This document shows positions 1 to 64,000 of a DNA stretch of 64,000 bases, in pieces (within the stretch, counting starts at the first letter, position 1; every line of letters starts with the position of its first letter). The notes beneath the pieces are model-generated. The model saw only the letters and a list, made by a program, of their open reading frames with translations, searched no databases and had not been told where the DNA came from. The DNA lies in IMG/VR virus record IMGVR_UViG_3300028394_002328, positions 186,001 through 250,000 of that record; one strand, written 5' to 3'. The translations under genes were made by a program, and so were the position numbers.

Positions 1-66
1 CCCTTCATTCCTGATACTATGCCCGATGAAATCTCTGAAACTATTTTGCGACACAGAACTGTGTAA
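1..66 (+). CDS. 3' end of a gene truncated by the window edge (PFIPDTMPDEISETILRHRTV*)
   Basis: Open frame 1 from base 1 to TAA at 64-66, directly before the clpA ribosome-binding site; product not identifiable. Confidence 0.45.
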   Translation, partial: PFIPDTMPDEISETILRHRTV

Positions 67-86
67 ATATTTAAAAGGAAACTAAT

Positions 87-2351
87 GTGAGTAATTCACC
101 CGAAATTGAAACTATCATTGAAAGGGCTATTGCCTTTGCTAAAGAAAAAAATCATCAATATTGCACAGTAGAACATCTGTTATTGTCTCTTATTAACTTT
201 CCACCATTCAAAAAGTGTTTAGTTAATTTTGGTGCAGATATTGATACAATGAACGATGAAGTGAATGCATATCTTAACGGAATGCATGCCATTGAATCTA
301 AAAATAATGAAACTACTCCAAGAAAAACCAATAGTTTAGAGCGTGTTATTAACCGTAGCGTAACACAAGTATTGTTTACAGGTCGTCGCCAAGTAACAAC
401 TATTGACCTTTATCTTAGTATTGCTAGCGAGGGTAATAGCCATGCTCATTATTTCTTGTTGAAATATGGTATTAATAAGGCTGAGTTCGTTCAACACTGG
501 CAGAAAACATATAAGGGTCAAGAATATACAGGTAATTTGTCTGACCAACAAGCAGATGAAATCTTAGAAGAATATACTATCAATCTTACTACACTAGCCA
601 AAGAAAATAAACTAGAACCTGTTATTGGTCGTAGCAAAGAACTTGATGATATTATCAATGTATTGGCTAAACGGTTTAAGTCAAATGTACTAATGGTAGG
701 TGACCCAGGTGTAGGTAAAACTGCTATTGTTGAAGGTCTAGCACAGGCTATCAACAATGGAGATATCCCCCAGTTTCTCAATGGTTATCAATTGTATTCA
801 CTTGAGATTGGTAGTCTACTTGCTGGTAGTAAATATCGCGGTGACTTTGAAGAAAAAGTCAAACATGTTATTGACGCACTTAACACCAAAAAGAAAGCAA
901 TTCTCTTTATTGATGAAGCACATACTATGCAGGGTGCGGGTGGTGCTAGCAATGGTAGTGTAGACTTTGCTAATATGATTAAGCCAGCAATTACTAAAGG
1001 TACACTTAAGGTTATTGCTAGTACTACTTGGGAAGAGTTTTACGAAAGTTTTGAAAAAGATCGGGCGCTAATGCGTAGGTTCTATCGTATTGGTATTGAT
1101 GAGCCAAGTCAGGATAGTACTGTTCGTATCTTGTCAGGATTAAGCACTAGGTTGAATGATTTCCATCAAGTAGAAATCACTGATGAAGCAATCAAAGCCG
1201 CAGTAGAAAGTTCAGGCCGTTATATTCATGACCGTAAAAATCCTGATAAGTCTATTGATTTGCTTGATGCAGCCTGTGCTAAACAGCGTGTATTGGGTAA
1301 TGAAGGTGCGGTAATTACTAAAGAACTTATCTTTGAACAAGTAGAAAAATATACTGGAGTACCTGCTGATAAACTAAAAGGTGATAATTTCAGTAAGATT
1401 CAGAACTTGGAAATTAATATCAAAGGTAAACTCTACGGTCAAAATGAAACCGTTGAAAAAGTCCTTGAGCGAGTATATGTTAGTTTTGCAGGTATTGGTA
1501 ATGATACTAAGCCTACAGCAAGTTTCTTGTTCTTAGGCCCAACTGGTACAGGTAAAACTGAACTTGCGAAATTGTTAGGTAAGAACCTTGATATGCCTTT
1601 ACTTAAGTATGACATGACCGAATATGGAGAAAAACATAGCGTTAGCAGTTTGATTGGACCTCCCCCAGGTTATGTTGGGTTTGGTGATAGTCAAGTATCA
1701 GGTGGTCGTTTGATTAACGATTTGAGTAAGAACCCACATAGTATTCTATTGTTTGATGAGGTAGAAAAAGCTCACCCAGATATTTTTAATATCTTTTTAC
1801 AAATGCTAGACGAAGGACGTATTACCGGTAGTAATGGTAAAGAAGTAAGTTGTAAGAATACTATTATTATCATGACCAGTAACTTGGGATCGAGTGATAG
1901 TGAACGCAATAACATTGGCTTTGGTGATCAAGAAAAAACAGGTGAAGATGACCGAGCGTTGAAAGAATTCTTCAAGCCTGAGTTTAGAAATCGTTTGGAT
2001 CTAGTATGTAAGTTTAACAAACTAGATATGTTGAGCATTAAGAAAATTGTTATTAAGTTTACCGAAGAACTTAAAAAGAGTCTTATTGATAAACATAACA
2101 TCACACTTAAACTTACTGAGCCAGTTATCACTTATTTGGCTGAAACAGGTTATGATAAGAAAATGGGTGCTCGTCCACTAGCCCGTAAGATTGATGAATT
2201 GATTCGTGTACCATTGAGTAAAAAGATTCTATTCAACAATATTAAAAATGCTAATGTTACAGCGGTATTAGAAGATTCTGAAATTGTATTCAACACTGTT
2301 CAAAAACTAGCAGCCAAGGTAAATGAGGATGGAATCATTGAAGTCAACTAA
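87..2351 (+). CDS. clpA: ATP-dependent Clp protease ATP-binding subunit ClpA
   Basis: Clp N-domain (HQYCTVEHLLLSL), two AAA+ modules (GDPGVGKT / LFIDEAH; GPTGTGKT / LLFDEVEKAH), FKPEFRNRLD, GARPL; GTG start after AAGGA. Confidence 0.93.
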   Translation: MSNSPEIETIIERAIAFAKEKNHQYCTVEHLLLSLINFPPFKKCLVNFGADIDTMNDEVNAYLNGMHAIESKNNETTPRKTNSLERVINRSVTQVLFTGRRQVTTIDLYLSIASEGNSHAHYFLLKYGINKAEFVQHWQKTYKGQEYTGNLSDQQADEILEEYTINLTTLAKENKLEPVIGRSKELDDIINVLAKRFKSNVLMVGDPGVGKTAIVEGLAQAINNGDIPQFLNGYQLYSLEIGSLLAGSKYRGDFEEKVKHVIDALNTKKKAILFIDEAHTMQGAGGASNGSVDFANMIKPAITKGTLKVIASTTWEEFYESFEKDRALMRRFYRIGIDEPSQDSTVRILSGLSTRLNDFHQVEITDEAIKAAVESSGRYIHDRKNPDKSIDLLDAACAKQRVLGNEGAVITKELIFEQVEKYTGVPADKLKGDNFSKIQNLEINIKGKLYGQNETVEKVLERVYVSFAGIGNDTKPTASFLFLGPTGTGKTELAKLLGKNLDMPLLKYDMTEYGEKHSVSSLIGPPPGYVGFGDSQVSGGRLINDLSKNPHSILLFDEVEKAHPDIFNIFLQMLDEGRITGSNGKEVSCKNTIIIMTSNLGSSDSERNNIGFGDQEKTGEDDRALKEFFKPEFRNRLDLVCKFNKLDMLSIKKIVIKFTEELKKSLIDKHNITLKLTEPVITYLAETGYDKKMGARPLARKIDELIRVPLSKKILFNNIKNANVTAVLEDSEIVFNTVQKLAAKVNEDGIIEVN

Positions 2352-3021
2352 GTCAATTATTGATAAGTACGAAGAACGGGATCATTACTATTATAACAAG
2401 TTTAAGTATCGGGCTAAATTTCATCTAAAAGGTATCAGGGTATCTATATACTGTGATGATAAAATAGAGTTACCTAATAGGCTAGATAGACCTCGATCTA
2501 AATTTTTTAAAGATTGGTCTGAAATTAACATTCAGCCAATTGAAAATTGGATAGATTGGCGCAATCTTAATAAACCAACTAAACTTATGACTTACCGTAT
2601 TGAGGGTAATAATATTAGTGTGTTTAGTAATGATTTAACTTTACTTGAATCATTGAAAACTTTAGGTGAAGAAATAGATATTCAATATACTGAAGTTAAA
2701 AATGTTTTAACTTATGTAGGTACTAAAACTTTTGTAAGAGATCCAAAGCATAAGTTTCGTATTCATCTTAAAGCAGTCAAGGTAGATAATAATGTATTAG
2801 ATAATTTGCGTAGTATGATTACTAATAATACATCTTTATACCCTAGTAAAGGATTTGAACATTGGCTATCTATAATGCCGCGAACATGGCGACATAAATA
2901 TACCAATGCGGCACATTTCATAGATTATGATGATGAAAGTATGTTGACTTATCTACTAATAGTACATGGCAATATATTTGGTAAAAAATATAAACTAGAA
3001 AAACGGCAACAGGCTGAATAG
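2323..3021 (+). CDS. hypothetical protein
   Basis: 232 aa ORF overlapping the clpA stop, typical phage codon use; no motif recognised. Confidence 0.65.
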   Translation: MRMESLKSTKSIIDKYEERDHYYYNKFKYRAKFHLKGIRVSIYCDDKIELPNRLDRPRSKFFKDWSEINIQPIENWIDWRNLNKPTKLMTYRIEGNNISVFSNDLTLLESLKTLGEEIDIQYTEVKNVLTYVGTKTFVRDPKHKFRIHLKAVKVDNNVLDNLRSMITNNTSLYPSKGFEHWLSIMPRTWRHKYTNAAHFIDYDDESMLTYLLIVHGNIFGKKYKLEKRQQAE

Positions 3022-3024
3022 AAT

Positions 3025-3032
3025 GATAAATA
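3025..3032 (+). promoter_or_regulatory. T4-like late promoter motif GATAAATA
   Basis: Resembles T4 late TATAAATA. The same core precedes genes at 4588, 5559, 14571, 16620, 33769, 46965, 48555, 48998, 51661, 55917, 59019, 60963 (+) and 42008-42015, 60913-60918 (-). Confidence 0.65.
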
Positions 3033-3051
3033 CTCTACAAACGGAGTGTTT

Positions 3052-3222
3052 ATGGCAAAGATTGTTGAGGATGCAATTGTAATCAAGTTTAGTAAAATTG
3101 TCAAAGACCATGAAGGCAAAGATGTTGTAGTTATTGCTAATAGAGAAATTCAGCAAGCACTAGAGCAGGTTGCTCAAGAACTTGTCGGCGATTCTATTGT
3201 AGTAGAAGTGGTTTCAGCGTAA
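3052..3222 (+). CDS. small hypothetical protein (56 aa, MAKIVEDAIVIKFSK...VEVVSA), not in the ORF track
   Basis: GGAG SD upstream, late motif at 3025, TAATG overlap with the next gene. Confidence 0.7.
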   Translation: MAKIVEDAIVIKFSKIVKDHEGKDVVVIANREIQQALEQVAQELVGDSIVVEVVSA

Positions 3223-3608
3223 TGAGCCAGGCTACTACACTTATTCTGTTACCTGAAACTGCCTATGTTAATCCAGGCAATGGTGCCCCATACACCGTAA
3301 CAGGCACTTCTAATCCAGCGGCTGCATATTACTTAGGCAACCGTGATTTACAAACAGTAGCCGTTAAATTAACTCAGGTAACAGGTAACATTGTTATTGA
3401 GGCTAGTCTAGCCACTAGTCCTACAAGTAGTGATTGGTTTCAAGTTTATATGCTAGTAGCAAATGCTAATGCTGCGCCTAACACAGCACCTGAATTAGCA
3501 AGCAATGCTAGCGTATATACAAACATCGAAGGGAATTTTGTTTACATGAGAGCCAAGATTGAAGATTTCAACTCTGGTATCTTACACTATGTAAAATTAA
3601 GTTATTAA
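3222..3608 (+). CDS. hypothetical protein, possibly virion-associated beta-rich protein
   Basis: 128 aa ORF translationally coupled in a late operon; beta-strand-like composition. Confidence 0.65.
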   Translation: MSQATTLILLPETAYVNPGNGAPYTVTGTSNPAAAYYLGNRDLQTVAVKLTQVTGNIVIEASLATSPTSSDWFQVYMLVANANAAPNTAPELASNASVYTNIEGNFVYMRAKIEDFNSGILHYVKLSY

Positions 3609-3634
3609 AAAACTGTAACAATAAGGAGATACAC

Positions 3635-3874
3635 ATGTCAACAGTTGATCAATTGAAAGAGCATTTTGATTCATTTTTAGCAGAGGATGCTAAATTTGAA
3701 AGTGGTAATGCCGCTGCAGGAACTCGTGCCCGTAAAGCACTGCAAGAAGTAGCAAAACTAGTTAAACAACGCCGTGGTGAAATCACTGAAGTTAAGAATG
3801 CTAGAAAAGAAGCTAAAACAGCGGTAGTTGAAGAAGTAAAGCCAGCTAAAGCTAAAAAAGCAAAAGCCGCTTAA
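3635..3874 (+). CDS. histone H1-like (Hc1 family) DNA-binding protein
   Basis: GNAAAGTRARKAL matches the Hc1-family GNKAAGTRARK signature; Lys/Ala-rich tail; AAGGAG SD. Confidence 0.7.
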   Translation: MSTVDQLKEHFDSFLAEDAKFESGNAAAGTRARKALQEVAKLVKQRRGEITEVKNARKEAKTAVVEEVKPAKAKKAKAA

Positions 3875-3877
3875 TAA

Positions 3878-4567
3878 ATGAAAACTTTGGTAGTAATTTC
3901 GGGTGGTTTCCATCCTTTTCATGCAGGACATATGGCATTGTATAACACTGCCAAAAAAACATTTCCTGATGCCGATGTAGTAGTCGGTGCTACTAATGTA
4001 CAAAAAGATAGACCATTTCCTTTTAAGGTTAAACAGAAATTAGCACAAGTATCAGGTGTTCCTCCTAAAAACTTTGTAGAAGTTACAAGACAGTTTTCAT
4101 CACAAGATCCTGAGATTGCTAAAAGAATCGGTGATCCTGAAGATACTATATTAATTTTTGTTCGTAGTGAAAAAGATAAAAACGAAGCACCTTTACCGTG
4201 GAGTTTAAATCCTGATGGTTCAGTGCCTGTTGGTAAAAGAACAGGTAAGCCATTAAGCAACTACTTACTACCTTATAAAGGAAATGAAAACAATTTAGAA
4301 CCATTGACTAAACATGCTTATATGGCATATTTACCTACAGTAGAGTTTGGACCTGGTATTACTAGTGCTACAGAGATTCGTAATGCATGGCCCACATTAA
4401 ATGATAAGCGTAAAACCGCAATGGTTATGAGTCTTTATCCTGCAACACAAAAGAATCCTGCATTAGCAGCCAATGTTGTTGCTATGTTAGATCAGGTTAT
4501 GGGTGCTGCTGATACTGCTGACACACTAAATGAAGATATAAATCAAGATTATTTAGAAGAAAAATAA
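3878..4567 (+). CDS. cytidylyltransferase-like (HIGH-motif) nucleotidyltransferase
   Basis: VVISGGFHPFHAGH (HxGH) N-terminal motif and TSATEIR (SxT/S-type) motif. Confidence 0.75.
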   Translation: MKTLVVISGGFHPFHAGHMALYNTAKKTFPDADVVVGATNVQKDRPFPFKVKQKLAQVSGVPPKNFVEVTRQFSSQDPEIAKRIGDPEDTILIFVRSEKDKNEAPLPWSLNPDGSVPVGKRTGKPLSNYLLPYKGNENNLEPLTKHAYMAYLPTVEFGPGITSATEIRNAWPTLNDKRKTAMVMSLYPATQKNPALAANVVAMLDQVMGAADTADTLNEDINQDYLEEK

Positions 4568-4617
4568 TTTGACAGTATCCTCGTACAGTAAATAACTGTA
4601 TCATTTATGAGGATCAC

Positions 4618-5520
4618 ATGTCAGAAGAAAAAACAGTCCCTGTAGAAGAACTACAGGAAATTGCCGAGCAGGCACAACAAGAACAAACATCAGAAGAGAA
4701 GCCAGCAGAGCAAGCTCCACAAGCCGGTCAGGTTCAAGTTAATGTAGACTTCTTGCGTACTACAAGAGTTCATATTTCAATGCCATGCTATGGTGGTATG
4801 CTTACTGAATCTACATTTATGAGTTTCATTAAGTGGGCTAATACTGCTAGACAACTTGGCATTGATTGGACATTGGAAACAATGGTCAATGAAAGTCTTA
4901 TCAGCCGTGCAAGAAACACATTGACTGCTAAGTTTCTAGATATGCCTGATGCTACACATTTATTCTTTGTTGACGCAGATATTGGTTGGGAACCATGGCA
5001 TCTACTAGTATTGCTTAACCGTGATAAAGATGTTATTGGTGGATTGTATCCAATGAAAACTATGCCCATCAAATGGGTAGTTAATGGATTTGAAGGTGCT
5101 GAAGAAGGACCCGATGGATTACAAGAAGTTAGTAAAGCAGGTACAGGATTCTTGTTAATGAAGAAACATGTATTTGAAAAGTTAAAAACTCATCCAGCAG
5201 TTAAACAATACAAGAATGATATTGGACTTGATCCAAAATATGATCAGCACTTGAAAACTTATTTTGATACAGCGGTTCGTCAAAATCGTTATTATTCTGA
5301 GGATTGGACCTTCTGCGAAAATTGGCGTGATTTAGGTGGAAAGATTTGGGTAGACAAGCGTGTATTACTACGCCATAGTGGTAGTTATGTTTTCTGTATG
5401 GAAAATCAAGAACACTTACTTAAGACTGTTGGACCAATGTTCTTAGAACAACAAATGGCAACAGGATTAAAACTAATTGACAAAGACGGTAAAGAAGTTA
5501 CATCAATTAAGCCAGCATAA
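4618..5520 (+). CDS. GT-A fold (GT2-like) glycosyltransferase
   Basis: ISMPCY, ESLISRARN, LFFVDADI (DxD), GTGFLLMK, SEDWTFC, LRHSG motifs. Confidence 0.75.
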   Translation: MSEEKTVPVEELQEIAEQAQQEQTSEEKPAEQAPQAGQVQVNVDFLRTTRVHISMPCYGGMLTESTFMSFIKWANTARQLGIDWTLETMVNESLISRARNTLTAKFLDMPDATHLFFVDADIGWEPWHLLVLLNRDKDVIGGLYPMKTMPIKWVVNGFEGAEEGPDGLQEVSKAGTGFLLMKKHVFEKLKTHPAVKQYKNDIGLDPKYDQHLKTYFDTAVRQNRYYSEDWTFCENWRDLGGKIWVDKRVLLRHSGSYVFCMENQEHLLKTVGPMFLEQQMATGLKLIDKDGKEVTSIKPA

Positions 5521-5544
5521 AAAGGGGGCTTAAGCCCCTTTTTT
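5521..5544 (+). terminator. intrinsic terminator, possibly bidirectional
   Basis: AAAGGGGGC-TTAA-GCCCC-TTTTTT hairpin directly after the stop codon. Confidence 0.8.
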
Positions 5545-5571
5545 AATAATTGAGTCCAGATAAATATATAC

Positions 5572-6564
5572 ATGGACATTAAAACACTAGAATCATTTAA
5601 GTTATCGGATGCAGTAACATTCCATAACCAATTAAATCCTAAATTATTTGTAGGTCAAAAATTACTACCACAGGTAAAAAAGCAATTATTATTAATCGCA
5701 AAGGATTTCACTGATAATTTAGGTATACAAAACTTAAACATTAAAGATATTACTGTATCAGGATCCAACGCAGCATATAGTTATACACCACATAGTGATT
5801 TAGATTTACATATTATAGTAGATATGAGTAATATGAACAATGATGATGTATACCGTGAGTTGTTTAATGCCAAGAAAACTATTTACAATGATTCACATAA
5901 CATTACTGTACATGGTATTCCTGTAGAGTTATATGTACAAGATGAAGCCGAACCTGTAAAAAGTTTAGGTGAGTATAGTTTATTACAAGATAAATGGTTA
6001 AGATATCCCACTAAGCGCAGAGCAAACTTAGACCAAAACGCAACTAAAGCCAAATTTGACAAATTAGAAAAATTAATTCATTTAGCATTAAGATCAAAAA
6101 ACTTAAAAAAAATATTAGAAGTATTAAAGACTATCAAGCGATATAGACAAGCAGGGTTAGAGAAAGGTGGTGAATTTGGTCCTGAGAATTTAGCGTTTAA
6201 AGCATTGCGTAGTCAGGGGCTAATTACTAAACTATACGCATTAAGGGATCGGTTACATAGTGAAAAGTTAACGATTGAAACTATGTATCAGGATATAGAT
6301 GAAGATTCTCCAATGCAATTTGCTGCTGAAAAGACACCACCAATAAATCCATATGGTGGACTAAAAGATAGACAGTATCGCGGGGGAATATCAGAAGCAA
6401 GTGGGTATATTCCAAGTGAAAAAGAGAAAAATGATCCTCGGTGGAAAACCGGATTAACGGTGGATGTGAAACCTAATTCTATTAAAAAGAATGCCAAAGC
6501 ATTTGGGTTTAATACTAGTAGAGCGGGTATTCCACCTACATTAAAACCTTCAGGTGAAATATGA
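5572..6564 (+). CDS. DNA polymerase beta-superfamily nucleotidyltransferase domain protein
   Basis: VSGSNAAYSYTPHSDLDLHII = GS...DxD motif, with a third acidic residue in VELYVQD; preceded by late motif at 5559. Confidence 0.7.
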   Translation: MDIKTLESFKLSDAVTFHNQLNPKLFVGQKLLPQVKKQLLLIAKDFTDNLGIQNLNIKDITVSGSNAAYSYTPHSDLDLHIIVDMSNMNNDDVYRELFNAKKTIYNDSHNITVHGIPVELYVQDEAEPVKSLGEYSLLQDKWLRYPTKRRANLDQNATKAKFDKLEKLIHLALRSKNLKKILEVLKTIKRYRQAGLEKGGEFGPENLAFKALRSQGLITKLYALRDRLHSEKLTIETMYQDIDEDSPMQFAAEKTPPINPYGGLKDRQYRGGISEASGYIPSEKEKNDPRWKTGLTVDVKPNSIKKNAKAFGFNTSRAGIPPTLKPSGEI

Positions 6565-6770
6565 CAGTAACATTCTCAGGTGGAGTTAGAATAGCAGGTG
6601 GAACCACATTCTCTCCTCCCGTATCTTCATTGCCAATTAAAAGTGTTATCTTTTCGGATATGGAAGTAATCTCAACATCGTTATTAATGCTAAATACAAG
6701 ATTAACAACTACATTGAGTATTACACCGGCAAAAAGTTATGCTCAATCAATATTATTCGGGAGCGATTAA
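6561..6770 (+). CDS. hypothetical protein
   Basis: 69 aa ORF with ATGA overlap; N-terminus (MTVTFSGGVRIAGG) resembles the starts of the fibre-like genes at 13124 and 14581. Confidence 0.5.
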   Translation: MTVTFSGGVRIAGGTTFSPPVSSLPIKSVIFSDMEVISTSLLMLNTRLTTTLSITPAKSYAQSILFGSD

Positions 6771-7142
6771 ATGGCCAATCCAAATATTCTAGCGGCAACA
6801 ACTATAACAGGGAATACCACCTATTTGATTCCCGCTAATACAAGTGTCAATACATGGACCGCATTGACACCATCAGCAAATACTGTACATAAAATTGAAA
6901 ATATAACTGTTTCAAATGTTACTGGTAATGCAGTACCAATAACTCTTTCAATTAATAGTGCTATTAGTGGTGGTGGTACAGCGTATAGAATAGCATATCA
7001 AATTAGTGTACCATCAAATGCGTCATTGATTCTAACAGATAAAACTACATCATTTTATGTAACAGAAACTCAGAGTGTGGTAGCCACAGTAGGAACAGCC
7101 AGCGCACTGGAATTAGTAGCAAGTTACGAAGCTATAACCTAA
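6771..7142 (+). CDS. putative virion/fibre-associated protein (MANPNI... type)
   Basis: 123 aa Thr/Ser-rich beta-type ORF heading the glycine-rich array. Confidence 0.65.
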   Translation: MANPNILAATTITGNTTYLIPANTSVNTWTALTPSANTVHKIENITVSNVTGNAVPITLSINSAISGGGTAYRIAYQISVPSNASLILTDKTTSFYVTETQSVVATVGTASALELVASYEAIT

Positions 7143-7149
7143 TCTAACA

Positions 7150-8013
7150 ATGTCACAGCGTTATACTGGCGGAATACTTTCAGCAGCATTAACTGGTTTG
7201 AATTCGCCAGTTACCACTGTTGAGTATTTGGTTGTCGCTGGTGGTGGCGGGGGTGGACGTGAAACTAATACTTCGGGTGTCGGTGGCGGTGGTGGTGCGG
7301 GTGGTTTACTAACTGCAACAGGGTTTTCTATAACAGTTGGAACTTCTTACACCGTTACGATTGGTGCTGGCGGTGCAGGGCTAAATACTTCGACAGGTGC
7401 AGTTGGAAACAACGGCTCTAATTCTGTTTTTGGTTCTATTACCGCAATTGCTGGTGGTGGCGGTGGAGGAACGACTTTACAAGCGGGTAATACTGGCGGT
7501 TCAGGTGGTGGTGGATCAATTTTTGGCGGTGGAGGTGCGGCTGGAACGGCTGGACAAGGTAATGCTGGCGGAACACACAACACAACTTATAACTCTGCTG
7601 GTGGTGGTGGTGGCGCAGGTTCAGTAGGCGGTAATGCTGGCGCTTATGGTGGTGGCTCTGGTGGGACAGGATTAAGTTCATCCATATCTGGCACACAAGT
7701 TCAGTACGCTGGCGGCGGCGGCGGCGCTACTACTTTAACAAACGCTTCTTTGGGTGGTGGTGGCGGGGGTGGTAATGGTGCGCTCTACTCAGCATCATCG
7801 TTCGGTGGTGGTGGTTTAGCCAATACAGGTGGTGGTGGCGGTGGGGGTTCAAATGGCCCTGCACCATCAGGCTCAGGAGGCTCTGGCATAGTCATCATCC
7901 GTTACCCATCATATCTAGCCTCGGCAACATCAACGACTGGAAGCCCACAAACATACATAGATGGCAGTTGGCGAGTGTATGTATGGGTAAGTAGTGGTAC
8001 AATAACTTTTTAA
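7150..8013 (+). CDS. glycine-rich domain protein, putative fibre/adhesin subunit
   Basis: VEYLVVAGGGGG ... GGSGIVIIRYP ... SSGTITF architecture. Confidence 0.75.
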   Translation: MSQRYTGGILSAALTGLNSPVTTVEYLVVAGGGGGGRETNTSGVGGGGGAGGLLTATGFSITVGTSYTVTIGAGGAGLNTSTGAVGNNGSNSVFGSITAIAGGGGGGTTLQAGNTGGSGGGGSIFGGGGAAGTAGQGNAGGTHNTTYNSAGGGGGAGSVGGNAGAYGGGSGGTGLSSSISGTQVQYAGGGGGATTLTNASLGGGGGGGNGALYSASSFGGGGLANTGGGGGGGSNGPAPSGSGGSGIVIIRYPSYLASATSTTGSPQTYIDGSWRVYVWVSSGTITF

Positions 8014-8023
8014 GAATATAACA

Positions 8024-10084
8024 ATGGCACAAGGATTATTCACTCTCAGACAGCAAGTACAGGGCATAGTTCAAAAGGCTTGGATTGCGCCCGCAGGCAC
8101 TTCTGCTGGTGTGTTCAATGGTACTAGCCAGTATTTGACTGTTCCTTATAGTTCAGCGTTTAACTTTGGGACTGGTGATTTTACTATTGAGGGCTGGATT
8201 AACCTAAGTTCTTTAAGTGTAAATTACTATGTTCTTGCTGGAACTTGGACTACTGGAACTTCAGACGAGTGGCTAATACAAATTCAAAACAATAATACTA
8301 TTAGATTTTTAACAACCGCTGGAACAAGTTTTTATTCGGCTACTATAACAACTGGAGTGTGGTATCATATTGCAGGTGTTAGAAGCGGGTCAACAATAAC
8401 ACTGTATGTGAATGGTGCAAGCGTTGGCAGTTATACTAATGCAAATAGTATAGGATCGGTTAGCAAGACTGTTTACATTGGTGCACAAGAAACAGCAATT
8501 TGGTATGTGAATGGTTACATTAGTAACTTCCGTATCGTAAAAGGTACCGCACTTTATACGTCTAATTTTGCAATTCCATCAGCCCCACTGAGAAATATAA
8601 CAGGCACTTCGTTACTAACTCTACAAAACGCTACAATTGTTGATAATAGTAGTAACGCATCCACAATTACAAACGTTGGGTCTGCGACCACTTCAACTAT
8701 ATCGCCAACGGCAATCCCAGTTAATGGACTCTCGCCCCCAGCAGTAGACTACCTTGTAGTTGCTGGTGGTGGAGGTGCGTCACAAGGTGGCGGTGGTGCA
8801 GGAGGATTACTTCAAGGATCTATACCAGTTACGACTGGTTCTGCTCTCACAGTAACAGTTGGTGGTGGTGGCGGTGCTTATACACAAGGACAAAATTCAG
8901 TTTTTTCAAGCATCGTAGCCATTGGCGGCGGGGCAGCGGCTAGTGGTACAGGTGGCTCTGGAGGTGGCGGGAATAATTCAACAGGACAACAGGGTACGTT
9001 CGGTCAAGGCAATACTGGTGGAGCAGGTAGCGCAACAGCAAGTCCGTATGCTGGTGGGGGTGGAGGAGGTGCTGGAACAGTTGGATTAAACGCAATTTCA
9101 ACAGTCGCGGGAAATGGTGGTGCAGGAATTGCGTCTGCTATTTCTGGAACTATTACAACTTATGCTGGTGGAGGTGGAGGAGGTGGGCCGACTAATGGTA
9201 CAGGTGGTGTAGGTGGAGGTGGCAATGGTGATGCAGATGGTACAGTAAACAGAGGAGGAGGTGGCGGCGGCGGATACGCAGGAGGTCCAAAATCAGGTGG
9301 CTCCGGTATTGTCATCCTAAGTTACCCTGATATATACGCTGGAGCAGCCGCAACTACTGGTAGCCCAACAGTCAGCACCAGCGGGTCGGGGAGTTTATTG
9401 CCGGGAAGCACATCAAGTTGGATCTACTACGCGGCTCAATCCGGGTTTGCTTTTGGCACTGGTGATTTTACGATTGAGTTTTGGACTAATTTTTATAGTA
9501 CGACCAGCGGCGCTAGTGGAACGAGTTATCTTTTAGATTTCCGTGGCGCTAGTAATCCGGCTAATTCTTCACTTGGTATTTTTCAAAACAGCGGTGGACT
9601 GCAATTATTTACGCAATCAGGACTTAATCCTAATTACGGAACGCCATCAATTAACACTTGGTTAAACATAGCGGTATCTAGGGTTAGCGGAACATTGTAT
9701 TGGTTTGTAAACGGAAGTCTTGTTAGTTCCGGAGCAGACACCACTAATTACACCGTTGGCTCAACTGGCCCGTCTTTTATGGGGTCGAGTTATTATAACA
9801 ACTACGGCTTGCAAGGTTACATGAGTAATATTCGTGTAATAAAAGGCACTGGATTATACACCTCTAATTATACTGCAACCACAACGCCTTATACTGCTGT
9901 TACAAATACGCAATTGCTTTTGAATACGGTTTCCGGCGGTTATTTAGCAGATGGGTCTACAAACTCTTACGCCGCATCAGTAGCAGGAACTGTGGCATGG
10001 AATCAACTCTCACCATTCGCAACTGGTTTAGGATACAAGAACCGTGTGTACACATACACGGGTAGCGGTTCAATAACCTTCTAA
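8024..10084 (+). CDS. glycine-rich protein with two LamG/concanavalin A-like lectin domains
   Basis: Two FGTGDFTIE.W ... WxHIA/WLNIA ... YISNFRIVKG/YMSNIRVIKG units around one VDYLVVAGGGG domain. Confidence 0.78.
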   Translation: MAQGLFTLRQQVQGIVQKAWIAPAGTSAGVFNGTSQYLTVPYSSAFNFGTGDFTIEGWINLSSLSVNYYVLAGTWTTGTSDEWLIQIQNNNTIRFLTTAGTSFYSATITTGVWYHIAGVRSGSTITLYVNGASVGSYTNANSIGSVSKTVYIGAQETAIWYVNGYISNFRIVKGTALYTSNFAIPSAPLRNITGTSLLTLQNATIVDNSSNASTITNVGSATTSTISPTAIPVNGLSPPAVDYLVVAGGGGASQGGGGAGGLLQGSIPVTTGSALTVTVGGGGGAYTQGQNSVFSSIVAIGGGAAASGTGGSGGGGNNSTGQQGTFGQGNTGGAGSATASPYAGGGGGGAGTVGLNAISTVAGNGGAGIASAISGTITTYAGGGGGGGPTNGTGGVGGGGNGDADGTVNRGGGGGGGYAGGPKSGGSGIVILSYPDIYAGAAATTGSPTVSTSGSGSLLPGSTSSWIYYAAQSGFAFGTGDFTIEFWTNFYSTTSGASGTSYLLDFRGASNPANSSLGIFQNSGGLQLFTQSGLNPNYGTPSINTWLNIAVSRVSGTLYWFVNGSLVSSGADTTNYTVGSTGPSFMGSSYYNNYGLQGYMSNIRVIKGTGLYTSNYTATTTPYTAVTNTQLLLNTVSGGYLADGSTNSYAASVAGTVAWNQLSPFATGLGYKNRVYTYTGSGSITF

Positions 10085-10094
10085 GGATAATATT

Positions 10095-11015
10095 ATGAGT
10101 CAAACTTTATTAGGAGGTTTTCTAAGCGCAACATTTAATCCCATGACGGATCAAAAGACTAGCACGGTGGAATACCTTGTTGTTGCTGGTGGCGGTGGGG
10201 CACAAACTGGTGGTGGAGGTGCTGGTGGATTATTAACTGCGGCTGGTTTTGCTGTTGCGGCAGGTTCTGCGTTAACTATTACTGTTGGCAGTGGTGGACC
10301 GTCAGCGACAAATGGGAGCAATTCGGTATTTAGTTCAATTACTGCAATTGGCGGTGGTGCTGGTGGTGCTCAAGAGTCTAATGGAAGTTCTGGCGGTTCT
10401 GGAGGCGGTGGTGGGCAATGGTATAGTGTTGCCGGGCCTTATACTGGAGGTGCTGGAACATCAGGACAAGGATTTGCTGGTGGGACAGGCAATCCAGCAG
10501 CATACAATCCTAATACTCAAGCCTTTGGTGGTGGCGGGGGAGGTGGTGCTGGTTCTGTTGGGGGAAGTATTGTTGCTGGTGTTTATTGCAAAGGTAATGG
10601 CGGTGCTGGAATATGTTCATCTATAACAGGTACTTCTATATTCTACGCAGGTGGTGGCGGGGGTAGATCGTATATTGGTAATGTTGGTGATCCTTGGGGC
10701 GGTGGTAATGGTGGTGCAGGAGGCGGTGGCGGTTCTAGCACAAATGGCGCAGGACTTGGTGGTATTACAAGATCAACCAACAATGGGCAAGATAGCGTAG
10801 CTAGTGGCAGAGGTGGTAATGGAGGGGCAAACTCAGGCGGCGGAGGTGGAGGGGCAAACTCAGGAACTAACGGGTCTGGCGGTTCCGGCATAGTCATCAT
10901 TCGTTATCCAAGAAATCTAGCACCACCTGTAAGCACAACAGGCAATCCACAAATTTTATACAACAATGGATATCAGATATATATTTGGACCAGTAGTGGT
11001 TCAATAACTTTCTAA
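10095..11015 (+). CDS. glycine-rich domain protein, paralogue of 7150..8013
   Basis: Same MSQ...GG.LSA start, VEYLVVAGGG and GIVIIRYP...SSGSITF end. Confidence 0.75.
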   Translation: MSQTLLGGFLSATFNPMTDQKTSTVEYLVVAGGGGAQTGGGGAGGLLTAAGFAVAAGSALTITVGSGGPSATNGSNSVFSSITAIGGGAGGAQESNGSSGGSGGGGGQWYSVAGPYTGGAGTSGQGFAGGTGNPAAYNPNTQAFGGGGGGGAGSVGGSIVAGVYCKGNGGAGICSSITGTSIFYAGGGGGRSYIGNVGDPWGGGNGGAGGGGGSSTNGAGLGGITRSTNNGQDSVASGRGGNGGANSGGGGGGANSGTNGSGGSGIVIIRYPRNLAPPVSTTGNPQILYNNGYQIYIWTSSGSITF

Positions 11016-11032
11016 AATAAGAGGAAAATAAA

Positions 11033-11389
11033 ATGGCACATTTTGCAAAAGTAGAAAACGGCATAGTCACTCAAGTGATTGTGATTGAGCGTGATGTTCT
11101 TGAATTAGGACATTGGGGTGATCCTAGTAGTTGGGTTCAAACCAGTTATAACACACAAGGTGGAGTACATACACAAGGTGGCACACCATTGCGTAAGAAT
11201 TACGCAGGCATCGGGTACACTTATGATAGTGAACGTGATGCTTTTATTCCACCTAAACCATATGCTAGTTGGGTATTAGATGAAGAAACATGTTTGTGGA
11301 ATCCACCTACACCTATGCCATCAGATGGTAAGATGTATACATGGGATGAAGAAACAACAAGTTGGACTGAAGTCGTAATACCAGCATAA
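11033..11389 (+). CDS. small Trp/Pro-rich phage protein, possibly fibre assembly factor
   Basis: MAHFAKV...WVQTSYN...RKNYAGIGYTYD...DAFIPPKPY.SW.LDE.TC.W.PP.P.P; strong GAGGA SD; role inferred from position among fibre-like genes. Confidence 0.65.
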   Translation: MAHFAKVENGIVTQVIVIERDVLELGHWGDPSSWVQTSYNTQGGVHTQGGTPLRKNYAGIGYTYDSERDAFIPPKPYASWVLDEETCLWNPPTPMPSDGKMYTWDEETTSWTEVVIPA

Positions 11390-11400
11390 GGATAATAGAG

Positions 11401-13116
11401 ATGCCAGCATACAGTGGAATGTGGACGCTGAGCCAAGTTGCTCAAGCAATTAGAAATAGTGATTGGACAGGTGTCCCTCCTACTGTAGTAGAGTATTTGA
11501 TTGTTGCTGGCGGTGGTGGTGCGGGAAGTCAATTAGCTGGCGGCGGTGGCGCAGGTGGATTGCTTGCTGGCTATGCAGGCATAACTTTGGGTACTTCATA
11601 CTTTGTGACCGTAGGTGCTGGTGGTACTGGTACTTCTGGGCAATCTAGTACAGGCACAAATGGAGAAAATTCTGTTTTTGACTCTACAACTTCTGGTGCT
11701 TTTACAGGGCGAATTGTTGCAACGGGTGGCGGAGTTGGTGCATCTTTAGTCGCTGTTGGCGGTATAGCACCGGGTGGAAATGGCGCATCGGGTGGTTCTG
11801 GTGGCGGTGGCGCTACGCAGTATGTTACTGGTTTGGGCGCTTCTGGCATCTCTGGACAAGGAAATGCTGGTGCAAATGGAAGTGCTTATGCTGGTGCTGG
11901 CGGTGGCGGTGGCGGTGCAGGAACCAATGGTTTAGTAGCAAATACAACTACAGGTGGCAATGGCGGTGCAGGAATAGCGTCTGCCATATCTGGAACTGTT
12001 ACTACTTATGCTGGCGGTGGTGGCGGCGGCGCTAACGCTACTGGGGGAGCAGGTGGCGTAGGAGGCGGTGGTACGGGCGGCGGGTCATCTGCCGCAGTTT
12101 ATGGAACTGCAAACACAGGCGGTGGTGCTGGTGGTGGTGCGGGGAGTGACGGTCGAGGCGGTAATGGCGGTTCAGGCATTGTAGTCATACGCTATTCAGG
12201 AGTTGTTCAATACTTTACTGGTGGAACGGTTACTTGCACAGGTGGCTATGTTATTCATACATTCACTTCTTCTGGTACACTAGCGCCAACAACTCCCGCA
12301 TACTTAGTAAACTTACCACCTAATACAGTAATTTTCTACAGTTCTGGAATATGGGTAGCACCAGCAGGTTCAACCTCAGTTGAATACTTGGTTGTAGCTG
12401 GAGGTGGAGGTGGTGGGTCTGGTGGAACAGGATCAGGTGGTGGTGGCGCAGGTGGATATCGTACCGCAACAGGACTTTCTGTTACTGCCGGTACTTCTTA
12501 TACTGTTACTGTTGGTGCTGGCGGAACAGGTGGATATGGAGCAACTACATCTCAAGCCGCAGGGGTCAGCGGAAATGATTCAATTTTTAGTTCTATAACA
12601 TCAACAGGTGGAGGTGGCGGTGGATCAGAAATATCTTCCCCAAGCATAAATTACGCTGGAAAGTCTGGTGGTTCTGGTGGTGGTCCAATTACTTCTGGAG
12701 CGGCTGGAGCAGGAAATACACCGTCAACAACACCATCTCAAGGAAACAATAGCGGAACTGCTAGTTCATCTGCCCCAAATTACGGAGGTGGTGGAGGCGG
12801 CGGTGCGGGTTCTGTTGGTGGTAATGGGTCCGAAACTGTAGGTGGTGCAGGTGGATCTGGCACAGCATCATCTTTATCAGGTACTTCAGTAACATATGCT
12901 GGTGGAGGCGGCGGCGGAACATATAACGGTGGTACAGGCGGATCGGGTGGATCAGGTGGAGGTGGTGCTGGTTCTGCTAGTGGATTAACAACTGGTAGTA
13001 ATGGTACTGCTAATTTAGGTGGGGGAGGAGGTGCCGGCGCTTATACACCAACCGGTACATATAGATCAAACGGTGGCAACGGTGGCAGCGGCATCGTAAT
13101 CATCAAGTGGAGTTAA
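11401..13116 (+). CDS. protein with two tandem glycine-rich domains
   Basis: Two VEYL.VAGGGG ... GGSGIV.I units. Confidence 0.75.
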   Translation: MPAYSGMWTLSQVAQAIRNSDWTGVPPTVVEYLIVAGGGGAGSQLAGGGGAGGLLAGYAGITLGTSYFVTVGAGGTGTSGQSSTGTNGENSVFDSTTSGAFTGRIVATGGGVGASLVAVGGIAPGGNGASGGSGGGGATQYVTGLGASGISGQGNAGANGSAYAGAGGGGGGAGTNGLVANTTTGGNGGAGIASAISGTVTTYAGGGGGGANATGGAGGVGGGGTGGGSSAAVYGTANTGGGAGGGAGSDGRGGNGGSGIVVIRYSGVVQYFTGGTVTCTGGYVIHTFTSSGTLAPTTPAYLVNLPPNTVIFYSSGIWVAPAGSTSVEYLVVAGGGGGGSGGTGSGGGGAGGYRTATGLSVTAGTSYTVTVGAGGTGGYGATTSQAAGVSGNDSIFSSITSTGGGGGGSEISSPSINYAGKSGGSGGGPITSGAAGAGNTPSTTPSQGNNSGTASSSAPNYGGGGGGGAGSVGGNGSETVGGAGGSGTASSLSGTSVTYAGGGGGGTYNGGTGGSGGSGGGGAGSASGLTTGSNGTANLGGGGGAGAYTPTGTYRSNGGNGGSGIVIIKWS

Positions 13117-13123
13117 ATATAAT

Positions 13124-14548
13124 ATGGGCATGACATTAACATCTGGACTATTAATAGGATCAGGAATAATTATTGAAGGGTTAACTGTACCTAATGCGCC
13201 CACTATTGGCACAGCAACGGCCACTGGTTCAACTACAGCAACAATATCTTTTACTGCACCTTCTTATAACGGTGGTGCATCTATCACTAGCTACACCGCA
13301 GTTAGTAGTCCAGGAAATATTACCGGTACATTAAGTCAAGCCGGTTCAGGCACTATTACTGTTACTGGACTATCCCAAAATACTAGTTATACATTTACTG
13401 TATATGCTACTAATAGAATTGGAAATAGCACAAACAGTAGCGCAAGCAATAGTATCACAACATTTACAGTACCTGGTGCACCTACTATTGGTACTGCTAC
13501 AACTACCGGTCCAACAACTGCTACAGTCACATTTACTGCACCTGCTAGTAATGGAGGTAGTACAATTACTAGTTATACAGCGGTTAGCAGCCCAGGAAAT
13601 ATTACCGGTACATTAAATCAAGCAGGTTCAGGTACAATTACAGTAAGTGGCTTAACCGCTAGTACTTCTTATACATTTACAGTGTACGCAACAAATGCCA
13701 TAGGTAATAGTGCTAATAGTAGTGCAAGTAATCAAATAACAACACAATCATCGACACCAACTTCAGTTGAATACTTGGTAGTTGCTGGTGGGGCAGGAGG
13801 TGGCGGAAATCATGGTGGTGGAGGCGGAGCCGGTGGTTATAGAACTTCAACTTTATCTGTTTCAGTATCTACCGCATATACTATAACAGTTGGCGCCGGT
13901 GGTGGGGCTAGTCAAATTGGTCAAAATTCCGTATTTTCTTCAATTACTGCTACAGGTGGGGGCTATGGAAGTACAGGTGGTGATGGATCATCTCCCCCAG
14001 CCGGAGGATCAGGTGGCGGTGGCAACGGCTACAACAATATAGTAGGTGGTGCCGGTAATACACCATCAACTTCTCCATCTCAAGGTAATAACGGCGGTAC
14101 AGGAGTTTATTATTATAACACTACTGGTGCTGGTGGTGGCGGAGCAGGTGCTGTCGGTGCAAACAGTGGTGACAATGTTGCTGGTGCAGGCGGTGCCGGT
14201 AGCGCATCATCTATTACTGGATCGTCAATTACTTATGCAGGTGGAGGTGGAGGTGGAGTTAGATTCTCTGGAACTGTTGGCGCTGGTGGTAGTGGTGGTG
14301 GAGGAGCAGGTGGAATAGAGTTTAACACTGGATCTGCTGGTACACCAAACACTGGTGGAGGTGGCGGAGGTGGCGGAGGCAATAATGGGGGCGGGGGTGC
14401 AGGTGGTTCTGGTATAGTTATTATTGCTTATCCTAATACATATACAGCGCCGGTATCAATATCTGGTGGTTTAACTTATGACCAACCCACTAGATCAGGT
14501 TATAGAGTGTATCGTTTCACACAAGGTACTGGTACTATTACTTGGTAA
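13124..14548 (+). CDS. two fibronectin type III domains plus glycine-rich domain
   Basis: Two PxAPTIGTAT...FTAP...ITSYTA...YTFTVYATN repeats, then VEYLVVAGG domain ending GTITW. Confidence 0.8.
   Translation: MGMTLTSGLLIGSGIIIEGLTVPNAPTIGTATATGSTTATISFTAPSYNGGASITSYTAVSSPGNITGTLSQAGSGTITVTGLSQNTSYTFTVYATNRIGNSTNSSASNSITTFTVPGAPTIGTATTTGPTTATVTFTAPASNGGSTITSYTAVSSPGNITGTLNQAGSGTITVSGLTASTSYTFTVYATNAIGNSANSSASNQITTQSSTPTSVEYLVVAGGAGGGGNHGGGGGAGGYRTSTLSVSVSTAYTITVGAGGGASQIGQNSVFSSITATGGGYGSTGGDGSSPPAGGSGGGGNGYNNIVGGAGNTPSTSPSQGNNGGTGVYYYNTTGAGGGGAGAVGANSGDNVAGAGGAGSASSITGSSITYAGGGGGGVRFSGTVGAGGSGGGGAGGIEFNTGSAGTPNTGGGGGGGGGNNGGGGAGGSGIVIIAYPNTYTAPVSISGGLTYDQPTRSGYRVYRFTQGTGTITW
13190..13745 (+). 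repeat. tandem duplication encoding two FN3 domains (~280 bp unit)
   Basis: Both copies share CCAGGAAATATTACCGGTACATTAA and most of the protein sequence; end points approximate. Confidence 0.8.
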
Positions 14549-14580
14549 AATAATAATCATCAGATGGAGTTAAATACAAT

Positions 14581-16575
14581 ATGCCAATAACAATTACAGG
14601 TGCAGCAGTTACAGGTGGAGCATTAATTACAGTAGCTGGCGATCCATATTTTCCATATGTTCCTTTATTATTGAACACAACAAGCACTAATACTCAAACA
14701 AATAACACTTTTTTAGATAACAGTACAAATAACTTCACGATTACTCGCAACGGAACTCCGACGCAGGGTTCTGTGACTCCGTATTGGCCTAATGGTCAGT
14801 GGAGTAATTATTTTAATGGTACCACGGATTATTTAAGCGTTCCTACTACTACTGCTTTACAGTTTGGCACAGGTGATTTTACTTTTGAATTTTGGATGTA
14901 TTTAAATTCAACCGTGAGCAATCTTGCTGAAATTTATAATACAGCCGACACTAACACTACAAATTACAGTCATTCAATAATTTGTAATTCTACAAATTTA
15001 GTGTTATATTTAAGTAGTACAGGAAGTTCTTGGAATATAGCGAGCGGCACTATTATAACTAGTAATGCTTCATTACTTAATACATGGGCCCATGTTGCTC
15101 TTGTAAGAAATGGAACGACATTTACAGTATATGTTAATGGGGTATCAAAAACTACAGTAACTTCTGCTTTGGCACTATTTTCTAACACTGGTAATATTAC
15201 TTTTGGGCATTTTCCAACTGGTTTTAATGATTACTTTCCGGGATATCTTTCAAATGTTCGTATTGTAAAAGGAACTGCAGTTTACACCGCCAACTTCACG
15301 CCACCGACAACCCCGCTTACCGCAATCACCAACACATCTCTTCTCACCTGCCAATCTAACCGTTTTATTGACAACAGTGCCAATGCTCTTGCAATCACAC
15401 TCAGCGGCACTCCCAAAGTCCAGGCATTCCAACCGTTTTCACCCTCCGCTTCGTACACCACTGCGGCGTATGGTGGAAGTGTGTATTTTAATGGGTCAAG
15501 CGATTATCTGTCGTTGACCAATTCAACGACATTAAACCCCGGAACGGGAAATTTCACACTTGAATATTGGGTGTATTTTAACGCACTAAATCAAGGAAAT
15601 ATATACGACGGGTCAATCAACGGAGTTTCTACAGCATTAAACGCATCCAGTCAATTTTCAGTTGGACAATCAAATGTAGCATATCTTTTGAATGACACTG
15701 TTGCGGCAGTTACAGGGCAATGGTATCACATTGCTATAGCAAGGTCTGGAACAACACTGTCACTATTCAAAAATGGAACAAGAGTAGCAACTGCAACAAA
15801 CTCTACTAATTTTGTTTCATCTACGGCAAATCGCATTGGCTGGAATGGAGTATCAATATATCTCAATGGATACGTCTCTAATTTGCGTTTTATTGTTGGT
15901 GGGACGCCTGTATATGACCCAACACAGACAACAATAACTGTTCCCACATCGCCAGTCAGTGCAAGTGCCACATTACTTGTCAATGGAACCAACGCAGGAA
16001 TTTACGACGCTGCGGTACAGAACAACGTGATTACAATCGGGGATGCTCAGGCCAGCACCACACAGTCTAAGTGGTCGCCAACGAGCATGAAGTTTGACGG
16101 AACCGGCGACTGGCTGACGGCTATTGACGGGCCGCAACTTCAGCTTGGTACGGGAGATTTTACAATTGACGGTTGGGTTTATTTGTCGGCAACTGGTGTT
16201 GCTTACGGGATTATTAGTAAAGGCACGGCGTCAACTGGGTGGTCTGTCAACGTCACTTCTGGCAACAAACTTCAGTTTAGCTATACCGCGTCTAACTTGA
16301 CCGGCGCTACCTCATTAGCTTCGGCTACTTGGTATTACTTTGCTGTTGTCCGGTCTGGAAGCGCAACCGAAAACTTAAAGGTCTATTTAAACGGAACGGC
16401 AGACGCTACCAGCGGCGGCGCTGTAACGGACAATTTTAATCAAACCAGCATTTTGTATGTTGGCGCAGACCGTGTTGGTGGAAGCGCACTAAACGGGTAT
16501 CTCCAAGACTTACGAATTACCAAAGGCGTTGCTCGCACTATCACAACACCAACATCAGCGTTCCCAACACAATAA
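14581..16575 (+). CDS. triple LamG/concanavalin A-like lectin domain protein (putative receptor binding)
   Basis: Three G(T/N)G(D/N)FT.E/D.W.Y ... W.H/Y.A ... SN.R/QDLR units; TAAATA motif at 14571. Confidence 0.78.
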   Translation: MPITITGAAVTGGALITVAGDPYFPYVPLLLNTTSTNTQTNNTFLDNSTNNFTITRNGTPTQGSVTPYWPNGQWSNYFNGTTDYLSVPTTTALQFGTGDFTFEFWMYLNSTVSNLAEIYNTADTNTTNYSHSIICNSTNLVLYLSSTGSSWNIASGTIITSNASLLNTWAHVALVRNGTTFTVYVNGVSKTTVTSALALFSNTGNITFGHFPTGFNDYFPGYLSNVRIVKGTAVYTANFTPPTTPLTAITNTSLLTCQSNRFIDNSANALAITLSGTPKVQAFQPFSPSASYTTAAYGGSVYFNGSSDYLSLTNSTTLNPGTGNFTLEYWVYFNALNQGNIYDGSINGVSTALNASSQFSVGQSNVAYLLNDTVAAVTGQWYHIAIARSGTTLSLFKNGTRVATATNSTNFVSSTANRIGWNGVSIYLNGYVSNLRFIVGGTPVYDPTQTTITVPTSPVSASATLLVNGTNAGIYDAAVQNNVITIGDAQASTTQSKWSPTSMKFDGTGDWLTAIDGPQLQLGTGDFTIDGWVYLSATGVAYGIISKGTASTGWSVNVTSGNKLQFSYTASNLTGATSLASATWYYFAVVRSGSATENLKVYLNGTADATSGGAVTDNFNQTSILYVGADRVGGSALNGYLQDLRITKGVARTITTPTSAFPTQ

Positions 16576-16651
16576 ATAATTAGTTCTTGGTAAACTAAGT
16601 ATCGTTCATAACAGGTTAAGATAAATACTTAATCTAGTACGGAATACTGTT

Positions 16652-17770
16652 ATGAAAATTAATCAAATTATCTTAGAAACGTCTGCTGGTGCTACTGGTT
16701 CAGGATCGGTAGCCACTGTTGCTAAACCTATGGGAGAAACACAAAGTAGATACCCAGAGGTAAAAGGTCTAAAGCCAATAGATAAACTTAACGGTAAGAA
16801 AAAAGGTCCATATAGCAACTCTCTTTCAGAAAGTAAAGTAGCAGAAGCAAAACTGGAAGAAGATGATTTAATTATAGTTCCTGGACAAAGCAAAAGATTC
16901 AAGCCAGGACTAATTTCAAAAGCGGAAGATAGAACTGACCATGAAGTTGAAATGGCATTAAGTGACTTATATCAAGCATATAAGAATGCTAAAAAAACTT
17001 ATATGCTTCTAAAAAATAGAACCGAAGAAGAAGGTCTTGAAGGGTGGGTACAAGAAAAGATTATCAAGGCTAATGACTATCTAACTGCTATTCGTGAATA
17101 TTACGAACATCAGGCTATACAAAATGAAATGACTGGTGGAGTTATTGGTAATGGTATGGCAGGTGAAAGTGCTACTAAAAAAGTAAATCCATATGCTGTT
17201 GGTATGTCACAAGCAATGAAATCAACAGGTGACAAACCACCTTTGAAAAAGAGTACGATAGTCAAAGGTCATCATATAGCAAAAAAGATTAAACAACAAG
17301 ATATTGAAGAAGGTTGGAAAAGCAAACTAGCAGGCGCCGCTCTTGCTGGTGCTGCTGCTTTTGGCGGGGGCGGTGCTCATGCAGGTGGAATGTCATTGCC
17401 TCCCGCAGGATTGACACCAGCCCAAGCTCAAGAATTTACAAACGCCCAATTTGCAGGACAACAAGCAATAAATCAACATGCTGCTCAACAAGCAGGAAAA
17501 ATTGACTATCGCAAAGATGGTCCAATTACAAAAAGTTCATTAGGACATAAACTAGAATATGGTATTCCTGTAAATGCCAAAGGTGATTTTATCAATCCTA
17601 ATAGATTACCAAACATTCATGAATTGCCTAGGGACGAAATAGAAGCTATGGCTGAAGCATATCAAGCTTGGCTTAAAGACTATTTGAGTCGTTGGCCCAA
17701 TGCTAAACAACAGGCAGATGGATCAATGCAAGGTCTCAAACCAGGTCTTGCTCCGATGTACCCTAAATAA
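16652..17770 (+). CDS. modular late protein, putative internal-head polyprotein
   Basis: Late motif at 16620; MKINQIILE start; unrelated blocks separated by Glu-ending linkers (LSE, VAE, AGE, IEE). Confidence 0.6.
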   Translation: MKINQIILETSAGATGSGSVATVAKPMGETQSRYPEVKGLKPIDKLNGKKKGPYSNSLSESKVAEAKLEEDDLIIVPGQSKRFKPGLISKAEDRTDHEVEMALSDLYQAYKNAKKTYMLLKNRTEEEGLEGWVQEKIIKANDYLTAIREYYEHQAIQNEMTGGVIGNGMAGESATKKVNPYAVGMSQAMKSTGDKPPLKKSTIVKGHHIAKKIKQQDIEEGWKSKLAGAALAGAAAFGGGGAHAGGMSLPPAGLTPAQAQEFTNAQFAGQQAINQHAAQQAGKIDYRKDGPITKSSLGHKLEYGIPVNAKGDFINPNRLPNIHELPRDEIEAMAEAYQAWLKDYLSRWPNAKQQADGSMQGLKPGLAPMYPK

Positions 17771-17779
17771 TTTGATACT

Positions 17780-20290
17780 ATGGCCAATACTTTAAGAAAA
17801 TTTCAATACATATTAGAAGGTATTGATCAAGAACATTTAACTGATATTTTAGTTAAACGGTTAAAATCACGCTATCCTGATATCAGTACAAAATACGAAG
17901 AAGATGTATTACATGATGCGGCTATGGATGTTGCATCTTTTCACGCTGGTGCAGAAGAATTAGGCACTAGTGATATTGGGGCAATGATTAGAGAAGTCAT
18001 TAAAAATTTAGAAAGATTTAATGAGCGTGGTCAGGGTGAAAAAATGATTCCAAACTCAGTTAGAGGTTGGAGAATGAATGAAGAAACAGAACCTGAGCGT
18101 GTAGTTAGACAATTAAAAGCAGCAAAAAAGTATTTAGGTCAAGATCCTGAACCAAAAAAAGAACCTGAAGAGAAAGAAACAAACGAATCATACTGGGGCG
18201 GACCTAGTCCAGCACAATTGCGTTTTAATCGTGCTTTAAAAAAACAACAAAATAGTCCTGAAAATAAAGCAGATAGAGAAAAGTTTCAAAAAGAACTAGA
18301 CCGTATTATGCCTCCGCCGAAAAAAGAGCCTGAAGACAAAGAGGTGACTGAAGGTGCTGCGATATCAACTAGTGGAAAAACTGACTCAGGTTACACTTGG
18401 AAGTTTGAAGCAGGGCGTGAAGTGCCTTTTAAAACAGATATAGATGTAAACACATTTATTAGAGTAACTGATCCTGCTGGTAAGACTGTTGCTGGTGTTT
18501 GGGCAGATGTAGCGGGTGATTCACTAGTAGTTGAATATTCTCAAGTGTTTGATGAAGAGTTAAGAGGCAAAGGTCTTTATACAGATTTGTTAAAAAGTTT
18601 AAGTAAACAGTATGATGTAACATCAGATACAGATACGAATAATGCCGCTGTTAGCATTTATAAACGGTTAGGTGCAGATTATGATGCTCGCCAAGAAAAG
18701 CATACATTGCGTAAACAAGGTGTAGCGGAAGGCTCAGACCAAAATTATTTGTCTCAGATACCCAACTTGACTTGGAAACCAGTAAGCCGTAGTGTATGGA
18801 ATACTATACAAGACGAAGGACTCGATGAAGAACAAGATGCACCTAACCATACTGATTGGGTGATGGCCAATTTGACGATTAGTCCAAAAGATTCACAGGC
18901 ACTGCAAGCATTTGACAATGACGCTATTGAAGATTTCAACAGATTTGACATACATCTAAAATCCCGTTACCCTGGACTCACTGACTTAATTGATTATGAT
19001 AGAGGAACTGTAACTATTGTAAAGACAGTAACAGAGCAAGGTGTGGCGGAAGGCCGAAAAAAGAAAAACAAAAAAACTTCAAGATCCTTAGGCAGATATT
19101 TCTTCCCGGGCTATGGCTATTATGGTAGTGGAGAATCTGGTGAAGGCGGTGGTGATGGCGGCGGAGGAGAAAGTATGGCGGAAGGCACTAATGTTGACAT
19201 TGGTGGTATACAATTAAATGTTGTGGCTGATGGAGCTGAGGTAATCATTCGTCCATCTGTAGATGGATATCAAGCTGGTTATGCAGTATTTGACCGTGAT
19301 GGTAGTACTCTAGTACCTGCTGATCTTGCTATAGATGAAGAGTTTCGTGGTCAAGGCATCGCTAAAACCATTTACGATTATGTAAAGAGTCTTGGATTTA
19401 CTATTCGTCGCAGTAGTGATCAAACCAAAGCTGGTAAACACTTTTGGGATAAAAATCGCGGAGAAGATAGTCAAGTATGGGAGCAAACAATGACACTAGA
19501 AGAACTTGATGAGGCATGTTGGAAAGGTTATCATAAAGAAGGCATGAAGACCATGTTTGGCAAACGCTATCCTAACTGTGTGAAGAACACTAATGAAGAC
19601 CACCAACAATGTCCTGAATGCGGTGGTCCAATGTTTAGTGAAGAAATGATTAACGAAAAGAAAGATGCTTGCTACTATAAAGTTAAGAGCCGTTATAAAG
19701 TATGGCCCAGTGCGTATGCCAGTGGTGCATTAGTAAAGTGTCGCAAAAAAGGTGCTAGCAACTGGGGCAATAGCACAAAAAATGAAAGTTCTATATTAGA
19801 AGGTCTAGAACAAACTGATGAAAACTTACATAAATGGTTCAAAGAGAAGTGGGTAAGATTTGGTCCTGATGGCAAGATACGCGGTGATTGTGCTAGAGGA
19901 GATGATAGTGAGGGTAAACCAAAATGTTTACCACAAAGTAAAGCACAGAATTTAGGTAAGAAGGGTCGTGCTAGTGCGGCTGCTAGAAAGCGTAGAGAAG
20001 ATCCAAACCCCGAGCGTAGTGGTAAAGCAATCAATGTTGCTACTAAAAAGAAAACTTCCGAGAGTTCAATTCTTCAAGGAATAAGTGAAACAAAAGGCTT
20101 ACCAATGCCAGGTTCGTATGAACAAGAAAATAAACCTTTTCTTAGAAAAGGTGAACAGAAACTTATGGCTCTTACTACTGAACAAGAAGAATTAGATGAG
20201 AAGTGGAGTAATAAGTATAAGAGAAGTATTAATTGTAACAATCCAAAAGGATTTTCACAAAAGGCTCATTGCCAAGGAAAAAAGAAATGA
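17780..20290 (+). CDS. modular polyprotein with two GNAT-like domains and Cys/Lys-rich C-terminal modules
   Basis: GNAT motif A twice (DEELRGKGLYTDL; DEEFRGQGIAKTIY); QGVAEG linker twice; CWKGY..PNCVK, DACYYKVKSRY.VWPSAYASG and KWS.KYKRSINC.NPKGFSQKAHC modules. Confidence 0.7.
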   Translation: MANTLRKFQYILEGIDQEHLTDILVKRLKSRYPDISTKYEEDVLHDAAMDVASFHAGAEELGTSDIGAMIREVIKNLERFNERGQGEKMIPNSVRGWRMNEETEPERVVRQLKAAKKYLGQDPEPKKEPEEKETNESYWGGPSPAQLRFNRALKKQQNSPENKADREKFQKELDRIMPPPKKEPEDKEVTEGAAISTSGKTDSGYTWKFEAGREVPFKTDIDVNTFIRVTDPAGKTVAGVWADVAGDSLVVEYSQVFDEELRGKGLYTDLLKSLSKQYDVTSDTDTNNAAVSIYKRLGADYDARQEKHTLRKQGVAEGSDQNYLSQIPNLTWKPVSRSVWNTIQDEGLDEEQDAPNHTDWVMANLTISPKDSQALQAFDNDAIEDFNRFDIHLKSRYPGLTDLIDYDRGTVTIVKTVTEQGVAEGRKKKNKKTSRSLGRYFFPGYGYYGSGESGEGGGDGGGGESMAEGTNVDIGGIQLNVVADGAEVIIRPSVDGYQAGYAVFDRDGSTLVPADLAIDEEFRGQGIAKTIYDYVKSLGFTIRRSSDQTKAGKHFWDKNRGEDSQVWEQTMTLEELDEACWKGYHKEGMKTMFGKRYPNCVKNTNEDHQQCPECGGPMFSEEMINEKKDACYYKVKSRYKVWPSAYASGALVKCRKKGASNWGNSTKNESSILEGLEQTDENLHKWFKEKWVRFGPDGKIRGDCARGDDSEGKPKCLPQSKAQNLGKKGRASAAARKRREDPNPERSGKAINVATKKKTSESSILQGISETKGLPMPGSYEQENKPFLRKGEQKLMALTTEQEELDEKWSNKYKRSINCNNPKGFSQKAHCQGKKK
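18716..19054 (+). repeat. dispersed repeat CAAGGTGT(A/G)GCGGAAG encoding QGVAE linker
   Basis: Copies at 18716-18733, 19037-19054, partial 19176-19186, and 41407-41422 on the minus strand (16/16 identical to 19037-19052). Confidence 0.8.
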
Positions 20291-20333
20291 AAGATTATGA
20301 TTTTTATTGGAACAGAAAAGGATACCCAAAGAT

Positions 20334-20774
20334 ATGTTAGTAGATAATTTAAAAGTACTGTTAGCTAGTACACAAGCGTTTGCTATCAAGTCACAAAACT
20401 TTCATTGGAATGTTGAAGGCAGTAATTTCCCACAATATCACGAATTCTTTAATACATTATATGAAGATGTAAATGCTACCATAGATCCAATTGCCGAGTA
20501 TATTAGAATCCTAGGTCATTACACACCAGGCAGTTTATCTAGATATGCTGAATTAAGTATTATTCAAGACCAAACAAAGATTCCTCGTGCTCAATTAATG
20601 TTTGCTGAATTATTACAAGATTGTCACACATTAAGCCAATTAGTTGTTAATATGTTTGATGAAGCAACAAATGAGCGTCAACAAGGCATTGCTAATTACA
20701 TGGCTGAACTACAAGACTTGTATGGTAAAAAAGCTTGGTTTATTAATTCCACACTTAAAACTGAGCGTGAGTAA
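20334..20774 (+). CDS. dps: Dps/ferritin-like DNA protection protein
   Basis: NFHWNVEG.NF.QYHEFF..LYE...D.IAEYIR.LG is the Dps signature; ATG at 20334 preferred over TTG 20307. Confidence 0.88.
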   Translation: MLVDNLKVLLASTQAFAIKSQNFHWNVEGSNFPQYHEFFNTLYEDVNATIDPIAEYIRILGHYTPGSLSRYAELSIIQDQTKIPRAQLMFAELLQDCHTLSQLVVNMFDEATNERQQGIANYMAELQDLYGKKAWFINSTLKTERE

Positions 20775-21547
20775 TGAGACTTAATGAATTTGTGGTTGAC
20801 GAAGAAATAGTACAAGATGCTATTGTTAGAATACCACAGACTGAAATATTCAGTCAAGGTGATGATTATATCGGTCAATTAGAACGAGCGGCTAGCACAC
20901 AAATAAGTGCGATGTTTAAAAAGTTAAAGCCTGTACCTGATGATCAGGATTTAAGATATGGTATTATTCCAAAAGATGACGTTGGTCAATATCATGTTAT
21001 TATAGTTAATAACACTGATAGAATAATTGGTGACTTAGTATTATCTCCAGTAAAAGATTTTCCATTACAACCTGCATATACTGTAGAGTTCGTTACTGTC
21101 GCAGAAGAATATCGTGGCATGGGTGTCGGTAATCTATTATATAAGATAGCACTTAGAGATCAGGGAATACAATTAATAGCAGGCGAAAGCCAAACAGTAG
21201 GTGGTCGTAGAAATTGGATCAGTTTAAGTAAAACACCCGGTGTTATGATATCAGGGTGGGGTTGGGTCAATGTAAGTGAACAGGCTAATAGTAATCCTGA
21301 ACTAGTTAAAATTCAAAAGAAATTTGAAAAGTCAATGACAAAAGCAGGAGCAAAAAGTTTAGGTGTAAATAAAGGCCCTTCGAATACACTGTCTCGTGCG
21401 ATTAATAAACATTGGTATTTGTTCCCAGTACATGCTGGTGAAAAAGAATTTAAAGCAATCAATAACTCAATAAAGATTTATTATAATGATGTGTACAATC
21501 TTCCATTTTTATACAAGGTTGGATTGTTAGCAAATTGGGGTAATTAA
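20774..21547 (+). CDS. GNAT-like acetyltransferase domain protein
   Basis: VEFVTVAEEYRGMGVGNLLY motif A and QT.GG...W; MRLNEF start. Confidence 0.65.
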   Translation: MRLNEFVVDEEIVQDAIVRIPQTEIFSQGDDYIGQLERAASTQISAMFKKLKPVPDDQDLRYGIIPKDDVGQYHVIIVNNTDRIIGDLVLSPVKDFPLQPAYTVEFVTVAEEYRGMGVGNLLYKIALRDQGIQLIAGESQTVGGRRNWISLSKTPGVMISGWGWVNVSEQANSNPELVKIQKKFEKSMTKAGAKSLGVNKGPSNTLSRAINKHWYLFPVHAGEKEFKAINNSIKIYYNDVYNLPFLYKVGLLANWGN

Positions 21548-21559
21548 CTAAATAATAAT

Positions 21560-23290
21560 ATGAGAGCATTAGAATTTTTAAACGAAACCCAAGTCTTGGA
21601 CGAAATAGATATGAGTCCAAGCTCATTAAAGCAGTTAGCAGCAGGCACCGGTGCCATGGCAGGTATGGAATTTGAAATGTATGTGCCTGATGTTGCAGGA
21701 GGTGAAGATGAAGATTCAAGCCCAGAACCTGATTATGATGAAGATCAACCTGCAAGAAGTCTTGACCAAATATATGAATTTTTTGAAGCCGATGGTGAGT
21801 GGAATAGCCCATTTGAAGTTGGTAGATTACATAGCAAATTACAAGAAGAATATACAGAATGGGTAAGTGAAAAAATAAGTGAAGATTGGGATCATTCTCC
21901 AACCGAACATGTATATCAATGGGCAAAAGAAAATATTGAATATGAAGATAGAGATGAACTTGAAAAAATAGTTGAAAAGGCTGTAGAAGAAGGTCATGGT
22001 AATGAAATATATGATCAAGCGGATGAGGCTTTTAGAGAATCTATGCTTGAAGAATATATGAATGATGACTCAAATGAAAGAGAGTTTTTAAGAGATTCAG
22101 GCATTAGATTCATGAGTGATATTGAATCAGGCTATGACATTACTTGGCCATATTGGACATATCCAGAGGTTGGAGGTGAAAGAACTATAAAACAAGTTGC
22201 TTTACAGTTTATGACAGACTTAGGTCTTAACAACATAGCGGTAAGTGATAGTTACCACGGTTCTTATTATATGTCAAGCGGAGGCAACGATTGGACACCT
22301 ATTGGCCGTAGTAAACCAAATGATACTTACACTATAGAGCCAGATGGTAGTCTTACATCAAAGAAAGAACCCAGTGATTCAGGTTTAGAATTTGTAAGTA
22401 ATCCATTGCCCTTAGATGAAATGATCAATAGTTTAAATGAAGTAGTTCAATGGGCTAGAACAAATATTTGTTATACTAATAGAAGTACAGGTTTACACAT
22501 GAATGTAAGTGTACCTGGGTGCAGCCGTGAAAAATTAGACTATGTAAAACTTGCGCTATTATTAGGTGATGAATATGTATTAGACCAATTTGGTCGTTCA
22601 GCAAATAGTTTCGCAAAAAGTGCAATGAGTAGTTTACAGTCTAGAGCCACTTATATGCAAAGTGAACCGGAGTTACTTACCTTTTTTGATGAAATGAGAA
22701 AGGGTTTAAGTGTAGAGGCAGCAAAACTTATTCATAGTGGAAATACTAGCAAATATGTTAGTATTAATACTAAAGAGGGTTATATTGAATTTCGCAGCCC
22801 AGGTGGCGATTGGTTAAATGAAGATATACCTAAATTAGAAAATACACTATTAAGATTTGTAGTAGCATTAGATGCCGCTTGTGACCCACAAAAATATCGT
22901 ACAGAATATCTTAAAAAATTATATAAATTATTAAAACCTACAACTAAAGGCGATGCACTTGATGTTTTTGCCAAGTATTCATCTGGACAATTACAGAAAC
23001 AAGACTTAATAACTTTACTTAAAAGAGCAAGAGGTATACAAAAACCTATTCAGCCTATTCAAGCAAAAGTAAGTGCTGGCCCTGCTGAACCTGCATTTGG
23101 TCAACCACCAAGTAGGATGCCTGAATATCAAATTTATGACAGTAGAACTGGTGAAGAATATGAACTTTTTCAGGCATACGATGATGAAGCCGCGTTGAGT
23201 CGTTTAGATGATTATCGCCGCATGGCTAGAAATAGTGCTAGTTCGCTAGATCCTAATAGGTTTGTTCTCCGTCATGTGGTAAATGGATAA
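21560..23290 (+). CDS. putative amidoligase (COOH-NH2 ligase type)
   Basis: GMEFE, IEPDGSL, GLEFVS.P, STGLHMNVS, KYVSIN, IEFRSPG motifs; MRALEFLNE start. Confidence 0.75.
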   Translation: MRALEFLNETQVLDEIDMSPSSLKQLAAGTGAMAGMEFEMYVPDVAGGEDEDSSPEPDYDEDQPARSLDQIYEFFEADGEWNSPFEVGRLHSKLQEEYTEWVSEKISEDWDHSPTEHVYQWAKENIEYEDRDELEKIVEKAVEEGHGNEIYDQADEAFRESMLEEYMNDDSNEREFLRDSGIRFMSDIESGYDITWPYWTYPEVGGERTIKQVALQFMTDLGLNNIAVSDSYHGSYYMSSGGNDWTPIGRSKPNDTYTIEPDGSLTSKKEPSDSGLEFVSNPLPLDEMINSLNEVVQWARTNICYTNRSTGLHMNVSVPGCSREKLDYVKLALLLGDEYVLDQFGRSANSFAKSAMSSLQSRATYMQSEPELLTFFDEMRKGLSVEAAKLIHSGNTSKYVSINTKEGYIEFRSPGGDWLNEDIPKLENTLLRFVVALDAACDPQKYRTEYLKKLYKLLKPTTKGDALDVFAKYSSGQLQKQDLITLLKRARGIQKPIQPIQAKVSAGPAEPAFGQPPSRMPEYQIYDSRTGEEYELFQAYDDEAALSRLDDYRRMARNSASSLDPNRFVLRHVVNG

Positions 23291-23305
23291 CAAAAGGAGT
23301 ATATT

Positions 23306-23743
23306 ATGAAAAAAATTATAGCAATCGCATTATTGGTAATATCAACTACGGTTGACGCACAAAAAACACCACAAGGTGTTATATACGATTTCCCTATTAC
23401 TAGAGTATTAGATGGTGATACAGTAGCATTTCAGGCTACATTTTTACCACCTCCACTTAAACAAGAACTTAGTATAAGAGTATTTGGTGTAGATACTCCT
23501 GAAAAAGGATTTAGAGCCAAATGTCCACAAGAAGATCAAAGAGGACAGGCTGCTTCCGCATTTACAAAAGATTTAGTATCTCATGCACAAAAACGCCAAG
23601 TTGTTATCATGGACTGGGATAAATTTGGTGGGCGTGTATTAGGCGATGTAATCCTTGATGGTAAGAGTTTACGTGAACAACTTATTACAAATAATTATGC
23701 TAGAGCATACTTTGGCGAAGCAAAACAATCTTGGTGTAATTAA
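23306..23743 (+). CDS. staphylococcal nuclease-like (thermonuclease) with signal peptide
   Basis: RVLDGDT, IRVFGVDTPE, DKFGGRVLG motifs; MKKIIAIALLVISTTVDA signal peptide. Confidence 0.85.
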   Translation: MKKIIAIALLVISTTVDAQKTPQGVIYDFPITRVLDGDTVAFQATFLPPPLKQELSIRVFGVDTPEKGFRAKCPQEDQRGQAASAFTKDLVSHAQKRQVVIMDWDKFGGRVLGDVILDGKSLREQLITNNYARAYFGEAKQSWCN

Positions 23744-23748
23744 TATAA

Positions 23749-24324
23749 ATGATAACTGAATCATTCGTTGGTGAAACTGCGGTTATGGAGTTATATAAAA
23801 AACTCCCTGGCCTATCCAAACACAACTATAATACCATTGATAAATTAATGCGGATAATTGCACAAAAGCATGAACTTAGTAGTGATGCATTGAATGATTT
23901 ATTTGTGAAAAAATTTAATCGTAGTCCTGATAGTTGGGTTAAAGGAAAATTAGACGAATCTGATGTTGAATGTGATTTAGAACAAGAAGTAGAAAAGTTT
24001 GTAGATTGGGCTGCTAAAAAGTTGAATTTACAAACCACTCCCAAAATTGAACTAAGCATGGATACTGAAGAAGCACAAACTAATCATCATACTGGTAGCC
24101 ATACTGATGGTGATAACAGTGTTTGGGTATATGCTAAAAACCGTAATTTGGTTGACATACTAAGAACGGTATTTCACGAATTGGTTCATGTCAGACAAGG
24201 TGAATTGAATATGATTAAACCGGGATCTAGTTACCCTGGCAGCCCAATAGAAGTCATGGCAGATTGTTTAGCTGGCAAGTATATTAAGATATACGGTGAA
24301 AAGAATCACCATATTTTCCAATGA
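23749..24324 (+). CDS. zincin-like metallopeptidase domain protein
   Basis: RTVFHELVHVRQ (HExxH) with downstream E in SPIEV. Confidence 0.65.
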   Translation: MITESFVGETAVMELYKKLPGLSKHNYNTIDKLMRIIAQKHELSSDALNDLFVKKFNRSPDSWVKGKLDESDVECDLEQEVEKFVDWAAKKLNLQTTPKIELSMDTEEAQTNHHTGSHTDGDNSVWVYAKNRNLVDILRTVFHELVHVRQGELNMIKPGSSYPGSPIEVMADCLAGKYIKIYGEKNHHIFQ

Positions 24325-24725
24325 GACATTTTGAATTTATTACCGAACAGAAATCAATCACACAACATACCGAAGGTGGTTCGTTAGAAGGGTATGTTAT
24401 GTCTACAGATAAACCCAATATTAATAACTACTTACAAAGTCAAGGTGCAACACCTGAGTTAATAGACAATATCGCAAAACGGTATAAAACTTTGGGGTTA
24501 ATAAGAAACATGTATGTAGATGATGATTATCGTGGTCAAGGCATTGGTAATGATTTAGTAAGCAACGCAATTGATGATGCTGCTAATAACGGCGCAGAAG
24601 CCATTATATTAATCTCAGATACCGACGAAGATAACCCATTTGATTTAACAAAATGGTATGAGGGTTTTGGGTTTGAAGTAGTGGGTACGGCGGGTAATAA
24701 CCCTGTAATGATACTTGATCTTTAA
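24321..24725 (+). CDS. GNAT family acetyltransferase
   Basis: MYVDDDYRGQGIG motif A and L..WYEGFGF motif B; MRHFEFITE start. Confidence 0.8.
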   Translation: MRHFEFITEQKSITQHTEGGSLEGYVMSTDKPNINNYLQSQGATPELIDNIAKRYKTLGLIRNMYVDDDYRGQGIGNDLVSNAIDDAANNGAEAIILISDTDEDNPFDLTKWYEGFGFEVVGTAGNNPVMILDL

Positions 24726-24743
24726 GTCATCTTGTGTTATCAT
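24715..24743 (+). promoter_or_regulatory. sigma70-type promoter, probably giving a leaderless tilS-like mRNA
   Basis: TTGATC-17 nt-TATCAT; ATG at 24750 lies 6 nt after the -10 box and has no SD. Confidence 0.5.
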
Positions 24744-24749
24744 ACACAG

Positions 24750-25343
24750 ATGCTTAAATTACTTTTTCCATTACCCAAAAAATTGACCGTTGCTTGTAGC
24801 GGCGGTGTAGATAGTATGGCTGTATTAGATTTCTTGCGTAGAAATCATGAGGTTACTGTGGCCTTTTATCATCATAGTACACCTAACAGCGATGCTGCAT
24901 ATCAATTTGTAGCCAATTATTGTAGTGAACATGATTTACCACTATTCTTTGGAAAACTAAACGAATCCAAACCCAAAGAATTAAGTCAAGAAGAGTTTTG
25001 GAGAAATAAGCGTTACGATTTTCTTCGTGGATTTGACACGGTAATTACAGCACATCATTTAGATGATTGTGTAGAAACATATATTTGGTCATCATTACAC
25101 GGAAAAGCAAAACTCCCACATAGATATGTCCGTGGAAATGTTATGCGACCATTTTTAACTACTCCAAAAACAGAATTCATTTCATGGTGTGAACGACACC
25201 ATGTTAAATGGAGTGAGGATATCAGCAATAAAGACACTAATTATACTAGAAATTATATCAGACACGAACTAATGCCACATGCATTAAAGGTTAATCCTGG
25301 ATTAAGAACTACTGTTAAAAAAATTGTTGAGCGAGGTGGTTAA
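24750..25343 (+). CDS. tilS: TilS-like PP-loop ATPase (tRNA(Ile)-lysidine synthase catalytic domain only)
   Basis: VACSGGVDSM, TAHHLDD.VET, RPFL, W.ED.SN.D..YTRNYIRH; lacks the TilS C-terminal domains. Confidence 0.75.
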   Translation: MLKLLFPLPKKLTVACSGGVDSMAVLDFLRRNHEVTVAFYHHSTPNSDAAYQFVANYCSEHDLPLFFGKLNESKPKELSQEEFWRNKRYDFLRGFDTVITAHHLDDCVETYIWSSLHGKAKLPHRYVRGNVMRPFLTTPKTEFISWCERHHVKWSEDISNKDTNYTRNYIRHELMPHALKVNPGLRTTVKKIVERGG

Positions 25344-25985
25344 ATTAAACCTAGTATTGCATTATTCATGAATCATCCAGAATGCAGTGTATTATGTTGC
25401 TCTGGAATGTACGAAGCATTATCATGTGACTTTAATATAGAAATATTGCCGTTTAAAGATGTTAAATTAAAAAAACTTAAGAAGTATCACATTGTAGCCT
25501 TTCCTGGTGGTATTGGCGATAGCGATTCGTTTGAACATCTACTTAAAAACCGTGCTGATGATGTAACCGAATATATTCATAACGGTGGTAGGTACTTGGG
25601 CATTTGCATGGGAGCATACTGGGCAGGCAAATACTATTTTAAGTTGCTTGATGATGTAGAACCAGTACAATATATCAAACGCCGTAAAAGCGATATTAAA
25701 CGAAGTTATGCAACCATAGCAGATGTATTATGGAATGATGAACCACAATCAATGTACTTTTATGATGGGTGTGCATTGATAGGTGACCAAAATAAAATGA
25801 GTATTGTGTCAACCTATGCCAATGGTGATCCAATGGCTATCTACCAAAAACGAATTGGTTTGATTGGGTGCCACCCTGAAAGTATGCCAAGTTGGTACGA
25901 CAGACCCTATCTACAATCATATTGGCATGAATTTGCCCATCATAAACTACTATTATCATTTGTCAACAACTTAATGAAAGCGTAA
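25344..25985 (+). CDS. class I glutamine amidotransferase-like (BPL_N-type) protein; probable ATT start
   Basis: FPGG, YLGICMGAY (nucleophile Cys), CHPE (His-Glu); in-frame IKPSIALF precedes first ATG (25368) and follows SD GAGGTG. Confidence 0.72.
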   Translation: MKPSIALFMNHPECSVLCCSGMYEALSCDFNIEILPFKDVKLKKLKKYHIVAFPGGIGDSDSFEHLLKNRADDVTEYIHNGGRYLGICMGAYWAGKYYFKLLDDVEPVQYIKRRKSDIKRSYATIADVLWNDEPQSMYFYDGCALIGDQNKMSIVSTYANGDPMAIYQKRIGLIGCHPESMPSWYDRPYLQSYWHEFAHHKLLLSFVNNLMKA

Positions 25986-26009
25986 TTGACCCGTAATTAC
26001 GCAAAAAGT

Positions 26010-26038
26010 TTGACTTTGTTACGCACATACTGTATACT
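26010..26038 (+). promoter_or_regulatory. sigma70 promoter for the replication operon
   Basis: TTGACT-17 nt-TATACT. Confidence 0.75.
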
Positions 26039-26061
26039 AAATTACTTCACAAGGAGAATCT

Positions 26062-26322
26062 ATGACTGCACGAACTTTTAGCGCAGAAGCAAAAATTAAG
26101 CTTACCCAAATGATCAACGAAGGCATGGCTACCATGCATGAAATTGATACACTAAACGGTGGCTTGAATGATACCATTAAAGCAGTAGCCGAAGAACTAG
26201 AGATTAAGGCTAGCACATTGAAGAAAGCAGTAAAAATTGCTCATAAGGCTAGTTTGGGTCAGACTAACAAAGACCATGACGAACTCAATACGATTTTGGA
26301 GACGGTTGGCAAAACCCTATGA
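26062..26322 (+). CDS. small helical DNA-binding protein, T4 DsbA-like
   Basis: 86 aa, ..DTIKAVAEELEIK.STLKKAVKIAHK pattern, directly upstream of the polymerase. Confidence 0.5.
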   Translation: MTARTFSAEAKIKLTQMINEGMATMHEIDTLNGGLNDTIKAVAEELEIKASTLKKAVKIAHKASLGQTNKDHDELNTILETVGKTL

Positions 26323-29033
26323 GTTATGTAGACGCTATACATGACCGCAATGGCGACAAGATATTTGTCGTAGAACGGACTACCCAAGGTACAAGGACTT
26401 TTAAAGAGTACCCTGCTAACTATACATTTTATTACAGCGATCCTAAGGGCAAATATCGTAGTCTTTATGGCGATCCTGTAAACAAATTCAGTACAAGAAA
26501 ACGTGCTGAGTTTGAAAAGGAGCGTAGGATTCATTCAGGTAAGAAATTATTTGAAAGTGATATCAATGTAGTCTTTCGCTGCCTTTCAGAGAATTATCTG
26601 AAAATTGATCCTCCTAAGTTGCATACATGCTTCTTTGACATTGAGGTTGATTTTGATCCTGAAAAGGGCTTTAGTCCCACTAGTGATCCATTCAACCCTG
26701 TAACAGCAATTAGTATGTATTTGGATTGGCTAGACCAATTGTTTACTCTATGTATTGCTCCTAAACATATGTCCGAAGAAACGGCACAAGAAATTGTAGG
26801 AGAATTTGATAACACTATCCTTTTTAAAAGTGAAAAGGAAATGTTTGATATGTTCTTTCAGTTGATTGACAATGCCGATGTTCTAACTGGTTGGAACTCA
26901 GAAGGATACGACATACCCTACATGATCAATCGTGTTACTAGGGTAATGAGTAAAGATGATACCCGTAAGTTTTGTTTGATGGGTCAGATGCCTAAGCCAA
27001 GAACTTATGAAAGGTTTGGAAAAGAAGAGCAAACATATGACTTAGTTGGTCGTATTCACATGGACTATCTACAGTTGTACAAAAAATACAATTATGAAAG
27101 TCGCCATAGCTATAAACTAGACTCTATCGGTGAGATGGAAGTTGGTGAAAATAAAACACAATATGAAGGTACTCTTGACCAATTGTATAACAAGGACTTT
27201 AAAAAGTTCCTTGAGTATAACAGGCAGGATACTATGTTGTTGGTTAAGATTCACAACAAGTTGAAATTTCTAGATTTAGCAAATGCTCTAGCACATGAGA
27301 ACACAGTGCTATTGCCAACAGTGATGGGTTCAGTTGCAATGATTGAAATGGCAATCATGAACGAAGCCCATGAGCGTGGTTTAGTAGTCCCTGATAAAAA
27401 ACGAAAGGAAGGAAGTAATGATGAACAACAAGCGGCAGGTGCCTATGTTGCTACGCCCAAAAGGGGCATTCACGAATGGGTCGGAGCAGTTGACATTAAC
27501 AGTCTTTACCCGTCAGCAATCCGCGCTCTTAACATGGCCCCTGAGACCATTGTCGGTCAGGTCAGGCAATCACTCACTAACCAATACATGCAAGACAAAG
27601 GCAAAAGGTTAGCCAACGAAAAGAAACGTGCTAAAGAAGATGACGATGCCGTAACTGGTAGTATTCTATGGGAAGGCTTGTTTGGCTCACTAGAATATAC
27701 TGCTATTATGAACCAAGAACGCGGCACAATGCTTACACTAGACTATGAAGATGGTCGTAGTGAAGAAATGAGTGCGGCAGAGATTTGGAAATTAATCTTT
27801 GATAGTCACAAGCCTTGGATACTTAGTGCTAATGGTACTATATTTAAGTATGACCAAGAAGGTGTGATTCCTGGTCTACTATCACGTTGGTATAGTGATC
27901 GTAAGGTCATGCAAAAGAAACTTAGAGAATCTACTACTGACGAAGATAAAGAGTATTGGGATAAGCGTCAATTAGTGCGTAAGATTTTGCTTAACTCAGC
28001 ATACGGCGCACTATTAAACGAGCATTGTCGTTTCTATGACAAGCGTATCGGTCAAAGTGTTACTCTAAGCGGTAGACAGATTGTTAAGCATATGATGAGT
28101 ACCATCAATGAAACAATCACTGGTGAATATAACCACGATGGTTCTGCGATTGTCTATGGAGATACTGACAGTTGCTACTTTAGTGCTTATGCTAGTTTGC
28201 AACCACAAATAAAAGGTGGTGAATTAGAGTGGAATAAAGAAACTTGTATTGGCTTGTATGATGGTATTGCCGATCAGGCTAACGATTCATTTCCTGCTTT
28301 CATGGAACGAGCATTTCATGCTCCAAGAAAGAATGGAGAAATCATCAAGGCTGGCCGTGAATTGATTGGTGATCGTACACTGTTTATCACAAAGAAACGT
28401 TATGCTATCAATATCTTTGACAAAGAAGGTAAGCGCAAAGATAAAGACGGTAAAATGGGTGACGTTAAGGCTATGGGCCTTGATTTGAAACGAGCGGATA
28501 CTCCTAAATACATTCAAGACTTTTTGATGGACGTCTTGTGTATGGTATTGCAAGAGGGTAAAAGCCGCGAAGAAGTCATTGAAAAAATCAAAGAGTTTAA
28601 GAAAACACTAAGTGAACAGGACAGTTGGACTAAAGGATCTCCTAAAGGTGTAAACAAACTTACAACGTATGGAGACTTGGAAGCTAACAGTAAAACTGGT
28701 CGTGCTAATATGCCAGGACATGTTAGAGCGGCATTGAACTATAACTACTTACGCAGAGTTAATGGTGACAATTATTCTATGAAAATCGTTGATGGAATGA
28801 AGGTTATCGTTTGTAAACTAAAACAAAATGCGTTAGGGTTCACTAGTATTGCATATCCAACTGATGAATTAAGGTTACCTGCTTGGTTCTGTGAACTTCC
28901 ATTTGATGATAACGAAATGGAACGTACATTAGTAGATGAAAAAATAGAAAATTTGCTAGGTGTATTAGGTTGGGATTTGCGTAGTAATACTAATACTAAT
29001 TCAACATTTGACCAATTGTTTACATTTGGGTAA
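26319..29033 (+). CDS. family B DNA polymerase (T4 gp43-like)
   Basis: Exo I FFDIEVD, Exo II GWNSEGYD, Exo III YNRQD; pol motifs VDINSLYPS, KILLNSAYG, YGDTDS; KKRYA; no intein or intron seen. Confidence 0.96.
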   Translation: MSYVDAIHDRNGDKIFVVERTTQGTRTFKEYPANYTFYYSDPKGKYRSLYGDPVNKFSTRKRAEFEKERRIHSGKKLFESDINVVFRCLSENYLKIDPPKLHTCFFDIEVDFDPEKGFSPTSDPFNPVTAISMYLDWLDQLFTLCIAPKHMSEETAQEIVGEFDNTILFKSEKEMFDMFFQLIDNADVLTGWNSEGYDIPYMINRVTRVMSKDDTRKFCLMGQMPKPRTYERFGKEEQTYDLVGRIHMDYLQLYKKYNYESRHSYKLDSIGEMEVGENKTQYEGTLDQLYNKDFKKFLEYNRQDTMLLVKIHNKLKFLDLANALAHENTVLLPTVMGSVAMIEMAIMNEAHERGLVVPDKKRKEGSNDEQQAAGAYVATPKRGIHEWVGAVDINSLYPSAIRALNMAPETIVGQVRQSLTNQYMQDKGKRLANEKKRAKEDDDAVTGSILWEGLFGSLEYTAIMNQERGTMLTLDYEDGRSEEMSAAEIWKLIFDSHKPWILSANGTIFKYDQEGVIPGLLSRWYSDRKVMQKKLRESTTDEDKEYWDKRQLVRKILLNSAYGALLNEHCRFYDKRIGQSVTLSGRQIVKHMMSTINETITGEYNHDGSAIVYGDTDSCYFSAYASLQPQIKGGELEWNKETCIGLYDGIADQANDSFPAFMERAFHAPRKNGEIIKAGRELIGDRTLFITKKRYAINIFDKEGKRKDKDGKMGDVKAMGLDLKRADTPKYIQDFLMDVLCMVLQEGKSREEVIEKIKEFKKTLSEQDSWTKGSPKGVNKLTTYGDLEANSKTGRANMPGHVRAALNYNYLRRVNGDNYSMKIVDGMKVIVCKLKQNALGFTSIAYPTDELRLPAWFCELPFDDNEMERTLVDEKIENLLGVLGWDLRSNTNTNSTFDQLFTFG

Positions 29034-29040
29034 ACTAGTA

Positions 29041-29069
29041 TTGACATTCGCAATAAATTCCACTATTAT
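29041..29069 (+). promoter_or_regulatory. sigma70 promoter
   Basis: TTGACA-17 nt-TATTAT upstream of the clamp / dpdA operon. Confidence 0.7.
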
Positions 29070-29112
29070 ACGACGTATAAATGCCTAAATATTTTAAACA
29101 TAAAGGAAAAAC

Positions 29113-29844
29113 ATGAAAGATAATTTACAAGATTTAGTTGAACATACATATGGATTAGGTAAGCTAGACCTAATTAAAATCGTGGGTACTAAAACATCAA
29201 CACAGATGTTTGCATTGTCTGAGGACAAAAGCGTTATATTTTCAGGTAATTTTAAAACTCCAATTATTGAGTTTGATGGCACATTTGGTATGCCAAACTT
29301 AAGCAAACTCAAAACAATTTTGGGATTTGAAGATTATGATGAAAATGCTATCATTACAGTTTCTACACAAAAAACTGATGAAGGTGTACAGCCTAGTGCT
29401 ATTTTGTTTGAAACAAAAACTAGTGATTTCGTAAATAATTATAGGTTTATGAAGAAATCAGTAGTAGAAGATAAAATTAAAAGTGTTTCTTTTAAAGGTG
29501 CTACTTGGAACATAGAATTTGAGCCCACAGTAGCAGGTATTTTACGTTTGAAAAAACAGCATCAAGCCAATAGTGAAGAAGAAACTTTTACGGTTAAGGT
29601 TGAAAATGGTGATCTTAAAATTTACTTTGGAGATCCAACTACTCACTCAGGCAATTTTATATTTTATCCACAAGTAACAGGAACGTTGGCTAGATCAATG
29701 ATGTGGCCTATTAAAACTTTCTTGGCAATTATGGACTTGCCAGGTGACAAAACCGTAAGAATTTCTGATCAAGGTGTAGCTGAAATTGTCATTGACAGTG
29801 GACTTGCTATATACTACTATCGTTTACCGGCTCAAATTAAATGA
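29113..29844 (+). CDS. probable DNA polymerase sliding clamp (gp45-like)
   Basis: 243 aa alternating beta/alpha pattern typical of clamps, adjacent to the polymerase; no short diagnostic motif. Confidence 0.6.
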   Translation: MKDNLQDLVEHTYGLGKLDLIKIVGTKTSTQMFALSEDKSVIFSGNFKTPIIEFDGTFGMPNLSKLKTILGFEDYDENAIITVSTQKTDEGVQPSAILFETKTSDFVNNYRFMKKSVVEDKIKSVSFKGATWNIEFEPTVAGILRLKKQHQANSEEETFTVKVENGDLKIYFGDPTTHSGNFIFYPQVTGTLARSMMWPIKTFLAIMDLPGDKTVRISDQGVAEIVIDSGLAIYYYRLPAQIK

Positions 29845-30173
29845 TTAGAATTAACCACTCAGGTGGTGTGCCGTTTTTTCAAAATGATACGTCATACAAT
29901 TTACCATCTTCAACTGGTGCTGTTCAATGGAACGGTAATAGTAAAAAATTTCAAGTAAGCAGCGGTGGTAGTTGGATAGATATTGAAAATTCAATAAATT
30001 TAAATGCTGACCATGACTACCTGATGGTTATGCGGTGGGCTAGAGAAAAAATGCATGAAGAACACGAACTAGAAAGGCTGGCAAAAGAAAATACTACTCT
30101 TAAAGATTTAGTTGACCAACTCAACTACACTAAAGAGCAGATTAAAGTAGTTACAACGCTCTTGAAAGCATAA
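29841..30173 (+). CDS. hypothetical protein with C-terminal coiled coil
   Basis: Coupled ORF (ATGA and TAATG overlaps). Confidence 0.65.
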   Translation: MIRINHSGGVPFFQNDTSYNLPSSTGAVQWNGNSKKFQVSSGGSWIDIENSINLNADHDYLMVMRWAREKMHEEHELERLAKENTTLKDLVDQLNYTKEQIKVVTTLLKA

Positions 30174-31720
30174 TGGAACAAGTAAATCTATCAACATCAC
30201 ACAATCCCGATTGGGCACTATTCTTACCAGCAGTTAGTAGTTTTTATATTGCTGGCTTAGGTAAGCAACGCAATGGCGAACAGTATTTTGACTCAGCAAG
30301 AATTCCTAAAGGTTTTGGTGGTGATGTAGAAAAACTTAATTTTCTTAATAGCAAAGAAGGATTGTACTATTACAAGTGGGGCCTGTATAGTGCAGGTCAT
30401 GCTAACTTAGATACTACTAAAGTTGACTTCAACGAAAGTATTATCCGTGATCGTGAAGCAGGTACTTTCATGCTAGGTGACAGTGGGGGCTTTCAAATTC
30501 TAAAAGGTCAATGGCCTGCTGATTGGAAAGATCCTAACTGTCCCAAAGCAATGATTAAGCGTAAGGCAGTCCTTAATTGGATGGACACATACATGGACTA
30601 TGGTATGTGTCTTGATATTCCTTCGCAATCTCTACGCACATTTCACTTAAAAGATCCAAAGACAGGTAAGTCATTGCATGGCATCAGTACTATTCAAGAG
30701 GCTATTGATGCTACACATATCAATAACAAATATTTTATTGAGAACCGTAATGGTAACTGTAAGTTCTTAAATGTTCTACAGGGTCTTACTCATACTCAAA
30801 GTGATCAGTGGTATGAAGAGATGAAAAAATATTGTGATCCAAATATCTATCCCGAGAATCATTTCAATGGTTGGGCATTTGGGGGACAAAATAAAATTGA
30901 TATTCATCTTACTCTCAAACGTATCGTAGGCATTATTCATGACGGTCTTCTCCAAGAAGGTAAACATGATTTGATTCACTGTTTGGGTACAAGTATCTTG
31001 GAATATGCTGTATTGTTTACAGATATTCAACGAGCGGTTCGCAAATATCATAATCCAAAACTACAGATTACTTTTGACTGTGCCAGCCCATTCTTCAGTG
31101 CGGCTAAAGGACTAGCATATTTCAATACCAGTATTGAGCATAATAAAAAATGGTCCTATAGCATGGAAAAAACCGCAGAGAAAAAATCCTATGCTAATGA
31201 TACTCGCAAATTCCGTGATGCGGTATTACAAGATGGTATCCATAAAGTGTTTACAGATAGTCCTGTAACTGATAGAATGCTGTTAAAGGATCTGTGCTAT
31301 AGGGGTCAAGGATTCATTGGTCAACATGGTAAAGAAACAAAAACTAGTTGGGATACTCTAAGTTATACTCTACTTCAATCTCATAATGTATACCAGCATA
31401 TCTATGCTGTACAAGAGGCTAATCGCAGATATGAACAGGGTGTGATTCCAAAGATGATTATGAATGAAACTTTTGAGCGTATTCGTTTTAGTGAAATTGT
31501 AGATGAAATTTTCTCTCTCAACGACCGCCAAAAGAGTTTGGACTTAATTGATTATCATAGTAGATTTTGGATGCAGATGCAAAGTGGTAGTCAAGGGTTT
31601 AGTGGTAAGAAAACTGTAAACGCTAGAACTATGTTTGATCAATTGTTTACTACTGAAGAACCCAAAGAAGAAGTAATTGAAGATAGTGATGACTTAATGC
31701 TTGAGGTACTAGGAGATTAA
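30173..31720 (+). CDS. dpdA: DpdA-like tRNA-guanine transglycosylase paralogue (DNA 7-deazaguanine insertion)
   Basis: TGT-fold motifs in order: GDSGGFQ, CLDIP, VLQG, WAFGG, IHCLG, FDCASP, SHN; lies in an operon with folE/queD/queE. Confidence 0.8.
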   Translation: MEQVNLSTSHNPDWALFLPAVSSFYIAGLGKQRNGEQYFDSARIPKGFGGDVEKLNFLNSKEGLYYYKWGLYSAGHANLDTTKVDFNESIIRDREAGTFMLGDSGGFQILKGQWPADWKDPNCPKAMIKRKAVLNWMDTYMDYGMCLDIPSQSLRTFHLKDPKTGKSLHGISTIQEAIDATHINNKYFIENRNGNCKFLNVLQGLTHTQSDQWYEEMKKYCDPNIYPENHFNGWAFGGQNKIDIHLTLKRIVGIIHDGLLQEGKHDLIHCLGTSILEYAVLFTDIQRAVRKYHNPKLQITFDCASPFFSAAKGLAYFNTSIEHNKKWSYSMEKTAEKKSYANDTRKFRDAVLQDGIHKVFTDSPVTDRMLLKDLCYRGQGFIGQHGKETKTSWDTLSYTLLQSHNVYQHIYAVQEANRRYEQGVIPKMIMNETFERIRFSEIVDEIFSLNDRQKSLDLIDYHSRFWMQMQSGSQGFSGKKTVNARTMFDQLFTTEEPKEEVIEDSDDLMLEVLGD

Positions 31721-31721
31721 T

Positions 31722-31925
31722 ATGCCTTATAAAAATCGTATAGAAACTATTAAACAAAGTATCAAACTATTAGAATCTAGAATTTATTCATACAATGAAT
31801 ATGATGCGGAAACTGTATTTGATATGCGGCGTCAAGTACTTATTTTGAGTACTGAATTGAACAAACTTACTAAATTGCAATGGGAAGAAGAACACGACCG
31901 AGTTAACTTTGAGGATGACCATTAA
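31722..31925 (+). CDS. hypothetical protein
   Basis: 67 aa coupled ORF. Confidence 0.6.
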   Translation: MPYKNRIETIKQSIKLLESRIYSYNEYDAETVFDMRRQVLILSTELNKLTKLQWEEEHDRVNFEDDH

Positions 31926-32375
31926 ATGGAACAAGTATTGCTAGCAAAACAAGAAAAGCGTAATCGTATTAAAGATCAGGCTAAACGCATGATTTGGGTT
32001 ACTTTTCAAAAAGAAGGTATTCACTGTTACCCTTCTGCATCTATTGATGCTAATTTGGCAACAGGTGATGAATATGATGTAAGTTTTTTAGGAACTCCGC
32101 ATCGTCACATTTTTCATTTCAATGTGGCGATTCAAGTATTTCACAACGACAGGGATATTGAATTTATTCAGTTTAAGCGATGGTTAGAGAACCTTTATCG
32201 TGGCACACTTGAACTAAATTACAAAAGTTGTGAAATGATTAGTGATGACCTTTATCAGTCTATTGCTAATCGCTATCCCGACCGTGACATTCATATCACT
32301 ATTTCAGAAGATGGTGAGAACGGTGCCACAATTTACTATAATACAACTAAACCTTATCAACAACTTGCTATTTAA
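31926..32375 (+). CDS. QueD-like T-fold protein, candidate DpdL (CDG decarboxylase)
   Basis: EGIH, LGTPHRHIF (LxxxHRHxF), DIEF, SCEM, SEDGENG; second T-fold protein in addition to the canonical queD. Confidence 0.68.
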   Translation: MEQVLLAKQEKRNRIKDQAKRMIWVTFQKEGIHCYPSASIDANLATGDEYDVSFLGTPHRHIFHFNVAIQVFHNDRDIEFIQFKRWLENLYRGTLELNYKSCEMISDDLYQSIANRYPDRDIHITISEDGENGATIYYNTTKPYQQLAI

Positions 32376-32385
32376 AGGAAATAAA

Positions 32386-32595
32386 ATGGCTAAAATTAAA
32401 TTTCAACCTAATCCCCGTGTTCATGCAATTTTCGATGACCTTGACAAGTACCGCGAATTTTGTGTAGATTATGGATTTAAATTTGATGAAGCAGACCTCT
32501 ACAGCACTAAAAGCTACGTCTATAGGCAATTCACTAAACATCTTTCAGGTAAAACTGTAAAGAGTATATGGGATATTGATACTAAGGCTAATTAA
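32386..32595 (+). CDS. hypothetical protein (MAKIKFQPNP...)
   Basis: AAGGA SD before ATG 32386; shorter than the track ORF starting 32242. Confidence 0.65.
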   Translation: MAKIKFQPNPRVHAIFDDLDKYREFCVDYGFKFDEADLYSTKSYVYRQFTKHLSGKTVKSIWDIDTKAN

Positions 32596-33770
32596 TGCGT
32601 AAACTATTTTACATGGGTCTTGAGCCGTATAAGGCCCGATACACTCTACAACTACAAGAATGGAATGAACGTGTATTTAAGCGGCGTAAGATTAACTATG
32701 TAATCGTACCCGGCGAAACACTAACTACTGACCAATCTATTGTTACTGGTCAGGTCCTAGATGCACATGGTCGCACATACTTTGGTATGAGCCAATTAAT
32801 GAATCTAGTTAAGTTGATGAAGGCAGGTGAATGCAGTAATGAAGATGTTATATACTTTGAGGACATGTTTCAACCAGGAATCGAGAGTCTACCCTATATC
32901 CTCAATCAAATCAGTCCTGAGCATTGCCCTCGCATTTTTGTTCGCTGTCTTGCTCAGTCTATTGATCCAGATGATTTTGTTCATGTCTGGGGTATGTCAG
33001 AGTGGATGGGCCATTATGAAAAAATGGTTGACTCGTTCGTAGATGGTGTACTTGCTACTAACGAAGAAATGGTAATGCATATGAAGGTAGCAGGTTGGAG
33101 GGCTCCAATCTATAATATTTCAGGGCTTGCATTTGGTCGTGATGAAGTACAAAGCCGTGTTGAGCAAATTAAAAACTTCAATGATCGGCGTATGCGTGTA
33201 GTGTTCAGTTCACGTTGGGATCAGGAAAAACAACCTGATTTTTATATGGATCTGATTGAAGCATATCATGCCTCACATCCAAATCATAATACCGAATTTG
33301 TTATCTGTAGCGGTGGTAGTCTTAAGTCAAATAACCAATCTTACATGAGTAGGACTCGCAAATTTCAAGAAAAAGGTTTGCTAACGGTTTATGAAAACTT
33401 AGAAAAAAATGCTTATTATAATATCCTTAATGATAGTAGGGTTGTCTTTAATTGCGCCCTTCAAGATTGGGTTTCCAACACAGTCAGTGAAGCAGATAGT
33501 CTTGGGTGTAATGTTTTATTCCCTGCTTATCGGTCTTTCCCTGAGACTTTTTCTAATGACCATACAAGACTTTATGTACCTTGGTCAATAGAAGATGCAC
33601 TAGCAAAACTAGAAAAATTGTTGGCTAAACCTCACGTTAATATTGGTAAGATTAGTAAATATAATGATGGTACTATTGACCGTATTTGTGACATTCTACA
33701 AGATAAAGGTGATAGTATGTTGAGAATGTCTACTGACTATCGTAAATATCTCAGAGAAAATAAGTATTGA
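32595..33770 (+). CDS. GT-B fold glycosyltransferase
   Basis: VVFSSRWDQEKQP and VFNCALQDWVSNTVSEA...GCNVLFPAYRSFPE, the GT4-like nucleotide-sugar binding region. Confidence 0.75.
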   Translation: MRKLFYMGLEPYKARYTLQLQEWNERVFKRRKINYVIVPGETLTTDQSIVTGQVLDAHGRTYFGMSQLMNLVKLMKAGECSNEDVIYFEDMFQPGIESLPYILNQISPEHCPRIFVRCLAQSIDPDDFVHVWGMSEWMGHYEKMVDSFVDGVLATNEEMVMHMKVAGWRAPIYNISGLAFGRDEVQSRVEQIKNFNDRRMRVVFSSRWDQEKQPDFYMDLIEAYHASHPNHNTEFVICSGGSLKSNNQSYMSRTRKFQEKGLLTVYENLEKNAYYNILNDSRVVFNCALQDWVSNTVSEADSLGCNVLFPAYRSFPETFSNDHTRLYVPWSIEDALAKLEKLLAKPHVNIGKISKYNDGTIDRICDILQDKGDSMLRMSTDYRKYLRENKY

Positions 33771-33837
33771 TAAATACTAATGTCACACAAAGGTGACAAA
33801 ATGTCAAAACAAAACCATCACAACGGAGGGTTATCAA

Positions 33838-34512
33838 ATGTCGTACAATAAAACCAAAACAGATCCTGAACTAGGACTATTAGTACATGAATATCTAGTA
33901 AAGATGGGAGTTGAAACTCCTGTTATTTCAAACGGTATTGATCGTAAAGAAAAGATTGATAAAATTGAGAATCATTTTCGTGAGATTATGGGGATTCTCG
34001 GCCTAGACTTAACTGATGATAGTCTAATAGAAACACCTAACCGTGTTGCTAAAATGTATGTAAATGAAATTTTTTGGGGACTCGATTTTGAAGCATTCCC
34101 AAAATGTACTACAGTAGACAATAAAATGCACTATAATGAAATGGTGGTTGAACGTAATATCAACGTTCAAAGTAACTGCGAACATCATTTTGTAATCATT
34201 GATGGATTAGCAACTGTAGCATATGTACCAAAAAGAAAGGTATTAGGTCTAAGTAAAATTAATCGCATTGTAGAATACTTTAGCAAGCGCCCACAAATTC
34301 AAGAACGGTTGACTGAACAGATTTTCTATGCACTACAATTTATCCTTGAAACAAATGATGTTGCGGTTATGATTGATGCCCAACATTATTGTGTCAAAAG
34401 CCGAGGTGTAGAAGATACAGGTAGTAGTACTGTTACTACTAGGCTTGGCGGTGGATTCAAATCTGATCCTGAAGTTCGTAATGAATTTTATCAGATTGCA
34501 AGGATGCGTTAA
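33838..34512 (+). CDS. folE: GTP cyclohydrolase I
   Basis: ETPNRVAKMY, SNCEHHF, GLSKINRIV, RPQIQERLT, HYCVKSRG; GGAGG SD before ATG 33838. Confidence 0.95.
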   Translation: MSYNKTKTDPELGLLVHEYLVKMGVETPVISNGIDRKEKIDKIENHFREIMGILGLDLTDDSLIETPNRVAKMYVNEIFWGLDFEAFPKCTTVDNKMHYNEMVVERNINVQSNCEHHFVIIDGLATVAYVPKRKVLGLSKINRIVEYFSKRPQIQERLTEQIFYALQFILETNDVAVMIDAQHYCVKSRGVEDTGSSTVTTRLGGGFKSDPEVRNEFYQIARMR

Positions 34513-34637
34513 TGTTAACTATATTGACCTTGATTGTAATTGTTGCTATAACTTATATTATGTTTTTTAAAACTACAATCAATAGTAATTGCAATGGAAA
34601 TTGCAATCAAGGTCGCAACTGTACATGTAAGGTATAA
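34512..34637 (+). CDS. 41 aa membrane-anchored Cys-rich peptide (…CNGNCNQGRNCTC), not in the ORF track
   Basis: TAATG coupling to folE; hydrophobic N-terminus and four Cys. Confidence 0.6.
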   Translation: MLTILTLIVIVAITYIMFFKTTINSNCNGNCNQGRNCTCKV

Positions 34638-34639
34638 AG

Positions 34640-34876
34640 ATGGGATTTAAAAAACCATTAGAATTAAGTACAGTCGTTTATCAGATTAGCGCGGCTGGAA
34701 GAGAACTAACTAGTCCATATAACGATGGATTTACACAATGGGAAATCAAAAAAGAATTATATTACATTAAGTTTCTTTTAGATGATATAATTGAACGATC
34801 TGGTACGTTTAATGGCGAAGAGGAATTCTTAAAAGAAGAATCTCAAAAAAGAATGATCAACATACTAAAAAGGTAA
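34640..34876 (+). CDS. hypothetical protein
   Basis: 78 aa ORF in operon. Confidence 0.65.
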   Translation: MGFKKPLELSTVVYQISAAGRELTSPYNDGFTQWEIKKELYYIKFLLDDIIERSGTFNGEEEFLKEESQKRMINILKR

Positions 34877-34880
34877 TAAA

Positions 34881-35084
34881 ATGAAAGAATTTGTGCTTAA
34901 AGATATGAATCAATACACAGTTAGAGTTAAGAAAAATAGGTGTTTGAGACCACAAGAGTTGACTCATATTGAGTTTATCCAAGAAAGTAAAAACGATAAA
35001 GGTGAAGTAGTAGATACTTCAACCTATCAATTTTTCTTAACTGACAGTGAAATTAAAACTCTAGTAGCCAATTTGGTTGAATAA
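34881..35084 (+). CDS. hypothetical protein
   Basis: 67 aa ORF in operon. Confidence 0.6.
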   Translation: MKEFVLKDMNQYTVRVKKNRCLRPQELTHIEFIQESKNDKGEVVDTSTYQFFLTDSEIKTLVANLVE

Positions 35085-35085
35085 T

Positions 35086-35631
35086 ATGGCTAAGTTTTAT
35101 TCAACCAAAACTTATGGTAATGACAGAGGATTAAGTTGTTGTTTTAGACAATGGCGAGCTAAACACAGTCATTGTAGTACATTACATGGATACAGTATTG
35201 GTATTAAATTAGTATTTGAATGCGAAACATTGGATGACAAAAACTGGTGTATGGACTTTGGTGGACTAAAAGAATTCAAAGCATGGGCTGATTATATGTT
35301 TGACCATACACTAATTATTGCTGAAGATGATCCTCATCTAGAATTTTTCAAGCAAATGGCATTGATTGACACAAACTGGACTTTGCCCGAAACCGGTCCA
35401 GATGAAATGCGAGTTGATAGAAATAATTTCGAGCCATACCAAAGAGGCTCTCTATGTGATTTACGCATTGTAGAAGGTGTAGGTTGTGAGATGTTTGCTA
35501 AAATGGCATATGACAAAATGGCTGAGTTGTTAGACGGTGGTAATATGCGATATCCCATTAACCCTAATGTAAGAATTAAAAGCGCCGAGGTTTTCGAGCA
35601 TGGAGCCAACTCAGCTACCTACGAGGGTTAA
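35086..35631 (+). CDS. queD: 6-carboxy-5,6,7,8-tetrahydropterin synthase QueD
   Basis: SHCSTLHGYS, MDFGGLK, FDHT, GCEMFA, VFEHGANSA. Confidence 0.88.
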   Translation: MAKFYSTKTYGNDRGLSCCFRQWRAKHSHCSTLHGYSIGIKLVFECETLDDKNWCMDFGGLKEFKAWADYMFDHTLIIAEDDPHLEFFKQMALIDTNWTLPETGPDEMRVDRNNFEPYQRGSLCDLRIVEGVGCEMFAKMAYDKMAELLDGGNMRYPINPNVRIKSAEVFEHGANSATYEG

Positions 35632-35782
35632 ACTTTGGCGATTATGGAGCAAGGCATTGGGAGAAAAGTCCGGTGCCACGGATCAAGAAAGTGACCTAAT
35701 AGCTTTGGTTAGAACTTGTATTGTGATATCATATATAATTACAAATATGTTTATCATAGCAGGGATTATACGACATTGGTAA
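35600..35782 (+). CDS. small membrane protein
   Basis: WRLWSKALGEK...D.IALVRT followed by a hydrophobic helix. Confidence 0.55.
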   Translation: MEPTQLPTRVKLWRLWSKALGEKSGATDQESDLIALVRTCIVISYIITNMFIIAGIIRHW

Positions 35783-35800
35783 TTAATTTAGGAATTTAAA

Positions 35801-35989
35801 ATGAGTGATGTTAGAAATCGCATGGCAGAATTAATGGAACCTATTGACAAGCAAATTATGATGTGCGATAATAGGGAAGATTTGCTAATGTTAGCCTGTG
35901 CTATGTTGACTTCAGTTAAAACGATATTTGACCAAGAGTTAGGTAAAAAAGCCCGTATCCAATTATTTAAAGATTATATAGATGAGTAA
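35801..35989 (+). CDS. hypothetical protein
   Basis: 62 aa ORF with AGGA SD. Confidence 0.6.
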   Translation: MSDVRNRMAELMEPIDKQIMMCDNREDLLMLACAMLTSVKTIFDQELGKKARIQLFKDYIDE

Positions 35990-36833
35990 TATTAAGATAA
36001 GCGAACTGTTCTATTCCATACAAGGAGAAGGTCGTTATATGGGGGTGCCTAGTGTGTTCCTTCGCACATTTGGCTGTAATTTTACCTGTGATGGTTTTGG
36101 TATGCCACGCGGAGGAACAAGTATTGAACGAATTCAAGTTGGATTGTTACATGAAGGAAATCCTTATAAAAATTATAAAGATTTGCCCCTTGTAAGTACA
36201 GGTTGTGACAGTTATGCAAGTTGGGATCCAGCATTTAAAGATTTGAGTCCTGTACTTACTACTGATGCTATCGTTAATCGCATTATGGAAATTCTTCCAT
36301 ATAATGAATGGCGTGATGAACATTTGGTTATTACAGGTGGAGAACCATTGCTAGGTTGGCAAAAACAATATCCTGATCTATTAAATCATCTTAAAATGCA
36401 TGGTTTAAAAGAAATTACTTTTGAAACAAATGGTACTCAAAAACTAACTTCAGAATTTAAATCAGCATTAAAAGAATGGAGCAAATGGTACAATAGAGAA
36501 ATTACATTTAGTGTTAGTGCCAAACTGCCTTGTAGCGGTGAAATATGGGAAGATGCTATTAAACCTAAGGTAGTATGTGAATATGAACAATATGGCACTT
36601 CCTATCTAAAGTTTGTTATTGCTACAGAACAAGATTTTGCTGATGCCAAAAATGCTATTGCTGAATTTCGTGGTGCAGGATTTAAAGGACATGTATATCT
36701 AATGCCAATTGGTGGTGTGGAAAGTATTTACTCTATGAATAATAAAAATGTAGCCATGCTAGCAATGAAGCATGGACTAAGATACAGCGATAGACTCCAG
36801 GTACCTCTGTTCAAAAACGAATGGGGTACTTGA
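35982..36833 (+). CDS. queE: 7-carboxy-7-deazaguanine synthase QueE (radical SAM)
   Basis: ISELFYSIQGEG, FLRTFGCNFTC...CDS, VITGGEP, FETNG, SVSAKL, RLQVPLF. Confidence 0.92.
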   Translation: MSNIKISELFYSIQGEGRYMGVPSVFLRTFGCNFTCDGFGMPRGGTSIERIQVGLLHEGNPYKNYKDLPLVSTGCDSYASWDPAFKDLSPVLTTDAIVNRIMEILPYNEWRDEHLVITGGEPLLGWQKQYPDLLNHLKMHGLKEITFETNGTQKLTSEFKSALKEWSKWYNREITFSVSAKLPCSGEIWEDAIKPKVVCEYEQYGTSYLKFVIATEQDFADAKNAIAEFRGAGFKGHVYLMPIGGVESIYSMNNKNVAMLAMKHGLRYSDRLQVPLFKNEWGT

Positions 36834-38173
36834 TGAGGACGTATGATAAACGAATTGGTTTTTTAGTTAGTTTCCAAACACTAGTACCTCATGGTGGTAT
36901 AGGACAATTCGCTAAAAGTTTCTGCGAATTGATGGATAGTCATAATATTAAAGTTGATATTATTACTGACAAAGAACCAAAAAATAATGAGTTTGTAAAC
37001 TCATTAAAAGCAAATATTGTTTATCCTACTGAGTCATTCACATACACAGATCATAGTAATATCTTTATGTATGGTGATACCTTTTGCTATGAACGAATGG
37101 CTAACTTTCGCAACGCAATAATTAAAGCCACAACCAATAACCTATATGACGCATTAATTTGTAACACATATGAAACTATACAAGTTGCTAGTACAATGGG
37201 TCTTGAAGATGTAATTCAAATCATTGCCTATACTCATTTAGAAAGTCAAATCTTTAAGGATACTAAAAATCCTTTCTTACATAGTACCAATGAAATGATG
37301 CGTAATCAATTAGAAATGAATGGATTGTATGTAGGAACACAAAGCAAATTCAATCAAATTTCAATGAGCAATAGCGCATGGCATCTACCTATTCCAATTA
37401 CTGAGCGTGGGTTACTAGAAGAACATCATAAACCACGTGAAGGTGTATTGTTTATTGGTCGTTGGGAAGAAGGTAAAAATCCCGAAACATATTTAGAGTT
37501 GATTGAAAAAACTAAGTTACCTGCGAGGGTAATGACTAATGCCAATGGTGCAAAAAAGTTTGAAGAACGCTTTAAAAAGATAGGCGTAACTGATTATAAA
37601 ATTGCTGTTAGTATTATTGGTAAAGAAAAAGTAGATTTCATTACTAGTTGTAGAGTAGCATTCAATCCTAGTACAGTAGAAAGTTATGGTATGGCTTTCT
37701 ATGAGCAACATATTCAATTACCTACAGTTGTTTTAGAAAATCAACGTTGGACTAATAACTTTGATAAAAATCATTTCTTTACTGTAAATAAAAAGAACAT
37801 GGTTGAAACTGTATTAGATTTATACAACAATGTTCCTGATGCTAAAACATGGTATGCTAATAATATATTAGAAGTATATCAGAGTAAAGAGAATGATGTA
37901 TTTCACAAATGGAATGAATGTTTTAACAAGTTTACTAGTAAACAATCAAACAGTAATACCGCAAAAATATGTGAAGAAACTACTGTAAAGTATATTGATT
38001 TTACTAATAGTTTAGGTCGTAGATTATTGTGTATTGACGATATTAAATCTGTATTGACAAACAAACATAAATTCCGTATAATATACACAGATAATGATAC
38101 ATACTTATCTAAAGATCCAACATTTGAACCAGTAGAGGAAGTAACAGGCTTAAGCCTATTTGAAGGATTATGA
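36833..38173 (+). CDS. GT-B fold (GT4-like) glycosyltransferase
   Basis: PHGGIGQF N-terminal loop, LFIGRWEEGKNP, PSTVESYGMAFYE; TGATG coupling to queE. Confidence 0.78.
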   Translation: MRTYDKRIGFLVSFQTLVPHGGIGQFAKSFCELMDSHNIKVDIITDKEPKNNEFVNSLKANIVYPTESFTYTDHSNIFMYGDTFCYERMANFRNAIIKATTNNLYDALICNTYETIQVASTMGLEDVIQIIAYTHLESQIFKDTKNPFLHSTNEMMRNQLEMNGLYVGTQSKFNQISMSNSAWHLPIPITERGLLEEHHKPREGVLFIGRWEEGKNPETYLELIEKTKLPARVMTNANGAKKFEERFKKIGVTDYKIAVSIIGKEKVDFITSCRVAFNPSTVESYGMAFYEQHIQLPTVVLENQRWTNNFDKNHFFTVNKKNMVETVLDLYNNVPDAKTWYANNILEVYQSKENDVFHKWNECFNKFTSKQSNSNTAKICEETTVKYIDFTNSLGRRLLCIDDIKSVLTNKHKFRIIYTDNDTYLSKDPTFEPVEEVTGLSLFEGL

Positions 38174-38988
38174 AAAAAGTATTAATAACAGGTAGTTCAG
38201 GATACATTGGCAGTCATCTTACTAATCTATTAAAAGATGAATATGAAGTACATGGACTTGATCGTGTTGAACCACAAGTAGCACCACATACATTTTATCA
38301 TTGTGACATTAACCGTCAGTTTAACTTAGATGAAGAGTTTGATGCTGTAGTACATTTAGCCGCTCTAGTTAATGTAGGAGAAAGTGAAAAGCAACCTATT
38401 CAATACTACATTACTAACCTAAATGGTACTATGAATGTAGTTAATAAGATAAAAACTAAAAACTTTATTTTTTCTAGTACCGGTGCTGCACAAGACTGTA
38501 TAAGTGCATATGGTATTAGTAAGCGAGCGGCAGAAGATGTAGTAAGGTCGTATTCTGAAATGGTTAGTATGGACTATACTATCTTTAGATTTTATAATGT
38601 CATTGGTAGCACAGTAGTTAATCCTACTAACCCAGATGGGTTATTTTACAATTTAATTAAAGCTCGGGCGACTGGTCAATTTACTATACATGGTAGTGAT
38701 TATAATACTAGTGATGGCACTTGTGTTAGAGATTATGTTCATGTAGATGAGATTTGTAATTCTATTAAATTGGCAATTGAACGGCCAGCAAATCAAACAG
38801 AAGCATTAGGTCATGGTAAAGGATATACTGTTAAAGAAATGGTAACTATCTTTGAAAGTATTAATAATTGTAAAATCAATGTGAAGACAGGCCCTCGTAG
38901 AAAGGGTGATATTGAACATTATGTACTTAAGAACCCATCATCTTACATGCATGAGTTGTATAATATTGGTCAACTACTAAAGATTTAA
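38170..38988 (+). CDS. NAD-dependent nucleotide-sugar epimerase (GalE-like SDR)
   Basis: ITGSSGYIG, HLAALVNVGES, FSST, YGISK (YxxxK), FRFYNV, DGTCVRDYVHV. Confidence 0.88.
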   Translation: MKKVLITGSSGYIGSHLTNLLKDEYEVHGLDRVEPQVAPHTFYHCDINRQFNLDEEFDAVVHLAALVNVGESEKQPIQYYITNLNGTMNVVNKIKTKNFIFSSTGAAQDCISAYGISKRAAEDVVRSYSEMVSMDYTIFRFYNVIGSTVVNPTNPDGLFYNLIKARATGQFTIHGSDYNTSDGTCVRDYVHVDEICNSIKLAIERPANQTEALGHGKGYTVKEMVTIFESINNCKINVKTGPRRKGDIEHYVLKNPSSYMHELYNIGQLLKI

Positions 38989-38990
38989 AT

Positions 38991-40349
38991 TTACTTTAAA
39001 CCTGCACTGACCCAAGGATCAGCAATTACTAGAGTATCATCTCTCTGCATTACATTGCTATAATCATGTGCGATAATATCATTACTAAATCCTAATTTAG
39101 TACCGGTTGCTGTAACTGATTTAAGTGTTTTATAGAAATTAGTATATTGACGATATTGCGGATCTAATGGACTGCCTTCGTCAATACTATACATCATATC
39201 TATAATCATTTCATCATAGTCAGGATCTAATTCTTCTAATCGTTCCATAACTACCTGATCAAACTTTTCAACTCCCAATTGAATTGGTTGTTTAGTAGTT
39301 TCTATAAACTTAGGTAAGTGTGGGTTATTAGCATTTTTCTCGCAATAATTAAGAAATGCTAAGAATGGATTTTTAGCGGTAGAGATATCGCCATTCTCAG
39401 GTATTAATACTTTAATTACTGGACCTTCTTCTTTAGCAAAAACATGTGCGTCTGTACCATGACCGATATAACTATAGCCTAATTTATTCATATAATCATT
39501 AAGCATGTTGACATGTTTATTATAGTCAAACTCGGTTAATTCTTGCTCTTCAATTTTTCTAGCAACGATACCTTTATTCTTTATTAATTTCTCTTCATCC
39601 CACCTAACTGGGTTAATCATTGGATACAAGTATTTGGTATCGGTGGCTCCGATATCAAACAGACTTCTCGGTGGAACTAGATGTTGTTTTCTAAGTTTAT
39701 CAAACTTTTCAGCATCTACTACTATTGGTTCCCCAATAGTTACTTGACCAATCGCAACTGCAGGGCCATTACCAGTTCTAACAATACCAACCGTTCTACC
39801 AACATATGGTCTAAGACTGTCAGTTTTTCTAGATTCGTATTTCTTTTTGCCGTCAACAATTAAACTAGCATAGTCAGTATTGCCATCACTTCTGACATTG
39901 ATGCCAATAGTTGGTTTATTGTCTGTATTTTCTGTTATATTTTTTTCTGATGGCTTGACAATCTCTGCACTTGATAAATCTAATGGTCCTGCTATCCAAT
40001 ACTCATCAATATCATCAGATTCATACTTCCACGCATTAGGATCATAGTTAGCACTAGTCATACCCTTTGTTCGCATAAAAGTTTTATGTCCTGGTATTGG
40101 ATATATTTTATTAGATATTTTACTAGCATTAATTCTAATTAATGTATCTCCTGTCCATCTACTAATATGTTCTTTATCAGTAAAACTATTACCGGGTATC
40201 ATTTTCCCTTCTGATTCTATATAGTGAGCATAACCTCTTTTCACTGGTAATTTTTTAGAATCAATATACTTTTGAAATTGATTTCCTTCTACCCACTTAT
40301 ATAGATAGGTGGGTACTTGAACTGATTCTAATAACTCTTTAATACGCAT
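38991..40349 (-). CDS. tripartite protein: ART-like domain + ASCH domain + Ser/Thr kinase-like domain
   Basis: LYK...GNSFT...DEY (ART-like, weak); GINV...LIVDGKKKYESR...AIGQV (ASCH); IGHGTDAHVF, VIK, MERL, HDYSNVM, VIADP (kinase); MRIKELLE start. Confidence 0.65.
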   Translation of the reverse strand: MRIKELLESVQVPTYLYKWVEGNQFQKYIDSKKLPVKRGYAHYIESEGKMIPGNSFTDKEHISRWTGDTLIRINASKISNKIYPIPGHKTFMRTKGMTSANYDPNAWKYESDDIDEYWIAGPLDLSSAEIVKPSEKNITENTDNKPTIGINVRSDGNTDYASLIVDGKKKYESRKTDSLRPYVGRTVGIVRTGNGPAVAIGQVTIGEPIVVDAEKFDKLRKQHLVPPRSLFDIGATDTKYLYPMINPVRWDEEKLIKNKGIVARKIEEQELTEFDYNKHVNMLNDYMNKLGYSYIGHGTDAHVFAKEEGPVIKVLIPENGDISTAKNPFLAFLNYCEKNANNPHLPKFIETTKQPIQLGVEKFDQVVMERLEELDPDYDEMIIDMMYSIDEGSPLDPQYRQYTNFYKTLKSVTATGTKLGFSNDIIAHDYSNVMQRDDTLVIADPWVSAGLK

Positions 40350-41950
40350 TAATGCTTCAATAATAGAGTGCCTAATACACCAGGGTCATTTGCCGTTAAA
40401 TCAGGCTCCCCGGGGGCAACAATAACATTCCACTTCATGGATTTATTATTTTTACCCTTAGTATTCCATTCATCATAACTTAGAATACTATTTTTGCTTA
40501 TACCATACTTATCGGCGAGGCGCTGTTTTAGTTCAGGTAATTCATCAGGTATTACTTGCCATTGACCTTCAGGTCCTTTAACTAAATTCTTTTTAGAATC
40601 CTTAACTAATAGGTCATAAAACAAACTACTAGGAACGATACGACTATTCTTAGTTGTGTCTAAGTTTGGATCATTTCTCTTAATTTGTTTTTCTTGGCTA
40701 GTACTTGCGCCTTCACTCCAATTAATAATAAAGTTGCTAGGCTTACTAGCCATTGCAGCCTTTGCTACTTTAGTATAAGCATAAAACTTAACATCAGGTA
40801 ATGAGTTTGCAAGGTCAAATGCCATGTCCATATACTCAGGGCTAAAGAAGTCTCCAGCATCATGCCAACGAATACTTACTGAATAACCACCTTTTTTACC
40901 CTTTGCTTCTTCTTTACTAATTTCTTGTGTTAGTTGTTCAAAGAACTCATCAGGATGATTTAGTAGATATGTAAGTATACGACCATCGCTTAACCACGGA
41001 CCAGCGAATTGAACTTTACCGCCCTTCATAGCAAAGCAATCTACTTTACAACTACCAGCACCTGGACATGTATTAACAACAATTAACTCATTTGTATTTT
41101 CATCTAGTGCGATACCAACTAGAGCAGCAAATCCAATGTTAAAAAATTGTTCTTGTGCTCCATCACTATGCTTCATCTTCTCATTCTTTTTAAGAAGTGA
41201 TTTTGGTCTTTCCTTTAACCCTGCTTTAATAGCGTCAGTATTATATTTTTTACCGTCAGCATTATAGTATCCAACTACTGAACTACGATGGACATAAGGT
41301 AAATTATATTTGTCTGTTTTCTTCTTTTCTTGATTACGAATACGGTCTAGATAATCTGTTAACTCTTGACCTTTTAATTCACGGGTGCTAGCAGGTAGTG
41401 CTGTTGCTTCCGCCACACCTTGTTCGTGTAGTTTTTTGTTAGGATCTCTAACATCAGGAAAATCCCATTTATTGGTTTGTGAAAATTCTTCTCTAGCTTC
41501 TCTTCTAGACATGCCATATATTTTTTCAAATTCTCGATCAGATAATTCAGGATCATCAAGGTCCATGTCTAACTCAGCCATCTTGCTTTCCGACACATTA
41601 ACTACGGGTTTATTTCCGTAAACTTTTCTATCTTTACCTATTATTCTTCCGGTTTCGCTTCTACTACCAATGTGCTTACTGGCTAAACTTTGACCAGGTT
41701 TTACTCTTACACGATTTGGCGGTAATTGTGTAATCTTTCCACCTTTATTTAAAAAGTCTGCTACAGCATCATCGGTTTCTTTACTAAAATCAGATTTCAT
41801 CTTGAAATCTTCATCTACTTCCTGTTCGGGTTCAGGTTCCTCACCTTGTGCGGATTTAGCAATAAATTGCTGAGGGGTCATTATTTGGATACCTTCAGGA
41901 GCACCTGGTAATTCTGGTTCAACTCCCTCAAATAATTCTTTAATATTCAT
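40349..41950 (-). CDS. modular protein with C-terminal GP88-like (radical SAM-like) domain
   Basis: TCPGAGSCKVDCFA, IRWHDAGDF, FYAYTK; MNIKELFE start and QGVAE linker. Confidence 0.65.
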   Translation of the reverse strand: MNIKELFEGVEPELPGAPEGIQIMTPQQFIAKSAQGEEPEPEQEVDEDFKMKSDFSKETDDAVADFLNKGGKITQLPPNRVRVKPGQSLASKHIGSRSETGRIIGKDRKVYGNKPVVNVSESKMAELDMDLDDPELSDREFEKIYGMSRREAREEFSQTNKWDFPDVRDPNKKLHEQGVAEATALPASTRELKGQELTDYLDRIRNQEKKKTDKYNLPYVHRSSVVGYYNADGKKYNTDAIKAGLKERPKSLLKKNEKMKHSDGAQEQFFNIGFAALVGIALDENTNELIVVNTCPGAGSCKVDCFAMKGGKVQFAGPWLSDGRILTYLLNHPDEFFEQLTQEISKEEAKGKKGGYSVSIRWHDAGDFFSPEYMDMAFDLANSLPDVKFYAYTKVAKAAMASKPSNFIINWSEGASTSQEKQIKRNDPNLDTTKNSRIVPSSLFYDLLVKDSKKNLVKGPEGQWQVIPDELPELKQRLADKYGISKNSILSYDEWNTKGKNNKSMKWNVIVAPGEPDLTANDPGVLGTLLLKH

Positions 41951-41970
41951 GATAATTTTTCCGTAAATAG

Positions 41971-41999
41971 TTGACTTTATTGTGCAACGGTGTTACACT
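41971..41999 (+). promoter_or_regulatory. sigma70 promoter for uvsE, overlapping a divergent late motif
   Basis: TTGACT-17 nt-TACACT; GATAAATA on the minus strand at 42008-42015. Confidence 0.7.
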
Positions 42000-42031
42000 A
42001 CATAGACTATTTATCACTTTGGACTTTTAAC

Positions 42032-43063
42032 TTGACAAATCAATCTATTAAACGTATTGGCTTTGCCTGCAAATTCTCAGAAATCAACAAGAAAGGAGAA
42101 ATCTCTAGCGTTGAAGGGCTTAACACAGGTGGCACTACACTTACCTTTCTTAAAAAAGCAAAACGTGAAGTAGCCGAACAAAAGATGTGGGATGTAATGG
42201 AAAAGAACATTACCAACACTCATAATTTGGTCAAACGTATTGCTACACTAGATCCTGCACTAAGAATGGTTAGGCTAACTAGTGATATGATGACTGGATA
42301 TACACATGGTGATTGGGAATACTTTTACAAACAAGGTGATGTTCGTAGGCGAATGGAAGAACTTTTTGCGCCAATTGGTGACACGGCAAGGGATAATGAT
42401 GTTAGGCTTTCTTTTCATCCAGGTCAGTTTACAGTTCTTGCAAGTGCTAGTGAAGAAATCATAAATAACTCTATAAAGGAATTTGAATATCATGTTGACA
42501 TGGCTCGGTGTATGGGATACGGCAAGGAATTCCAAGACATTAAAATCAACGTACACATCTCGGGTAAACGCGGTCCCCAAGGTATCAAGGACGTGGTTGG
42601 ACGCTTATCCCCCGAAGCAAGAAATTCAATCACCATTGAAAACGACGAAATCTCATGGGGTATCGAGGCTAGCCTAGAGTTGGTAGATACCTGTGCTTTG
42701 GTTTTCGATCTACATCATCATTGGGTAAAAACAGGCGAGTATATTAACGCAAATGATCCACGTATTCAAAAAATTATTGATAGCTGGCGCGGTATTAGGC
42801 CTACTCTTCACTACTCTGTTAGCCGTGAAGACTATCTTATTAATCATGCCCCAGACACCCTACCCAATCATCATGCACTGATTGAGTCTGGTAGTAATAA
42901 ACAAAAACTCAGGGCTCACAGCGACTATTATTGGAATGATGCGGTGAACGATTGGGCATTGACTTTCTATGATAAATTTGATATCATGTGCGAGAGCAAG
43001 GCGAAAAATCTAGCTAGTTTTAAACTACTTGATAGGTACAAACAAAAGGTAAGTTATGCTTGA
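42032..43063 (+). CDS. uvsE: UV-damage endonuclease UvsE/UVDE
   Basis: KRIGFACK, VRLTSD, RLSFHPGQF, IENDE, FDLHHHW, HSDY, DIMCESKAKNLA; probable TTG start at 42032. Confidence 0.9.
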   Translation: MTNQSIKRIGFACKFSEINKKGEISSVEGLNTGGTTLTFLKKAKREVAEQKMWDVMEKNITNTHNLVKRIATLDPALRMVRLTSDMMTGYTHGDWEYFYKQGDVRRRMEELFAPIGDTARDNDVRLSFHPGQFTVLASASEEIINNSIKEFEYHVDMARCMGYGKEFQDIKINVHISGKRGPQGIKDVVGRLSPEARNSITIENDEISWGIEASLELVDTCALVFDLHHHWVKTGEYINANDPRIQKIIDSWRGIRPTLHYSVSREDYLINHAPDTLPNHHALIESGSNKQKLRAHSDYYWNDAVNDWALTFYDKFDIMCESKAKNLASFKLLDRYKQKVSYA

Positions 43064-43487
43064 TAAATTAAAGAAATTATTTCAGAAACAACCCGAACCA
43101 CAAGTTCAAGAACCAGTTAAGAAAGAACCTAAGCCTCGTGCTCCTAAGGAAGAAGTTAAACTTACTCCCAAAGAGTTGGCAACTAAAAATGGTGAACCTT
43201 ATGTTGGTATCATTAGTATTGAACTAGATCCAAACAATATTGGTAATGGTAGTTTTGAACTAGATTGGAATGATAAATTCATTATAAATCTTATAAAGGC
43301 TGGTTATAAAATTAAGGAAAATGATAAAGATAGTGAGATTATAGATAGATGGTTTCAAACAGTAGCACGAAATATTGCACTAGAAGTCTATGAACAACAA
43401 CAAGCCGATCCAGACATGAGAGGTATGGCAGATATGCGTAACATTAGAAGTAAAGATTTGGGCAACGGACGTAGCGAGGTAGCGTAA
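43056..43487 (+). CDS. hypothetical protein
   Basis: 143 aa ORF overlapping the uvsE end. Confidence 0.7.
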   Translation: MLDKLKKLFQKQPEPQVQEPVKKEPKPRAPKEEVKLTPKELATKNGEPYVGIISIELDPNNIGNGSFELDWNDKFIINLIKAGYKIKENDKDSEIIDRWFQTVARNIALEVYEQQQADPDMRGMADMRNIRSKDLGNGRSEVA

Positions 43488-43493
43488 AAAGGC

Positions 43494-43521
43494 TTGCATT
43501 TAAATTTTTTTCGTGTATAAT
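43494..43521 (+). promoter_or_regulatory. sigma70 promoter
   Basis: TTGCAT-16 nt-TATAAT upstream of the 43579 cassette. Confidence 0.6.
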
Positions 43522-43578
43522 TACTTTGTGCGTTGAATAATATTCTTTGCACAGTCATTTAACACAAAGGAGAAAAAA

Positions 43579-44784
43579 ATGACAACACCTACTTTTAAAT
43601 TTGCCTGGGTACCTAACTCAAAACAAGTCACTGTTACAGATCGTCCAATTAATGAGTTGGACAAACAGCCCGGATACATTGACCAACATAGCATTGAAGG
43701 ATTAGCCCAACTTTTTGTTGATAGTCCTGAGTATACCCAACTCAAACAACTTTTAGAAACAGCCGAGTTTAAACTCAGTCGTAAGGGCAAACCTCAACGA
43801 TACAGCCAAATGCCCAAAATGAAACGAATTGCTATTCGTCATTTGTTATCGGCTCTTGCTGTACAAAGGAAAATTAATTTCGATCACCTTGTTCGTATTA
43901 TCACAACTTGGGATAGCCGCCGACCTGCAACAATCAATGTTATCAAATTGCCTAAAAGCAACACATGTTATATCACCGACGGTCAGCACACGGTGCTTGC
44001 AATTGCCTTACGTGCCAAACTAGGTATGTTTCCTGATGTTGATCCTGCGGATTGGTTAGATATTGAAGTCAACTGTCAGGTAGTCGAGACCAGTGATTTT
44101 AGTTTTGCCCGTGAACATTTCTTAGGAATCAACGGCGAAGATAAACTCCCTATCATTCCATTCGAAAACCACAAAATTCATGTATTTGGCAAGCGCTTAG
44201 ATTCACCAGACAACGAAACACAAGAAAAGTATGAACTTGCTAATCGTATTCAAACTGAATTAGAAAGTTGGAATCTTATTCCGGTACACCCTGACAGTCC
44301 TGATCGTTTTAAGGCAGGTGCGGTAGTTCACAGCAACTTATTGTCTAAATTAGATGTACATGATGTTCGTTTCCTAGGTGAGAATCACTATACATATTGG
44401 CCTCAAGAACCTCTTGACCCTATTGAAATGTTGCCTTTCCAAGAACTTCGTAAGAAGCTTATCAAAGAAGGTGCTGATTTTACTACTACTGAATTCAAAG
44501 AATTCATGCGTGACTTGAATGCTTTGGTTAAAGAAGTTGCTGGAGGTTGGCCTGAATTTAAGAATCTTACACAATCGTTGTATCCAACATATTATAAAGA
44601 TGCTTTTGGTGATATACCTGCAGGGTGCCCTAAAGATGCATCACTAGTTTTGTTAATGCAACTGTATCTTAAGGCAGGCGGAACATACCAATATGTTCCT
44701 AAAAGCCTGTATACTCGATACTGCGAAAACAATTCTAACATGTTCAAACAACTTACCCCTGCACAAAAGGCAAAATTCAAATGA
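43579..44784 (+). CDS. ParB/Srx-like (DGQH-motif) domain protein
   Basis: Q..INF.HL..I...W....P..I.V.......YITDGQHT..A; AAGGAG SD. Confidence 0.6.
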   Translation: MTTPTFKFAWVPNSKQVTVTDRPINELDKQPGYIDQHSIEGLAQLFVDSPEYTQLKQLLETAEFKLSRKGKPQRYSQMPKMKRIAIRHLLSALAVQRKINFDHLVRIITTWDSRRPATINVIKLPKSNTCYITDGQHTVLAIALRAKLGMFPDVDPADWLDIEVNCQVVETSDFSFAREHFLGINGEDKLPIIPFENHKIHVFGKRLDSPDNETQEKYELANRIQTELESWNLIPVHPDSPDRFKAGAVVHSNLLSKLDVHDVRFLGENHYTYWPQEPLDPIEMLPFQELRKKLIKEGADFTTTEFKEFMRDLNALVKEVAGGWPEFKNLTQSLYPTYYKDAFGDIPAGCPKDASLVLLMQLYLKAGGTYQYVPKSLYTRYCENNSNMFKQLTPAQKAKFK

Positions 44785-45206
44785 GTATGATGTTATATAT
44801 TGCAGAGGTGTACGGTAAAATTAAACCCGGTATCACTAAAAAAGCTAGATCCCGAATAATTTCATATGATAAAGGAAACAATAACCCCACAGTTCATCAT
44901 CTGTATGTTGCGGTAGATGGTTACGACGAACATGTAAAAAATTGTGAGAGTTATTTAATGAGGGAACTATTTTCCTTCTTAGAAAATCCTCAAGGTAATC
45001 ATAAACCAAGTGAATACGTGGATCCTAAATACACACACATAACCGCAGACTATGTGCGTCTTATAGTTGAAGATAGGATCAAATGTCATCCACTTAAGAT
45101 GAAACGGGTAAAGCAAGTTTTCTTGCCCATTACACGTTATAATATGAAAACTATTGTCGATGGAATAAAAAACTTTCCGGATAAATACCTAGAAGATATT
45201 TCTTGA
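44781..45206 (+). CDS. GIY-YIG/T5orf172-like protein
   Basis: LYIAEVYGKIKPGIT....R...Y...N pattern and E in NCES; ATGA coupling to the upstream gene. Confidence 0.55.
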   Translation: MSMMLYIAEVYGKIKPGITKKARSRIISYDKGNNNPTVHHLYVAVDGYDEHVKNCESYLMRELFSFLENPQGNHKPSEYVDPKYTHITADYVRLIVEDRIKCHPLKMKRVKQVFLPITRYNMKTIVDGIKNFPDKYLEDIS

Positions 45207-45231
45207 CAATAAAACCAGGTAGTCGTATAAT
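45203..45231 (+). promoter_or_regulatory. consensus sigma70 promoter
   Basis: TTGACA-17 nt-TATAAT. Confidence 0.85.
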
Positions 45232-45245
45232 TATTATACGACTAC
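45219..45245. repeat. perfect 13 bp inverted repeat over the -10 box (GTAGTCGTATAAT-T-ATTATACGACTAC)
   Basis: Arms 45219-45231 and 45233-45245 are exact reverse complements. Confidence 0.9.
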
Positions 45246-45257
45246 TTAAGGACCTAT

Positions 45258-46262
45258 ATGAATTACGCACTCATTGATACCGCAAATACCTTCTTCCGTG
45301 CTCGGCATATTGCTAGTCGCAATAGTACTGTTGAGGAGAAAGTGGGTATGGCCCTGCATCTTACATTAGCAAGTGTAAATCAGGTCGTTAAAAAATTTAA
45401 AATCGACCACGTAGTCGTATGTCTAGAAGGTCGCAGTTGGCGTAAGGATTACTACAAACCTTATAAAGCTAATCGCAAGTTAGATGAATCTGCTATGACT
45501 GAAGCAGATGTAGCCGAAAACAAAATGTTTTGGGAAACGTATGATATGTTTACTACATTCATGCGTGAAAAAACTAATGTCAGTGTACTCAGGCACGAAC
45601 GGGCTGAAGCTGACGATATCATTGCCCGTTTTGTTCATTTACATCCCGATGATACGCATTACATTATTTCTTCTGACACTGATTATATCCAACTTATTAG
45701 TGAAAACGTACATCAGTACAACGGTATCACTAACCAACTTATCACTACCGAGGGATACCATGATGAGAAAGGACGTCTTGTAATAGATAAGAAAACAAAA
45801 GAACCTAAACTATTAGGTGATCCTAAATTTCATCTATTTGAAAAATGTATGCGAGGTGATTCAAGCGACAATGTATTTTCAGCGTACCCCGGCGTCCGTA
45901 CTAAAGGTAGTAAAAATAAGGTTGGATTGATTGAGGCATATGCCGACCGTACAAAGCAAGGGTTTCATTGGAATAACATGATGCTTCAACGTTGGGTAGA
46001 TCATGAGGGTGTTGAAAATCGGGTTAGGGATTGTTATGAACGTAATCGTACCCTAATTGACTTGACAGCACAGCCCGAAGATATTAAAATATCGGTTGAT
46101 GATAGAATCAAAAAAGATGTTCGTACTACTACAACCTCTCAGGTAGGTGCTCACTTTATGAAATTTTGTGGCAAGTATGAATTGACTAAAATTAGTGAAC
46201 AAGCAGAAACATATGCTAAGTGGTTAAACTCGCCTTACAACGGTCATCTCACTCAAATCTAA
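45258..46262 (+). CDS. 5'-3' exonuclease / T4 RNase H-like flap endonuclease
   Basis: LIDTAN, EGRSWRK.YY..YKANR, EADDII, ISSDTDY.QL, GDSSDN. Confidence 0.9.
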   Translation: MNYALIDTANTFFRARHIASRNSTVEEKVGMALHLTLASVNQVVKKFKIDHVVVCLEGRSWRKDYYKPYKANRKLDESAMTEADVAENKMFWETYDMFTTFMREKTNVSVLRHERAEADDIIARFVHLHPDDTHYIISSDTDYIQLISENVHQYNGITNQLITTEGYHDEKGRLVIDKKTKEPKLLGDPKFHLFEKCMRGDSSDNVFSAYPGVRTKGSKNKVGLIEAYADRTKQGFHWNNMMLQRWVDHEGVENRVRDCYERNRTLIDLTAQPEDIKISVDDRIKKDVRTTTTSQVGAHFMKFCGKYELTKISEQAETYAKWLNSPYNGHLTQI

Positions 46263-46274
46263 GGAATTTTCAAA

Positions 46275-46520
46275 ATGAGTAAAGAAATCACTATCAATGG
46301 TCTTACCGACAAACAAGTAGCAATGCTAGATATCATGTGGGGACTGGGCTCCCAAGAAGAATTCAATGATTGGGTAGCTACCTTGTCAACCGATGACCGT
46401 GAACTAGCAGAGCAGTTGTATTGGCTTTTGCTTATTGAAATTGCTGAAAGCGATACCGATGAAGATTATACAGAAGCAAATGAAGTGCTAAAGGCTTTTA
46501 TGCTTAATAAAAAGGAATAA
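46275..46520 (+). CDS. hypothetical protein
   Basis: 81 aa acidic ORF with AAGGA SD. Confidence 0.65.
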   Translation: MSKEITINGLTDKQVAMLDIMWGLGSQEEFNDWVATLSTDDRELAEQLYWLLLIEIAESDTDEDYTEANEVLKAFMLNKKE

Positions 46521-46521
46521 C

Positions 46522-46980
46522 ATGTCTGAAATTGTAGCTAAACCTATTGTTAAGGATCAATATTGGGTCATCACTGATGGTGATAAAAAAATTGGTAATG
46601 TGATCGCCAATGGTTCAGGATTTGATGTTAAAATGAATGGGTCTCAGACTCATTACAAAACTACCACTGAACTCAAGCGTACAACCAATATTGAATTCCA
46701 AACACTAAAATCTAACAAAACTAAAATCCAACTTCCTTTCGCTAACTATCCCACAACTGGAAAGATTTACAACTCTATTTTAGATATTAAGCGAAAACTT
46801 CATATCTATACTAAGACGCCCAAAAGCAAGTGTTTTCATGCAGCCGGTTGGTTCGTTCTAAATCATACAGGAGAAAACGAAGTAGTATTTTGTCCTAAGT
46901 ATATTTTTGTACAACGGTATCCATATATGGGTCCCTTCAAAACTAAATTGGACGCTGAACACCAGATAAATAATCAATGA
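46522..46980 (+). CDS. hypothetical protein
   Basis: 152 aa ORF with AAGGA SD. Confidence 0.7.
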   Translation: MSEIVAKPIVKDQYWVITDGDKKIGNVIANGSGFDVKMNGSQTHYKTTTELKRTTNIEFQTLKSNKTKIQLPFANYPTTGKIYNSILDIKRKLHIYTKTPKSKCFHAAGWFVLNHTGENEVVFCPKYIFVQRYPYMGPFKTKLDAEHQINNQ

Positions 46981-47183
46981 TTTATATTAAAAGGTTCATT
47001 GACAAAGTGTCTGTAGTAGAAAGCAAACAAAATAAAGATTTTGTTATGCCTCTCATTGAGGCTAGAGGCCTTCGTGATGAACTGGCTAAAATTTTAGTAG
47101 AGTATTACGAAAAAAATACTGACAAAAAGCCAGTTGATGAACCAGTAATACAAATTGAATTAAAAGCTGGATCATTCAAATGA
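46977..47183 (+). CDS. hypothetical protein
   Basis: ATGA-coupled ORF; late motif at 46965. Confidence 0.6.
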   Translation: MIYIKRFIDKVSVVESKQNKDFVMPLIEARGLRDELAKILVEYYEKNTDKKPVDEPVIQIELKAGSFK

Positions 47184-47479
47184 GTAGAACACAGCCCAAA
47201 GTCTTGCTAGAAATAGTAGATAAGACAACTTACAAATGCGACCAAATCGTAGAAGCTAGTGGTATTTGGGCTGTGTTTTACGAGGGACAACCAATTAATC
47301 TCAAGTCACAACACTACTTGGATAGTGAGTCTACTCCTAAGTATAAAAAGACTAGCTTTAGTAATCCAGGTCACGCAAGAAACCTTTGTCGTAAATTGAA
47401 TGTACAATTCAAAACAGACAAATTTACCGTTGTGTTTATGAACAACGGGAGAACAGTTTATCCTGATGATCAGGCATAA
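47180..47479 (+). CDS. hypothetical protein (MSRTQPKVLLE...SNPGHA.NL..KLN)
   Basis: ATGA-coupled ORF. Confidence 0.7.
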   Translation: MSRTQPKVLLEIVDKTTYKCDQIVEASGIWAVFYEGQPINLKSQHYLDSESTPKYKKTSFSNPGHARNLCRKLNVQFKTDKFTVVFMNNGRTVYPDDQA

Positions 47480-47870
47480 GACTACTAAAAAAATAATTAC
47501 AGAAACGGTATTAAAAGAAATACCACAACATTTACATATCTACCATGAAATCCCAGTTGAAGACCTAATGTTCAAGTGGTGGATGACAGGTAGACAAGAA
47601 GGACTAAGATTAACTGATGAAGGTATGGTAGCATTTCAATTGGCTGAAATATCTCATTATGATTATGAATTTAAACAAGAAGGGCAAAGTTGGCATAGTT
47701 TTGTACTTGAAGTAAACAAAAAAATTAAATGTCCATATTACTTGGGTGTAAATAAAACTGAAACGAAAAAACTTCCCTACATCAGACTGTATGACAGTAA
47801 GGTTGCTATGATGGTAGGATTATATGGCAACTTACATGAATATTTAAATTCTATAAAGGTGAGACAATGA
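47466..47870 (+). CDS. hypothetical protein
   Basis: 134 aa overlapping ORF. Confidence 0.65.
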   Translation: MIRHKTTKKIITETVLKEIPQHLHIYHEIPVEDLMFKWWMTGRQEGLRLTDEGMVAFQLAEISHYDYEFKQEGQSWHSFVLEVNKKIKCPYYLGVNKTETKKLPYIRLYDSKVAMMVGLYGNLHEYLNSIKVRQ

Positions 47871-48013
47871 CCGAAGAAAACAAACCAAAAAAACCAACTG
47901 TCACTTTGCCAGTTAAAAAAACCTCACAGTTTAATCAACCCAAAATTCCTAAACCAAACACGAAAGGGTTTGGCGGAACTAACGTAGTTCGCAGAACTGG
48001 GCGTGGACGATAA
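47867..48013 (+). CDS. 48 aa basic peptide (…VRRTGRGR), not in the ORF track
   Basis: ATGA coupling, AAGGTGAG SD, Lys/Arg/Pro-rich. Confidence 0.6.
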   Translation: MTEENKPKKPTVTLPVKKTSQFNQPKIPKPNTKGFGGTNVVRRTGRGR

Positions 48014-48109
48014 AATAATTGTCAACGAAATCTGTAACTCAAGCGTTAATAGATATAGATACACGATGTATCTAAACTCTCTTTCATTTAACTTATAAAG
48101 GAAATACAA

Positions 48110-48322
48110 ATGAAAACAATCGCAACTTTGATCGCTGGACTTTTCGCTGTTACTGCTTTTGCTGCTGAGCCTGCTAAGGCCCCAGCCGCAGCTCCTGCTG
48201 CTGCTCCTGCTGCTGATATTAAGCTTCCAGCTAAGAAAGACGAGAAAAAAAGTGAAGGTGCACCTGCTGCCAAGGCAGACGCAAAGGCTGCTACGCCAGC
48301 TGCCGCGCCCGCAGGTAAGTAA
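48110..48322 (+). CDS. small exported Ala/Pro/Lys-rich protein
   Basis: Signal peptide MKTIATLIAGLFAVTAFA followed by APAAAPAAAPAA repeats; AAGGA SD. Confidence 0.75.
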   Translation: MKTIATLIAGLFAVTAFAAEPAKAPAAAPAAAPAADIKLPAKKDEKKSEGAPAAKADAKAATPAAAPAGK

Positions 48323-48494
48323 TTTTTGTTTAGATGATGATGGCGATGGTATCACTATTGAAGACTTGGACTTACAATCAGGATACCGTCGACACATTAT
48401 CACACCAAAAAAGATAATAGTATCTGAACTTGATGAATATATTAAATTCAGATTACTATTATCTAGGTACTTAGCACTTAGGAAGTACGATACG

Positions 48495-48520
48495 AAATGG
48501 GGATAATATCCCCATTTTTT
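48495..48520 (+). terminator. intrinsic terminator
   Basis: AAATGGGGAT-AAT-ATCCCCATTT stem followed by T run. Confidence 0.7.
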
Positions 48521-48607
48521 AACTAGCTAATTGTTGCACTGCAATATGTTAGGACTAAATACATTAGTAGAAACCATAAGTGACTACTAAATAAAAGGAA
48601 ACATATA

Positions 48608-48760
48608 ATGTTAACACTAATTGACAAGTTTATTAATTTATTGGATCGGTTTACCTCACATAAAACAGATTTAGAAAGATTTATTATTGCACACAATCCA
48701 TGTCACGGTGGTGATGTAGATAATCTTATCCGTCAATTCACATACGGAAGAAAGGCCTAA
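48608..48760 (+). CDS. 50 aa micro-ORF (MLTLIDKF...FTYGRKA)
   Basis: AAAGGA SD, late motif at 48555. Confidence 0.65.
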   Translation: MLTLIDKFINLLDRFTSHKTDLERFIIAHNPCHGGDVDNLIRQFTYGRKA

Positions 48761-48761
48761 T

Positions 48762-48857
48762 ATGAAAATCATCAACAAATTTTATGAGTGGTTAGCCGTT
48801 TGGAGCGAAGTCGTTTATAATTATCGTAAACGCAATAACATTCATCACTACTATTAA
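48762..48857 (+). CDS. 31 aa micro-ORF (MKIINKFYEWL...HHYY)
   Basis: 1 nt after previous stop, AAGG SD. Confidence 0.55.
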   Translation: MKIINKFYEWLAVWSEVVYNYRKRNNIHHYY

Positions 48858-48860
48858 ACT

Positions 48861-48938
48861 ATGGACATGATAAACTTTATTATCGCATTACGCCATTTTT
48901 TAAAGTTTGATCCTAAAGATTTTGAGGTTCATCCATAA
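48861..48938 (+). CDS. 25 aa micro-ORF (MDMINFIIAL...EVHP)
   Basis: Packed between neighbours; TAATG coupling downstream. Confidence 0.45.
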   Translation: MDMINFIIALRHFLKFDPKDFEVHP

Positions 48939-48997
48939 TGTGGCCCGTTACAGATGAAGAATGGGAACAATTAAATTTCCCTGAGAAATTTAAATAA
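48938..48997 (+). CDS. 19 aa micro-ORF (MWPVTDEEWEQLNFPEKFK)
   Basis: TAATG coupling, GAGG SD upstream. Confidence 0.5.
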   Translation: MWPVTDEEWEQLNFPEKFK

Positions 48998-49012
48998 GAT
49001 AAATATTACATT

Positions 49013-49264
49013 ATGATTAATCCCTTTCTAGCATGGACTACCCCTTCCACATCATTAACTCCAGAGTTTTTTATTGATTCATTGCAAGGGGTTAAACGGG
49101 ATCTAACTAATAGAATGATCACGGATCCTAAGATGAATAGGGCCGCTCATAACTATATTAATAGCCAAACCGAGTTTGCCAAAATGTTAGTCTCTAACAC
49201 TGTTGAACTTGGAAAATATTCTATGGATTGTATTTCAGAGAGGTACTTTCCAAAGAAGGACTAA
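49013..49264 (+). CDS. small amphipathic helical protein, possibly phasin-like
   Basis: FIDSLQGVKR.LT...A.NYI.SQTEFAK pattern; late motif at 48998; phasin call is weak. Confidence 0.45.
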   Translation: MINPFLAWTTPSTSLTPEFFIDSLQGVKRDLTNRMITDPKMNRAAHNYINSQTEFAKMLVSNTVELGKYSMDCISERYFPKKD

Positions 49265-49306
49265 TCCACCTAATGGATCGACATTACACACACATAGGAG
49301 AAAAAA

Positions 49307-49573
49307 ATGTCAGACTACACACCAAAACTTCCCGAAGTTAAATTTAACCGCAATGGTTATGAAATCCGCACAGAAATCCTCGATATGGCCAAAAGCCTTA
49401 TGATGGAGGAATACCACGCTAAATTCCACGGTTGGGAAATCTCGGCACAGCGTGATGAAAAGTCAGGCACTGTTATTACCACAGTTGGTATGCCACAGTT
49501 TCCTGGACTTGAGCAGGTATTATCAACGGCAGAAAAGATGTATGCCTTCGTTAACGCAGGCGCTAAGAAGTAA
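49307..49573 (+). CDS. conserved-looking phage hypothetical protein (NGYEIR.EIL.MAK)
   Basis: AGGAG SD, followed by a terminator. Confidence 0.7.
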   Translation: MSDYTPKLPEVKFNRNGYEIRTEILDMAKSLMMEEYHAKFHGWEISAQRDEKSGTVITTVGMPQFPGLEQVLSTAEKMYAFVNAGAKK

Positions 49574-49590
49574 GGGTAAATAAACCCAAA

Positions 49591-49614
49591 GCCCCCGAAA
49601 GGGGGTATTTTTTT
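49591..49614 (+). terminator. intrinsic terminator with GAAA tetraloop
   Basis: CCCCC-GAAA-GGGGG followed by TATTTTTTT. Confidence 0.85.
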
Positions 49615-49617
49615 GGC

Positions 49618-49646
49618 TTGACAATTAATTTTTATGGTGTTACAAT
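49618..49646 (+). promoter_or_regulatory. sigma70 promoter
   Basis: TTGACA-17 nt-TACAAT right after the terminator. Confidence 0.75.
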
Positions 49647-49672
49647 TATAAATATCCTAAAGGGGATTTATA

Positions 49673-49963
49673 ATGAGTACCGAAGAAGATAAGTTCAAGC
49701 ATTCCAAACGTTTACTTAAAGATGAAAATGCTGTAAAAAAACAAGTTAAGATTGCCAAAGAACATGGTGTTCCTATCAAAGACTCTCATAAATTTGCCAA
49801 ACAACATGCATTAAATTGCGGTAATCCAAAATGTGTAATGTGCGCTAATCCTAGAAAAACCTTTAATGAATTAACATTGCAAGAACGCCGCATGTTTCAG
49901 GATATTGATAAAGAAACTGATAAACATAGTAACGGTTTAAAAACTAAAGACACTGACAAATAA
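49673..49963 (+). CDS. basic protein with CGNPKCVMC putative Zn motif
   Basis: 96 aa ORF with AAGGGG SD. Confidence 0.7.
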   Translation: MSTEEDKFKHSKRLLKDENAVKKQVKIAKEHGVPIKDSHKFAKQHALNCGNPKCVMCANPRKTFNELTLQERRMFQDIDKETDKHSNGLKTKDTDK

Positions 49964-49981
49964 TTATTTAGGAGATAACAA

Positions 49982-50371
49982 ATGGCAACTTGGAAACTAT
50001 CAACCGCGTCAAAGAAAAATGCTGTAGAAAAGCAATATTGGACTAAAGAGGGTGTCACTATTATCCGAGAAGAAGGTTATCGTTGGGGAACCTTCTATTG
50101 TGAAAGTGATGAACAGCCTAATATTGACCTTGACAATGAAAATGGGTATGATCTTACTAATTCCGACTATGATTGGGAGTTAGACAATCTTGATGATGGT
50201 TGTTGGGTTGAGTGGGATTTCCCTGAGGATATGGATGAAGAGGAACAAGAACAATTTCTTGCATTATGTGAAGAGGATTATATTGAAGGCCTAGAAGGTG
50301 ATGGATGGATCAATGATAATACTGAATACTTGTTCTATGGTCCATTAGAATTGGAAGAGATTGATGAATGA
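49982..50371 (+). CDS. acidic hypothetical protein
   Basis: 129 aa ORF with AGGAG SD. Confidence 0.75.
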   Translation: MATWKLSTASKKNAVEKQYWTKEGVTIIREEGYRWGTFYCESDEQPNIDLDNENGYDLTNSDYDWELDNLDDGCWVEWDFPEDMDEEEQEQFLALCEEDYIEGLEGDGWINDNTEYLFYGPLELEEIDE

Positions 50372-50489
50372 ATCAATTGGGTTTTTAAAATATTTAAATA
50401 ATCCTATTATTATGTTATCCGCATTTGGAATAACCGCATTAATATTAATTGCTTCTTTAATCTACATTATTAAGGATTCTATGTCATGA
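50364..50489 (+). CDS. small membrane peptide (start may be 50364 or 50412)
   Basis: Open frame ending in hydrophobic helix MLSAFGITALILIASLIYII. Confidence 0.4.
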   Translation: MNESIGFLKYLNNPIIMLSAFGITALILIASLIYIIKDSMS

Positions 50490-50569
50490 TTTCAGATAAA
50501 CATGTAATGGGCTTTATTTTATTTGGATATGCTATAGTGTTGTGTATGATACTCATGGGGATCGTCTAA
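50486..50569 (+). CDS. 27 aa membrane peptide (MISDKHVMGFILFGYAIVLCMILMGIV)
   Basis: ATGA coupling, single hydrophobic helix. Confidence 0.45.
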   Translation: MISDKHVMGFILFGYAIVLCMILMGIV

Positions 50570-50586
50570 CAGACCGATCCTGACGG

Positions 50587-50632
50587 TTGACAATAATTGG
50601 GCACGGCTATATAATAGAATCTTAGACAGTTA
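50587..50632 (+). promoter_or_regulatory. repeated early sigma70 promoter cassette, copy A
   Basis: TTGACA-17 nt-TATAAT; 27/30 nt identical to 50840-50869; TATAATAGAATCTTAGACAGTTA identical to 63765-63787. Confidence 0.88.
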
Positions 50633-50648
50633 GATAACGGAGTACGCA

Positions 50649-50843
50649 ATGGTAACCCAAGCACAATACACAAACTCGGTAGACTTCTTCAGCCTGTTCG
50701 AAGCCGACACTTTTTCTATGGAAATGTCGGATGATACGACGGGAAACTGGGAAGGTTACATTGGCATCGGTGGAGAATTGGTACAGGCTGCAGGCTTCGA
50801 TGCTATCACCGGTAATGGCTGGTACGACGATACACTGATTTGA
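50649..50843 (+). CDS. early hypothetical protein (64 aa)
   Basis: ACGGAG SD; stop TGA is part of the next promoter's TTGACA. Confidence 0.7.
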   Translation: MVTQAQYTNSVDFFSLFEADTFSMEMSDDTTGNWEGYIGIGGELVQAAGFDAITGNGWYDDTLI

Positions 50844-50869
50844 CAATAATTGGTTTCGGCTATATAATA
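50840..50869 (+). promoter_or_regulatory. repeated early sigma70 promoter cassette, copy B
   Basis: TTGACAATAATTGG-TTT-CGGCTATATAATA. Confidence 0.88.
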
Positions 50870-50899
50870 TACACATACACTGAGAAAACGGAGTAACAA

Positions 50900-51574
50900 A
50901 TGGCTCGCTATCAACGCCCAGTTCTGAATCTTGATGCTGACACTGTTTGGTCGGCTGCTTGTGCGGCTCAACGTATCAACGGTGAGTATGTCAAGGCTGT
51001 TACCTCTTATGTGACTAACGAGGACATTCTTCCCGAGTCTGAGCAGACTCCTCCTAAAGAAATCAACCGCGATATTATCAACCGTTTGGTTGCCGATCCG
51101 AGTCTGATCACCGATGCTGACCGTGTTCAGGCTGAGGCTGTTCGTAAGTACTACAAAGCGTTTACTTTCAAAATCCTTCAAGGTAAGATGTTGTCGGAGT
51201 TTGACAACAACGCAATGGTTATCTCTAACCGCGATGTTATCGAATCCAACTATGATGTTGCGGTGATCGCAAGTCTCCCTGCTTCGTATGAGCGGGCCGT
51301 CAAGCGTGACAATCTTAACCGTAAGATTGACAGTGCGTCGGGTGGATTTGTTGGTCGTGTTGGTGATAAAGTTAAACTCACTGTTGAGGTTATTCGTAGT
51401 GTGTTTAGCCAGCAGTGGAACGTGTTCTTTATCACTGGTATCACTACTGACGATCAGCCGGTGTTCTTCAGCTATCGTGAAACTATCCCAACTGGCAAGA
51501 CAATTGTTGCTCAGGGTACAGTTAAGGCTCACCGTGATAACACTACCCAACTCAATCGGGTGAAACTTGTCTAA
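50900..51574 (+). CDS. early protein with probable C-terminal OB fold
   Basis: FVGRVGDKVKLTV.V...F......I.......VFFS......G..I...GTVKAH...TQLNRVK is OB-fold-like. Confidence 0.6.
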   Translation: MARYQRPVLNLDADTVWSAACAAQRINGEYVKAVTSYVTNEDILPESEQTPPKEINRDIINRLVADPSLITDADRVQAEAVRKYYKAFTFKILQGKMLSEFDNNAMVISNRDVIESNYDVAVIASLPASYERAVKRDNLNRKIDSASGGFVGRVGDKVKLTVEVIRSVFSQQWNVFFITGITTDDQPVFFSYRETIPTGKTIVAQGTVKAHRDNTTQLNRVKLV

Positions 51575-51660
51575 GTTAGAAAGGACAATTCAATTGGTAG
51601 GAATCATCACTATGGTGATTTCTATCACTTACTTGCTAAATCATTATATTGGTAAGTGCA

Positions 51661-51668
51661 TATAAATA
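51661..51668 (+). promoter_or_regulatory. exact T4 late promoter consensus TATAAATA
   Basis: 40 nt upstream of the 51708 gene. Confidence 0.55.
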
Positions 51669-51707
51669 TTTTTTGTGAAATTCAAACACAAACAAGTAGA
51701 GGATAAA

Positions 51708-52112
51708 ATGGGTCTTGATATGTATGCTTATGTTGGGAACCCCGGACAACGTGACGATTATTGGTATAAGAGTTTGGATAGGGATTCTACTGTTAATAAG
51801 CCCCGTGACATTGCATATTGGCGTAAACATCCTAATCTACATGGTTGGATGGAACAACTTTGGGTTAGCAAAGGTAAACCTGGAAGAAAGCATGACGATT
51901 CCGATTTCAATGGAATTGAACTTGAACTGACTTGGGAAGATGTTGACGCACTTGAACGGGCAGTTAAACACGGCATGCTTCCTTCTACCAATGGTTTTTT
52001 CTTTGGAAATCCCTCAGATGATGTATACTACGAACGGGATTTGGAATTCTGTATCAATGCTAAGACAGAATTGTTCCTAGGGTTGAGAGTTTTTTACAAT
52101 TCAAGTTGGTAA
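51708..52112 (+). CDS. phage hypothetical protein (MGLDMY...YWRKH.NLHGWM family)
   Basis: GAGGA SD before ATG 51708. Confidence 0.75.
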   Translation: MGLDMYAYVGNPGQRDDYWYKSLDRDSTVNKPRDIAYWRKHPNLHGWMEQLWVSKGKPGRKHDDSDFNGIELELTWEDVDALERAVKHGMLPSTNGFFFGNPSDDVYYERDLEFCINAKTELFLGLRVFYNSSW

Positions 52113-52114
52113 TT

Positions 52115-52459
52115 ATGGCAGGCTACAACGCAATACTAGAACTTCGCAGACTAGAATCAGAATTAGATCAAATTGGTCTTATGCTTACGGCACCTAAACA
52201 TGGTTGGGGCAGTGACATGAGTGACCGCGCAGGGGTTCAGCCCAAAGACGCAGATAGTCTACCTATCTACTGCCGTGATGCTGAAGTTATGTGCGGTTCA
52301 TTAAGTGAAATTCGTATTTGGTTGAATGGCATTCAATGGGCTCGCAAGTATGACCAAATGTTGTTTGGTCAAAAACATGACAAGAACCGTGAACGCAAAG
52401 AACAAGATGAACGCAATCGCCAATTGGTGAGTATTATCACTAAAGGAGAAAAAGAATGA
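52115..52459 (+). CDS. hypothetical protein
   Basis: ORF packed between neighbours. Confidence 0.65.
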   Translation: MAGYNAILELRRLESELDQIGLMLTAPKHGWGSDMSDRAGVQPKDADSLPIYCRDAEVMCGSLSEIRIWLNGIQWARKYDQMLFGQKHDKNRERKEQDERNRQLVSIITKGEKE

Positions 52460-53784
52460 GCGCAAGTTGGATTAACAAACTGAATGAGAGTGATAGCCGA
52501 CTGTACAAGGAAGATATTATTCGACAAGCCCTCGAGGCAAGTGTCCTTGGTAGTACTAATGCTGTTAATTTTTTGACATTGACTAAGGTCTGCTACAATC
52601 CTTATGTAACATTTGGTGTTCGTCAAATCCCAAGTACAGAAGGTATTACTGGTGCTGAAAATCCTTGGGAAGAGTTTAATGACCTTCTACACAATCTTGG
52701 TCAACGAGGTCTAACTGGTAATGCTGCTAGGGACGCTATTGAAGATATGAGCCTTAGGTTTGATAGCGAAGAATGGAATACATTCTGTGCTCCTGTACTT
52801 AGGCGAGACCTTCGTGCAGGTGTATCAGAAAAAACGATTAACAAAATCTGTAAGAAAACAGATTACGAAATCCCTGTTTTTGCTTGCCAATTGGCTGCTA
52901 ATAGCGAAGGTCGCCCTGAAATGAAGGGTGTCAAACGCCTTGAGCCTAAGTTGGATGGTGTCAGGGTACTAATGATGGTTATGGTATCTGATACGGGAAA
53001 TGCAGTATTTTCGTATAGTCGTAATGGTAAACTGTTTGAAAACTTCACCCATATTGAAAATCAGATTGGTGAGTACTTACCAAAATTGATTAGGCATAAC
53101 CGTTCATTGATGAAGGGTTTTGTACTTGACGGTGAGGTTATTGGAAATTCTTTCCAAGAATTGATGCGTCAGGCTCGCCGTAAAGAAAATGTACAAGCTA
53201 CTGATTCAGTATTCAACATTTTTGATATAATCCCAATTGATGATTTTCGTCGAGGATATTGGAACGCTCAACTTGAAAAGCGTATTGAGATGCTAGAATA
53301 CATGCGTCCTGTAATTGATGTATTGCCCAACGTAGAGTTGCTTCCGCACATTATGGTAGACCTTGATACCAGTGAAGGTAAAGACCAACTTATGCGTTAT
53401 GCTAAGGATCAAGTCAATGCAGGGTTCGAGGGTATTATGATTAAGGATGTTGGTGCTCCTTACGAATGCAAGCGTAATACATTTTGGATGAAGTGGAAGC
53501 CAACTATTACAGTTGATTTAGAGGTGATCGGTGTTGAAGAGGGTACTGGAAGAAATGTAGGACGACTTGGAGCACTGGTTTGCTCAGGCGTAGATGATGG
53601 GAAATTTATCACAGTCAATGTGGGTAGTGGCTTTAGCGACGGTGATAGAGATGATTATTGGACTAATCGGAATTTTATCATTGGTCGCACTTGTGAAATC
53701 TTGTGTGATGTAATTACACAAAACCAAGATGGTACATATAGTTTGCGTTTCCCACGCTTTATTCGGTTTAGGGATGATAAATGA
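52456..53784 (+). CDS. lig: ATP-dependent DNA ligase
   Basis: EPKLDGVR (KxDG), VLDGE, FEGIMIK, WMKWK, VGSGF, SLRFPRF. Confidence 0.94.
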   Translation: MSASWINKLNESDSRLYKEDIIRQALEASVLGSTNAVNFLTLTKVCYNPYVTFGVRQIPSTEGITGAENPWEEFNDLLHNLGQRGLTGNAARDAIEDMSLRFDSEEWNTFCAPVLRRDLRAGVSEKTINKICKKTDYEIPVFACQLAANSEGRPEMKGVKRLEPKLDGVRVLMMVMVSDTGNAVFSYSRNGKLFENFTHIENQIGEYLPKLIRHNRSLMKGFVLDGEVIGNSFQELMRQARRKENVQATDSVFNIFDIIPIDDFRRGYWNAQLEKRIEMLEYMRPVIDVLPNVELLPHIMVDLDTSEGKDQLMRYAKDQVNAGFEGIMIKDVGAPYECKRNTFWMKWKPTITVDLEVIGVEEGTGRNVGRLGALVCSGVDDGKFITVNVGSGFSDGDRDDYWTNRNFIIGRTCEILCDVITQNQDGTYSLRFPRFIRFRDDK

Positions 53785-53999
53785 GTAAAGAAGCCATGCG
53801 TGAGGCTCTAGAAGCATTAGAGTGGATGCGTGTGGCTTTCAAACAAAACAGTCAGGGCAGACAAGTTGCTGATTCGGCAATAGAAGCATTGAAAATGGCA
53901 CTTGGGCCTGAGGTTTTGGAATTTGACATACTTGACAAGTACGACCAAGTAATTTACAATACAGGAAACATTAAAGGAAATTTTACAAATGAAAATTAG
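53781..53999 (+). CDS. hypothetical protein
   Basis: ATGA coupling to ligase; its 3' end doubles as a promoter. Confidence 0.5.
   Translation: MSKEAMREALEALEWMRVAFKQNSQGRQVADSAIEALKMALGPEVLEFDILDKYDQVIYNTGNIKGNFTNEN
53932..53960 (+). promoter_or_regulatory. sigma70 promoter inside the 53781 ORF
   Basis: TTGACA-17 nt-TACAAT. Confidence 0.65.
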
Positions 54000-54384
54000 C
54001 GAATTATCAGAATCACTCGACCTTATTCAATTAGCAACCATTAGTGATAAAGCACTTGATGATGTTTATCATTATGGACGAAGTACTCCTGGCAAGAACT
54101 TTGGATGGCTCGCTAATTTAGAATCAGCAAAAGCGGCACTGAAACTTATCCAACAAGGTGCTACCGATGTTGATGTTATTGCCGATGCTATTCACGATGG
54201 TTGGAATATTACTGCCATGGCAGATTACAACGGTGAGTTGGATCTAGACACTCCTACACCCGATGAAAAGAAATTGAAACGGTATAAGTTGGCACAACAG
54301 AGTTATGCACAACTTCCTGAAGAAGAGAAAGAAAAAGACCGAGTAGTTGCTCGGGCATTGTTAAAAGCATTAAAAGGAATTTAA
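53989..54384 (+). CDS. RyR-repeat-like domain protein
   Basis: AIHDGW ... YAQLPEEEKEKDR matches the RyR-domain H..W ... Y..L.E.EK.KDR pattern. Confidence 0.55.
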   Translation: MKISELSESLDLIQLATISDKALDDVYHYGRSTPGKNFGWLANLESAKAALKLIQQGATDVDVIADAIHDGWNITAMADYNGELDLDTPTPDEKKLKRYKLAQQSYAQLPEEEKEKDRVVARALLKALKGI

Positions 54385-54385
54385 A

Positions 54386-55696
54386 ATGGTAACATTAGTT
54401 AAACATGAATGGCATCAAGTTGATTCACAATTTGCCTTTGAGTTAGACTCTGATAAACTCAGCGAAATTTATCCTGAGTTAGAGGAAGAAGAAATTGAAG
54501 CAATGATGGCACAGATTGAAGCCGGCGAAGTTAGCGTTGAAGAAATTGTTAACGAAGCGTGGGACAATGATGTAGAAATTGAATGGGATCGCCAATATGA
54601 TGATTGGTGGACCGATCGTAAGGGTGGGTATGATATTACCTATGAACTAGGTAACGAAAAAAGTTGGCATACTCCTGCAGAGGAAGCACCTGATACAACT
54701 AAATGTACTAAGTGTCGTTGGACTGGTAAAAACTACGAAACACGCACTCAGCACCATCGTGTTGACGGCACAGTAATTGAAAATTATCACTCTACTGAAG
54801 AAGTATCGGATCACACCAGTGATGTATGCCCAATGTGTGACAGTTCAGTTGAGTTGACCGAAGCAGGTGTAGCAGAAGAAGAAAAACGCAAAGCACAAAA
54901 AGAAAAATGGGCAAAAGCCAGAGAGGAAAAAGAAATGGCTGTTGAAAAAGAAAACATTGATCTTGACGGAGGTTTGAGTGCCGTTAATGAACAAGAAGAA
55001 ATCACCGATGAAGAAGAAGAATTGGTAGCGCCGGCGTGGCCGTTCCCTGAAGTTGAAGTACTTCCTAACTATCCTGCAGGTGAGTATGCTATTCGTATTT
55101 GGGGTCGTACCCGTGAAATTGGTGTAGGTACTATCTCTAAAGAACAGTATGAACACTGGAGTGATTCAGACCATGAGGATGATCTTAGTGATGCACTAAA
55201 TGAAAGTTATGACTATGATGAAAACGAAACTCCTGAAAATGCTCGGTTTAATCATGCCTACTATGAATACCAAGATGTAAAATCATTTTGGGGTTTTGAT
55301 GAAGATGATACTCATATGACTATCACCAATAGTGATAATGAGGAAATCTATGACGGTACCCTAGAAGATTTCATTTATCAGGCACACGGTGATAGATTTT
55401 CACGTTGGGAAGCCACTGAAGAAGAGGAAGAATTATATACTGAAGATTTGGGTACAGGTTACTTTGTAATGTGGACTCAAGGTGGTAAGGGCAGTTGTAT
55501 TCAGACTTCAATTGAAACTGAAGGTAAAGAATTCGATCCACGCAAACTAAGTTATAAAACTTGGGATGTTCAAGGAAGTTCTGTGGTACATCGGTTGATG
55601 TATGACGGGTATGAACTTGAAGATGAGGGCATGGACTCACATAAAGACAACTGGCGTGGTCAATGGAGCGAATTCTCGGTTCATCATAATGCATGA
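54386..55696 (+). CDS. highly acidic hypothetical protein with CxxC...CxxC
   Basis: CTKC and CPMC; very high Asp/Glu content; AAGGA SD. Confidence 0.7.
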   Translation: MVTLVKHEWHQVDSQFAFELDSDKLSEIYPELEEEEIEAMMAQIEAGEVSVEEIVNEAWDNDVEIEWDRQYDDWWTDRKGGYDITYELGNEKSWHTPAEEAPDTTKCTKCRWTGKNYETRTQHHRVDGTVIENYHSTEEVSDHTSDVCPMCDSSVELTEAGVAEEEKRKAQKEKWAKAREEKEMAVEKENIDLDGGLSAVNEQEEITDEEEELVAPAWPFPEVEVLPNYPAGEYAIRIWGRTREIGVGTISKEQYEHWSDSDHEDDLSDALNESYDYDENETPENARFNHAYYEYQDVKSFWGFDEDDTHMTITNSDNEEIYDGTLEDFIYQAHGDRFSRWEATEEEEELYTEDLGTGYFVMWTQGGKGSCIQTSIETEGKEFDPRKLSYKTWDVQGSSVVHRLMYDGYELEDEGMDSHKDNWRGQWSEFSVHHNA

Positions 55697-55895
55697 TTTT
55701 GTAGGAAAGTCTTATGTTTTCCCTGACGGTGATAGCATCACCGTCACTCAAGTTAAGGTTCGTGACGGTAACGAAGAATGGGTGACATATCAAACAAAGC
55801 AAGGACCCGGTGTCCCTCGCAAGTTAGTTATGTCATTACATGAATTCAATAACACATATGGATATCTGTTTAAAGGTGAGGACAATAACAAGTGA
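55689..55895 (+). CDS. hypothetical protein (MHDFVGKSY...)
   Basis: ATG 55689 overlaps the previous stop; shorter than the track ORF. Confidence 0.6.
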   Translation: MHDFVGKSYVFPDGDSITVTQVKVRDGNEEWVTYQTKQGPGVPRKLVMSLHEFNNTYGYLFKGEDNNK

Positions 55896-55930
55896 TAATT
55901 TAAACCATTAAGTAACAATAAATACTTACT

Positions 55931-57487
55931 ATGCTTAAAAGAATATTCACTCTTACCAACCTCACACTATTAACTGCGCTGACACTAAGCACTATTGCAG
56001 CTTGGTATAGTATTCTAGGATTAACAGCAATCTTTGCGGCTGCTGTTATTCCCATTATTATAATGGGTAGCGCACTAGAAATATCAAAGGTTGTTACCAC
56101 TGTTTGGTTGCACAAATACTGGCCTAAAGTAAAATGGACTATGCGTGTCTATCTTGTAGCTGCCGTCATAGCACTTGCTTTCTTAACCAGTATGGGAATC
56201 TTTGGCTTCTTAAGTAAAGCACATAGTGATCAGGGCCTAGTATCAGGTGACGTGGCTGCTAAGATAGCAATTTATGATGAAAAAATTAAAACAGCAAGGG
56301 AAAATATAGATGTTAACCGTAAGGCGCTTAAACAACTTGATGAATCAGTGGACCAAGTTATGGGTCGAAGTACGGATGAGAAAGGTGCCGATAAAGCCGT
56401 GGCTCTACGTAGGAATCAACAAAAAGAGCGTGGGCGTCTCCTTGCTGAAATTGAAGCCGAACAGAAAAAAATTAGTAGTCTTAATGAAGAAAGGGCACCC
56501 ATTGCTGCCGAAATACGCAAAGTAGAAGCGGAAGTTGGCCCAATCAAATACATAGCCGCTCTTATCTACGGTGATAACCCTGATGCTAACCTACTTGAAA
56601 GAGCAGTACGATGGGTAATTATTCTTATTGTAAGTGTGTTTGATCCATTAGCACTAACTCTTGTATTAGCGGCAAATGGTAGTAGGGTGTGGGATAGAGA
56701 AGAACCTAAAGTAGAAGAAAAACCCGAAGAAGAACCTGAGTATGAACCAGATGATGGTCCACTTACCGAAGAGCAAATAGAACAAGTTGAAGAAACGGTA
56801 GAGAAACCTGTAATAGATGAGTACGCTTATTTGAAAAAGCCGTGGAAAGGGTTTACATCTGGTTCTACAGTTGGATTAGTCTCTAAACCTGAAGAAAAGA
56901 TTGAAGAACAGCCTGAAGAAATCCCTTGTTTCAAATGCGGAACGACTTTAATGAATGCCCCAGGTATTGGATTGTTCTGTCCAAATCTAAAGTGTGATGT
57001 TAGAGATGGTCCTTTTGAAGAGGAAGAATCAGTTGAACTAATAGTAGAACCTAAGGCAGAGTCAATAACAATTGAAACTACAGGGGTGACTAAAGAAAAA
57101 CCATATAGAGAAATTGATGAAGATTATGTGTTAACTAGTGACGGAAAACACATTCGTAAGGAAGCATTAAAAGAAATGCGTCCTGATTTATTCACTATCA
57201 AAGCCGATATGGCTAATCAGATTAGTACGAACTTTGGAGCACAATTTCCAAAGTTCTCTAATAAGGGCGATGTATTTGTAAGAGTAGATATATTACCTAA
57301 TAAGGTATACAAATTTGATGGTAACAAATGGATAGAGATAAACAAAGAGTTATCCGATTCATACTTGTATGACCAAGCATATATTCAATTTTTAATTTCA
57401 AAAATAGATTCGGGAGAATATGAAGTTGATTTATTATCTGATAACGAAAAGGCACAGATTGCATCGTACCTAAGTTCATCTAAATAA
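55931..57487 (+). CDS. multi-pass membrane protein with coiled coil and acidic C-terminal region
   Basis: About three N-terminal hydrophobic helices, heptad coiled coil, a further TM (WVIILIVSVFDPLALTLVLAA); late motif at 55917. Confidence 0.75.
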   Translation: MLKRIFTLTNLTLLTALTLSTIAAWYSILGLTAIFAAAVIPIIIMGSALEISKVVTTVWLHKYWPKVKWTMRVYLVAAVIALAFLTSMGIFGFLSKAHSDQGLVSGDVAAKIAIYDEKIKTARENIDVNRKALKQLDESVDQVMGRSTDEKGADKAVALRRNQQKERGRLLAEIEAEQKKISSLNEERAPIAAEIRKVEAEVGPIKYIAALIYGDNPDANLLERAVRWVIILIVSVFDPLALTLVLAANGSRVWDREEPKVEEKPEEEPEYEPDDGPLTEEQIEQVEETVEKPVIDEYAYLKKPWKGFTSGSTVGLVSKPEEKIEEQPEEIPCFKCGTTLMNAPGIGLFCPNLKCDVRDGPFEEEESVELIVEPKAESITIETTGVTKEKPYREIDEDYVLTSDGKHIRKEALKEMRPDLFTIKADMANQISTNFGAQFPKFSNKGDVFVRVDILPNKVYKFDGNKWIEINKELSDSYLYDQAYIQFLISKIDSGEYEVDLLSDNEKAQIASYLSSSK

Positions 57488-57565
57488 ATTACCAAATAAC
57501 TTTAATTTTTCCAATAATTATGACATAATTTATTGTGTCACAAATTCTTTCAAGATATATACTTC

Positions 57566-58765
57566 ATGACCTTAGAAAATAAAATCACCCACTGCACTTT
57601 TTGTGGAAGCCACAAAGAAGTTGTAAAAAAGTTAATTGTCAGCGAATCGGTTGCAATTTGCAGTGATTGCATTGAACTATGTAATCAACTAATCAATGAT
57701 GATTCTTCAGTTGAATCTGAAAAAATAGAACATCAAACCTATGATGCTATTCAAATTAAAGAGTATTTGGATCAGCATATCATAGGACAAGCTGATGCTA
57801 AAATGATTCTCAGTGTTGCTATAGCAAATCACTTTAAACGAATTACACATCCTCCTGAAGATTTAGAAATCCAAAAGGGAAATGTGTTACTAATTGGTCC
57901 TACTGGATCAGGTAAAACGTTACTAGCAAAAACTGTAGCAAAGTTTTTGAATGTACCATTTGTAGTTGCTGATGCTACATCATTAACAGAAGCAGGTTAC
58001 GTTGGTGATGATGTTGAAAGTATGATTAGTATGTTAGTTAATTCAGCCGGCGGTGATGTTAAAAAAGCAGAACGCGGTATTGTATTCATTGACGAAATTG
58101 ATAAGATTGCCCGTAAAGGTGAATCTACTAGCATTACCCGTGATGTATCGGGGGAAGGTGTTCAACAAGCACTACTTAAATTAGTAGAGGGTACTATATG
58201 TCGTATTCCTGCAGGTGGTGGTAGAAAACATCCCGGTGGTGATATGTTAGAAGTTAATACTAAAAACATTTTATTCATTTCAGGTGGTGCATTTGTAGGC
58301 CTATATGATATTATTAAATCAAGGGTCAAGGGCACTAGAATTGGTTTCGGTGCTAATGTTATTGCCAACCATGAAGATATTGAACTAAATTTAGTTTCGC
58401 CCGATGATTTAACTAAGTTTGGAATGATTCCTGAGTTCATTGGTAGATTTACTACATCAGTTGTTCTAACTGATTTAGATAGGGATGAACTACTTAAGGT
58501 ATTAACAGAAATCAAAAATAACTATATAAACCAATACCAATATCTATTTTCACTAGATAATATTGATTTGAATTTTGATACCGAAGCATTAGAGCAAATA
58601 GTAGATAATTGCCTAGAACTTAAAACAGGTGCTCGTGGTCTACATACTGAAATTGAACGGTGCTTAATGCCACATATGTATAATGCTCGCAAATACCATG
58701 ATCATGGTATAACCGTGATAAATATTAGTCAGGACATGGTGATTAATCCACAACCATTAGTATGA
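57566..58765 (+). CDS. clpX: ATP-dependent Clp protease ATP-binding subunit ClpX
   Basis: C4 zinc finger (CTFC...CSDC), GPTGSGKT, TEAGYVGDDVE, FIDEIDK, RDVSGEGVQQALLK, GARGL. Confidence 0.95.
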   Translation: MTLENKITHCTFCGSHKEVVKKLIVSESVAICSDCIELCNQLINDDSSVESEKIEHQTYDAIQIKEYLDQHIIGQADAKMILSVAIANHFKRITHPPEDLEIQKGNVLLIGPTGSGKTLLAKTVAKFLNVPFVVADATSLTEAGYVGDDVESMISMLVNSAGGDVKKAERGIVFIDEIDKIARKGESTSITRDVSGEGVQQALLKLVEGTICRIPAGGGRKHPGGDMLEVNTKNILFISGGAFVGLYDIIKSRVKGTRIGFGANVIANHEDIELNLVSPDDLTKFGMIPEFIGRFTTSVVLTDLDRDELLKVLTEIKNNYINQYQYLFSLDNIDLNFDTEALEQIVDNCLELKTGARGLHTEIERCLMPHMYNARKYHDHGITVINISQDMVINPQPLV

Positions 58766-58983
58766 GTTCAAAGGGCAGAAAAGTATTAGTACAAGACGGT
58801 AATGTAGAAAAGGCGCTAAGAAAATTTAAAAAGAAAATTAGCGAAGATGGCCTGCTCCAAGAAGTTCAAGACCGTAGATTTTATAATAAGCCAACCGAAA
58901 AAAGAAAAGTTGCTAAAGCCCAAGCAAAGAAACGTTGGAAAAGATTTTTAAATAGTCAAGAAATTCCTAAGAAACTTTTTTAA
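58762..58983 (+). CDS. rpsU: 30S ribosomal protein bS21
   Basis: V.V.DGNVEKALRKFKKK...GLLQE...RRFY.KPTEKRK. Confidence 0.9.
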   Translation: MSSKGRKVLVQDGNVEKALRKFKKKISEDGLLQEVQDRRFYNKPTEKRKVAKAQAKKRWKRFLNSQEIPKKLF

Positions 58984-59018
58984 CCAAAATAGTAGAATTT
59001 TTTACGAAAATTATTTAT

Positions 59019-59062
59019 GATAAATACTGTTGTAGATGCCGATAGTCGGGTCTACAATCAGT
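59019..59062 (+). promoter_or_regulatory. late motif followed by a long 5'-leader hairpin before the small HSP gene
   Basis: GATAAATA 59019-59026; ACTG-TTGTAGA..CCGA-TAG-TCGG..TCTACAA-T-CAGT stem. Confidence 0.6.
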
Positions 59063-59089
59063 CATCTTGCTTATTAAAGGAGAAAACAA

Positions 59090-59536
59090 ATGACAAATAC
59101 ATTATCCCTTCGTTCCCTTGACATTCCGTCACTTCATAAGTTTGGTATCGGTTTCGATACAATGTTTGATGAACTTATGAGACAAACTTCCGCACAACAA
59201 CAAACAAATTATCCACCATACAATGTTGTGAAACATAGTGAGGATAAGTTTACCATTGAATTGGCAGTTGCTGGTTTTAAAAATGGTGACATTGATGTTA
59301 CTGTAGAAAAGAATCAACTAACCGTCAAGGGTGAAAAAGCAGTTAATTTGGATGAAACAGTTGAATATCTACATCGTGGTATTAGTGCCCGTAATTTCAT
59401 TAGAACTTGGACGCTAGCCGATCATGTTGAAGTAACTGGTGCTGTTGTATCTGATGGTATGTTGACTATCAATTTAGAACGTCAAATTCCTGAAGAGCAA
59501 AAACCCAAGAAGATTGCTATTACCTACACTAAATAG
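59090..59536 (+). CDS. small heat-shock protein (Hsp20/IbpA-like)
   Basis: NYPPYNVVK, IELAVAGF, YLHRGISARNF.R.W.LA, DGMLTI.L, PEEQKPKKI.I. Confidence 0.92.
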   Translation: MTNTLSLRSLDIPSLHKFGIGFDTMFDELMRQTSAQQQTNYPPYNVVKHSEDKFTIELAVAGFKNGDIDVTVEKNQLTVKGEKAVNLDETVEYLHRGISARNFIRTWTLADHVEVTGAVVSDGMLTINLERQIPEEQKPKKIAITYTK

Positions 59537-59547
59537 TATAGTAGCGT

Positions 59548-59576
59548 ATGTGTGCAGCATCCGCTGCACACATTTT
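59548..59576 (+). terminator. perfect 11 bp hairpin, terminator/attenuator-like
   Basis: ATGTGTGCAGC-ATCC-GCTGCACACAT-TTT between the sHSP gene and clpS; T tail is short. Confidence 0.6.
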
Positions 59577-59590
59577 ATGAGAGAACTAAA

Positions 59591-59896
59591 ATGTCCAAAG
59601 CCGATACTAAAATCAAAATTAAACCAAACTTGGGTCTTAAAGAACCGCCCCTTTTCAAAATCATTTACATGAATGATGATGTTACATCTATGGAATTTGT
59701 AATCAATTCTTTGGTTGATTATTTTAACTATAGTAATGAATCTGCCGCTTCAATTACAGATAGCATTCATGAACATGGTAGTGCGGTAGTTGCTATTTTA
59801 CCCTATGAAATCGCAGAGCAAAAGGGCATTGAAGTAACACTAGATGCAAGAACACATGGTTATCCTCTTCAAATCAAAGTAGAGGTTGAGTCTTAA
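59591..59896 (+). CDS. clpS: Clp protease adaptor ClpS
   Basis: KEPPLFKIIYMNDDVTSMEFV, IH..G.AVV....YEIAEQK, YPLQI. Confidence 0.9.
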   Translation: MSKADTKIKIKPNLGLKEPPLFKIIYMNDDVTSMEFVINSLVDYFNYSNESAASITDSIHEHGSAVVAILPYEIAEQKGIEVTLDARTHGYPLQIKVEVES

Positions 59897-60573
59897 ATTT
59901 CTATATCAATTCTTTTAGCCCAATAAGGGCTACTATTATTATATGGATTATTAAAATAGTTGACACTATTCAATGTAGTGTCAACTATTTTTCCATATGT
60001 ACCAAATCCCCAATGTGAAACCTTAGATTCCATATCTGCTAATAGTGTAATTACTAACTCAGGAACACCTTTAAGATTTTTAGGGGTTTCTCCAAAATAC
60101 AAATCATTACTAGGCACAGCACTAGTTAACACGAATATTTTTTTCACATCCAAATGTTTTTGTAACTTTTGTATTGAATTTTTTAGATATACTAAATCAC
60201 TATAACGGTTGATCTCTACTGATTCAGTAACCGAATCAGTATGCCATCCATTAGCACCCAATATAGCAATACCATCAATCAACACAACATGATGGTATAA
60301 TAACGCAACACTAGTAATCTTATTACAAATATTAGCTATTTCATGTGTTCTTTTTTCTATAGATTCTGCATTCTCATATTCTAGTGCACCAGGTATATAA
60401 AATATACCTTGATAGAAGTTTGATAGGTATTTAAGGGTGTTTAATAAAACACCCATGTCAGAACTTACATTACCGGCTACTACGCAATATAGACTAGTAG
60501 CCTTATCTTCCCAATTAAAACTATCTTCCGATGAAAGATTTAAATCACTGATTAAATCAAACCCTATCTTCAC
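59893..60573 (-). CDS. calcineurin-like metallophosphoesterase with degenerate motifs
   Basis: ISDLNL (normally SDLH), VAGNV (normally AGD), PGALE (normally GNHE). Confidence 0.6.
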   Translation of the reverse strand: MKIGFDLISDLNLSSEDSFNWEDKATSLYCVVAGNVSSDMGVLLNTLKYLSNFYQGIFYIPGALEYENAESIEKRTHEIANICNKITSVALLYHHVVLIDGIAILGANGWHTDSVTESVEINRYSDLVYLKNSIQKLQKHLDVKKIFVLTSAVPSNDLYFGETPKNLKGVPELVITLLADMESKVSHWGFGTYGKIVDTTLNSVNYFNNPYNNSSPYWAKRIDIEI

Positions 60574-60893
60574 TTCGCTACAGTCATTTTAGGTTTTTTT
60601 GCTCTAGGCTTAGCAGCAGGTTTAGGCTGTTCGGCAGTTGTAGATTCTACCGTAGCTTTTTTAGCTCTTGTTCTTTTTGGTTTAGCAACTACTTCAGGTT
60701 GCTCTACTGTTTCTACTACGGCAGGAGTTTCTACTACAGACTCGCTAACAGTAGCAACAGGTACAGTAGGTTCAGTAACAGGCCATGCATTAGCTTCTTC
60801 AACTGGAGCAATCTTAGATGCTTCTCTGCTTCTAAAGTATAACAGGCATCCAATAATACCTATCACTACAACCAAAACAATAATTACTTCCAT
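60570..60893 (-). CDS. membrane-anchored low-complexity protein with basic tail
   Basis: N-terminal TM helix, Pro/Val/Glu linker, KPKRTRAKK tail; AGGAG SD and TAAATA upstream on minus strand. Confidence 0.7.
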   Translation of the reverse strand: MEVIIVLVVVIGIIGCLLYFRSREASKIAPVEEANAWPVTEPTVPVATVSESVVETPAVVETVEQPEVVAKPKRTRAKKATVESTTAEQPKPAAKPRAKKPKMTVAK

Positions 60894-60977
60894 CATATAT
60901 CTCCTAAACAAGTATTTAACATAACCTCTACCAAATCTAATATTATTTAATTAGGTAAGAAGAATAAATACTAAACT

Positions 60978-62555
60978 ATGCGTGATTTACTAAACCTCAT
61001 CCAAACCCTATCTGAAGCTAGCACTCTGAGTGCATCGGAGATTATAAATCGGACCGGTAGATTTGAAAAATTCATATCAATGATTGCTAATCAACAGCCG
61101 TTTTATACTATTGATCAAGAATCGGTGATTGCTGACCCTTCCGAAGCAGACCGTTTCCAACAATTATATGATAATGGCAAATTTTCAGGTACTCTTAAAA
61201 TTAAATTAGAAGATGGTAGGCAAATTCTATTAAGTCAATTGTTAAAAACCTCTGATTTAGGAGGACAGGCTAAAACAGGTGAAGAGGGTGAAGAAACTGG
61301 TAAAGAATCAGCTTTATTAAAACCTTCTCAGATTAAAATCACTGACAAAGACATTCCTGCTAGTCAATTAGGAGAAACAATTATTAATAACAGTGTGCTG
61401 CAATCTACTGATTATGGAAGATTAGTCATTGAAATGGCTGAAACTATTATGAATGGTGGGAACCCAGTTATCTCCAAAGATGTTCCTTCCAAGATTAAAG
61501 ATAGTATTGTTGACTACGCAGGTGAGTATTTAGGTGTGTTGGCACTAGTATCGGGTACTTCCCGTTTCCCTAGAAAGAAGGGTTTTACTGAATGGCTAGG
61601 AAGTGATGTATCTGAGTTAATTATTAATTTTCCAGGTAAAGCTAATACTAACATAGCCGATAGCTATGCCAGCATTTCTAACGATAAAACAAATCACAAA
61701 ATTAATATTTCAAGTAAAGGTCAAGGTGGCGGTGCTCCTCCAAGTGTAAGTGGATTAAAGGTACCTGATGAAATTAGAAATAATCCTGATTATCTTGGTG
61801 CAGTAGGTTTCATTGATTTATGTGATAATGGCACTAAAAAGGTTCCCGCTAAAATATCTTTACCATCACCTAGAACTATTAGCTCCGTCTTTGCTGCTAT
61901 GAATTTATTAAATGAAGTAGCACCCGAATCTATCCCGCAGAAATTTAAATCAGTGTTACCGTGGGATGTTAATAAAATTACAAAAGATGTAAAACAAAGC
62001 ATCGAAGATTTTAAAAAAAATGTGCAGCCATCTAGGCCTAATTCTTATCCAGGTAAGATGCCAGGCTATGATATATTTTTTAATGACATTAAATTTCAAA
62101 AACCAAGTAGCGACGGTGGAAAGTTAACTCATGCAGTTAAATTAGCAGTGATGAATGCAGTAAACGAAGGCCAAGCTATTCCTGAATTCCAAGATGTGGT
62201 ATTATCCATTTTAGATATGAACTTCATTCAGCAATACGCAGACTTTGATCCTAAGAGTAGAATAATGAGCTTTGCTACACAATGGCCTGCTAAACTTGAA
62301 GGAAAAATTACATTAGAATCTAAATCAGGAGGAACTGATCCAACTAAAGGTGGATTCAGTTTTAAATTAGCCAATACAGCACCTAAAACTGATTTGGAAG
62401 AGCCTGATGAACTAGGGGCAGGCGTCGAACCTGATGATGGTGTTATAGGTACGGTATCCGATTTGTCTACATCATCAATGGATATTGTTAATCCAAAAAG
62501 AAGAGAGCCAAAAGAACCTAAACCATCAGGAGATGTTGGGCGTAAAAAACGTTGA
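60978..62555 (+). CDS. large late hypothetical protein, possibly PD-(D/E)xK nuclease-like
   Basis: Late motif at 60963; N..IADSY......INISSKG resembles a D..x(S/E)xK core (weak). Confidence 0.55.
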   Translation: MRDLLNLIQTLSEASTLSASEIINRTGRFEKFISMIANQQPFYTIDQESVIADPSEADRFQQLYDNGKFSGTLKIKLEDGRQILLSQLLKTSDLGGQAKTGEEGEETGKESALLKPSQIKITDKDIPASQLGETIINNSVLQSTDYGRLVIEMAETIMNGGNPVISKDVPSKIKDSIVDYAGEYLGVLALVSGTSRFPRKKGFTEWLGSDVSELIINFPGKANTNIADSYASISNDKTNHKINISSKGQGGGAPPSVSGLKVPDEIRNNPDYLGAVGFIDLCDNGTKKVPAKISLPSPRTISSVFAAMNLLNEVAPESIPQKFKSVLPWDVNKITKDVKQSIEDFKKNVQPSRPNSYPGKMPGYDIFFNDIKFQKPSSDGGKLTHAVKLAVMNAVNEGQAIPEFQDVVLSILDMNFIQQYADFDPKSRIMSFATQWPAKLEGKITLESKSGGTDPTKGGFSFKLANTAPKTDLEEPDELGAGVEPDDGVIGTVSDLSTSSMDIVNPKRREPKEPKPSGDVGRKKR

Positions 62556-62579
62556 CAAAGAATAAAATTCCTGTATAAT
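62552..62579 (+). promoter_or_regulatory. sigma70 promoter for clpP
   Basis: TTGACA-16 nt-TATAAT; upstream stop TGA lies inside the -35 box. Confidence 0.7.
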
Positions 62580-62604
62580 AGTTATTATTTTACAAAGGAA
62601 TTTT

Positions 62605-63195
62605 ATGAGTTTAGTCCCAATTGTACTTGAGCAAACATCCCGCGGCGAACGCAGTTATGATATCTATAGTCGGCTGTTGCGTGACCGTGTAATTCTCCTA
62701 GAAGGGGAAGTTCATGACCAAATGGCAAATCTGATTGTTGCTCAATTACTTTACCTTGAAAGTGAAGATAGCAATAAGGATATTAATCTTTACATTAACT
62801 CACCGGGTGGATCAGTTACCGCAGGTATGGCTATCTATGATACTATTCAATTTATTACACCTGATGTTTCAACCATTGTTATGGGACAGGCATGTAGTAT
62901 GGGTAGTTTGTTAGCACAAGCAGGTGCTAAAAATAAACGGTTGATTTTACCTAATGCTCGCCATATGATTCATCAACCAAGCGGTGGTGCACGTGGTCAG
63001 GCTACTGATATGGAAATTCAAGTAAAAGAAATCCTTGAAATGAAGCGTAATCTTACCAACATCTATGTTAAACACAATTCAAAGGGAAAGACTTTTGAGG
63101 AGTTGACTAGGGATATGGAACGAGACCGATTCATGTCCGGTGAAGAAGCGGTTGAGTATGGACTAGCCGACCGTATCATTGACAAGCGGCCGTAA
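62605..63195 (+). CDS. clpP: ATP-dependent Clp protease proteolytic subunit ClpP
   Basis: [33 protein letters not shown] (Ser), MIHQPSGG (His), ERD.FM (Asp). Confidence 0.96.
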
Positions 63196-63197
63196 AT

Positions 63198-63226
63198 TTG
63201 ACAATAAATGGGCAGTGATGTATAAT
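63198..63226 (+). promoter_or_regulatory. repeated early promoter
   Basis: TTGACAATAAATGG...TATAAT with 17 nt spacer. Confidence 0.85.
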
Positions 63227-63257
63227 GAAATTATACGCTAAGAAAACGGAGAAACAA

Positions 63258-63467
63258 ATGGAATTTGAATCAATTGTTGTCAACACGATCAAACCATTGC
63301 TGGGCTCAGGAGAGCAAGTAGATTTCAGTTATGGCACACTGTTCGTAAATTGTGCCGAAGACACAGCCCGTTGTATTTTTCACACACTTTGTGACAACTT
63401 CGGCGGAGTCAACAAGGTCCGCATCAGCAAGTGTGGTGAAGAATTCGCCTTCGATTTTGTCGCTTGA
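63258..63467 (+). CDS. early hypothetical protein (69 aa)
   Basis: ACGGAG SD before ATG 63258; track start 63225 lies within the -10 box. Confidence 0.7.
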   Translation: MEFESIVVNTIKPLLGSGEQVDFSYGTLFVNCAEDTARCIFHTLCDNFGGVNKVRISKCGEEFAFDFVA

Positions 63468-63492
63468 CAATAAATGGTTTTGGATCTATAAT
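63464..63492 (+). promoter_or_regulatory. repeated early promoter
   Basis: TTGACAATAAATGG...TATAAT with 17 nt spacer; contains the upstream stop codon. Confidence 0.85.
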
Positions 63493-63522
63493 ACTTGTAT
63501 TGAATCAACAAAAGGTCACAAA

Positions 63523-63723
63523 ATGACACAGTTTATTGCTAAAGGTTACATTGAAAACGGTGACTCAGCCATTCTTTGGAGAATGGCCGACTATCACTAT
63601 CAACTGGAAGTTGGGTTTGGAACACCTAGACAACGGTCCATTGATTTGACGGATACCGAGTACTACGATGCTTATTGTATGTTGCAGGCAATTTGTATGG
63701 ATAAAGTGGAAGTTGTTGCGTAA
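63523..63723 (+). CDS. early hypothetical protein (66 aa, MTQFIAKGY...)
   Basis: AAGG SD downstream of promoter 63464; shorter than the track ORF. Confidence 0.7.
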   Translation: MTQFIAKGYIENGDSAILWRMADYHYQLEVGFGTPRQRSIDLTDTEYYDAYCMLQAICMDKVEVVA

Positions 63724-63741
63724 AAACAACATTACCAAAGG

Positions 63742-63787
63742 TTGACAATAAATCAGGTTCCCTGTATAATAGAATCTTAGACAGTTA
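63742..63787 (+). promoter_or_regulatory. repeated early promoter cassette
   Basis: TTGACA-17 nt-TATAAT plus 23 nt identical to 50610-50632. Confidence 0.88.
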
Positions 63788-63803
63788 AACAACGGAGTTC
63801 AAA

Positions 63804-64000
63804 ATGCGTACACCAACTATCATCAACGGTCTGAAAAACTCTCAAAAATTCCGTGTGATTTTCAAGGGCGATGGCTCTGAAAATGACGTTGGACTTTACA
63901 TGACGGTAAAGCAAATGTCTGAAATGTTTGCTACGACCAACGCCCGCTCATTGTGTTATGAAGCCCTTGAGATGTTGGTTTCTGAGCGCAAATATATGAA
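63804..64000 (+). CDS. early hypothetical protein, truncated by the window end (MRTPTIING...)
   Basis: ACGGAG SD; frame open to base 64000. Confidence 0.65.
   Translation, partial: MRTPTIINGLKNSQKFRVIFKGDGSENDVGLYMTVKQMSEMFATTNARSLCYEALEMLVSERKYM

Follow-up and report, generated by a model that had tools for sequence, protein, structure and literature searches.

A multi-module ORF of a freshwater jumbo phage as a probable capsid-delivered effector precursor

A single reading frame on the minus strand (38991..40349) of the window, a 64,000-nucleotide stretch of a freshwater jumbo phage genome of 335 kb, encodes a 452-residue protein that begins MRIKELLE and is probably a capsid-delivered "polyvalent" effector precursor of this T4-like myovirus. 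The frame is unbroken under table 11, and its uncut product has a mass of 52 kDa. Searches retrieved 156 and 718 homologues, and identical copies are present on further IMG/VR contigs and in at least five freshwater metagenomes; the single ORF proposed in the initial annotation is therefore real and not a chance frame. The polyprotein interpretation offered with it emerges partly to largely supported, and unproven: the packaging, cleavage and ejection of the product, and the catalytic activity and targets of its modules, are what we infer from the evidence below.

Three modules in one reading frame

Module 1 (residues 9-135; 39945..40325, minus strand) was modeled by AF2 (pLDDT 85.9, pTM 0.80) as a split beta-sheet fold of the ADP-ribosyltransferase (ART) superfamily, of minimal size. 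The top 50 matches of a VIA search all had the ART fold, with Z scores of 8.0 and 7.2 for Tpt1/KptA, 7.2 for CC0527 and 6.1 for DarT. Foldseek lists against PDB and AFDB were dominated by ART families and the Atlas returned PARP and Arr, the structure-match scores being moderate (TM about 0.45-0.54). The ART assignment, previously flagged as weak, thus holds at the level of the fold. The motifs LYK (L16-K18), SFT (S55-T57) and DEY (D115-Y117) quoted for this module are present and invariant in an eight-member family, in which K18, H42, S55, T57, D58, D115 and E116 do not vary. Candidates for the ART triad, named without residue-level superposition, are K18 (LYKWV), H42, S55/T57 (NSFTD) and E116 (DEYW); the residues of the module could not be mapped onto the positions of the canonical triad (H-Y-E/D/Q or R-S-E), where Lys would be an unusual occupant of the H/R site. 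One relative carries a fused HIGH-type nucleotidyltransferase. A Tpt1/KptA-like segment of 119 residues in L031, considered as a further relative, was rejected after BLASTP and hhalign gave no relation. Homology to T4 Alt was not detected: the kinase family alone emerged when the complete ORF was scanned against PHROG, and tblastn against 50,697 phage records returned zero matches, as did Megablast with the locus.

Module 2 (residues 141-268; 39546..39929, minus strand) is an ASCH domain, which is PUA-like, a call confirmed by a PF04266 match and the GxKxxExR signature. Taken alone, the module reaches 21.7 bits and passes the cut-off of 21.2; within the whole ORF the match, at 19.5, stays below it. 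PF04266 is matched by 24/24 relatives of the module (best E 1.8e-8), and the signature residues G167, K169, E172 and R174 are invariant among 24 sequences. The family profile also matches the Thermus ASCH structures 1wk2 and 2dp9, the signature aligning to GRKVWEIR of 1wk2. YqfB-type ac4C amidohydrolases use a catalytic Lys21-Thr24-Arg26 set with Thr as the nucleophile (PMC6972931); by a register inferred from the motif, module 2 does not share this arrangement and has Glu172 at the Thr position. Among the three modules, ASCH is shared much more widely than the other two.

Module 3 (residues 274-452; 38994..39530, minus strand) is a protein kinase, as first proposed and now confirmed by Foldseek, VIA and phrog_15752, and is of the T7 gp0.7-like type. 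The AF2 model (pLDDT 89.9) retrieved 35 PDB kinases and APHs at E <= 1e-3 with a Foldseek probability of 1.0, VIA gave Z scores of up to 8.8 over alignments running from the N-lobe to the end of the DFG region (MPS1 516-668, for instance), and phrog_15752 matched both the module (E 8.8e-7) and 18 of 19 relatives. The Gly-loop IGHGTDAHVF (294-303), VIK (311-313), AHDYSNVM (427-434) and IADPW (442-446) are all present, as first noted. The kinase motifs comprise G296-x-G298, K313, E369, D424, N432 and D444, among which G296/G298, K313, D424, N432 and D444 are invariant or nearly so in the family. The "HD" motif (H428-D429) named earlier is not conserved and has to be replaced: the invariant catalytic-loop Asp is D424, within N-D-I-I, together with N432 and D444. 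The module ends 8 residues past D444 without a complete C-lobe (activation segment, helices alphaF to alphaI), and its structural alignments end at the DFG region. Searches of PDB sequences with the kinase-family profile gave insignificant matches only, an aminoglycoside phosphotransferase (E 0.64) among them, so that the assignment had to draw on predicted structure, and Pfam identified zero kinase families over 19 members of the family. The kinase of T7 is documented as a broad anti-defence enzyme (PMC13645617).

Independent occurrences of each module number in the hundreds among metagenomic proteins, and the homology breakpoints lie at residues 132-138 and 262-273, that is, at the linkers containing ITE and LTE. 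The modules of relatives stand alone or are partnered with GNAT, NTase, ParB, chitinase, CCA-adding enzyme or GP88 domains. Many relatives terminate at ...RKID just ahead of linker 2, and kinase-only relatives begin just past a junction of the form QGVAE or QDVAE. The 102-residue segment of L021 between junctions at 846 and 948 is taken up by a Pol-beta NTase domain (866-943). This single and re-partnered occurrence, with breakpoints at the linkers, argues for separate modules and against one interdependent fold, the outcome that the initial annotation had named as refuting its model. The plus strand of the window also holds a second polyprotein of this system, with 836 residues (17780..20290) with two QGVAEG junctions, one QGISE junction and a GNAT module, as well as a cluster of leader-bearing effector genes (20774..24725) that open with MRLNEFVVDE (GNAT), MRALEFLNE (amidoligase) and MRHFEFITE (GNAT).

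Leader, linkers, head protease and operon

The leader MRIKELLE (residues 1-8; 40326..40349, minus strand) resembles the capsid-targeting sequence (CTS) of T4 and ends in L-L-E, with cleavage predicted before S9, which would expose SVQVP; MRIKELLE|S fits a T4-type propeptide of about 6-20 residues ending (L/I)-x-E. Residues 1-6 are disordered in the AF2 model, and leaders of this class are carried by 9 ORFs of the genome versus 0.26 expected. Both linker motifs of the initial annotation are present. Linker 1, K-N-I-T-E (residues 136-140; 39930..39944, minus strand), has a predicted cut after E140 that would give the neo-N-terminus NTDNK, and its pLDDT falls below 50 at 137-142. Linker 2, Q-E-L-T-E (residues 269-273; 39531..39545, minus strand), is directly preceded by I-E-E (266-268) and has a predicted cut after E273, giving FDYNK.

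The survey of class-A polyproteins from IMG/VR took in 80 of 253 matching loci. At the unique junctions of close relatives, [VILM]-x-E was found in fixed register in 16/16 cases, versus 28% under the null, with a lineage consensus of K/E-Q-G-V-A-E|G. Half of these junctions (8 of 16) are at least 4 nt off the DNA consensus and all eight still keep [VILM]-x-E; the constraint therefore acts on the peptide. The strict motif Q-x-[VILM]-x-E stands ahead of 84/196 internal ASCH modules, and junction motifs number 10 across the genome versus 2.85 expected. Stand-alone modules carry MRIQEVE|G, MRASEFIVE|N or MRIKEIIAE at precisely the position at which fused modules show QGVAE|G; leader and junction are equivalent in this lineage. 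ITE and LTE, put forward earlier as candidate sites, fit the lineage-wide [VILM]-x-E rule and match the specificity of T4 gp21. A point against the cleavage model is that the folded modules contain further [VILM]-x-E tripeptides, so that selective cutting would require site accessibility. A literature search for "QGVAE" returned alpha-synuclein papers only.

The gp21-type protease that the polyprotein model requires is encoded in the genome (C1:326839-327471, minus strand; Peptidase_S77/PF03420, T4 gp21 family, 98 bits), within a complete head module in T4 order: portal, core proteins, protease, scaffold and a Gp23-type major capsid protein (MCP, 324 bits). The scaffold protein contains 28 [VILM]-x-E sites, versus 12.6 +/- 2.8 in shuffles. 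In T4, gp21 cleaves Alt at ITE-6 and LTE-619 (PMC5694885), and processing of the CTS depends on propeptide positions 8 and 10 (PMC9026906). A complex prediction for the protease with residues 122-158 gave a score of 0.00, which counts neither way. By MCP, the phage has its nearest cultured relatives in Vibrio phage 2.275.O and PA5oct; these have neither the QGVAE system nor these modules, and so provide no transferable experimental model.

The ORF is predicted to be co-transcribed with an upstream gene of 533 residues (40349..41950, minus strand; Pfam GP88, 93 bits), whose stop overlaps the start of the ORF as TAATG and couples the two. The upstream product has a leader MNIKELFE|G, an N-terminal module, a junction EQGVAE|A at residue 177 and the GP88 domain. 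The initial annotation had placed the ORF in a late unit, and part of this stands: a conserved T4-late-promoter-like motif, GATAAATA, lies at 42008..42015 (minus strand), 57 nt upstream of the first ATG of the two-gene operon, whereas an exact-match search for TATAAATA gave 2 sites versus 9.4 expected, none near the operon. ATAAATA was the top enriched upstream 7-mer of the genome in an unbiased k-mer analysis (43/157 upstream regions, about 19-fold) and also stands ahead of the genes for portal and head core. Among close relatives, the island between UvdE and an epimerase varies in gene and module content; the island genes of relatives open with the same leader type as the ORF, and the relatives L003 and L006 keep GATAAATA upstream of the island (three genomes in all). 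The distance of 57 nt, compared with 4-25 nt from the ATG for most instances of the motif, counts against a late-promoter role of GATAAATA at the operon. A sigma-70 and terminator scan of the locus revealed nothing beyond shuffled background. In three lake metatranscriptomes the GP88 gene was covered by a handful of short contigs and the ORF by a single one of 204 nt, which is too sparse, and may stem from DNA carry-over, to count as evidence of transcription. Expression data for a bS21-encoding freshwater phage clade (PMC9723584) were not transferred, as its bS21 adjoins head genes, unlike the arrangement in this genome.

The reading that we favor would run as follows. The precursor, transcribed with the GP88 gene from a late-type promoter, would be targeted by its eight-residue leader to the prohead scaffolding core in the manner of the T4 CTS. 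There the gp21-type protease would cut after Glu at exposed [VILM]-x-E sites, LLE-8, ITE-140 and LTE-273 (perhaps also IEE-268), the linker cuts being predicted to expose NTDNKPTIGINVR and FDYNK, and three small enzymes would stay inside the head until they pass into the cell along with the DNA. These would be an NAD+-using ART-fold enzyme from the DarT/Tpt1/PARP side of the superfamily, a PUA-like ASCH protein binding or hydrolysing RNA or modified nucleosides, and a minimal gp0.7-like Ser/Thr kinase. Once injected, they would modify host targets at the onset of infection and so may serve take-over and anti-defence. The linkers would in addition act as recombination joints, their DNA being homogenised across genes and genomes, and modules would thereby be swapped as cassettes; the ORF would then be one instance of a module-shuffling system in this lineage.

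Linker DNA and proposed module exchange

The QGVAE linker is conserved as DNA as well as peptide. The commonest form is CAAGGTGTGGCGGAA, with rare codons, and there are 23 unique instances; Val is encoded by GTG in 19/21 and Ala by GCG in 21/22. Such conservation of linker DNA with rare codons suggests that the linkers undergo recombination or gene conversion, i.e. cassette shuffling, and part of the conservation of the motif therefore stems from these processes and not from selection on a protease site. This DNA-level conservation, and the recombination role that it indicates, had been overlooked in the initial annotation. A DNA run gave population variants joined at the gene start, together with in-frame replacements of module scale. 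In the nearest cultured genomes the junction DNA occurs 0 times (Vibrio phage 2.275.O) and once (PA5oct), in the latter within a hypothetical gene of 119 residues and probably by chance.

We tentatively suggest, as a possibility that we would not yet call probable, that the linkers are dual-purpose: a recombination joint of about 15 nt (CAAGGTGTGGCGGAA) that encodes a prohead-protease site, QGVAE|G, interchangeable with the capsid-targeting leader, the whole forming a combinatorial cassette system in a lineage of freshwater jumbo phages. If this is true, any domain inserted between two such linkers would automatically be packaged, freed and injected, and the system would be a phage analogue of polymorphic-toxin exchange, differing from the cis-peptidase processing of classical polyvalent proteins.

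Alternative readings and relation to known systems

The same nucleotide-level conservation with rare codons in 23 unique instances would also be seen if the linkers were recombination joints only and the product of the ORF were a multi-domain enzyme of the cytoplasm, synthesised after infection and never packaged, whose N-terminal likeness to other genes reflected shared 5' ends or a translation-initiation sequence. The differing content of the UvdE-epimerase island in close relatives, and the variants joined at the gene start with in-frame module-scale replacements, suit that reading, as does the fact that T7 gp0.7 is an early kinase that is not packaged. We regard it as rather unlikely, since it fails to predict [VILM] at P3 and Glu at P1 in 8/8 divergent-DNA junctions, leaders that end in the junction tripeptide, the enrichment of the scaffold in [VILM]-x-E or the late-type motif upstream. 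A precursor that is packaged and ejected with its leader trimmed and ITE and LTE intact, acting in the host as one tri-functional enzyme, is in our judgment unlikely. It would agree with the trimming of Alt by T4 gp21 at its ends only, with the lack of the junction motif in most giant class-B polyvalent proteins that share this ASCH module, and with the assignment of processing to cis-acting MPTase domains (Iyer et al. 2017; PMC5512222), of which the ORF has none. The junctions share the P3/P1 signature of the leaders at every module border in the lineage, however, the linkers are disordered and exposed in the model, and leader-bearing stand-alone modules begin at the exact residue that cleavage of fused modules would expose.

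Were module 1, the ASCH module or both to act in binding or as decoys, for instance as an adaptor holding cargo on modified phage DNA, the kinase would be the sole enzyme. The lack of an assignable canonical ART triad, with Lys in the "LYK" strand where H or R is expected, is in keeping with this, as are the Glu at the position of the YqfB Thr nucleophile, the exceptionally wide sharing of ASCH, and the 7-deazaguanine and sugar modifications that the phage encodes. We nevertheless consider such a role quite improbable: the invariant polar residues of module 1 and the full GxKxxExR of the ASCH module form a pattern typical of active sites, and the fusion of a module-1 relative to a HIGH-type nucleotidyltransferase is compatible with a supply of NAD+.

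In the favored reading as a capsid-delivered precursor, the ORF has its closest parallels in T7, in T4 and among the polyvalent proteins. Module 3 shares with T7 gp0.7 a core homology at the profile level, including the Gly-loop, the Lys, the catalytic D...N and the metal-binding D. It differs in being about 180 residues long, stopping after the DFG equivalent without the C-terminal transcription shut-off domain of gp0.7, and in being fused behind other modules; it is also probably late-expressed and packaged instead of early. T4 Alt is itself an ART that is packaged, ejected and cut at the same tripeptides as stand in the two linkers of the ORF. Like Alt and the T4 IPs, the ORF has a short N-terminal propeptide ending (L/I)-x-E in a genome that encodes a gp21-family protease and a head module of T4 order, although neither the PHROG scan nor tblastn detected sequence homology with these proteins. 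The leader differs from the T4 CTS in its length of 8 residues and its own consensus, MRxxE(F/L)xxE. The T4 proteins are trimmed at their ends only, unlike the multi-site cutting proposed here, and we know of no T4 protein that is split into several enzymes. The polymorphic toxins (Rhs/CdiA) carry a short pre-toxin motif at the border of recombining enzymatic cassettes, which coincides with a processing site; the likeness is an analogy only, these being secreted bacterial toxins with other motifs and with immunity genes.

The polyvalent proteins described by Iyer, Burroughs, Anand, de Souza and Aravind (2017; PMC5512222) resemble the ORF in placing at least two conflict-type enzyme domains on one phage polypeptide, in extensive domain mosaicism and in proposed delivery with the DNA. 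The repertoire is shared as well, with ART and a kinase without C-lobe, and with GNAT, Pol-beta NTase and ParB, which are partners in relatives of the ORF. ASCH, present in the ORF, is mentioned 0 times in that paper, and processing is attributed there to an MPTase or other peptidase within the protein, whereas the ORF and the upstream gene contain no peptidase family. What sets the ORF lineage apart is a T4 prohead-protease-type site at each border, a CTS-like leader and a linker conserved as DNA.

If the favored reading is true, the question of how polyvalent proteins are processed would become directly testable, with three predicted neo-N-termini and one protease, and several hundred naturally delimited effector modules, many of them without a known family and each already cut at its real domain boundary, could be used in anti-defence screens. 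A natural rule for designing protein delivery with T4-like capsids would be suggested as well. In one delivered package, ART, ASCH and kinase would join NAD+-dependent, RNA- or modified-base-directed and phosphorylation-based manipulation of the host, and the phage would load its capsid with an arbitrary, fast-changing set of enzymes by means of two short signals and an ordinary head protease.

The three-module ORF and its folds

The ORF at 38991..40349 (minus strand) encodes a 452-aa protein with the N-terminus MRIKELLE, and every motif listed for it in the initial annotation was located in its sequence. It belongs to a phage genome represented by a single-contig IMG/VR virus record (335,035 bp, 37% GC, CheckV completeness 95%) and follows a 533-aa gene with a GP88 domain (the GP88 gene; 40349..41950, minus strand), whose stop codon overlaps its start as TAATG. 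Because two further IMG/VR contigs carry identical copies and at least five freshwater metagenomes contain the stretch at ≥95% of sampled words, we regard it as a real, recurrent gene.

Relatives of the ORF (156 by a word-indexed search, 718 by an exhaustive HMMER search) map onto it as three pieces, each distributed independently. Residues 1–134 are scarce, with eight proteins found. Residues ~135–268 were found in over 100 proteins with widely differing architectures, are 70–85% identical in close relatives and are also embedded in giant proteins as long as 3,916 aa; residues ~262–450 are paired elsewhere with different N- and C-terminal partners. The homology breakpoints, at residues 132–138 and 262–273, are the KNITE and QELTE linkers, and the end of the middle module (...VARKID) is the C terminus of many relatives. 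This distribution agrees with the separate modules initially proposed and not with one interdependent fold.

An AF2 model of module 1 (residues 9–135), built on an 8-sequence alignment, gave a pLDDT of 85.9 and a pTM of 0.80, with leader residues 1–6 and linker residues 137–142 disordered. Foldseek against the PDB returned no match at E <0.1, and its list consisted mostly of ART folds (AvrPphF, DarT, pertussis S1, PltA, Arr, Tpt1, TreTu and Scabin). The top 50 of an all-against-all VIA search were exclusively ART-superfamily proteins, the best being the Tpt1/KptA NAD+ lobe (Z 8.0 and 7.2), CC0527 (7.2), DarT (6.1) and diphtheria toxin (6.0); AFDB clusters also matched Tox-ART-HYD1, DarT and PARP, and language-model features pointed to PARP and Arr. 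Since the Foldseek, VIA, AFDB and language-model results converge on ART proteins, the ART call, first made as a weak one, is upheld for the fold. The invariant residues (K18, H42, S55, T57, D58, D115 and E116) could not be mapped onto a canonical ART triad, and the module has no sequence relation to T4 Alt. Its partners elsewhere include a HIGH-type nucleotidyltransferase and the head domain of a CCA-adding enzyme.

The ASCH assignment of module 2 was confirmed. All 24 sampled members of its family (residues 141–268) matched Pfam ASCH, the isolated module of the ORF clears the gathering score, the GxKxxExR signature is invariant in the family, and the family profile retrieved Thermus ASCH structures. 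Known ASCH activities are the ac4C amidohydrolase YqfB (PMC6972931), removal of ac4C from tRNA (bioRxiv 10.64898/2026.02.27.708502) and an ssRNA ribonuclease (PMC5615036). With the register read from the motif, Glu172 stands at the position of the Thr nucleophile of YqfB, and by this criterion module 2 is not a YqfB-type enzyme.

Module 3 (residues 274–452; AF2 pLDDT 89.9) retrieved 35 kinases and aminoglycoside phosphotransferases with Foldseek at E ≤1e-3, and 18 of 19 family members matched the PHROG of the T7 gp0.7 kinase; no Pfam family was matched by the module-3 family. The VIA alignment spans the N-lobe through the DFG region (e.g. MPS1 516–668), where the protein stops. The kinase call of the initial annotation is confirmed. 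Its "HD" motif (H428-D429) is not conserved; the conserved positions are G296/G298, K313, E369, D424, N432 and D444. In lacking the C-terminal subdomain, the module resembles the polyvalent-protein kinases of Iyer et al., likewise described without the whole of it (PMC5512222). Several defence systems have recently been shown to be disarmed by the T7 kinase (PMC13645617).

Junctions, leaders and proposed cassette shuffling

The ASCH module of relatives is flanked, before and after, nearly always by Q-(G/D/N)-(V/I/L/M)-(A/T/W)-E, with a junction consensus of (K/E)-Q-G-V-A-E↓G-(S/A)-S (arrow, predicted cleavage point). Among close relatives, defined by an ASCH identity of at least 75%, [VILM]-x-E is found at 16 of 16 unique internal junctions in a fixed register 6–9 residues before the domain core, against 28% of random windows in the same proteins; in distant relatives, the giant polyvalent proteins, its frequency is at this null level. 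Some relatives have as many as six junctions, and at one relative's locus (L021) the segment between two junctions is occupied exactly by a Pol-beta NTase domain.

Where fused versions have a junction, stand-alone modules start with MRIQEVE↓G, MRASEFIVE↓N or MRIKEIIAE. The genome holds nine leader-bearing ORFs (0.26 ± 0.5 expected), including GNATs, an amidoligase and a RyR-domain protein; two adjacent small ORFs with near-identical leaders, MRAREFITEA and MRAHEFLTES, outside the window at 74969..75729 of the full contig (C1), are further members of the set. The strict junction motif occurs 10 times genome-wide (2.85 expected); the 836-aa ORF at 17780..20290 has three of these copies and the GP88 gene has one.

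The DNA of the QGVAE junction (23 unique instances) reads CAA GGT GTG GCG GAA; Val is encoded by GTG in 19 of 21 instances (background 12%), Ala by GCG in 21 of 22 (background 8%). Peptide-level selection cannot account for such conservation of the DNA, which indicates that linkers recombine with one another or undergo gene conversion; cassettes would be shuffled in this way. Both linkers of the ORF belong to the half of close-relative junctions that are at least 4 nt off the DNA consensus yet keep the hydrophobic P3 and the P1 Glu, so a constraint exists at the peptide level as well. The linkers thus probably serve a dual purpose, as DNA joint and peptide-level site.

Head maturation and possible late expression

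The phage encodes a T4 gp21-family protease (Peptidase_S77, 98 bits) in the head gene order portal, small core proteins, protease, scaffold and Gp23-type MCP. The scaffold contains 28 [VILM]-x-E tripeptides, a rate fivefold that of the proteome, and none of 1,000 composition-preserving shuffles had as many, as would be expected of a protease with T4-like specificity. The T4 gp21 strips capsid-targeting sequence (CTS) propeptides from internal proteins, a step that depends on propeptide positions 8 and 10 (PMC9026906), and its cut sites in Alt, an ejected ART, are ITE-6 and LTE-619 (PMC5694885), the same tripeptides as in the two linkers of the ORF. The nearest cultured phages by MCP, Vibrio phage 2.275.O (67%), PA5oct (66%) and Rak2-like coliphages, have the head module in common with this phage but lack the QGVAE system. 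A full-length ClpP (62605..63195, plus strand; PF00574, 270 bits) is encoded alongside the gp21-type prohead protease and is a second candidate for processing.

When 157 upstream regions were compared by an unbiased k-mer analysis, the T4 late-promoter core, ATAAATA, was the most enriched 7-mer (43 regions, ~19-fold). It lies ahead of the portal gene and one head-core gene, and also of several leader-bearing and many very large structural-type genes. Before the GP88 gene, GATAAATA stands at a distance of 57 nt, a placement conserved in two relatives and longer than the usual spacing of 4–25 nt; late expression of the operon is plausible on this evidence, to which the lake metatranscriptomes, being too sparse, add nothing. 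Genome-wide, the regions ahead of genes are enriched in AAGGAG-type Shine-Dalgarno words and in TTGACA, which suggests a host with Shine-Dalgarno-led initiation, more like Proteobacteria than Bacteroidota.

A variable island and the polyvalent form

Between UvdE and the epimerase gene, both conserved, relatives carry differing sets of leader-bearing genes. The window has GP88 and ART-ASCH-kinase there; locus L003 has DUF6321, GP88 and ASCH-kinase; and locus L006 has DUF6321, a secreted nuclease, GP88 with three junctions, a 56-aa ORF and X-ASCH. The Endonuclease_NS gene of L006 (4600..5421), in which a signal-peptide-like N terminus replaces the leader, is the sole island gene without one. In one metagenome DNA run (X5), ~10% of depth at 40349 / 39961 joins a module-1-like end to the ORF start via a 23-nt insert carrying ATAAATA, and in ~33% of depth at 41593..41823, within the N-terminal part of GP88, 7 nt take the place of 229 nt (74 codons, in frame). 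Both variants look like ongoing module-level rearrangement. Residues 60–79 of the GP88 protein, in its N-terminal module, gave a weak match, below cut-off, to the SutA RNAP-binding domain (PF20661, E 1.2e-4); this module is a possible RNA-polymerase-binding effector.

Elsewhere in the window, at 33838..38988 (plus strand), a cluster for 7-deazaguanine synthesis (GTP cyclohydrolase I, PTPS/QueD and a QueE-like radical SAM protein), syntenic in L003 and L006, precedes genes for a glycosyltransferase-like protein and an NAD-dependent sugar epimerase, a gene content that suggests hypermodified phage DNA. A GC-rich block (6001..16600, plus strand; 43–48% vs ~35% elsewhere) holds a run of fibre-like proteins with similar N termini, one of them, of 664 aa, with three Laminin_G_3 domains and matches to baseplate-wedge and virion PHROGs. 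The ribosomal protein bS21 gene (58762..58983, plus strand; PF01165, E 2.6e-16) lies away from the head genes, unlike in the published freshwater bS21 phage clade (PMC9723584).

As Iyer et al. use the term, the product of the three-module ORF is a polyvalent protein. In contrast to those described, it includes ASCH, has no cis-peptidase and is framed by T4-CTS-like leaders and prohead-protease-type sites that double as DNA joints. No description of a polyvalent form with these three differences was found in the searchable literature, in which absence is no proof. We infer that the product is packaged, cleaved, ejected and catalytically active, and we lean slightly towards the full mechanism proposed for this ORF.

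What the first reader, a model, noticed from the sequence alone, without database searches (positions are those of the whole stretch)
50587..63803. Repeated early promoter-RBS cassettes flanking single small genes
Seen: 50587 and 50840 are 27/30 identical direct repeats bracketing one ORF; 50610-50632 equals 63765-63787 (23 nt); 63198 and 63464 share TTGACAATAAATGG; the RBS block AGAAAACGGAG(T/A)AACAAATG recurs before 50900 and 63258. Known: T4-type phages shuffle early genes through repeated promoter elements (PeSL-type). Inference: a recombination-based gene-cassette exchange system for host-takeover genes.
Basis: partly seen in the sequence, partly recalled or inferred. Interest (0 to 1): 0.6.

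Follow-up and report, generated by a model that had tools for sequence, protein, structure and literature searches.

The report
Promoter cassettes shuffling small phage genes
A 335-kb freshwater jumbo phage puts the same ~65-base promoter-plus-ribosome-site block in front of many small genes of unknown function, and comparison with about 240 related loci shows these genes are gained, lost and moved as units whose edges lie in that block, as already described for the 'PeSL' elements of T4-like phages.

Summary
The repeats are real. Five copies of a perfect TTGACA-N17-TATAAT promoter lie at window 50587, 50840, 63198, 63464 and 63742. Similarity runs about 65 nt, from the -35 box through one of two leader types to GGAG and the ATG. 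The genome (335 kb, T4-type capsid gene) has 12 strong copies in three arrays.

In 240 related IMG/VR loci the same model finds about 425 copies, all on the gene strand and all in the same three hot spots. Units are about 337 nt with a roughly 90-aa ORFan.

Array content and order differ between relatives. Homology breakpoints fall at cassette edges. The 64-aa gene bracketed by 50587/50840 is present in one close relative and cleanly absent in another, which keeps a single hybrid cassette. Twenty-one of 44 cassette-led families occur in more than one array.

I conclude these are host-sigma70 early expression cassettes that also act as homology patches for recombinational module shuffling. This is PeSL-like, but mostly without the stem-loop terminator. 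No junction or circle was shown, because only contigs were available. The 'host-takeover' role is untested. The 12 kb between the two window arrays (ligase, ClpX, ClpP) is conserved backbone. Verdict: a new variant of a known kind, of moderate interest.

The parts
49591..49616 (+). Intrinsic-terminator-like hairpin (GC stem plus T-run) directly upstream of the entry promoter of array B. This is the one clear PeSL-style stem-loop-plus-promoter in the window.
49618..49646 (+). Near-consensus promoter (TTGACA-N17-TACAAT, starting TTGACAATTAAT). It is the left border of the variable block: homology to relatives L089 and L095 ends 12 nt into it, at window 49630.
50558..50582 (+). Hairpin of 9-10 bp without a T-run, just upstream of cassette B1.
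   Evidence: MFE -12 kcal/mol for the 45 nt upstream of 50587
50587..50651 (+). Cassette B1: perfect -35/-10 with 17-nt spacer, leader type A (contains TTAGACAGTTAGATAACGGAG), ATG at 50649.
   Evidence: nhmmer 54.8 bits
50649..50843 (+). 64-aa ORFan carried as one unit with B1. Its TGA stop lies inside the -35 hexamer of B2. Present in L095 and absent in L089. 21 of the 32 nucleotide differences from the L095 copy are at third codon positions.
50840..50902 (+). Cassette B2: perfect promoter, leader type B (contains ACACTGAGAAAACGGAG), ATG at 50900. It drives the first backbone gene.
   Evidence: 57.8 bits
50900..51574 (+). 224-aa conserved backbone gene (family 2 of the ligase loci, phrog_2319, function unknown). 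It marks the right end of array B.
52456..53784 (+). ATP-dependent DNA ligase. Conserved backbone, used as the anchor to fetch relatives.
57533..58765 (+). ClpX-like AAA+ unfoldase (zf-C4_ClpX plus AAA_2). Conserved backbone.
62552..62579 (+). Separate perfect TTGACA-N16-TATAAT promoter in front of ClpP. It is not a member of the cassette family.
62605..63195 (+). ClpP protease. Conserved backbone; it marks the left end of array A.
63198..63260 (+). Cassette A1 (type-B-like leader), starting 2 nt after the ClpP stop codon.
   Evidence: 45.1 bits
63258..63467 (+). 69-aa ORFan whose TGA stop lies inside the -35 hexamer of A2. Its homologues (up to 80% aa identity) sit in array B of other phages.
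63464..63525 (+). Cassette A2, with a divergent leader.
   Evidence: 33.7 bits
63523..63723 (+). 66-aa ORFan.
63742..63806 (+). Cassette A3 (leader type A; 23 nt identical to B1).
   Evidence: (47.8 bits)
63804..64000 (+). 5' part of an 85-aa gene (family 17, the commonest cassette-led family). It runs off the window. The array continues with a 77-aa ORF and a fourth cassette at genome 250317, which leads backbone family 22.

Best explanation
Each repeat is a compact expression cassette of about 65 nt. It holds a consensus host-sigma70 promoter with an unusually conserved spacer, a short unstructured leader of one of two main types, a GGAG Shine-Dalgarno and the ATG. Each cassette sits in front of one small ORFan (median 90 aa). 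Units are packed head to tail with no terminator between them; the upstream stop codon often lies inside the next -35 box. The arrays occupy three fixed hot spots of a T4-capsid-type freshwater jumbo phage: after ClpP, before the 224-aa gene upstream of ligase, and before a 344-aa AAA-like gene. The primary role of a cassette is strong, presumably early, transcription and translation by the host machinery (inferred). Because the same 65 nt recur in direct orientation, they also act as portable homology. General homologous recombination between cassettes deletes, inserts, replaces, reorders and moves [cassette+ORF] modules within and between arrays and between co-infecting relatives; the phage encodes a RecA/UvsX-like protein. 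Shown: repeat anatomy, clade-wide conservation, variable content, breakpoints at cassette edges, families shared between arrays. Inferred: timing of expression, homologous recombination as the mechanism, circular intermediates.
For: Anatomy: conservation runs only from the -35 box to the ATG. Leaders are essentially unstructured. The genome has 12 strong copies, all on the gene strand.

Clade-wide conservation: 146, 120 and 159 copies were found in three sets of 80 related loci. All are on the anchor gene's strand and all lie in the same hot spots. Complete relatives have 14-51 copies against 0-1 for the control pattern.

Unit structure: period 337 nt and ORF median 90 aa. The gap from stop codon to the next -35 box is 10 nt or less in 66% of units, and the TGA of TTGACA is the stop codon in 29%.

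Variable content and order: the orthologous site holds from one cassette (L019, L080) to seven units. Family 41 lies before family 17 in L014, L025 and L026 but after it in L073 and L088.

Breakpoints:
- Between L014, L025 and L026, every indel is one [cassette+gene] unit.
- OWN, L089 and L095 replace blocks exactly between cassette starts. L089 lacks the 64-aa gene and keeps one hybrid cassette, with the upstream flank of cassette 1 and the leader of cassette 2.
- HSP endpoints are 6.6-9.5 times enriched in cassettes.

Inter-array movement: 21 of 44 families occur in two or more arrays. Array-C modules of this genome are 90-92% nt identical to array-B modules of L089/L095, with homology starting and ending at cassette edges.

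Concerted-evolution signal: cassettes within one locus resemble each other more than unrelated ones elsewhere, and the leader tracks the downstream gene family.

Machinery: a RecA/UvsX-like gene is present. No tyrosine or serine recombinase was found, with positive controls ringing.

In-sample heterogeneity: contigs from other metagenomes match the cassettes and then diverge into several different flanks exactly at cassette edges. In an RNA library, exact contigs cover ClpP and the array only, and one spans a cassette.

Precedent: PeSL-mediated shuffling in T4-like phages (PMC2839356, PMC4122927).
Against: - No recombinant junction, circle or deletion read was observed. The runs were Logan contigs, and the joints have about 30-nt sides at 85% likeness, so they may come from relatives or repeats.
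- Breakpoints at cassette edges are partly expected wherever a conserved element abuts unrelated genes, whatever the mechanism.
- Promoter activity and early timing are not measured.
- The RNA evidence is thin (depth 2-4) and DNA carry-over cannot be excluded.
- All relatives are metagenome assemblies.
- The array-C to array-B transfer rests on one assembly for this genome's array C.
Confidence: 0.7

Rival explanations
1. The cassettes are only strong promoters and translation starts, kept alike by selection for expression. Array variability arises by illegitimate recombination or other processes, and survivors simply need a promoter. The cassettes are bystanders, not crossover sites.
For: Perfect -35/-10 boxes and SD, and unstructured leaders. 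No dedicated recombinase. No junction reads. Conserved elements next to unrelated genes automatically end alignments at their edges.
Against: The spacer and leader positions, which sigma70 does not read, are as conserved as the hexamers across phages whose ClpP is only about 80% identical. Alignments overlap on a single cassette where one unit is missing, which is the hybrid-cassette signature. Whole modules reappear in other arrays with homology starting and stopping at cassette edges. Paralogous cassettes are homogenised within a locus. Short homology of this length is reported to suffice for T4-type recombination (PMC2839356).
Confidence: 0.15
2. The apparent shuffling is an artefact: metagenome assemblers jumped between strains or loci at the repeated cassettes and produced chimeric contigs.
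For: All compared sequences are metagenome contigs. Logan contigs break at cassettes. This genome's array-C arrangement has no independent replicate among the loci fetched.
Against: The longest exact match between cassettes of this genome is 36 nt, shorter than usual final assembly k-mers and far shorter than reads. This genome's arrays A and B are reproduced base for base over 20.6 kb in another IMG/VR contig (L009/L093). Identical arrangements recur in contigs from different samples: L132=L133, L134=L136=L137, L153=L156=L158 and L198-L201. L089 and L095 share their array independently. Contigs from non-source runs span ClpP, cassette and gene with 0 mismatches.
Confidence: 0.05
3. A dedicated, site-specific (integron-like) exchange system exists. 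An unrecognised phage protein binds the conserved spacer or leader and catalyses or targets cassette excision and integration.
For: The 17-nt spacer is unexpectedly well conserved (80-99% per position) and the leader carries a TTAGA direct repeat. Three fixed 'docking' arrays share one gene pool. Many genes in the genome are uncharacterised.
Against: No tyrosine or serine recombinase was found, with controls ringing. Cassettes have no inverted repeats or attC-like folds. Crossovers are not at one fixed position: homology ends 12 nt into some cassettes and at the leader in others. The conserved positions could equally be an operator or a promoter-strength determinant.
Confidence: 0.07
4. The arrays are tandem duplications of one promoter+gene unit, and the ORFs have since diverged.
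For: Head-to-tail units of similar size.
Against: Genes within an array fall into different families with no detectable similarity. The cassettes stay 75-95% alike while the ORFs are unrelated. The same family appears next to different neighbours.
Confidence: 0.03

Closest known systems
PeSL (promoter-early stem-loop) cassettes of T4-like phages RB49/phi1, T4/PST and KVP40/nt-1 (Arbiol et al. 2010, PMC2839356; Comeau et al. 2014, PMC4122927)
   Same: A near-perfect sigma70 promoter (TTGACA-N17-TATAAT, as in RB49/phi1) ending in an SD and the start codon. Repeated in direct orientation between small ORFans. Clustered in hyperplastic regions between conserved blocks. Indels, replacements and ORF displacements between relatives lie at the elements. 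Homology of about 50-65 nt is proposed as the substrate for the phage's own recombination.
   Different: The stem-loop terminator just upstream of the promoter, which is half of the PeSL definition, is absent from most units here. In 66% the previous stop codon is within 10 nt of the -35 box or inside it, and upstream folding energy equals background. There is no AT-rich upstream region. The promoter spacer and a 30-nt leader are conserved instead. The host phage is a 335-kb uncultured freshwater jumbo phage whose capsid protein is nearest to Phosso, Vibrio 2.275.O and PA5oct-type jumbo phages (66-73% aa), not to a classical T4-like phage. Mini-circles have not been shown.
Host-takeover module of Bacillus phage SPO1 (from memory: Stewart et al. 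1998, Virology)
   Same: A dense cluster of small early genes, each or nearly each with a very strong host-sigma promoter and a strong ribosome-binding site.
   Different: In SPO1 the module is a single block in the terminal redundancy, with characterised host shut-off functions. Cassette-mediated exchange between relatives was not the point there. This comparison is recalled, not tested here.
Integron gene-cassette arrays
   Same: Arrays of single promoterless-sized ORFs at a fixed platform, a shared cassette pool, and variable number and order.
   Different: Integrons need an IntI tyrosine recombinase, attI and folded attC sites, and one common promoter. Here there is no tyrosine or serine recombinase, no attC-like structure, and every unit brings its own promoter.
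ORFanage / hyperplastic regions of cyanophages and T4-likes (e.g. PMC4503421)
   Same: Clusters of small ORFans that are gained and lost rapidly between close relatives.
   Different: Those regions are defined by content variability. A conserved 65-nt promoter-leader unit at each gene boundary is the specific feature here.

Membership tests
PeSL (T4-like promoter-early stem-loop cassette) | Strong sigma70-like promoter (-35, about 17-nt spacer, -10) | tested here: met
   Perfect TTGACA-N17-TATAAT in all five window copies and in the 12 strong genome copies.
PeSL (T4-like promoter-early stem-loop cassette) | Shine-Dalgarno and start codon of the downstream gene at the 3' end of the element | tested here: met
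   GGAG 6-9 nt before the ATG. Similarity stops at the ATG.
PeSL (T4-like promoter-early stem-loop cassette) | Stem-loop (terminator) just upstream of the promoter | tested here: not met
   Mean MFE of the 45 nt upstream is -6.7 against -5.6 for controls. The stop-to-(-35) gap is 10 nt or less in 66% of units and the stop is inside the -35 box in 29%. Exceptions occur at array entries: window 49591-49616 and L053.
PeSL (T4-like promoter-early stem-loop cassette) | AT-rich region upstream of the -35 box | tested here: not met
   AT fraction is 0.622 in the 22 nt upstream against 0.625 background. There is no sequence conservation upstream.
PeSL (T4-like promoter-early stem-loop cassette) | Concentrated in hyperplastic regions and adjacent to indels or replacements between close relatives | tested here: met
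   Three hot spots with variable content. Breakpoints at cassettes are 6.6-9.5 times enriched.
PeSL (T4-like promoter-early stem-loop cassette) | Recombination between neighbouring elements yields mini-circles or deletions (inverse PCR) | not testable with these tools
   Only assembled contigs of the runs were available. The joints seen are weak.
PeSL (T4-like promoter-early stem-loop cassette) | Host genome is a T4-like myovirus | tested here: inconclusive
   A gp23-family capsid gene is present (PF07068, E=1.8e-97). However, the nearest named phages are non-classical jumbo phages. RegB, RegA and AsiA were not found, but those searches had no positive control.
Integron | IntI-type tyrosine recombinase next to the array | tested here: not met
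   No PF00589 or PF00239 match in the 335-kb genome, with controls ringing in 14 and 12 genomes.
Integron | attC-type imperfect inverted repeats folding as hairpins at cassette ends | tested here: not met
   Leaders and upstream flanks show no consistent structure. The repeats are direct, not inverted.

The most novel reading that the evidence does not exclude
The cassettes are more than passive homology. Hundreds of freshwater jumbo phages may share an integrase-free, integron-like exchange network. Three or more fixed docking arrays per genome would draw on one common pool of ORFan modules. The strongly conserved promoter spacer and leader would be the recognition site of an unidentified phage protein that targets recombination, or that co-regulates the whole pool.
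Probability: 0.1. Interest if true: 0.75.

Novelty: new variant of a known kind. Interest (0 to 1): 0.45.

Why it matters
Promoter-cassette-mediated module shuffling has so far been documented in a few cultured T4-like phage pairs. Here the same logic appears in a large, uncultured clade of freshwater jumbo phages: at least 599 ClpP-bearing stretches in IMG/VR. The element is leaner, with no terminator and with stop codons embedded in the next promoter. The same ORFan families demonstrably circulate among three arrays up to 150 kb apart. This suggests the mechanism is a general route by which large phages trial accessory early genes. It also gives a sequence handle, the 65-nt model, for harvesting the accessory early-gene pool of this clade from metagenomes. 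The pool is a natural place to look for host-takeover or anti-defence proteins.

Tried and rejected
- **Named phages:** megablast of 6 kb against INPHARED phages gave no match, so there is no annotated close relative.
- **Stem-loops:** tested systematically as the missing PeSL half and rejected as a general feature.
- **AT-rich UP region:** absent.
- **T4 regulators:** RegB, which cleaves GGAG in T4 early mRNAs, RegA (translational repressor) and AsiA were considered as explanations for the conserved leader and promoter. No hits were found, but these searches had no positive control, so they are uninformative.
- **Known RNA families and tRNAs:** Rfam found none in 49000-64000. There are no tRNAs in the window.
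- **Cargo function:** Pfam and PHROGs on 10 proteins of this genome's arrays (9 cassette-led) and Pfam on 20 cassette-led family representatives from relatives. No Pfam match reached its curated cut-off, and the only PHROG hits are to families of unknown function.
- **Sequencing runs:** only Logan contigs were available.
  - The joints listed (skips 519 and 399; goes back 909, 61 and 72) have about 30-nt sides at 85% likeness.
  - They are not in-register cassette-to-cassette joins, so they are not counted as evidence for circles or deletions.
- **Tandem-duplication origin:** rejected, because ORFs within an array are unrelated.
- none.
- **Tools left unused:** the costly protein searches, structure prediction and complex prediction, because the claim does not rest on them.
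Full report
**1. What is in the sequence**

The window is bases 186001-250000 of a 335,035-bp IMG/VR virus record, 95% complete by CheckV.

Perfect TTGACA-N17-TATAAT promoters lie at window 50587, 50840, 63198, 63464 and 63742. Further perfect or near-perfect ones lie at 38054, 45203 and 49618. A separate N16 promoter sits at 62552, in front of ClpP. The extended pattern TTGACAATAA-N13-TATAAT gives 8 matches in the window against 0.23 expected by shuffling. It gives 14 exact matches in the genome against none for the reversed control.

Aligning 15 genome copies shows that similarity begins at the -35 hexamer and stops at the ATG, about 63-65 nt. Nothing is conserved upstream or inside the ORFs. 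After the -10 box there are two main leader types. One contains TTAGACAGTTAGATAACGGAG and the other ACACTGAGAAAACGGAG. Both are essentially unstructured.

An nhmmer model of the block finds 12 strong copies in the genome, all on the + strand, which is also the strand of the genes they lead:
- 85.7-88.5 kb: five copies plus two weak ones
- 97,967
- 236,587 and 236,840 (window 50587 and 50840)
- 249,198, 249,464, 249,742 and 250,317 (window 63198, 63464, 63742, and one copy just beyond the window end)

**2. Context**

Between the two window arrays lies a 12.3-kb block without cassettes. It encodes a 224-aa protein, an ATP-dependent DNA ligase, a ClpX-like unfoldase, ClpP and several unknowns.

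The genome has a T4-type gp23 capsid gene (PF07068, E=1.8e-97). Its closest named relatives, at 66-73% aa identity, are jumbo phages: Sinorhizobium Phosso, Vibrio 2.275.O, Pseudomonas PA5oct and Erwinia pEa_SNUABM. No nucleotide-level relative exists among deposited phages. The sequencing runs that hold the stretch are freshwater or lake metagenomes, apart from four recorded only as 'metagenome'.

**3. Relatives**

Three anchor proteins each fetched 80 IMG/VR loci:
- ClpP
- ligase
- the 344-aa AAA-like protein downstream of the 86-kb array

The cassette model finds 146, 120 and 159 copies in these sets. Every copy is on the anchor's strand, and every copy lies in the same three places:
- array A, directly after ClpP
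- array B, before the 224-aa gene upstream of ligase
- array C, before the AAA-like gene

Copies stand in tandem with a median period of 337 nt, each leading an ORF of median 90 aa. In 66% of units the stop codon ends within 10 nt of the next -35 box. In 29% the stop is the TGA inside TTGACA, so there is no room for a terminator.

Complete relatives of 352-525 kb carry 14-51 copies at one mismatch, against 0-1 for the control. One related lineage has essentially none. Across the clade the 17-nt spacer is conserved at 80-99% per position, as strongly as the hexamers.

**4. Is gene content between the repeats fixed? No**

After ClpP, the orthologous site ranges from a single cassette leading the backbone gene (L019, L080) to seven units. 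Examples, with an asterisk marking a cassette-led family:
- L014: *41 *26 *17 *22
- L025: *41 *26 *54 *17 *u *22
- L026: 111 *41 *26 *54 *89 *17 *22
- L073: *53 *u *26 *212 *17 41 89 *175 *22
- L088: 28 *26 *17 41 *212 *22

Both content and order differ.

Pairwise alignments show that each difference among L014, L025 and L026 is one [cassette+gene] unit. Colinear homology stops and restarts inside cassettes.

It is absent in L089. L089 keeps a single cassette whose upstream flank matches the flank of cassette 1 and whose leader matches cassette 2. That is the product expected from a crossover between the two direct repeats, or the reverse insertion.

The larger replacement between this genome and L089/L095 runs from 12 nt inside the promoter at window 49618 to the start of the cassette at 50840 (against L089) or 50587 (against L095).

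Over all loci, unique internal alignment endpoints fall in cassettes 9.5 times (set A) and 6.6 times (set B) more often than cassette length predicts. This is a rough measure, because pairs are not independent.

**5. Movement between arrays**

Clustering the 359 cassette-led proteins from the three sets gives 44 families with at least two members. Twenty-one of them occur in more than one array and 11 in all three.
- Family A26 equals B27 at up to 93.6% aa identity, and A41 equals B54 at 94%.
- The 69-aa gene right after ClpP in this genome has its relatives in array B of eight other phages.
- Two modules of this genome's array C (genome 86044-86514 and 86441-87159) are 90-92% nt identical to array-B modules of L089 and L095. 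That homology begins at a cassette start and ends at the next cassette.

**6. Signs of cassette-level exchange**

Cassettes in the same locus are more alike than cassettes in different loci with different downstream genes: spacer identity 0.769 against 0.725, and leader identity 0.549 against 0.471. Leader identity is highest for cassettes in front of the same gene family (0.622). This is expected if the leader travels with its gene and the promoter part is homogenised locally.

The pair 50587/50840 illustrates this. The two copies share an unusual spacer ending (CGGCTA) that the orthologous L095 cassettes lack, yet they carry different leader types.

**7. Machinery**

The genome encodes a RecA/UvsX-like protein at 82,174-82,938. 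It has no tyrosine or serine recombinase, with positive controls ringing. General homologous recombination on about 65-nt patches is therefore the economical mechanism. The PeSL authors make the same argument for T4-type phages, citing a requirement of less than 50 bp of homology (PMC2839356).

**8. Reads**

Only Logan contigs were available for the runs laid, so rare junctions cannot be seen.

What the contigs do show:
- Depth spikes over cassettes.
- Many contigs match a cassette and then run into several different, mutually unlike flanks exactly at cassette edges. The positions are L009 10860, 11193, 11713 and 11767, which correspond to window 63464 and 63797 and to two positions beyond the window end.
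- Within single freshwater samples, the cassettes therefore sit in multiple contexts.

The listed joints have about 30-nt sides and are not in-register cassette joins. I do not count them as evidence.

In one metatranscriptome library, exact-match contigs cover only L009 9801-12074, that is ClpP and the array, and none of the flanks. One contig runs from the 66-aa gene across a cassette into the next genes. This is consistent with strong expression and read-through. However, depth is only 2-4 and DNA carry-over cannot be excluded.

**9. Artefact check**

- The longest exact match between cassettes of this genome is 36 nt.
- Arrays A and B of this genome are reproduced without a mismatch over 20.6 kb in another IMG/VR contig.
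- Several arrangements recur in contigs from different samples.

Assembly chimerism is therefore an unlikely general explanation. It cannot be excluded for this genome's array C alone.

**10. Cargo**

The 64-aa ORF differs from its L095 orthologue mostly at third codon positions (21 of 32 differences), so it is a real coding gene.

None of the 10 proteins tested from this genome's arrays (9 of them cassette-led), nor any of the 20 representatives of cassette-led families from relatives, has a Pfam match at the curated cut-off. The few PHROG matches are to families of unknown function. 'Host-takeover' remains a reasonable guess by analogy with early ORFan clusters of T4 and SPO1, not a finding.

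**11. Comparison with the known**

PeSLs are defined as follows (PMC4122927, legend to Fig. 3): an AT-rich region, a stem-loop just upstream of a sigma70-like promoter, then the SD and start codon. They cluster in hyperplastic regions and lie next to indels. Mini-circle formation was shown by inverse PCR (PMC2839356).

Met here: the promoter, the SD/ATG end, the hyperplastic location and the association with indels.

Not met here: the stem-loop and the AT-rich region. Stem-loops appear only at some array entries, such as the terminator-like hairpin at window 49591-49616 in front of the 49618 promoter and a similar one in L053.

Circles could not be tested.

The element therefore works like a PeSL but is a terminator-less variant with a conserved spacer and leader, in a different and much larger phage lineage.

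**12. Verdict**

It is not shown at the level of junctions, and the function of the cargo is unknown. Novelty: a new variant of a known kind. Interest is moderate.

Noticed in passing
window 57533-58765 and 62605-63195: The phage encodes both ClpX and ClpP. ClpP has its own perfect TTGACA-N16-TATAAT promoter at 62552. ClpP relatives at 77-100% aa identity occur in at least 599 IMG/VR stretches, so a phage-borne ClpXP protease is a hallmark of this freshwater jumbo-phage clade.
   Followed up: partly
window 50841-50843 and 63465-63467; relatives: The stop codon of the upstream ORF is the TGA inside the next promoter's TTGACA. This holds in 29% of units across the clade, about the one-in-three expected if the cassette simply terminates whichever ORF enters in that frame.
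   Followed up: partly
relatives G001-G003: Two promoter spacer subclasses recur. One ends ...TTTGGGTATATAAT. The other ends ...ATTGTGCTATAAT and so carries an extended -10 TGn. This may mark two regulatory classes.
   Followed up: no
L068-L077 (G004, 345 kb): One related lineage (ClpP 78-80% identical) has almost no copy of the cassette motif: one hit at one mismatch in the 345-kb record G004. It carries a fixed set of larger genes (886, 314, 243 and 521 aa) after ClpP instead of an array.
   Followed up: no
ligase loci L100-L161, between the 224-aa gene family and ligase: A family of small paralogous proteins (cluster 1, 60-110 aa) occurs in up to five copies per locus, mostly without the cassette. 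It is not present in this genome's window at that site.
   Followed up: no
genome 82174-82938 (L170): A RecA/UvsX-like recombinase gene lies about 2.5 kb upstream of array C.
   Followed up: partly
window 6001-16000: GC content rises to 0.42-0.48 against about 0.35 elsewhere in the window.
   Followed up: no
window 40001-42000: The only 2-kb bin in the window with strongly negative GC and AT skew, suggesting a short block of genes on the opposite strand.
   Followed up: no
L009 9801-12074 (window 62405 to beyond the window end), run X14: In a lake metatranscriptome library, exact-match contigs cover ClpP and the cassette array but none of the 1.8 kb upstream or downstream within the 6 kb laid. 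This hints that the region is highly expressed in situ.
   Followed up: partly
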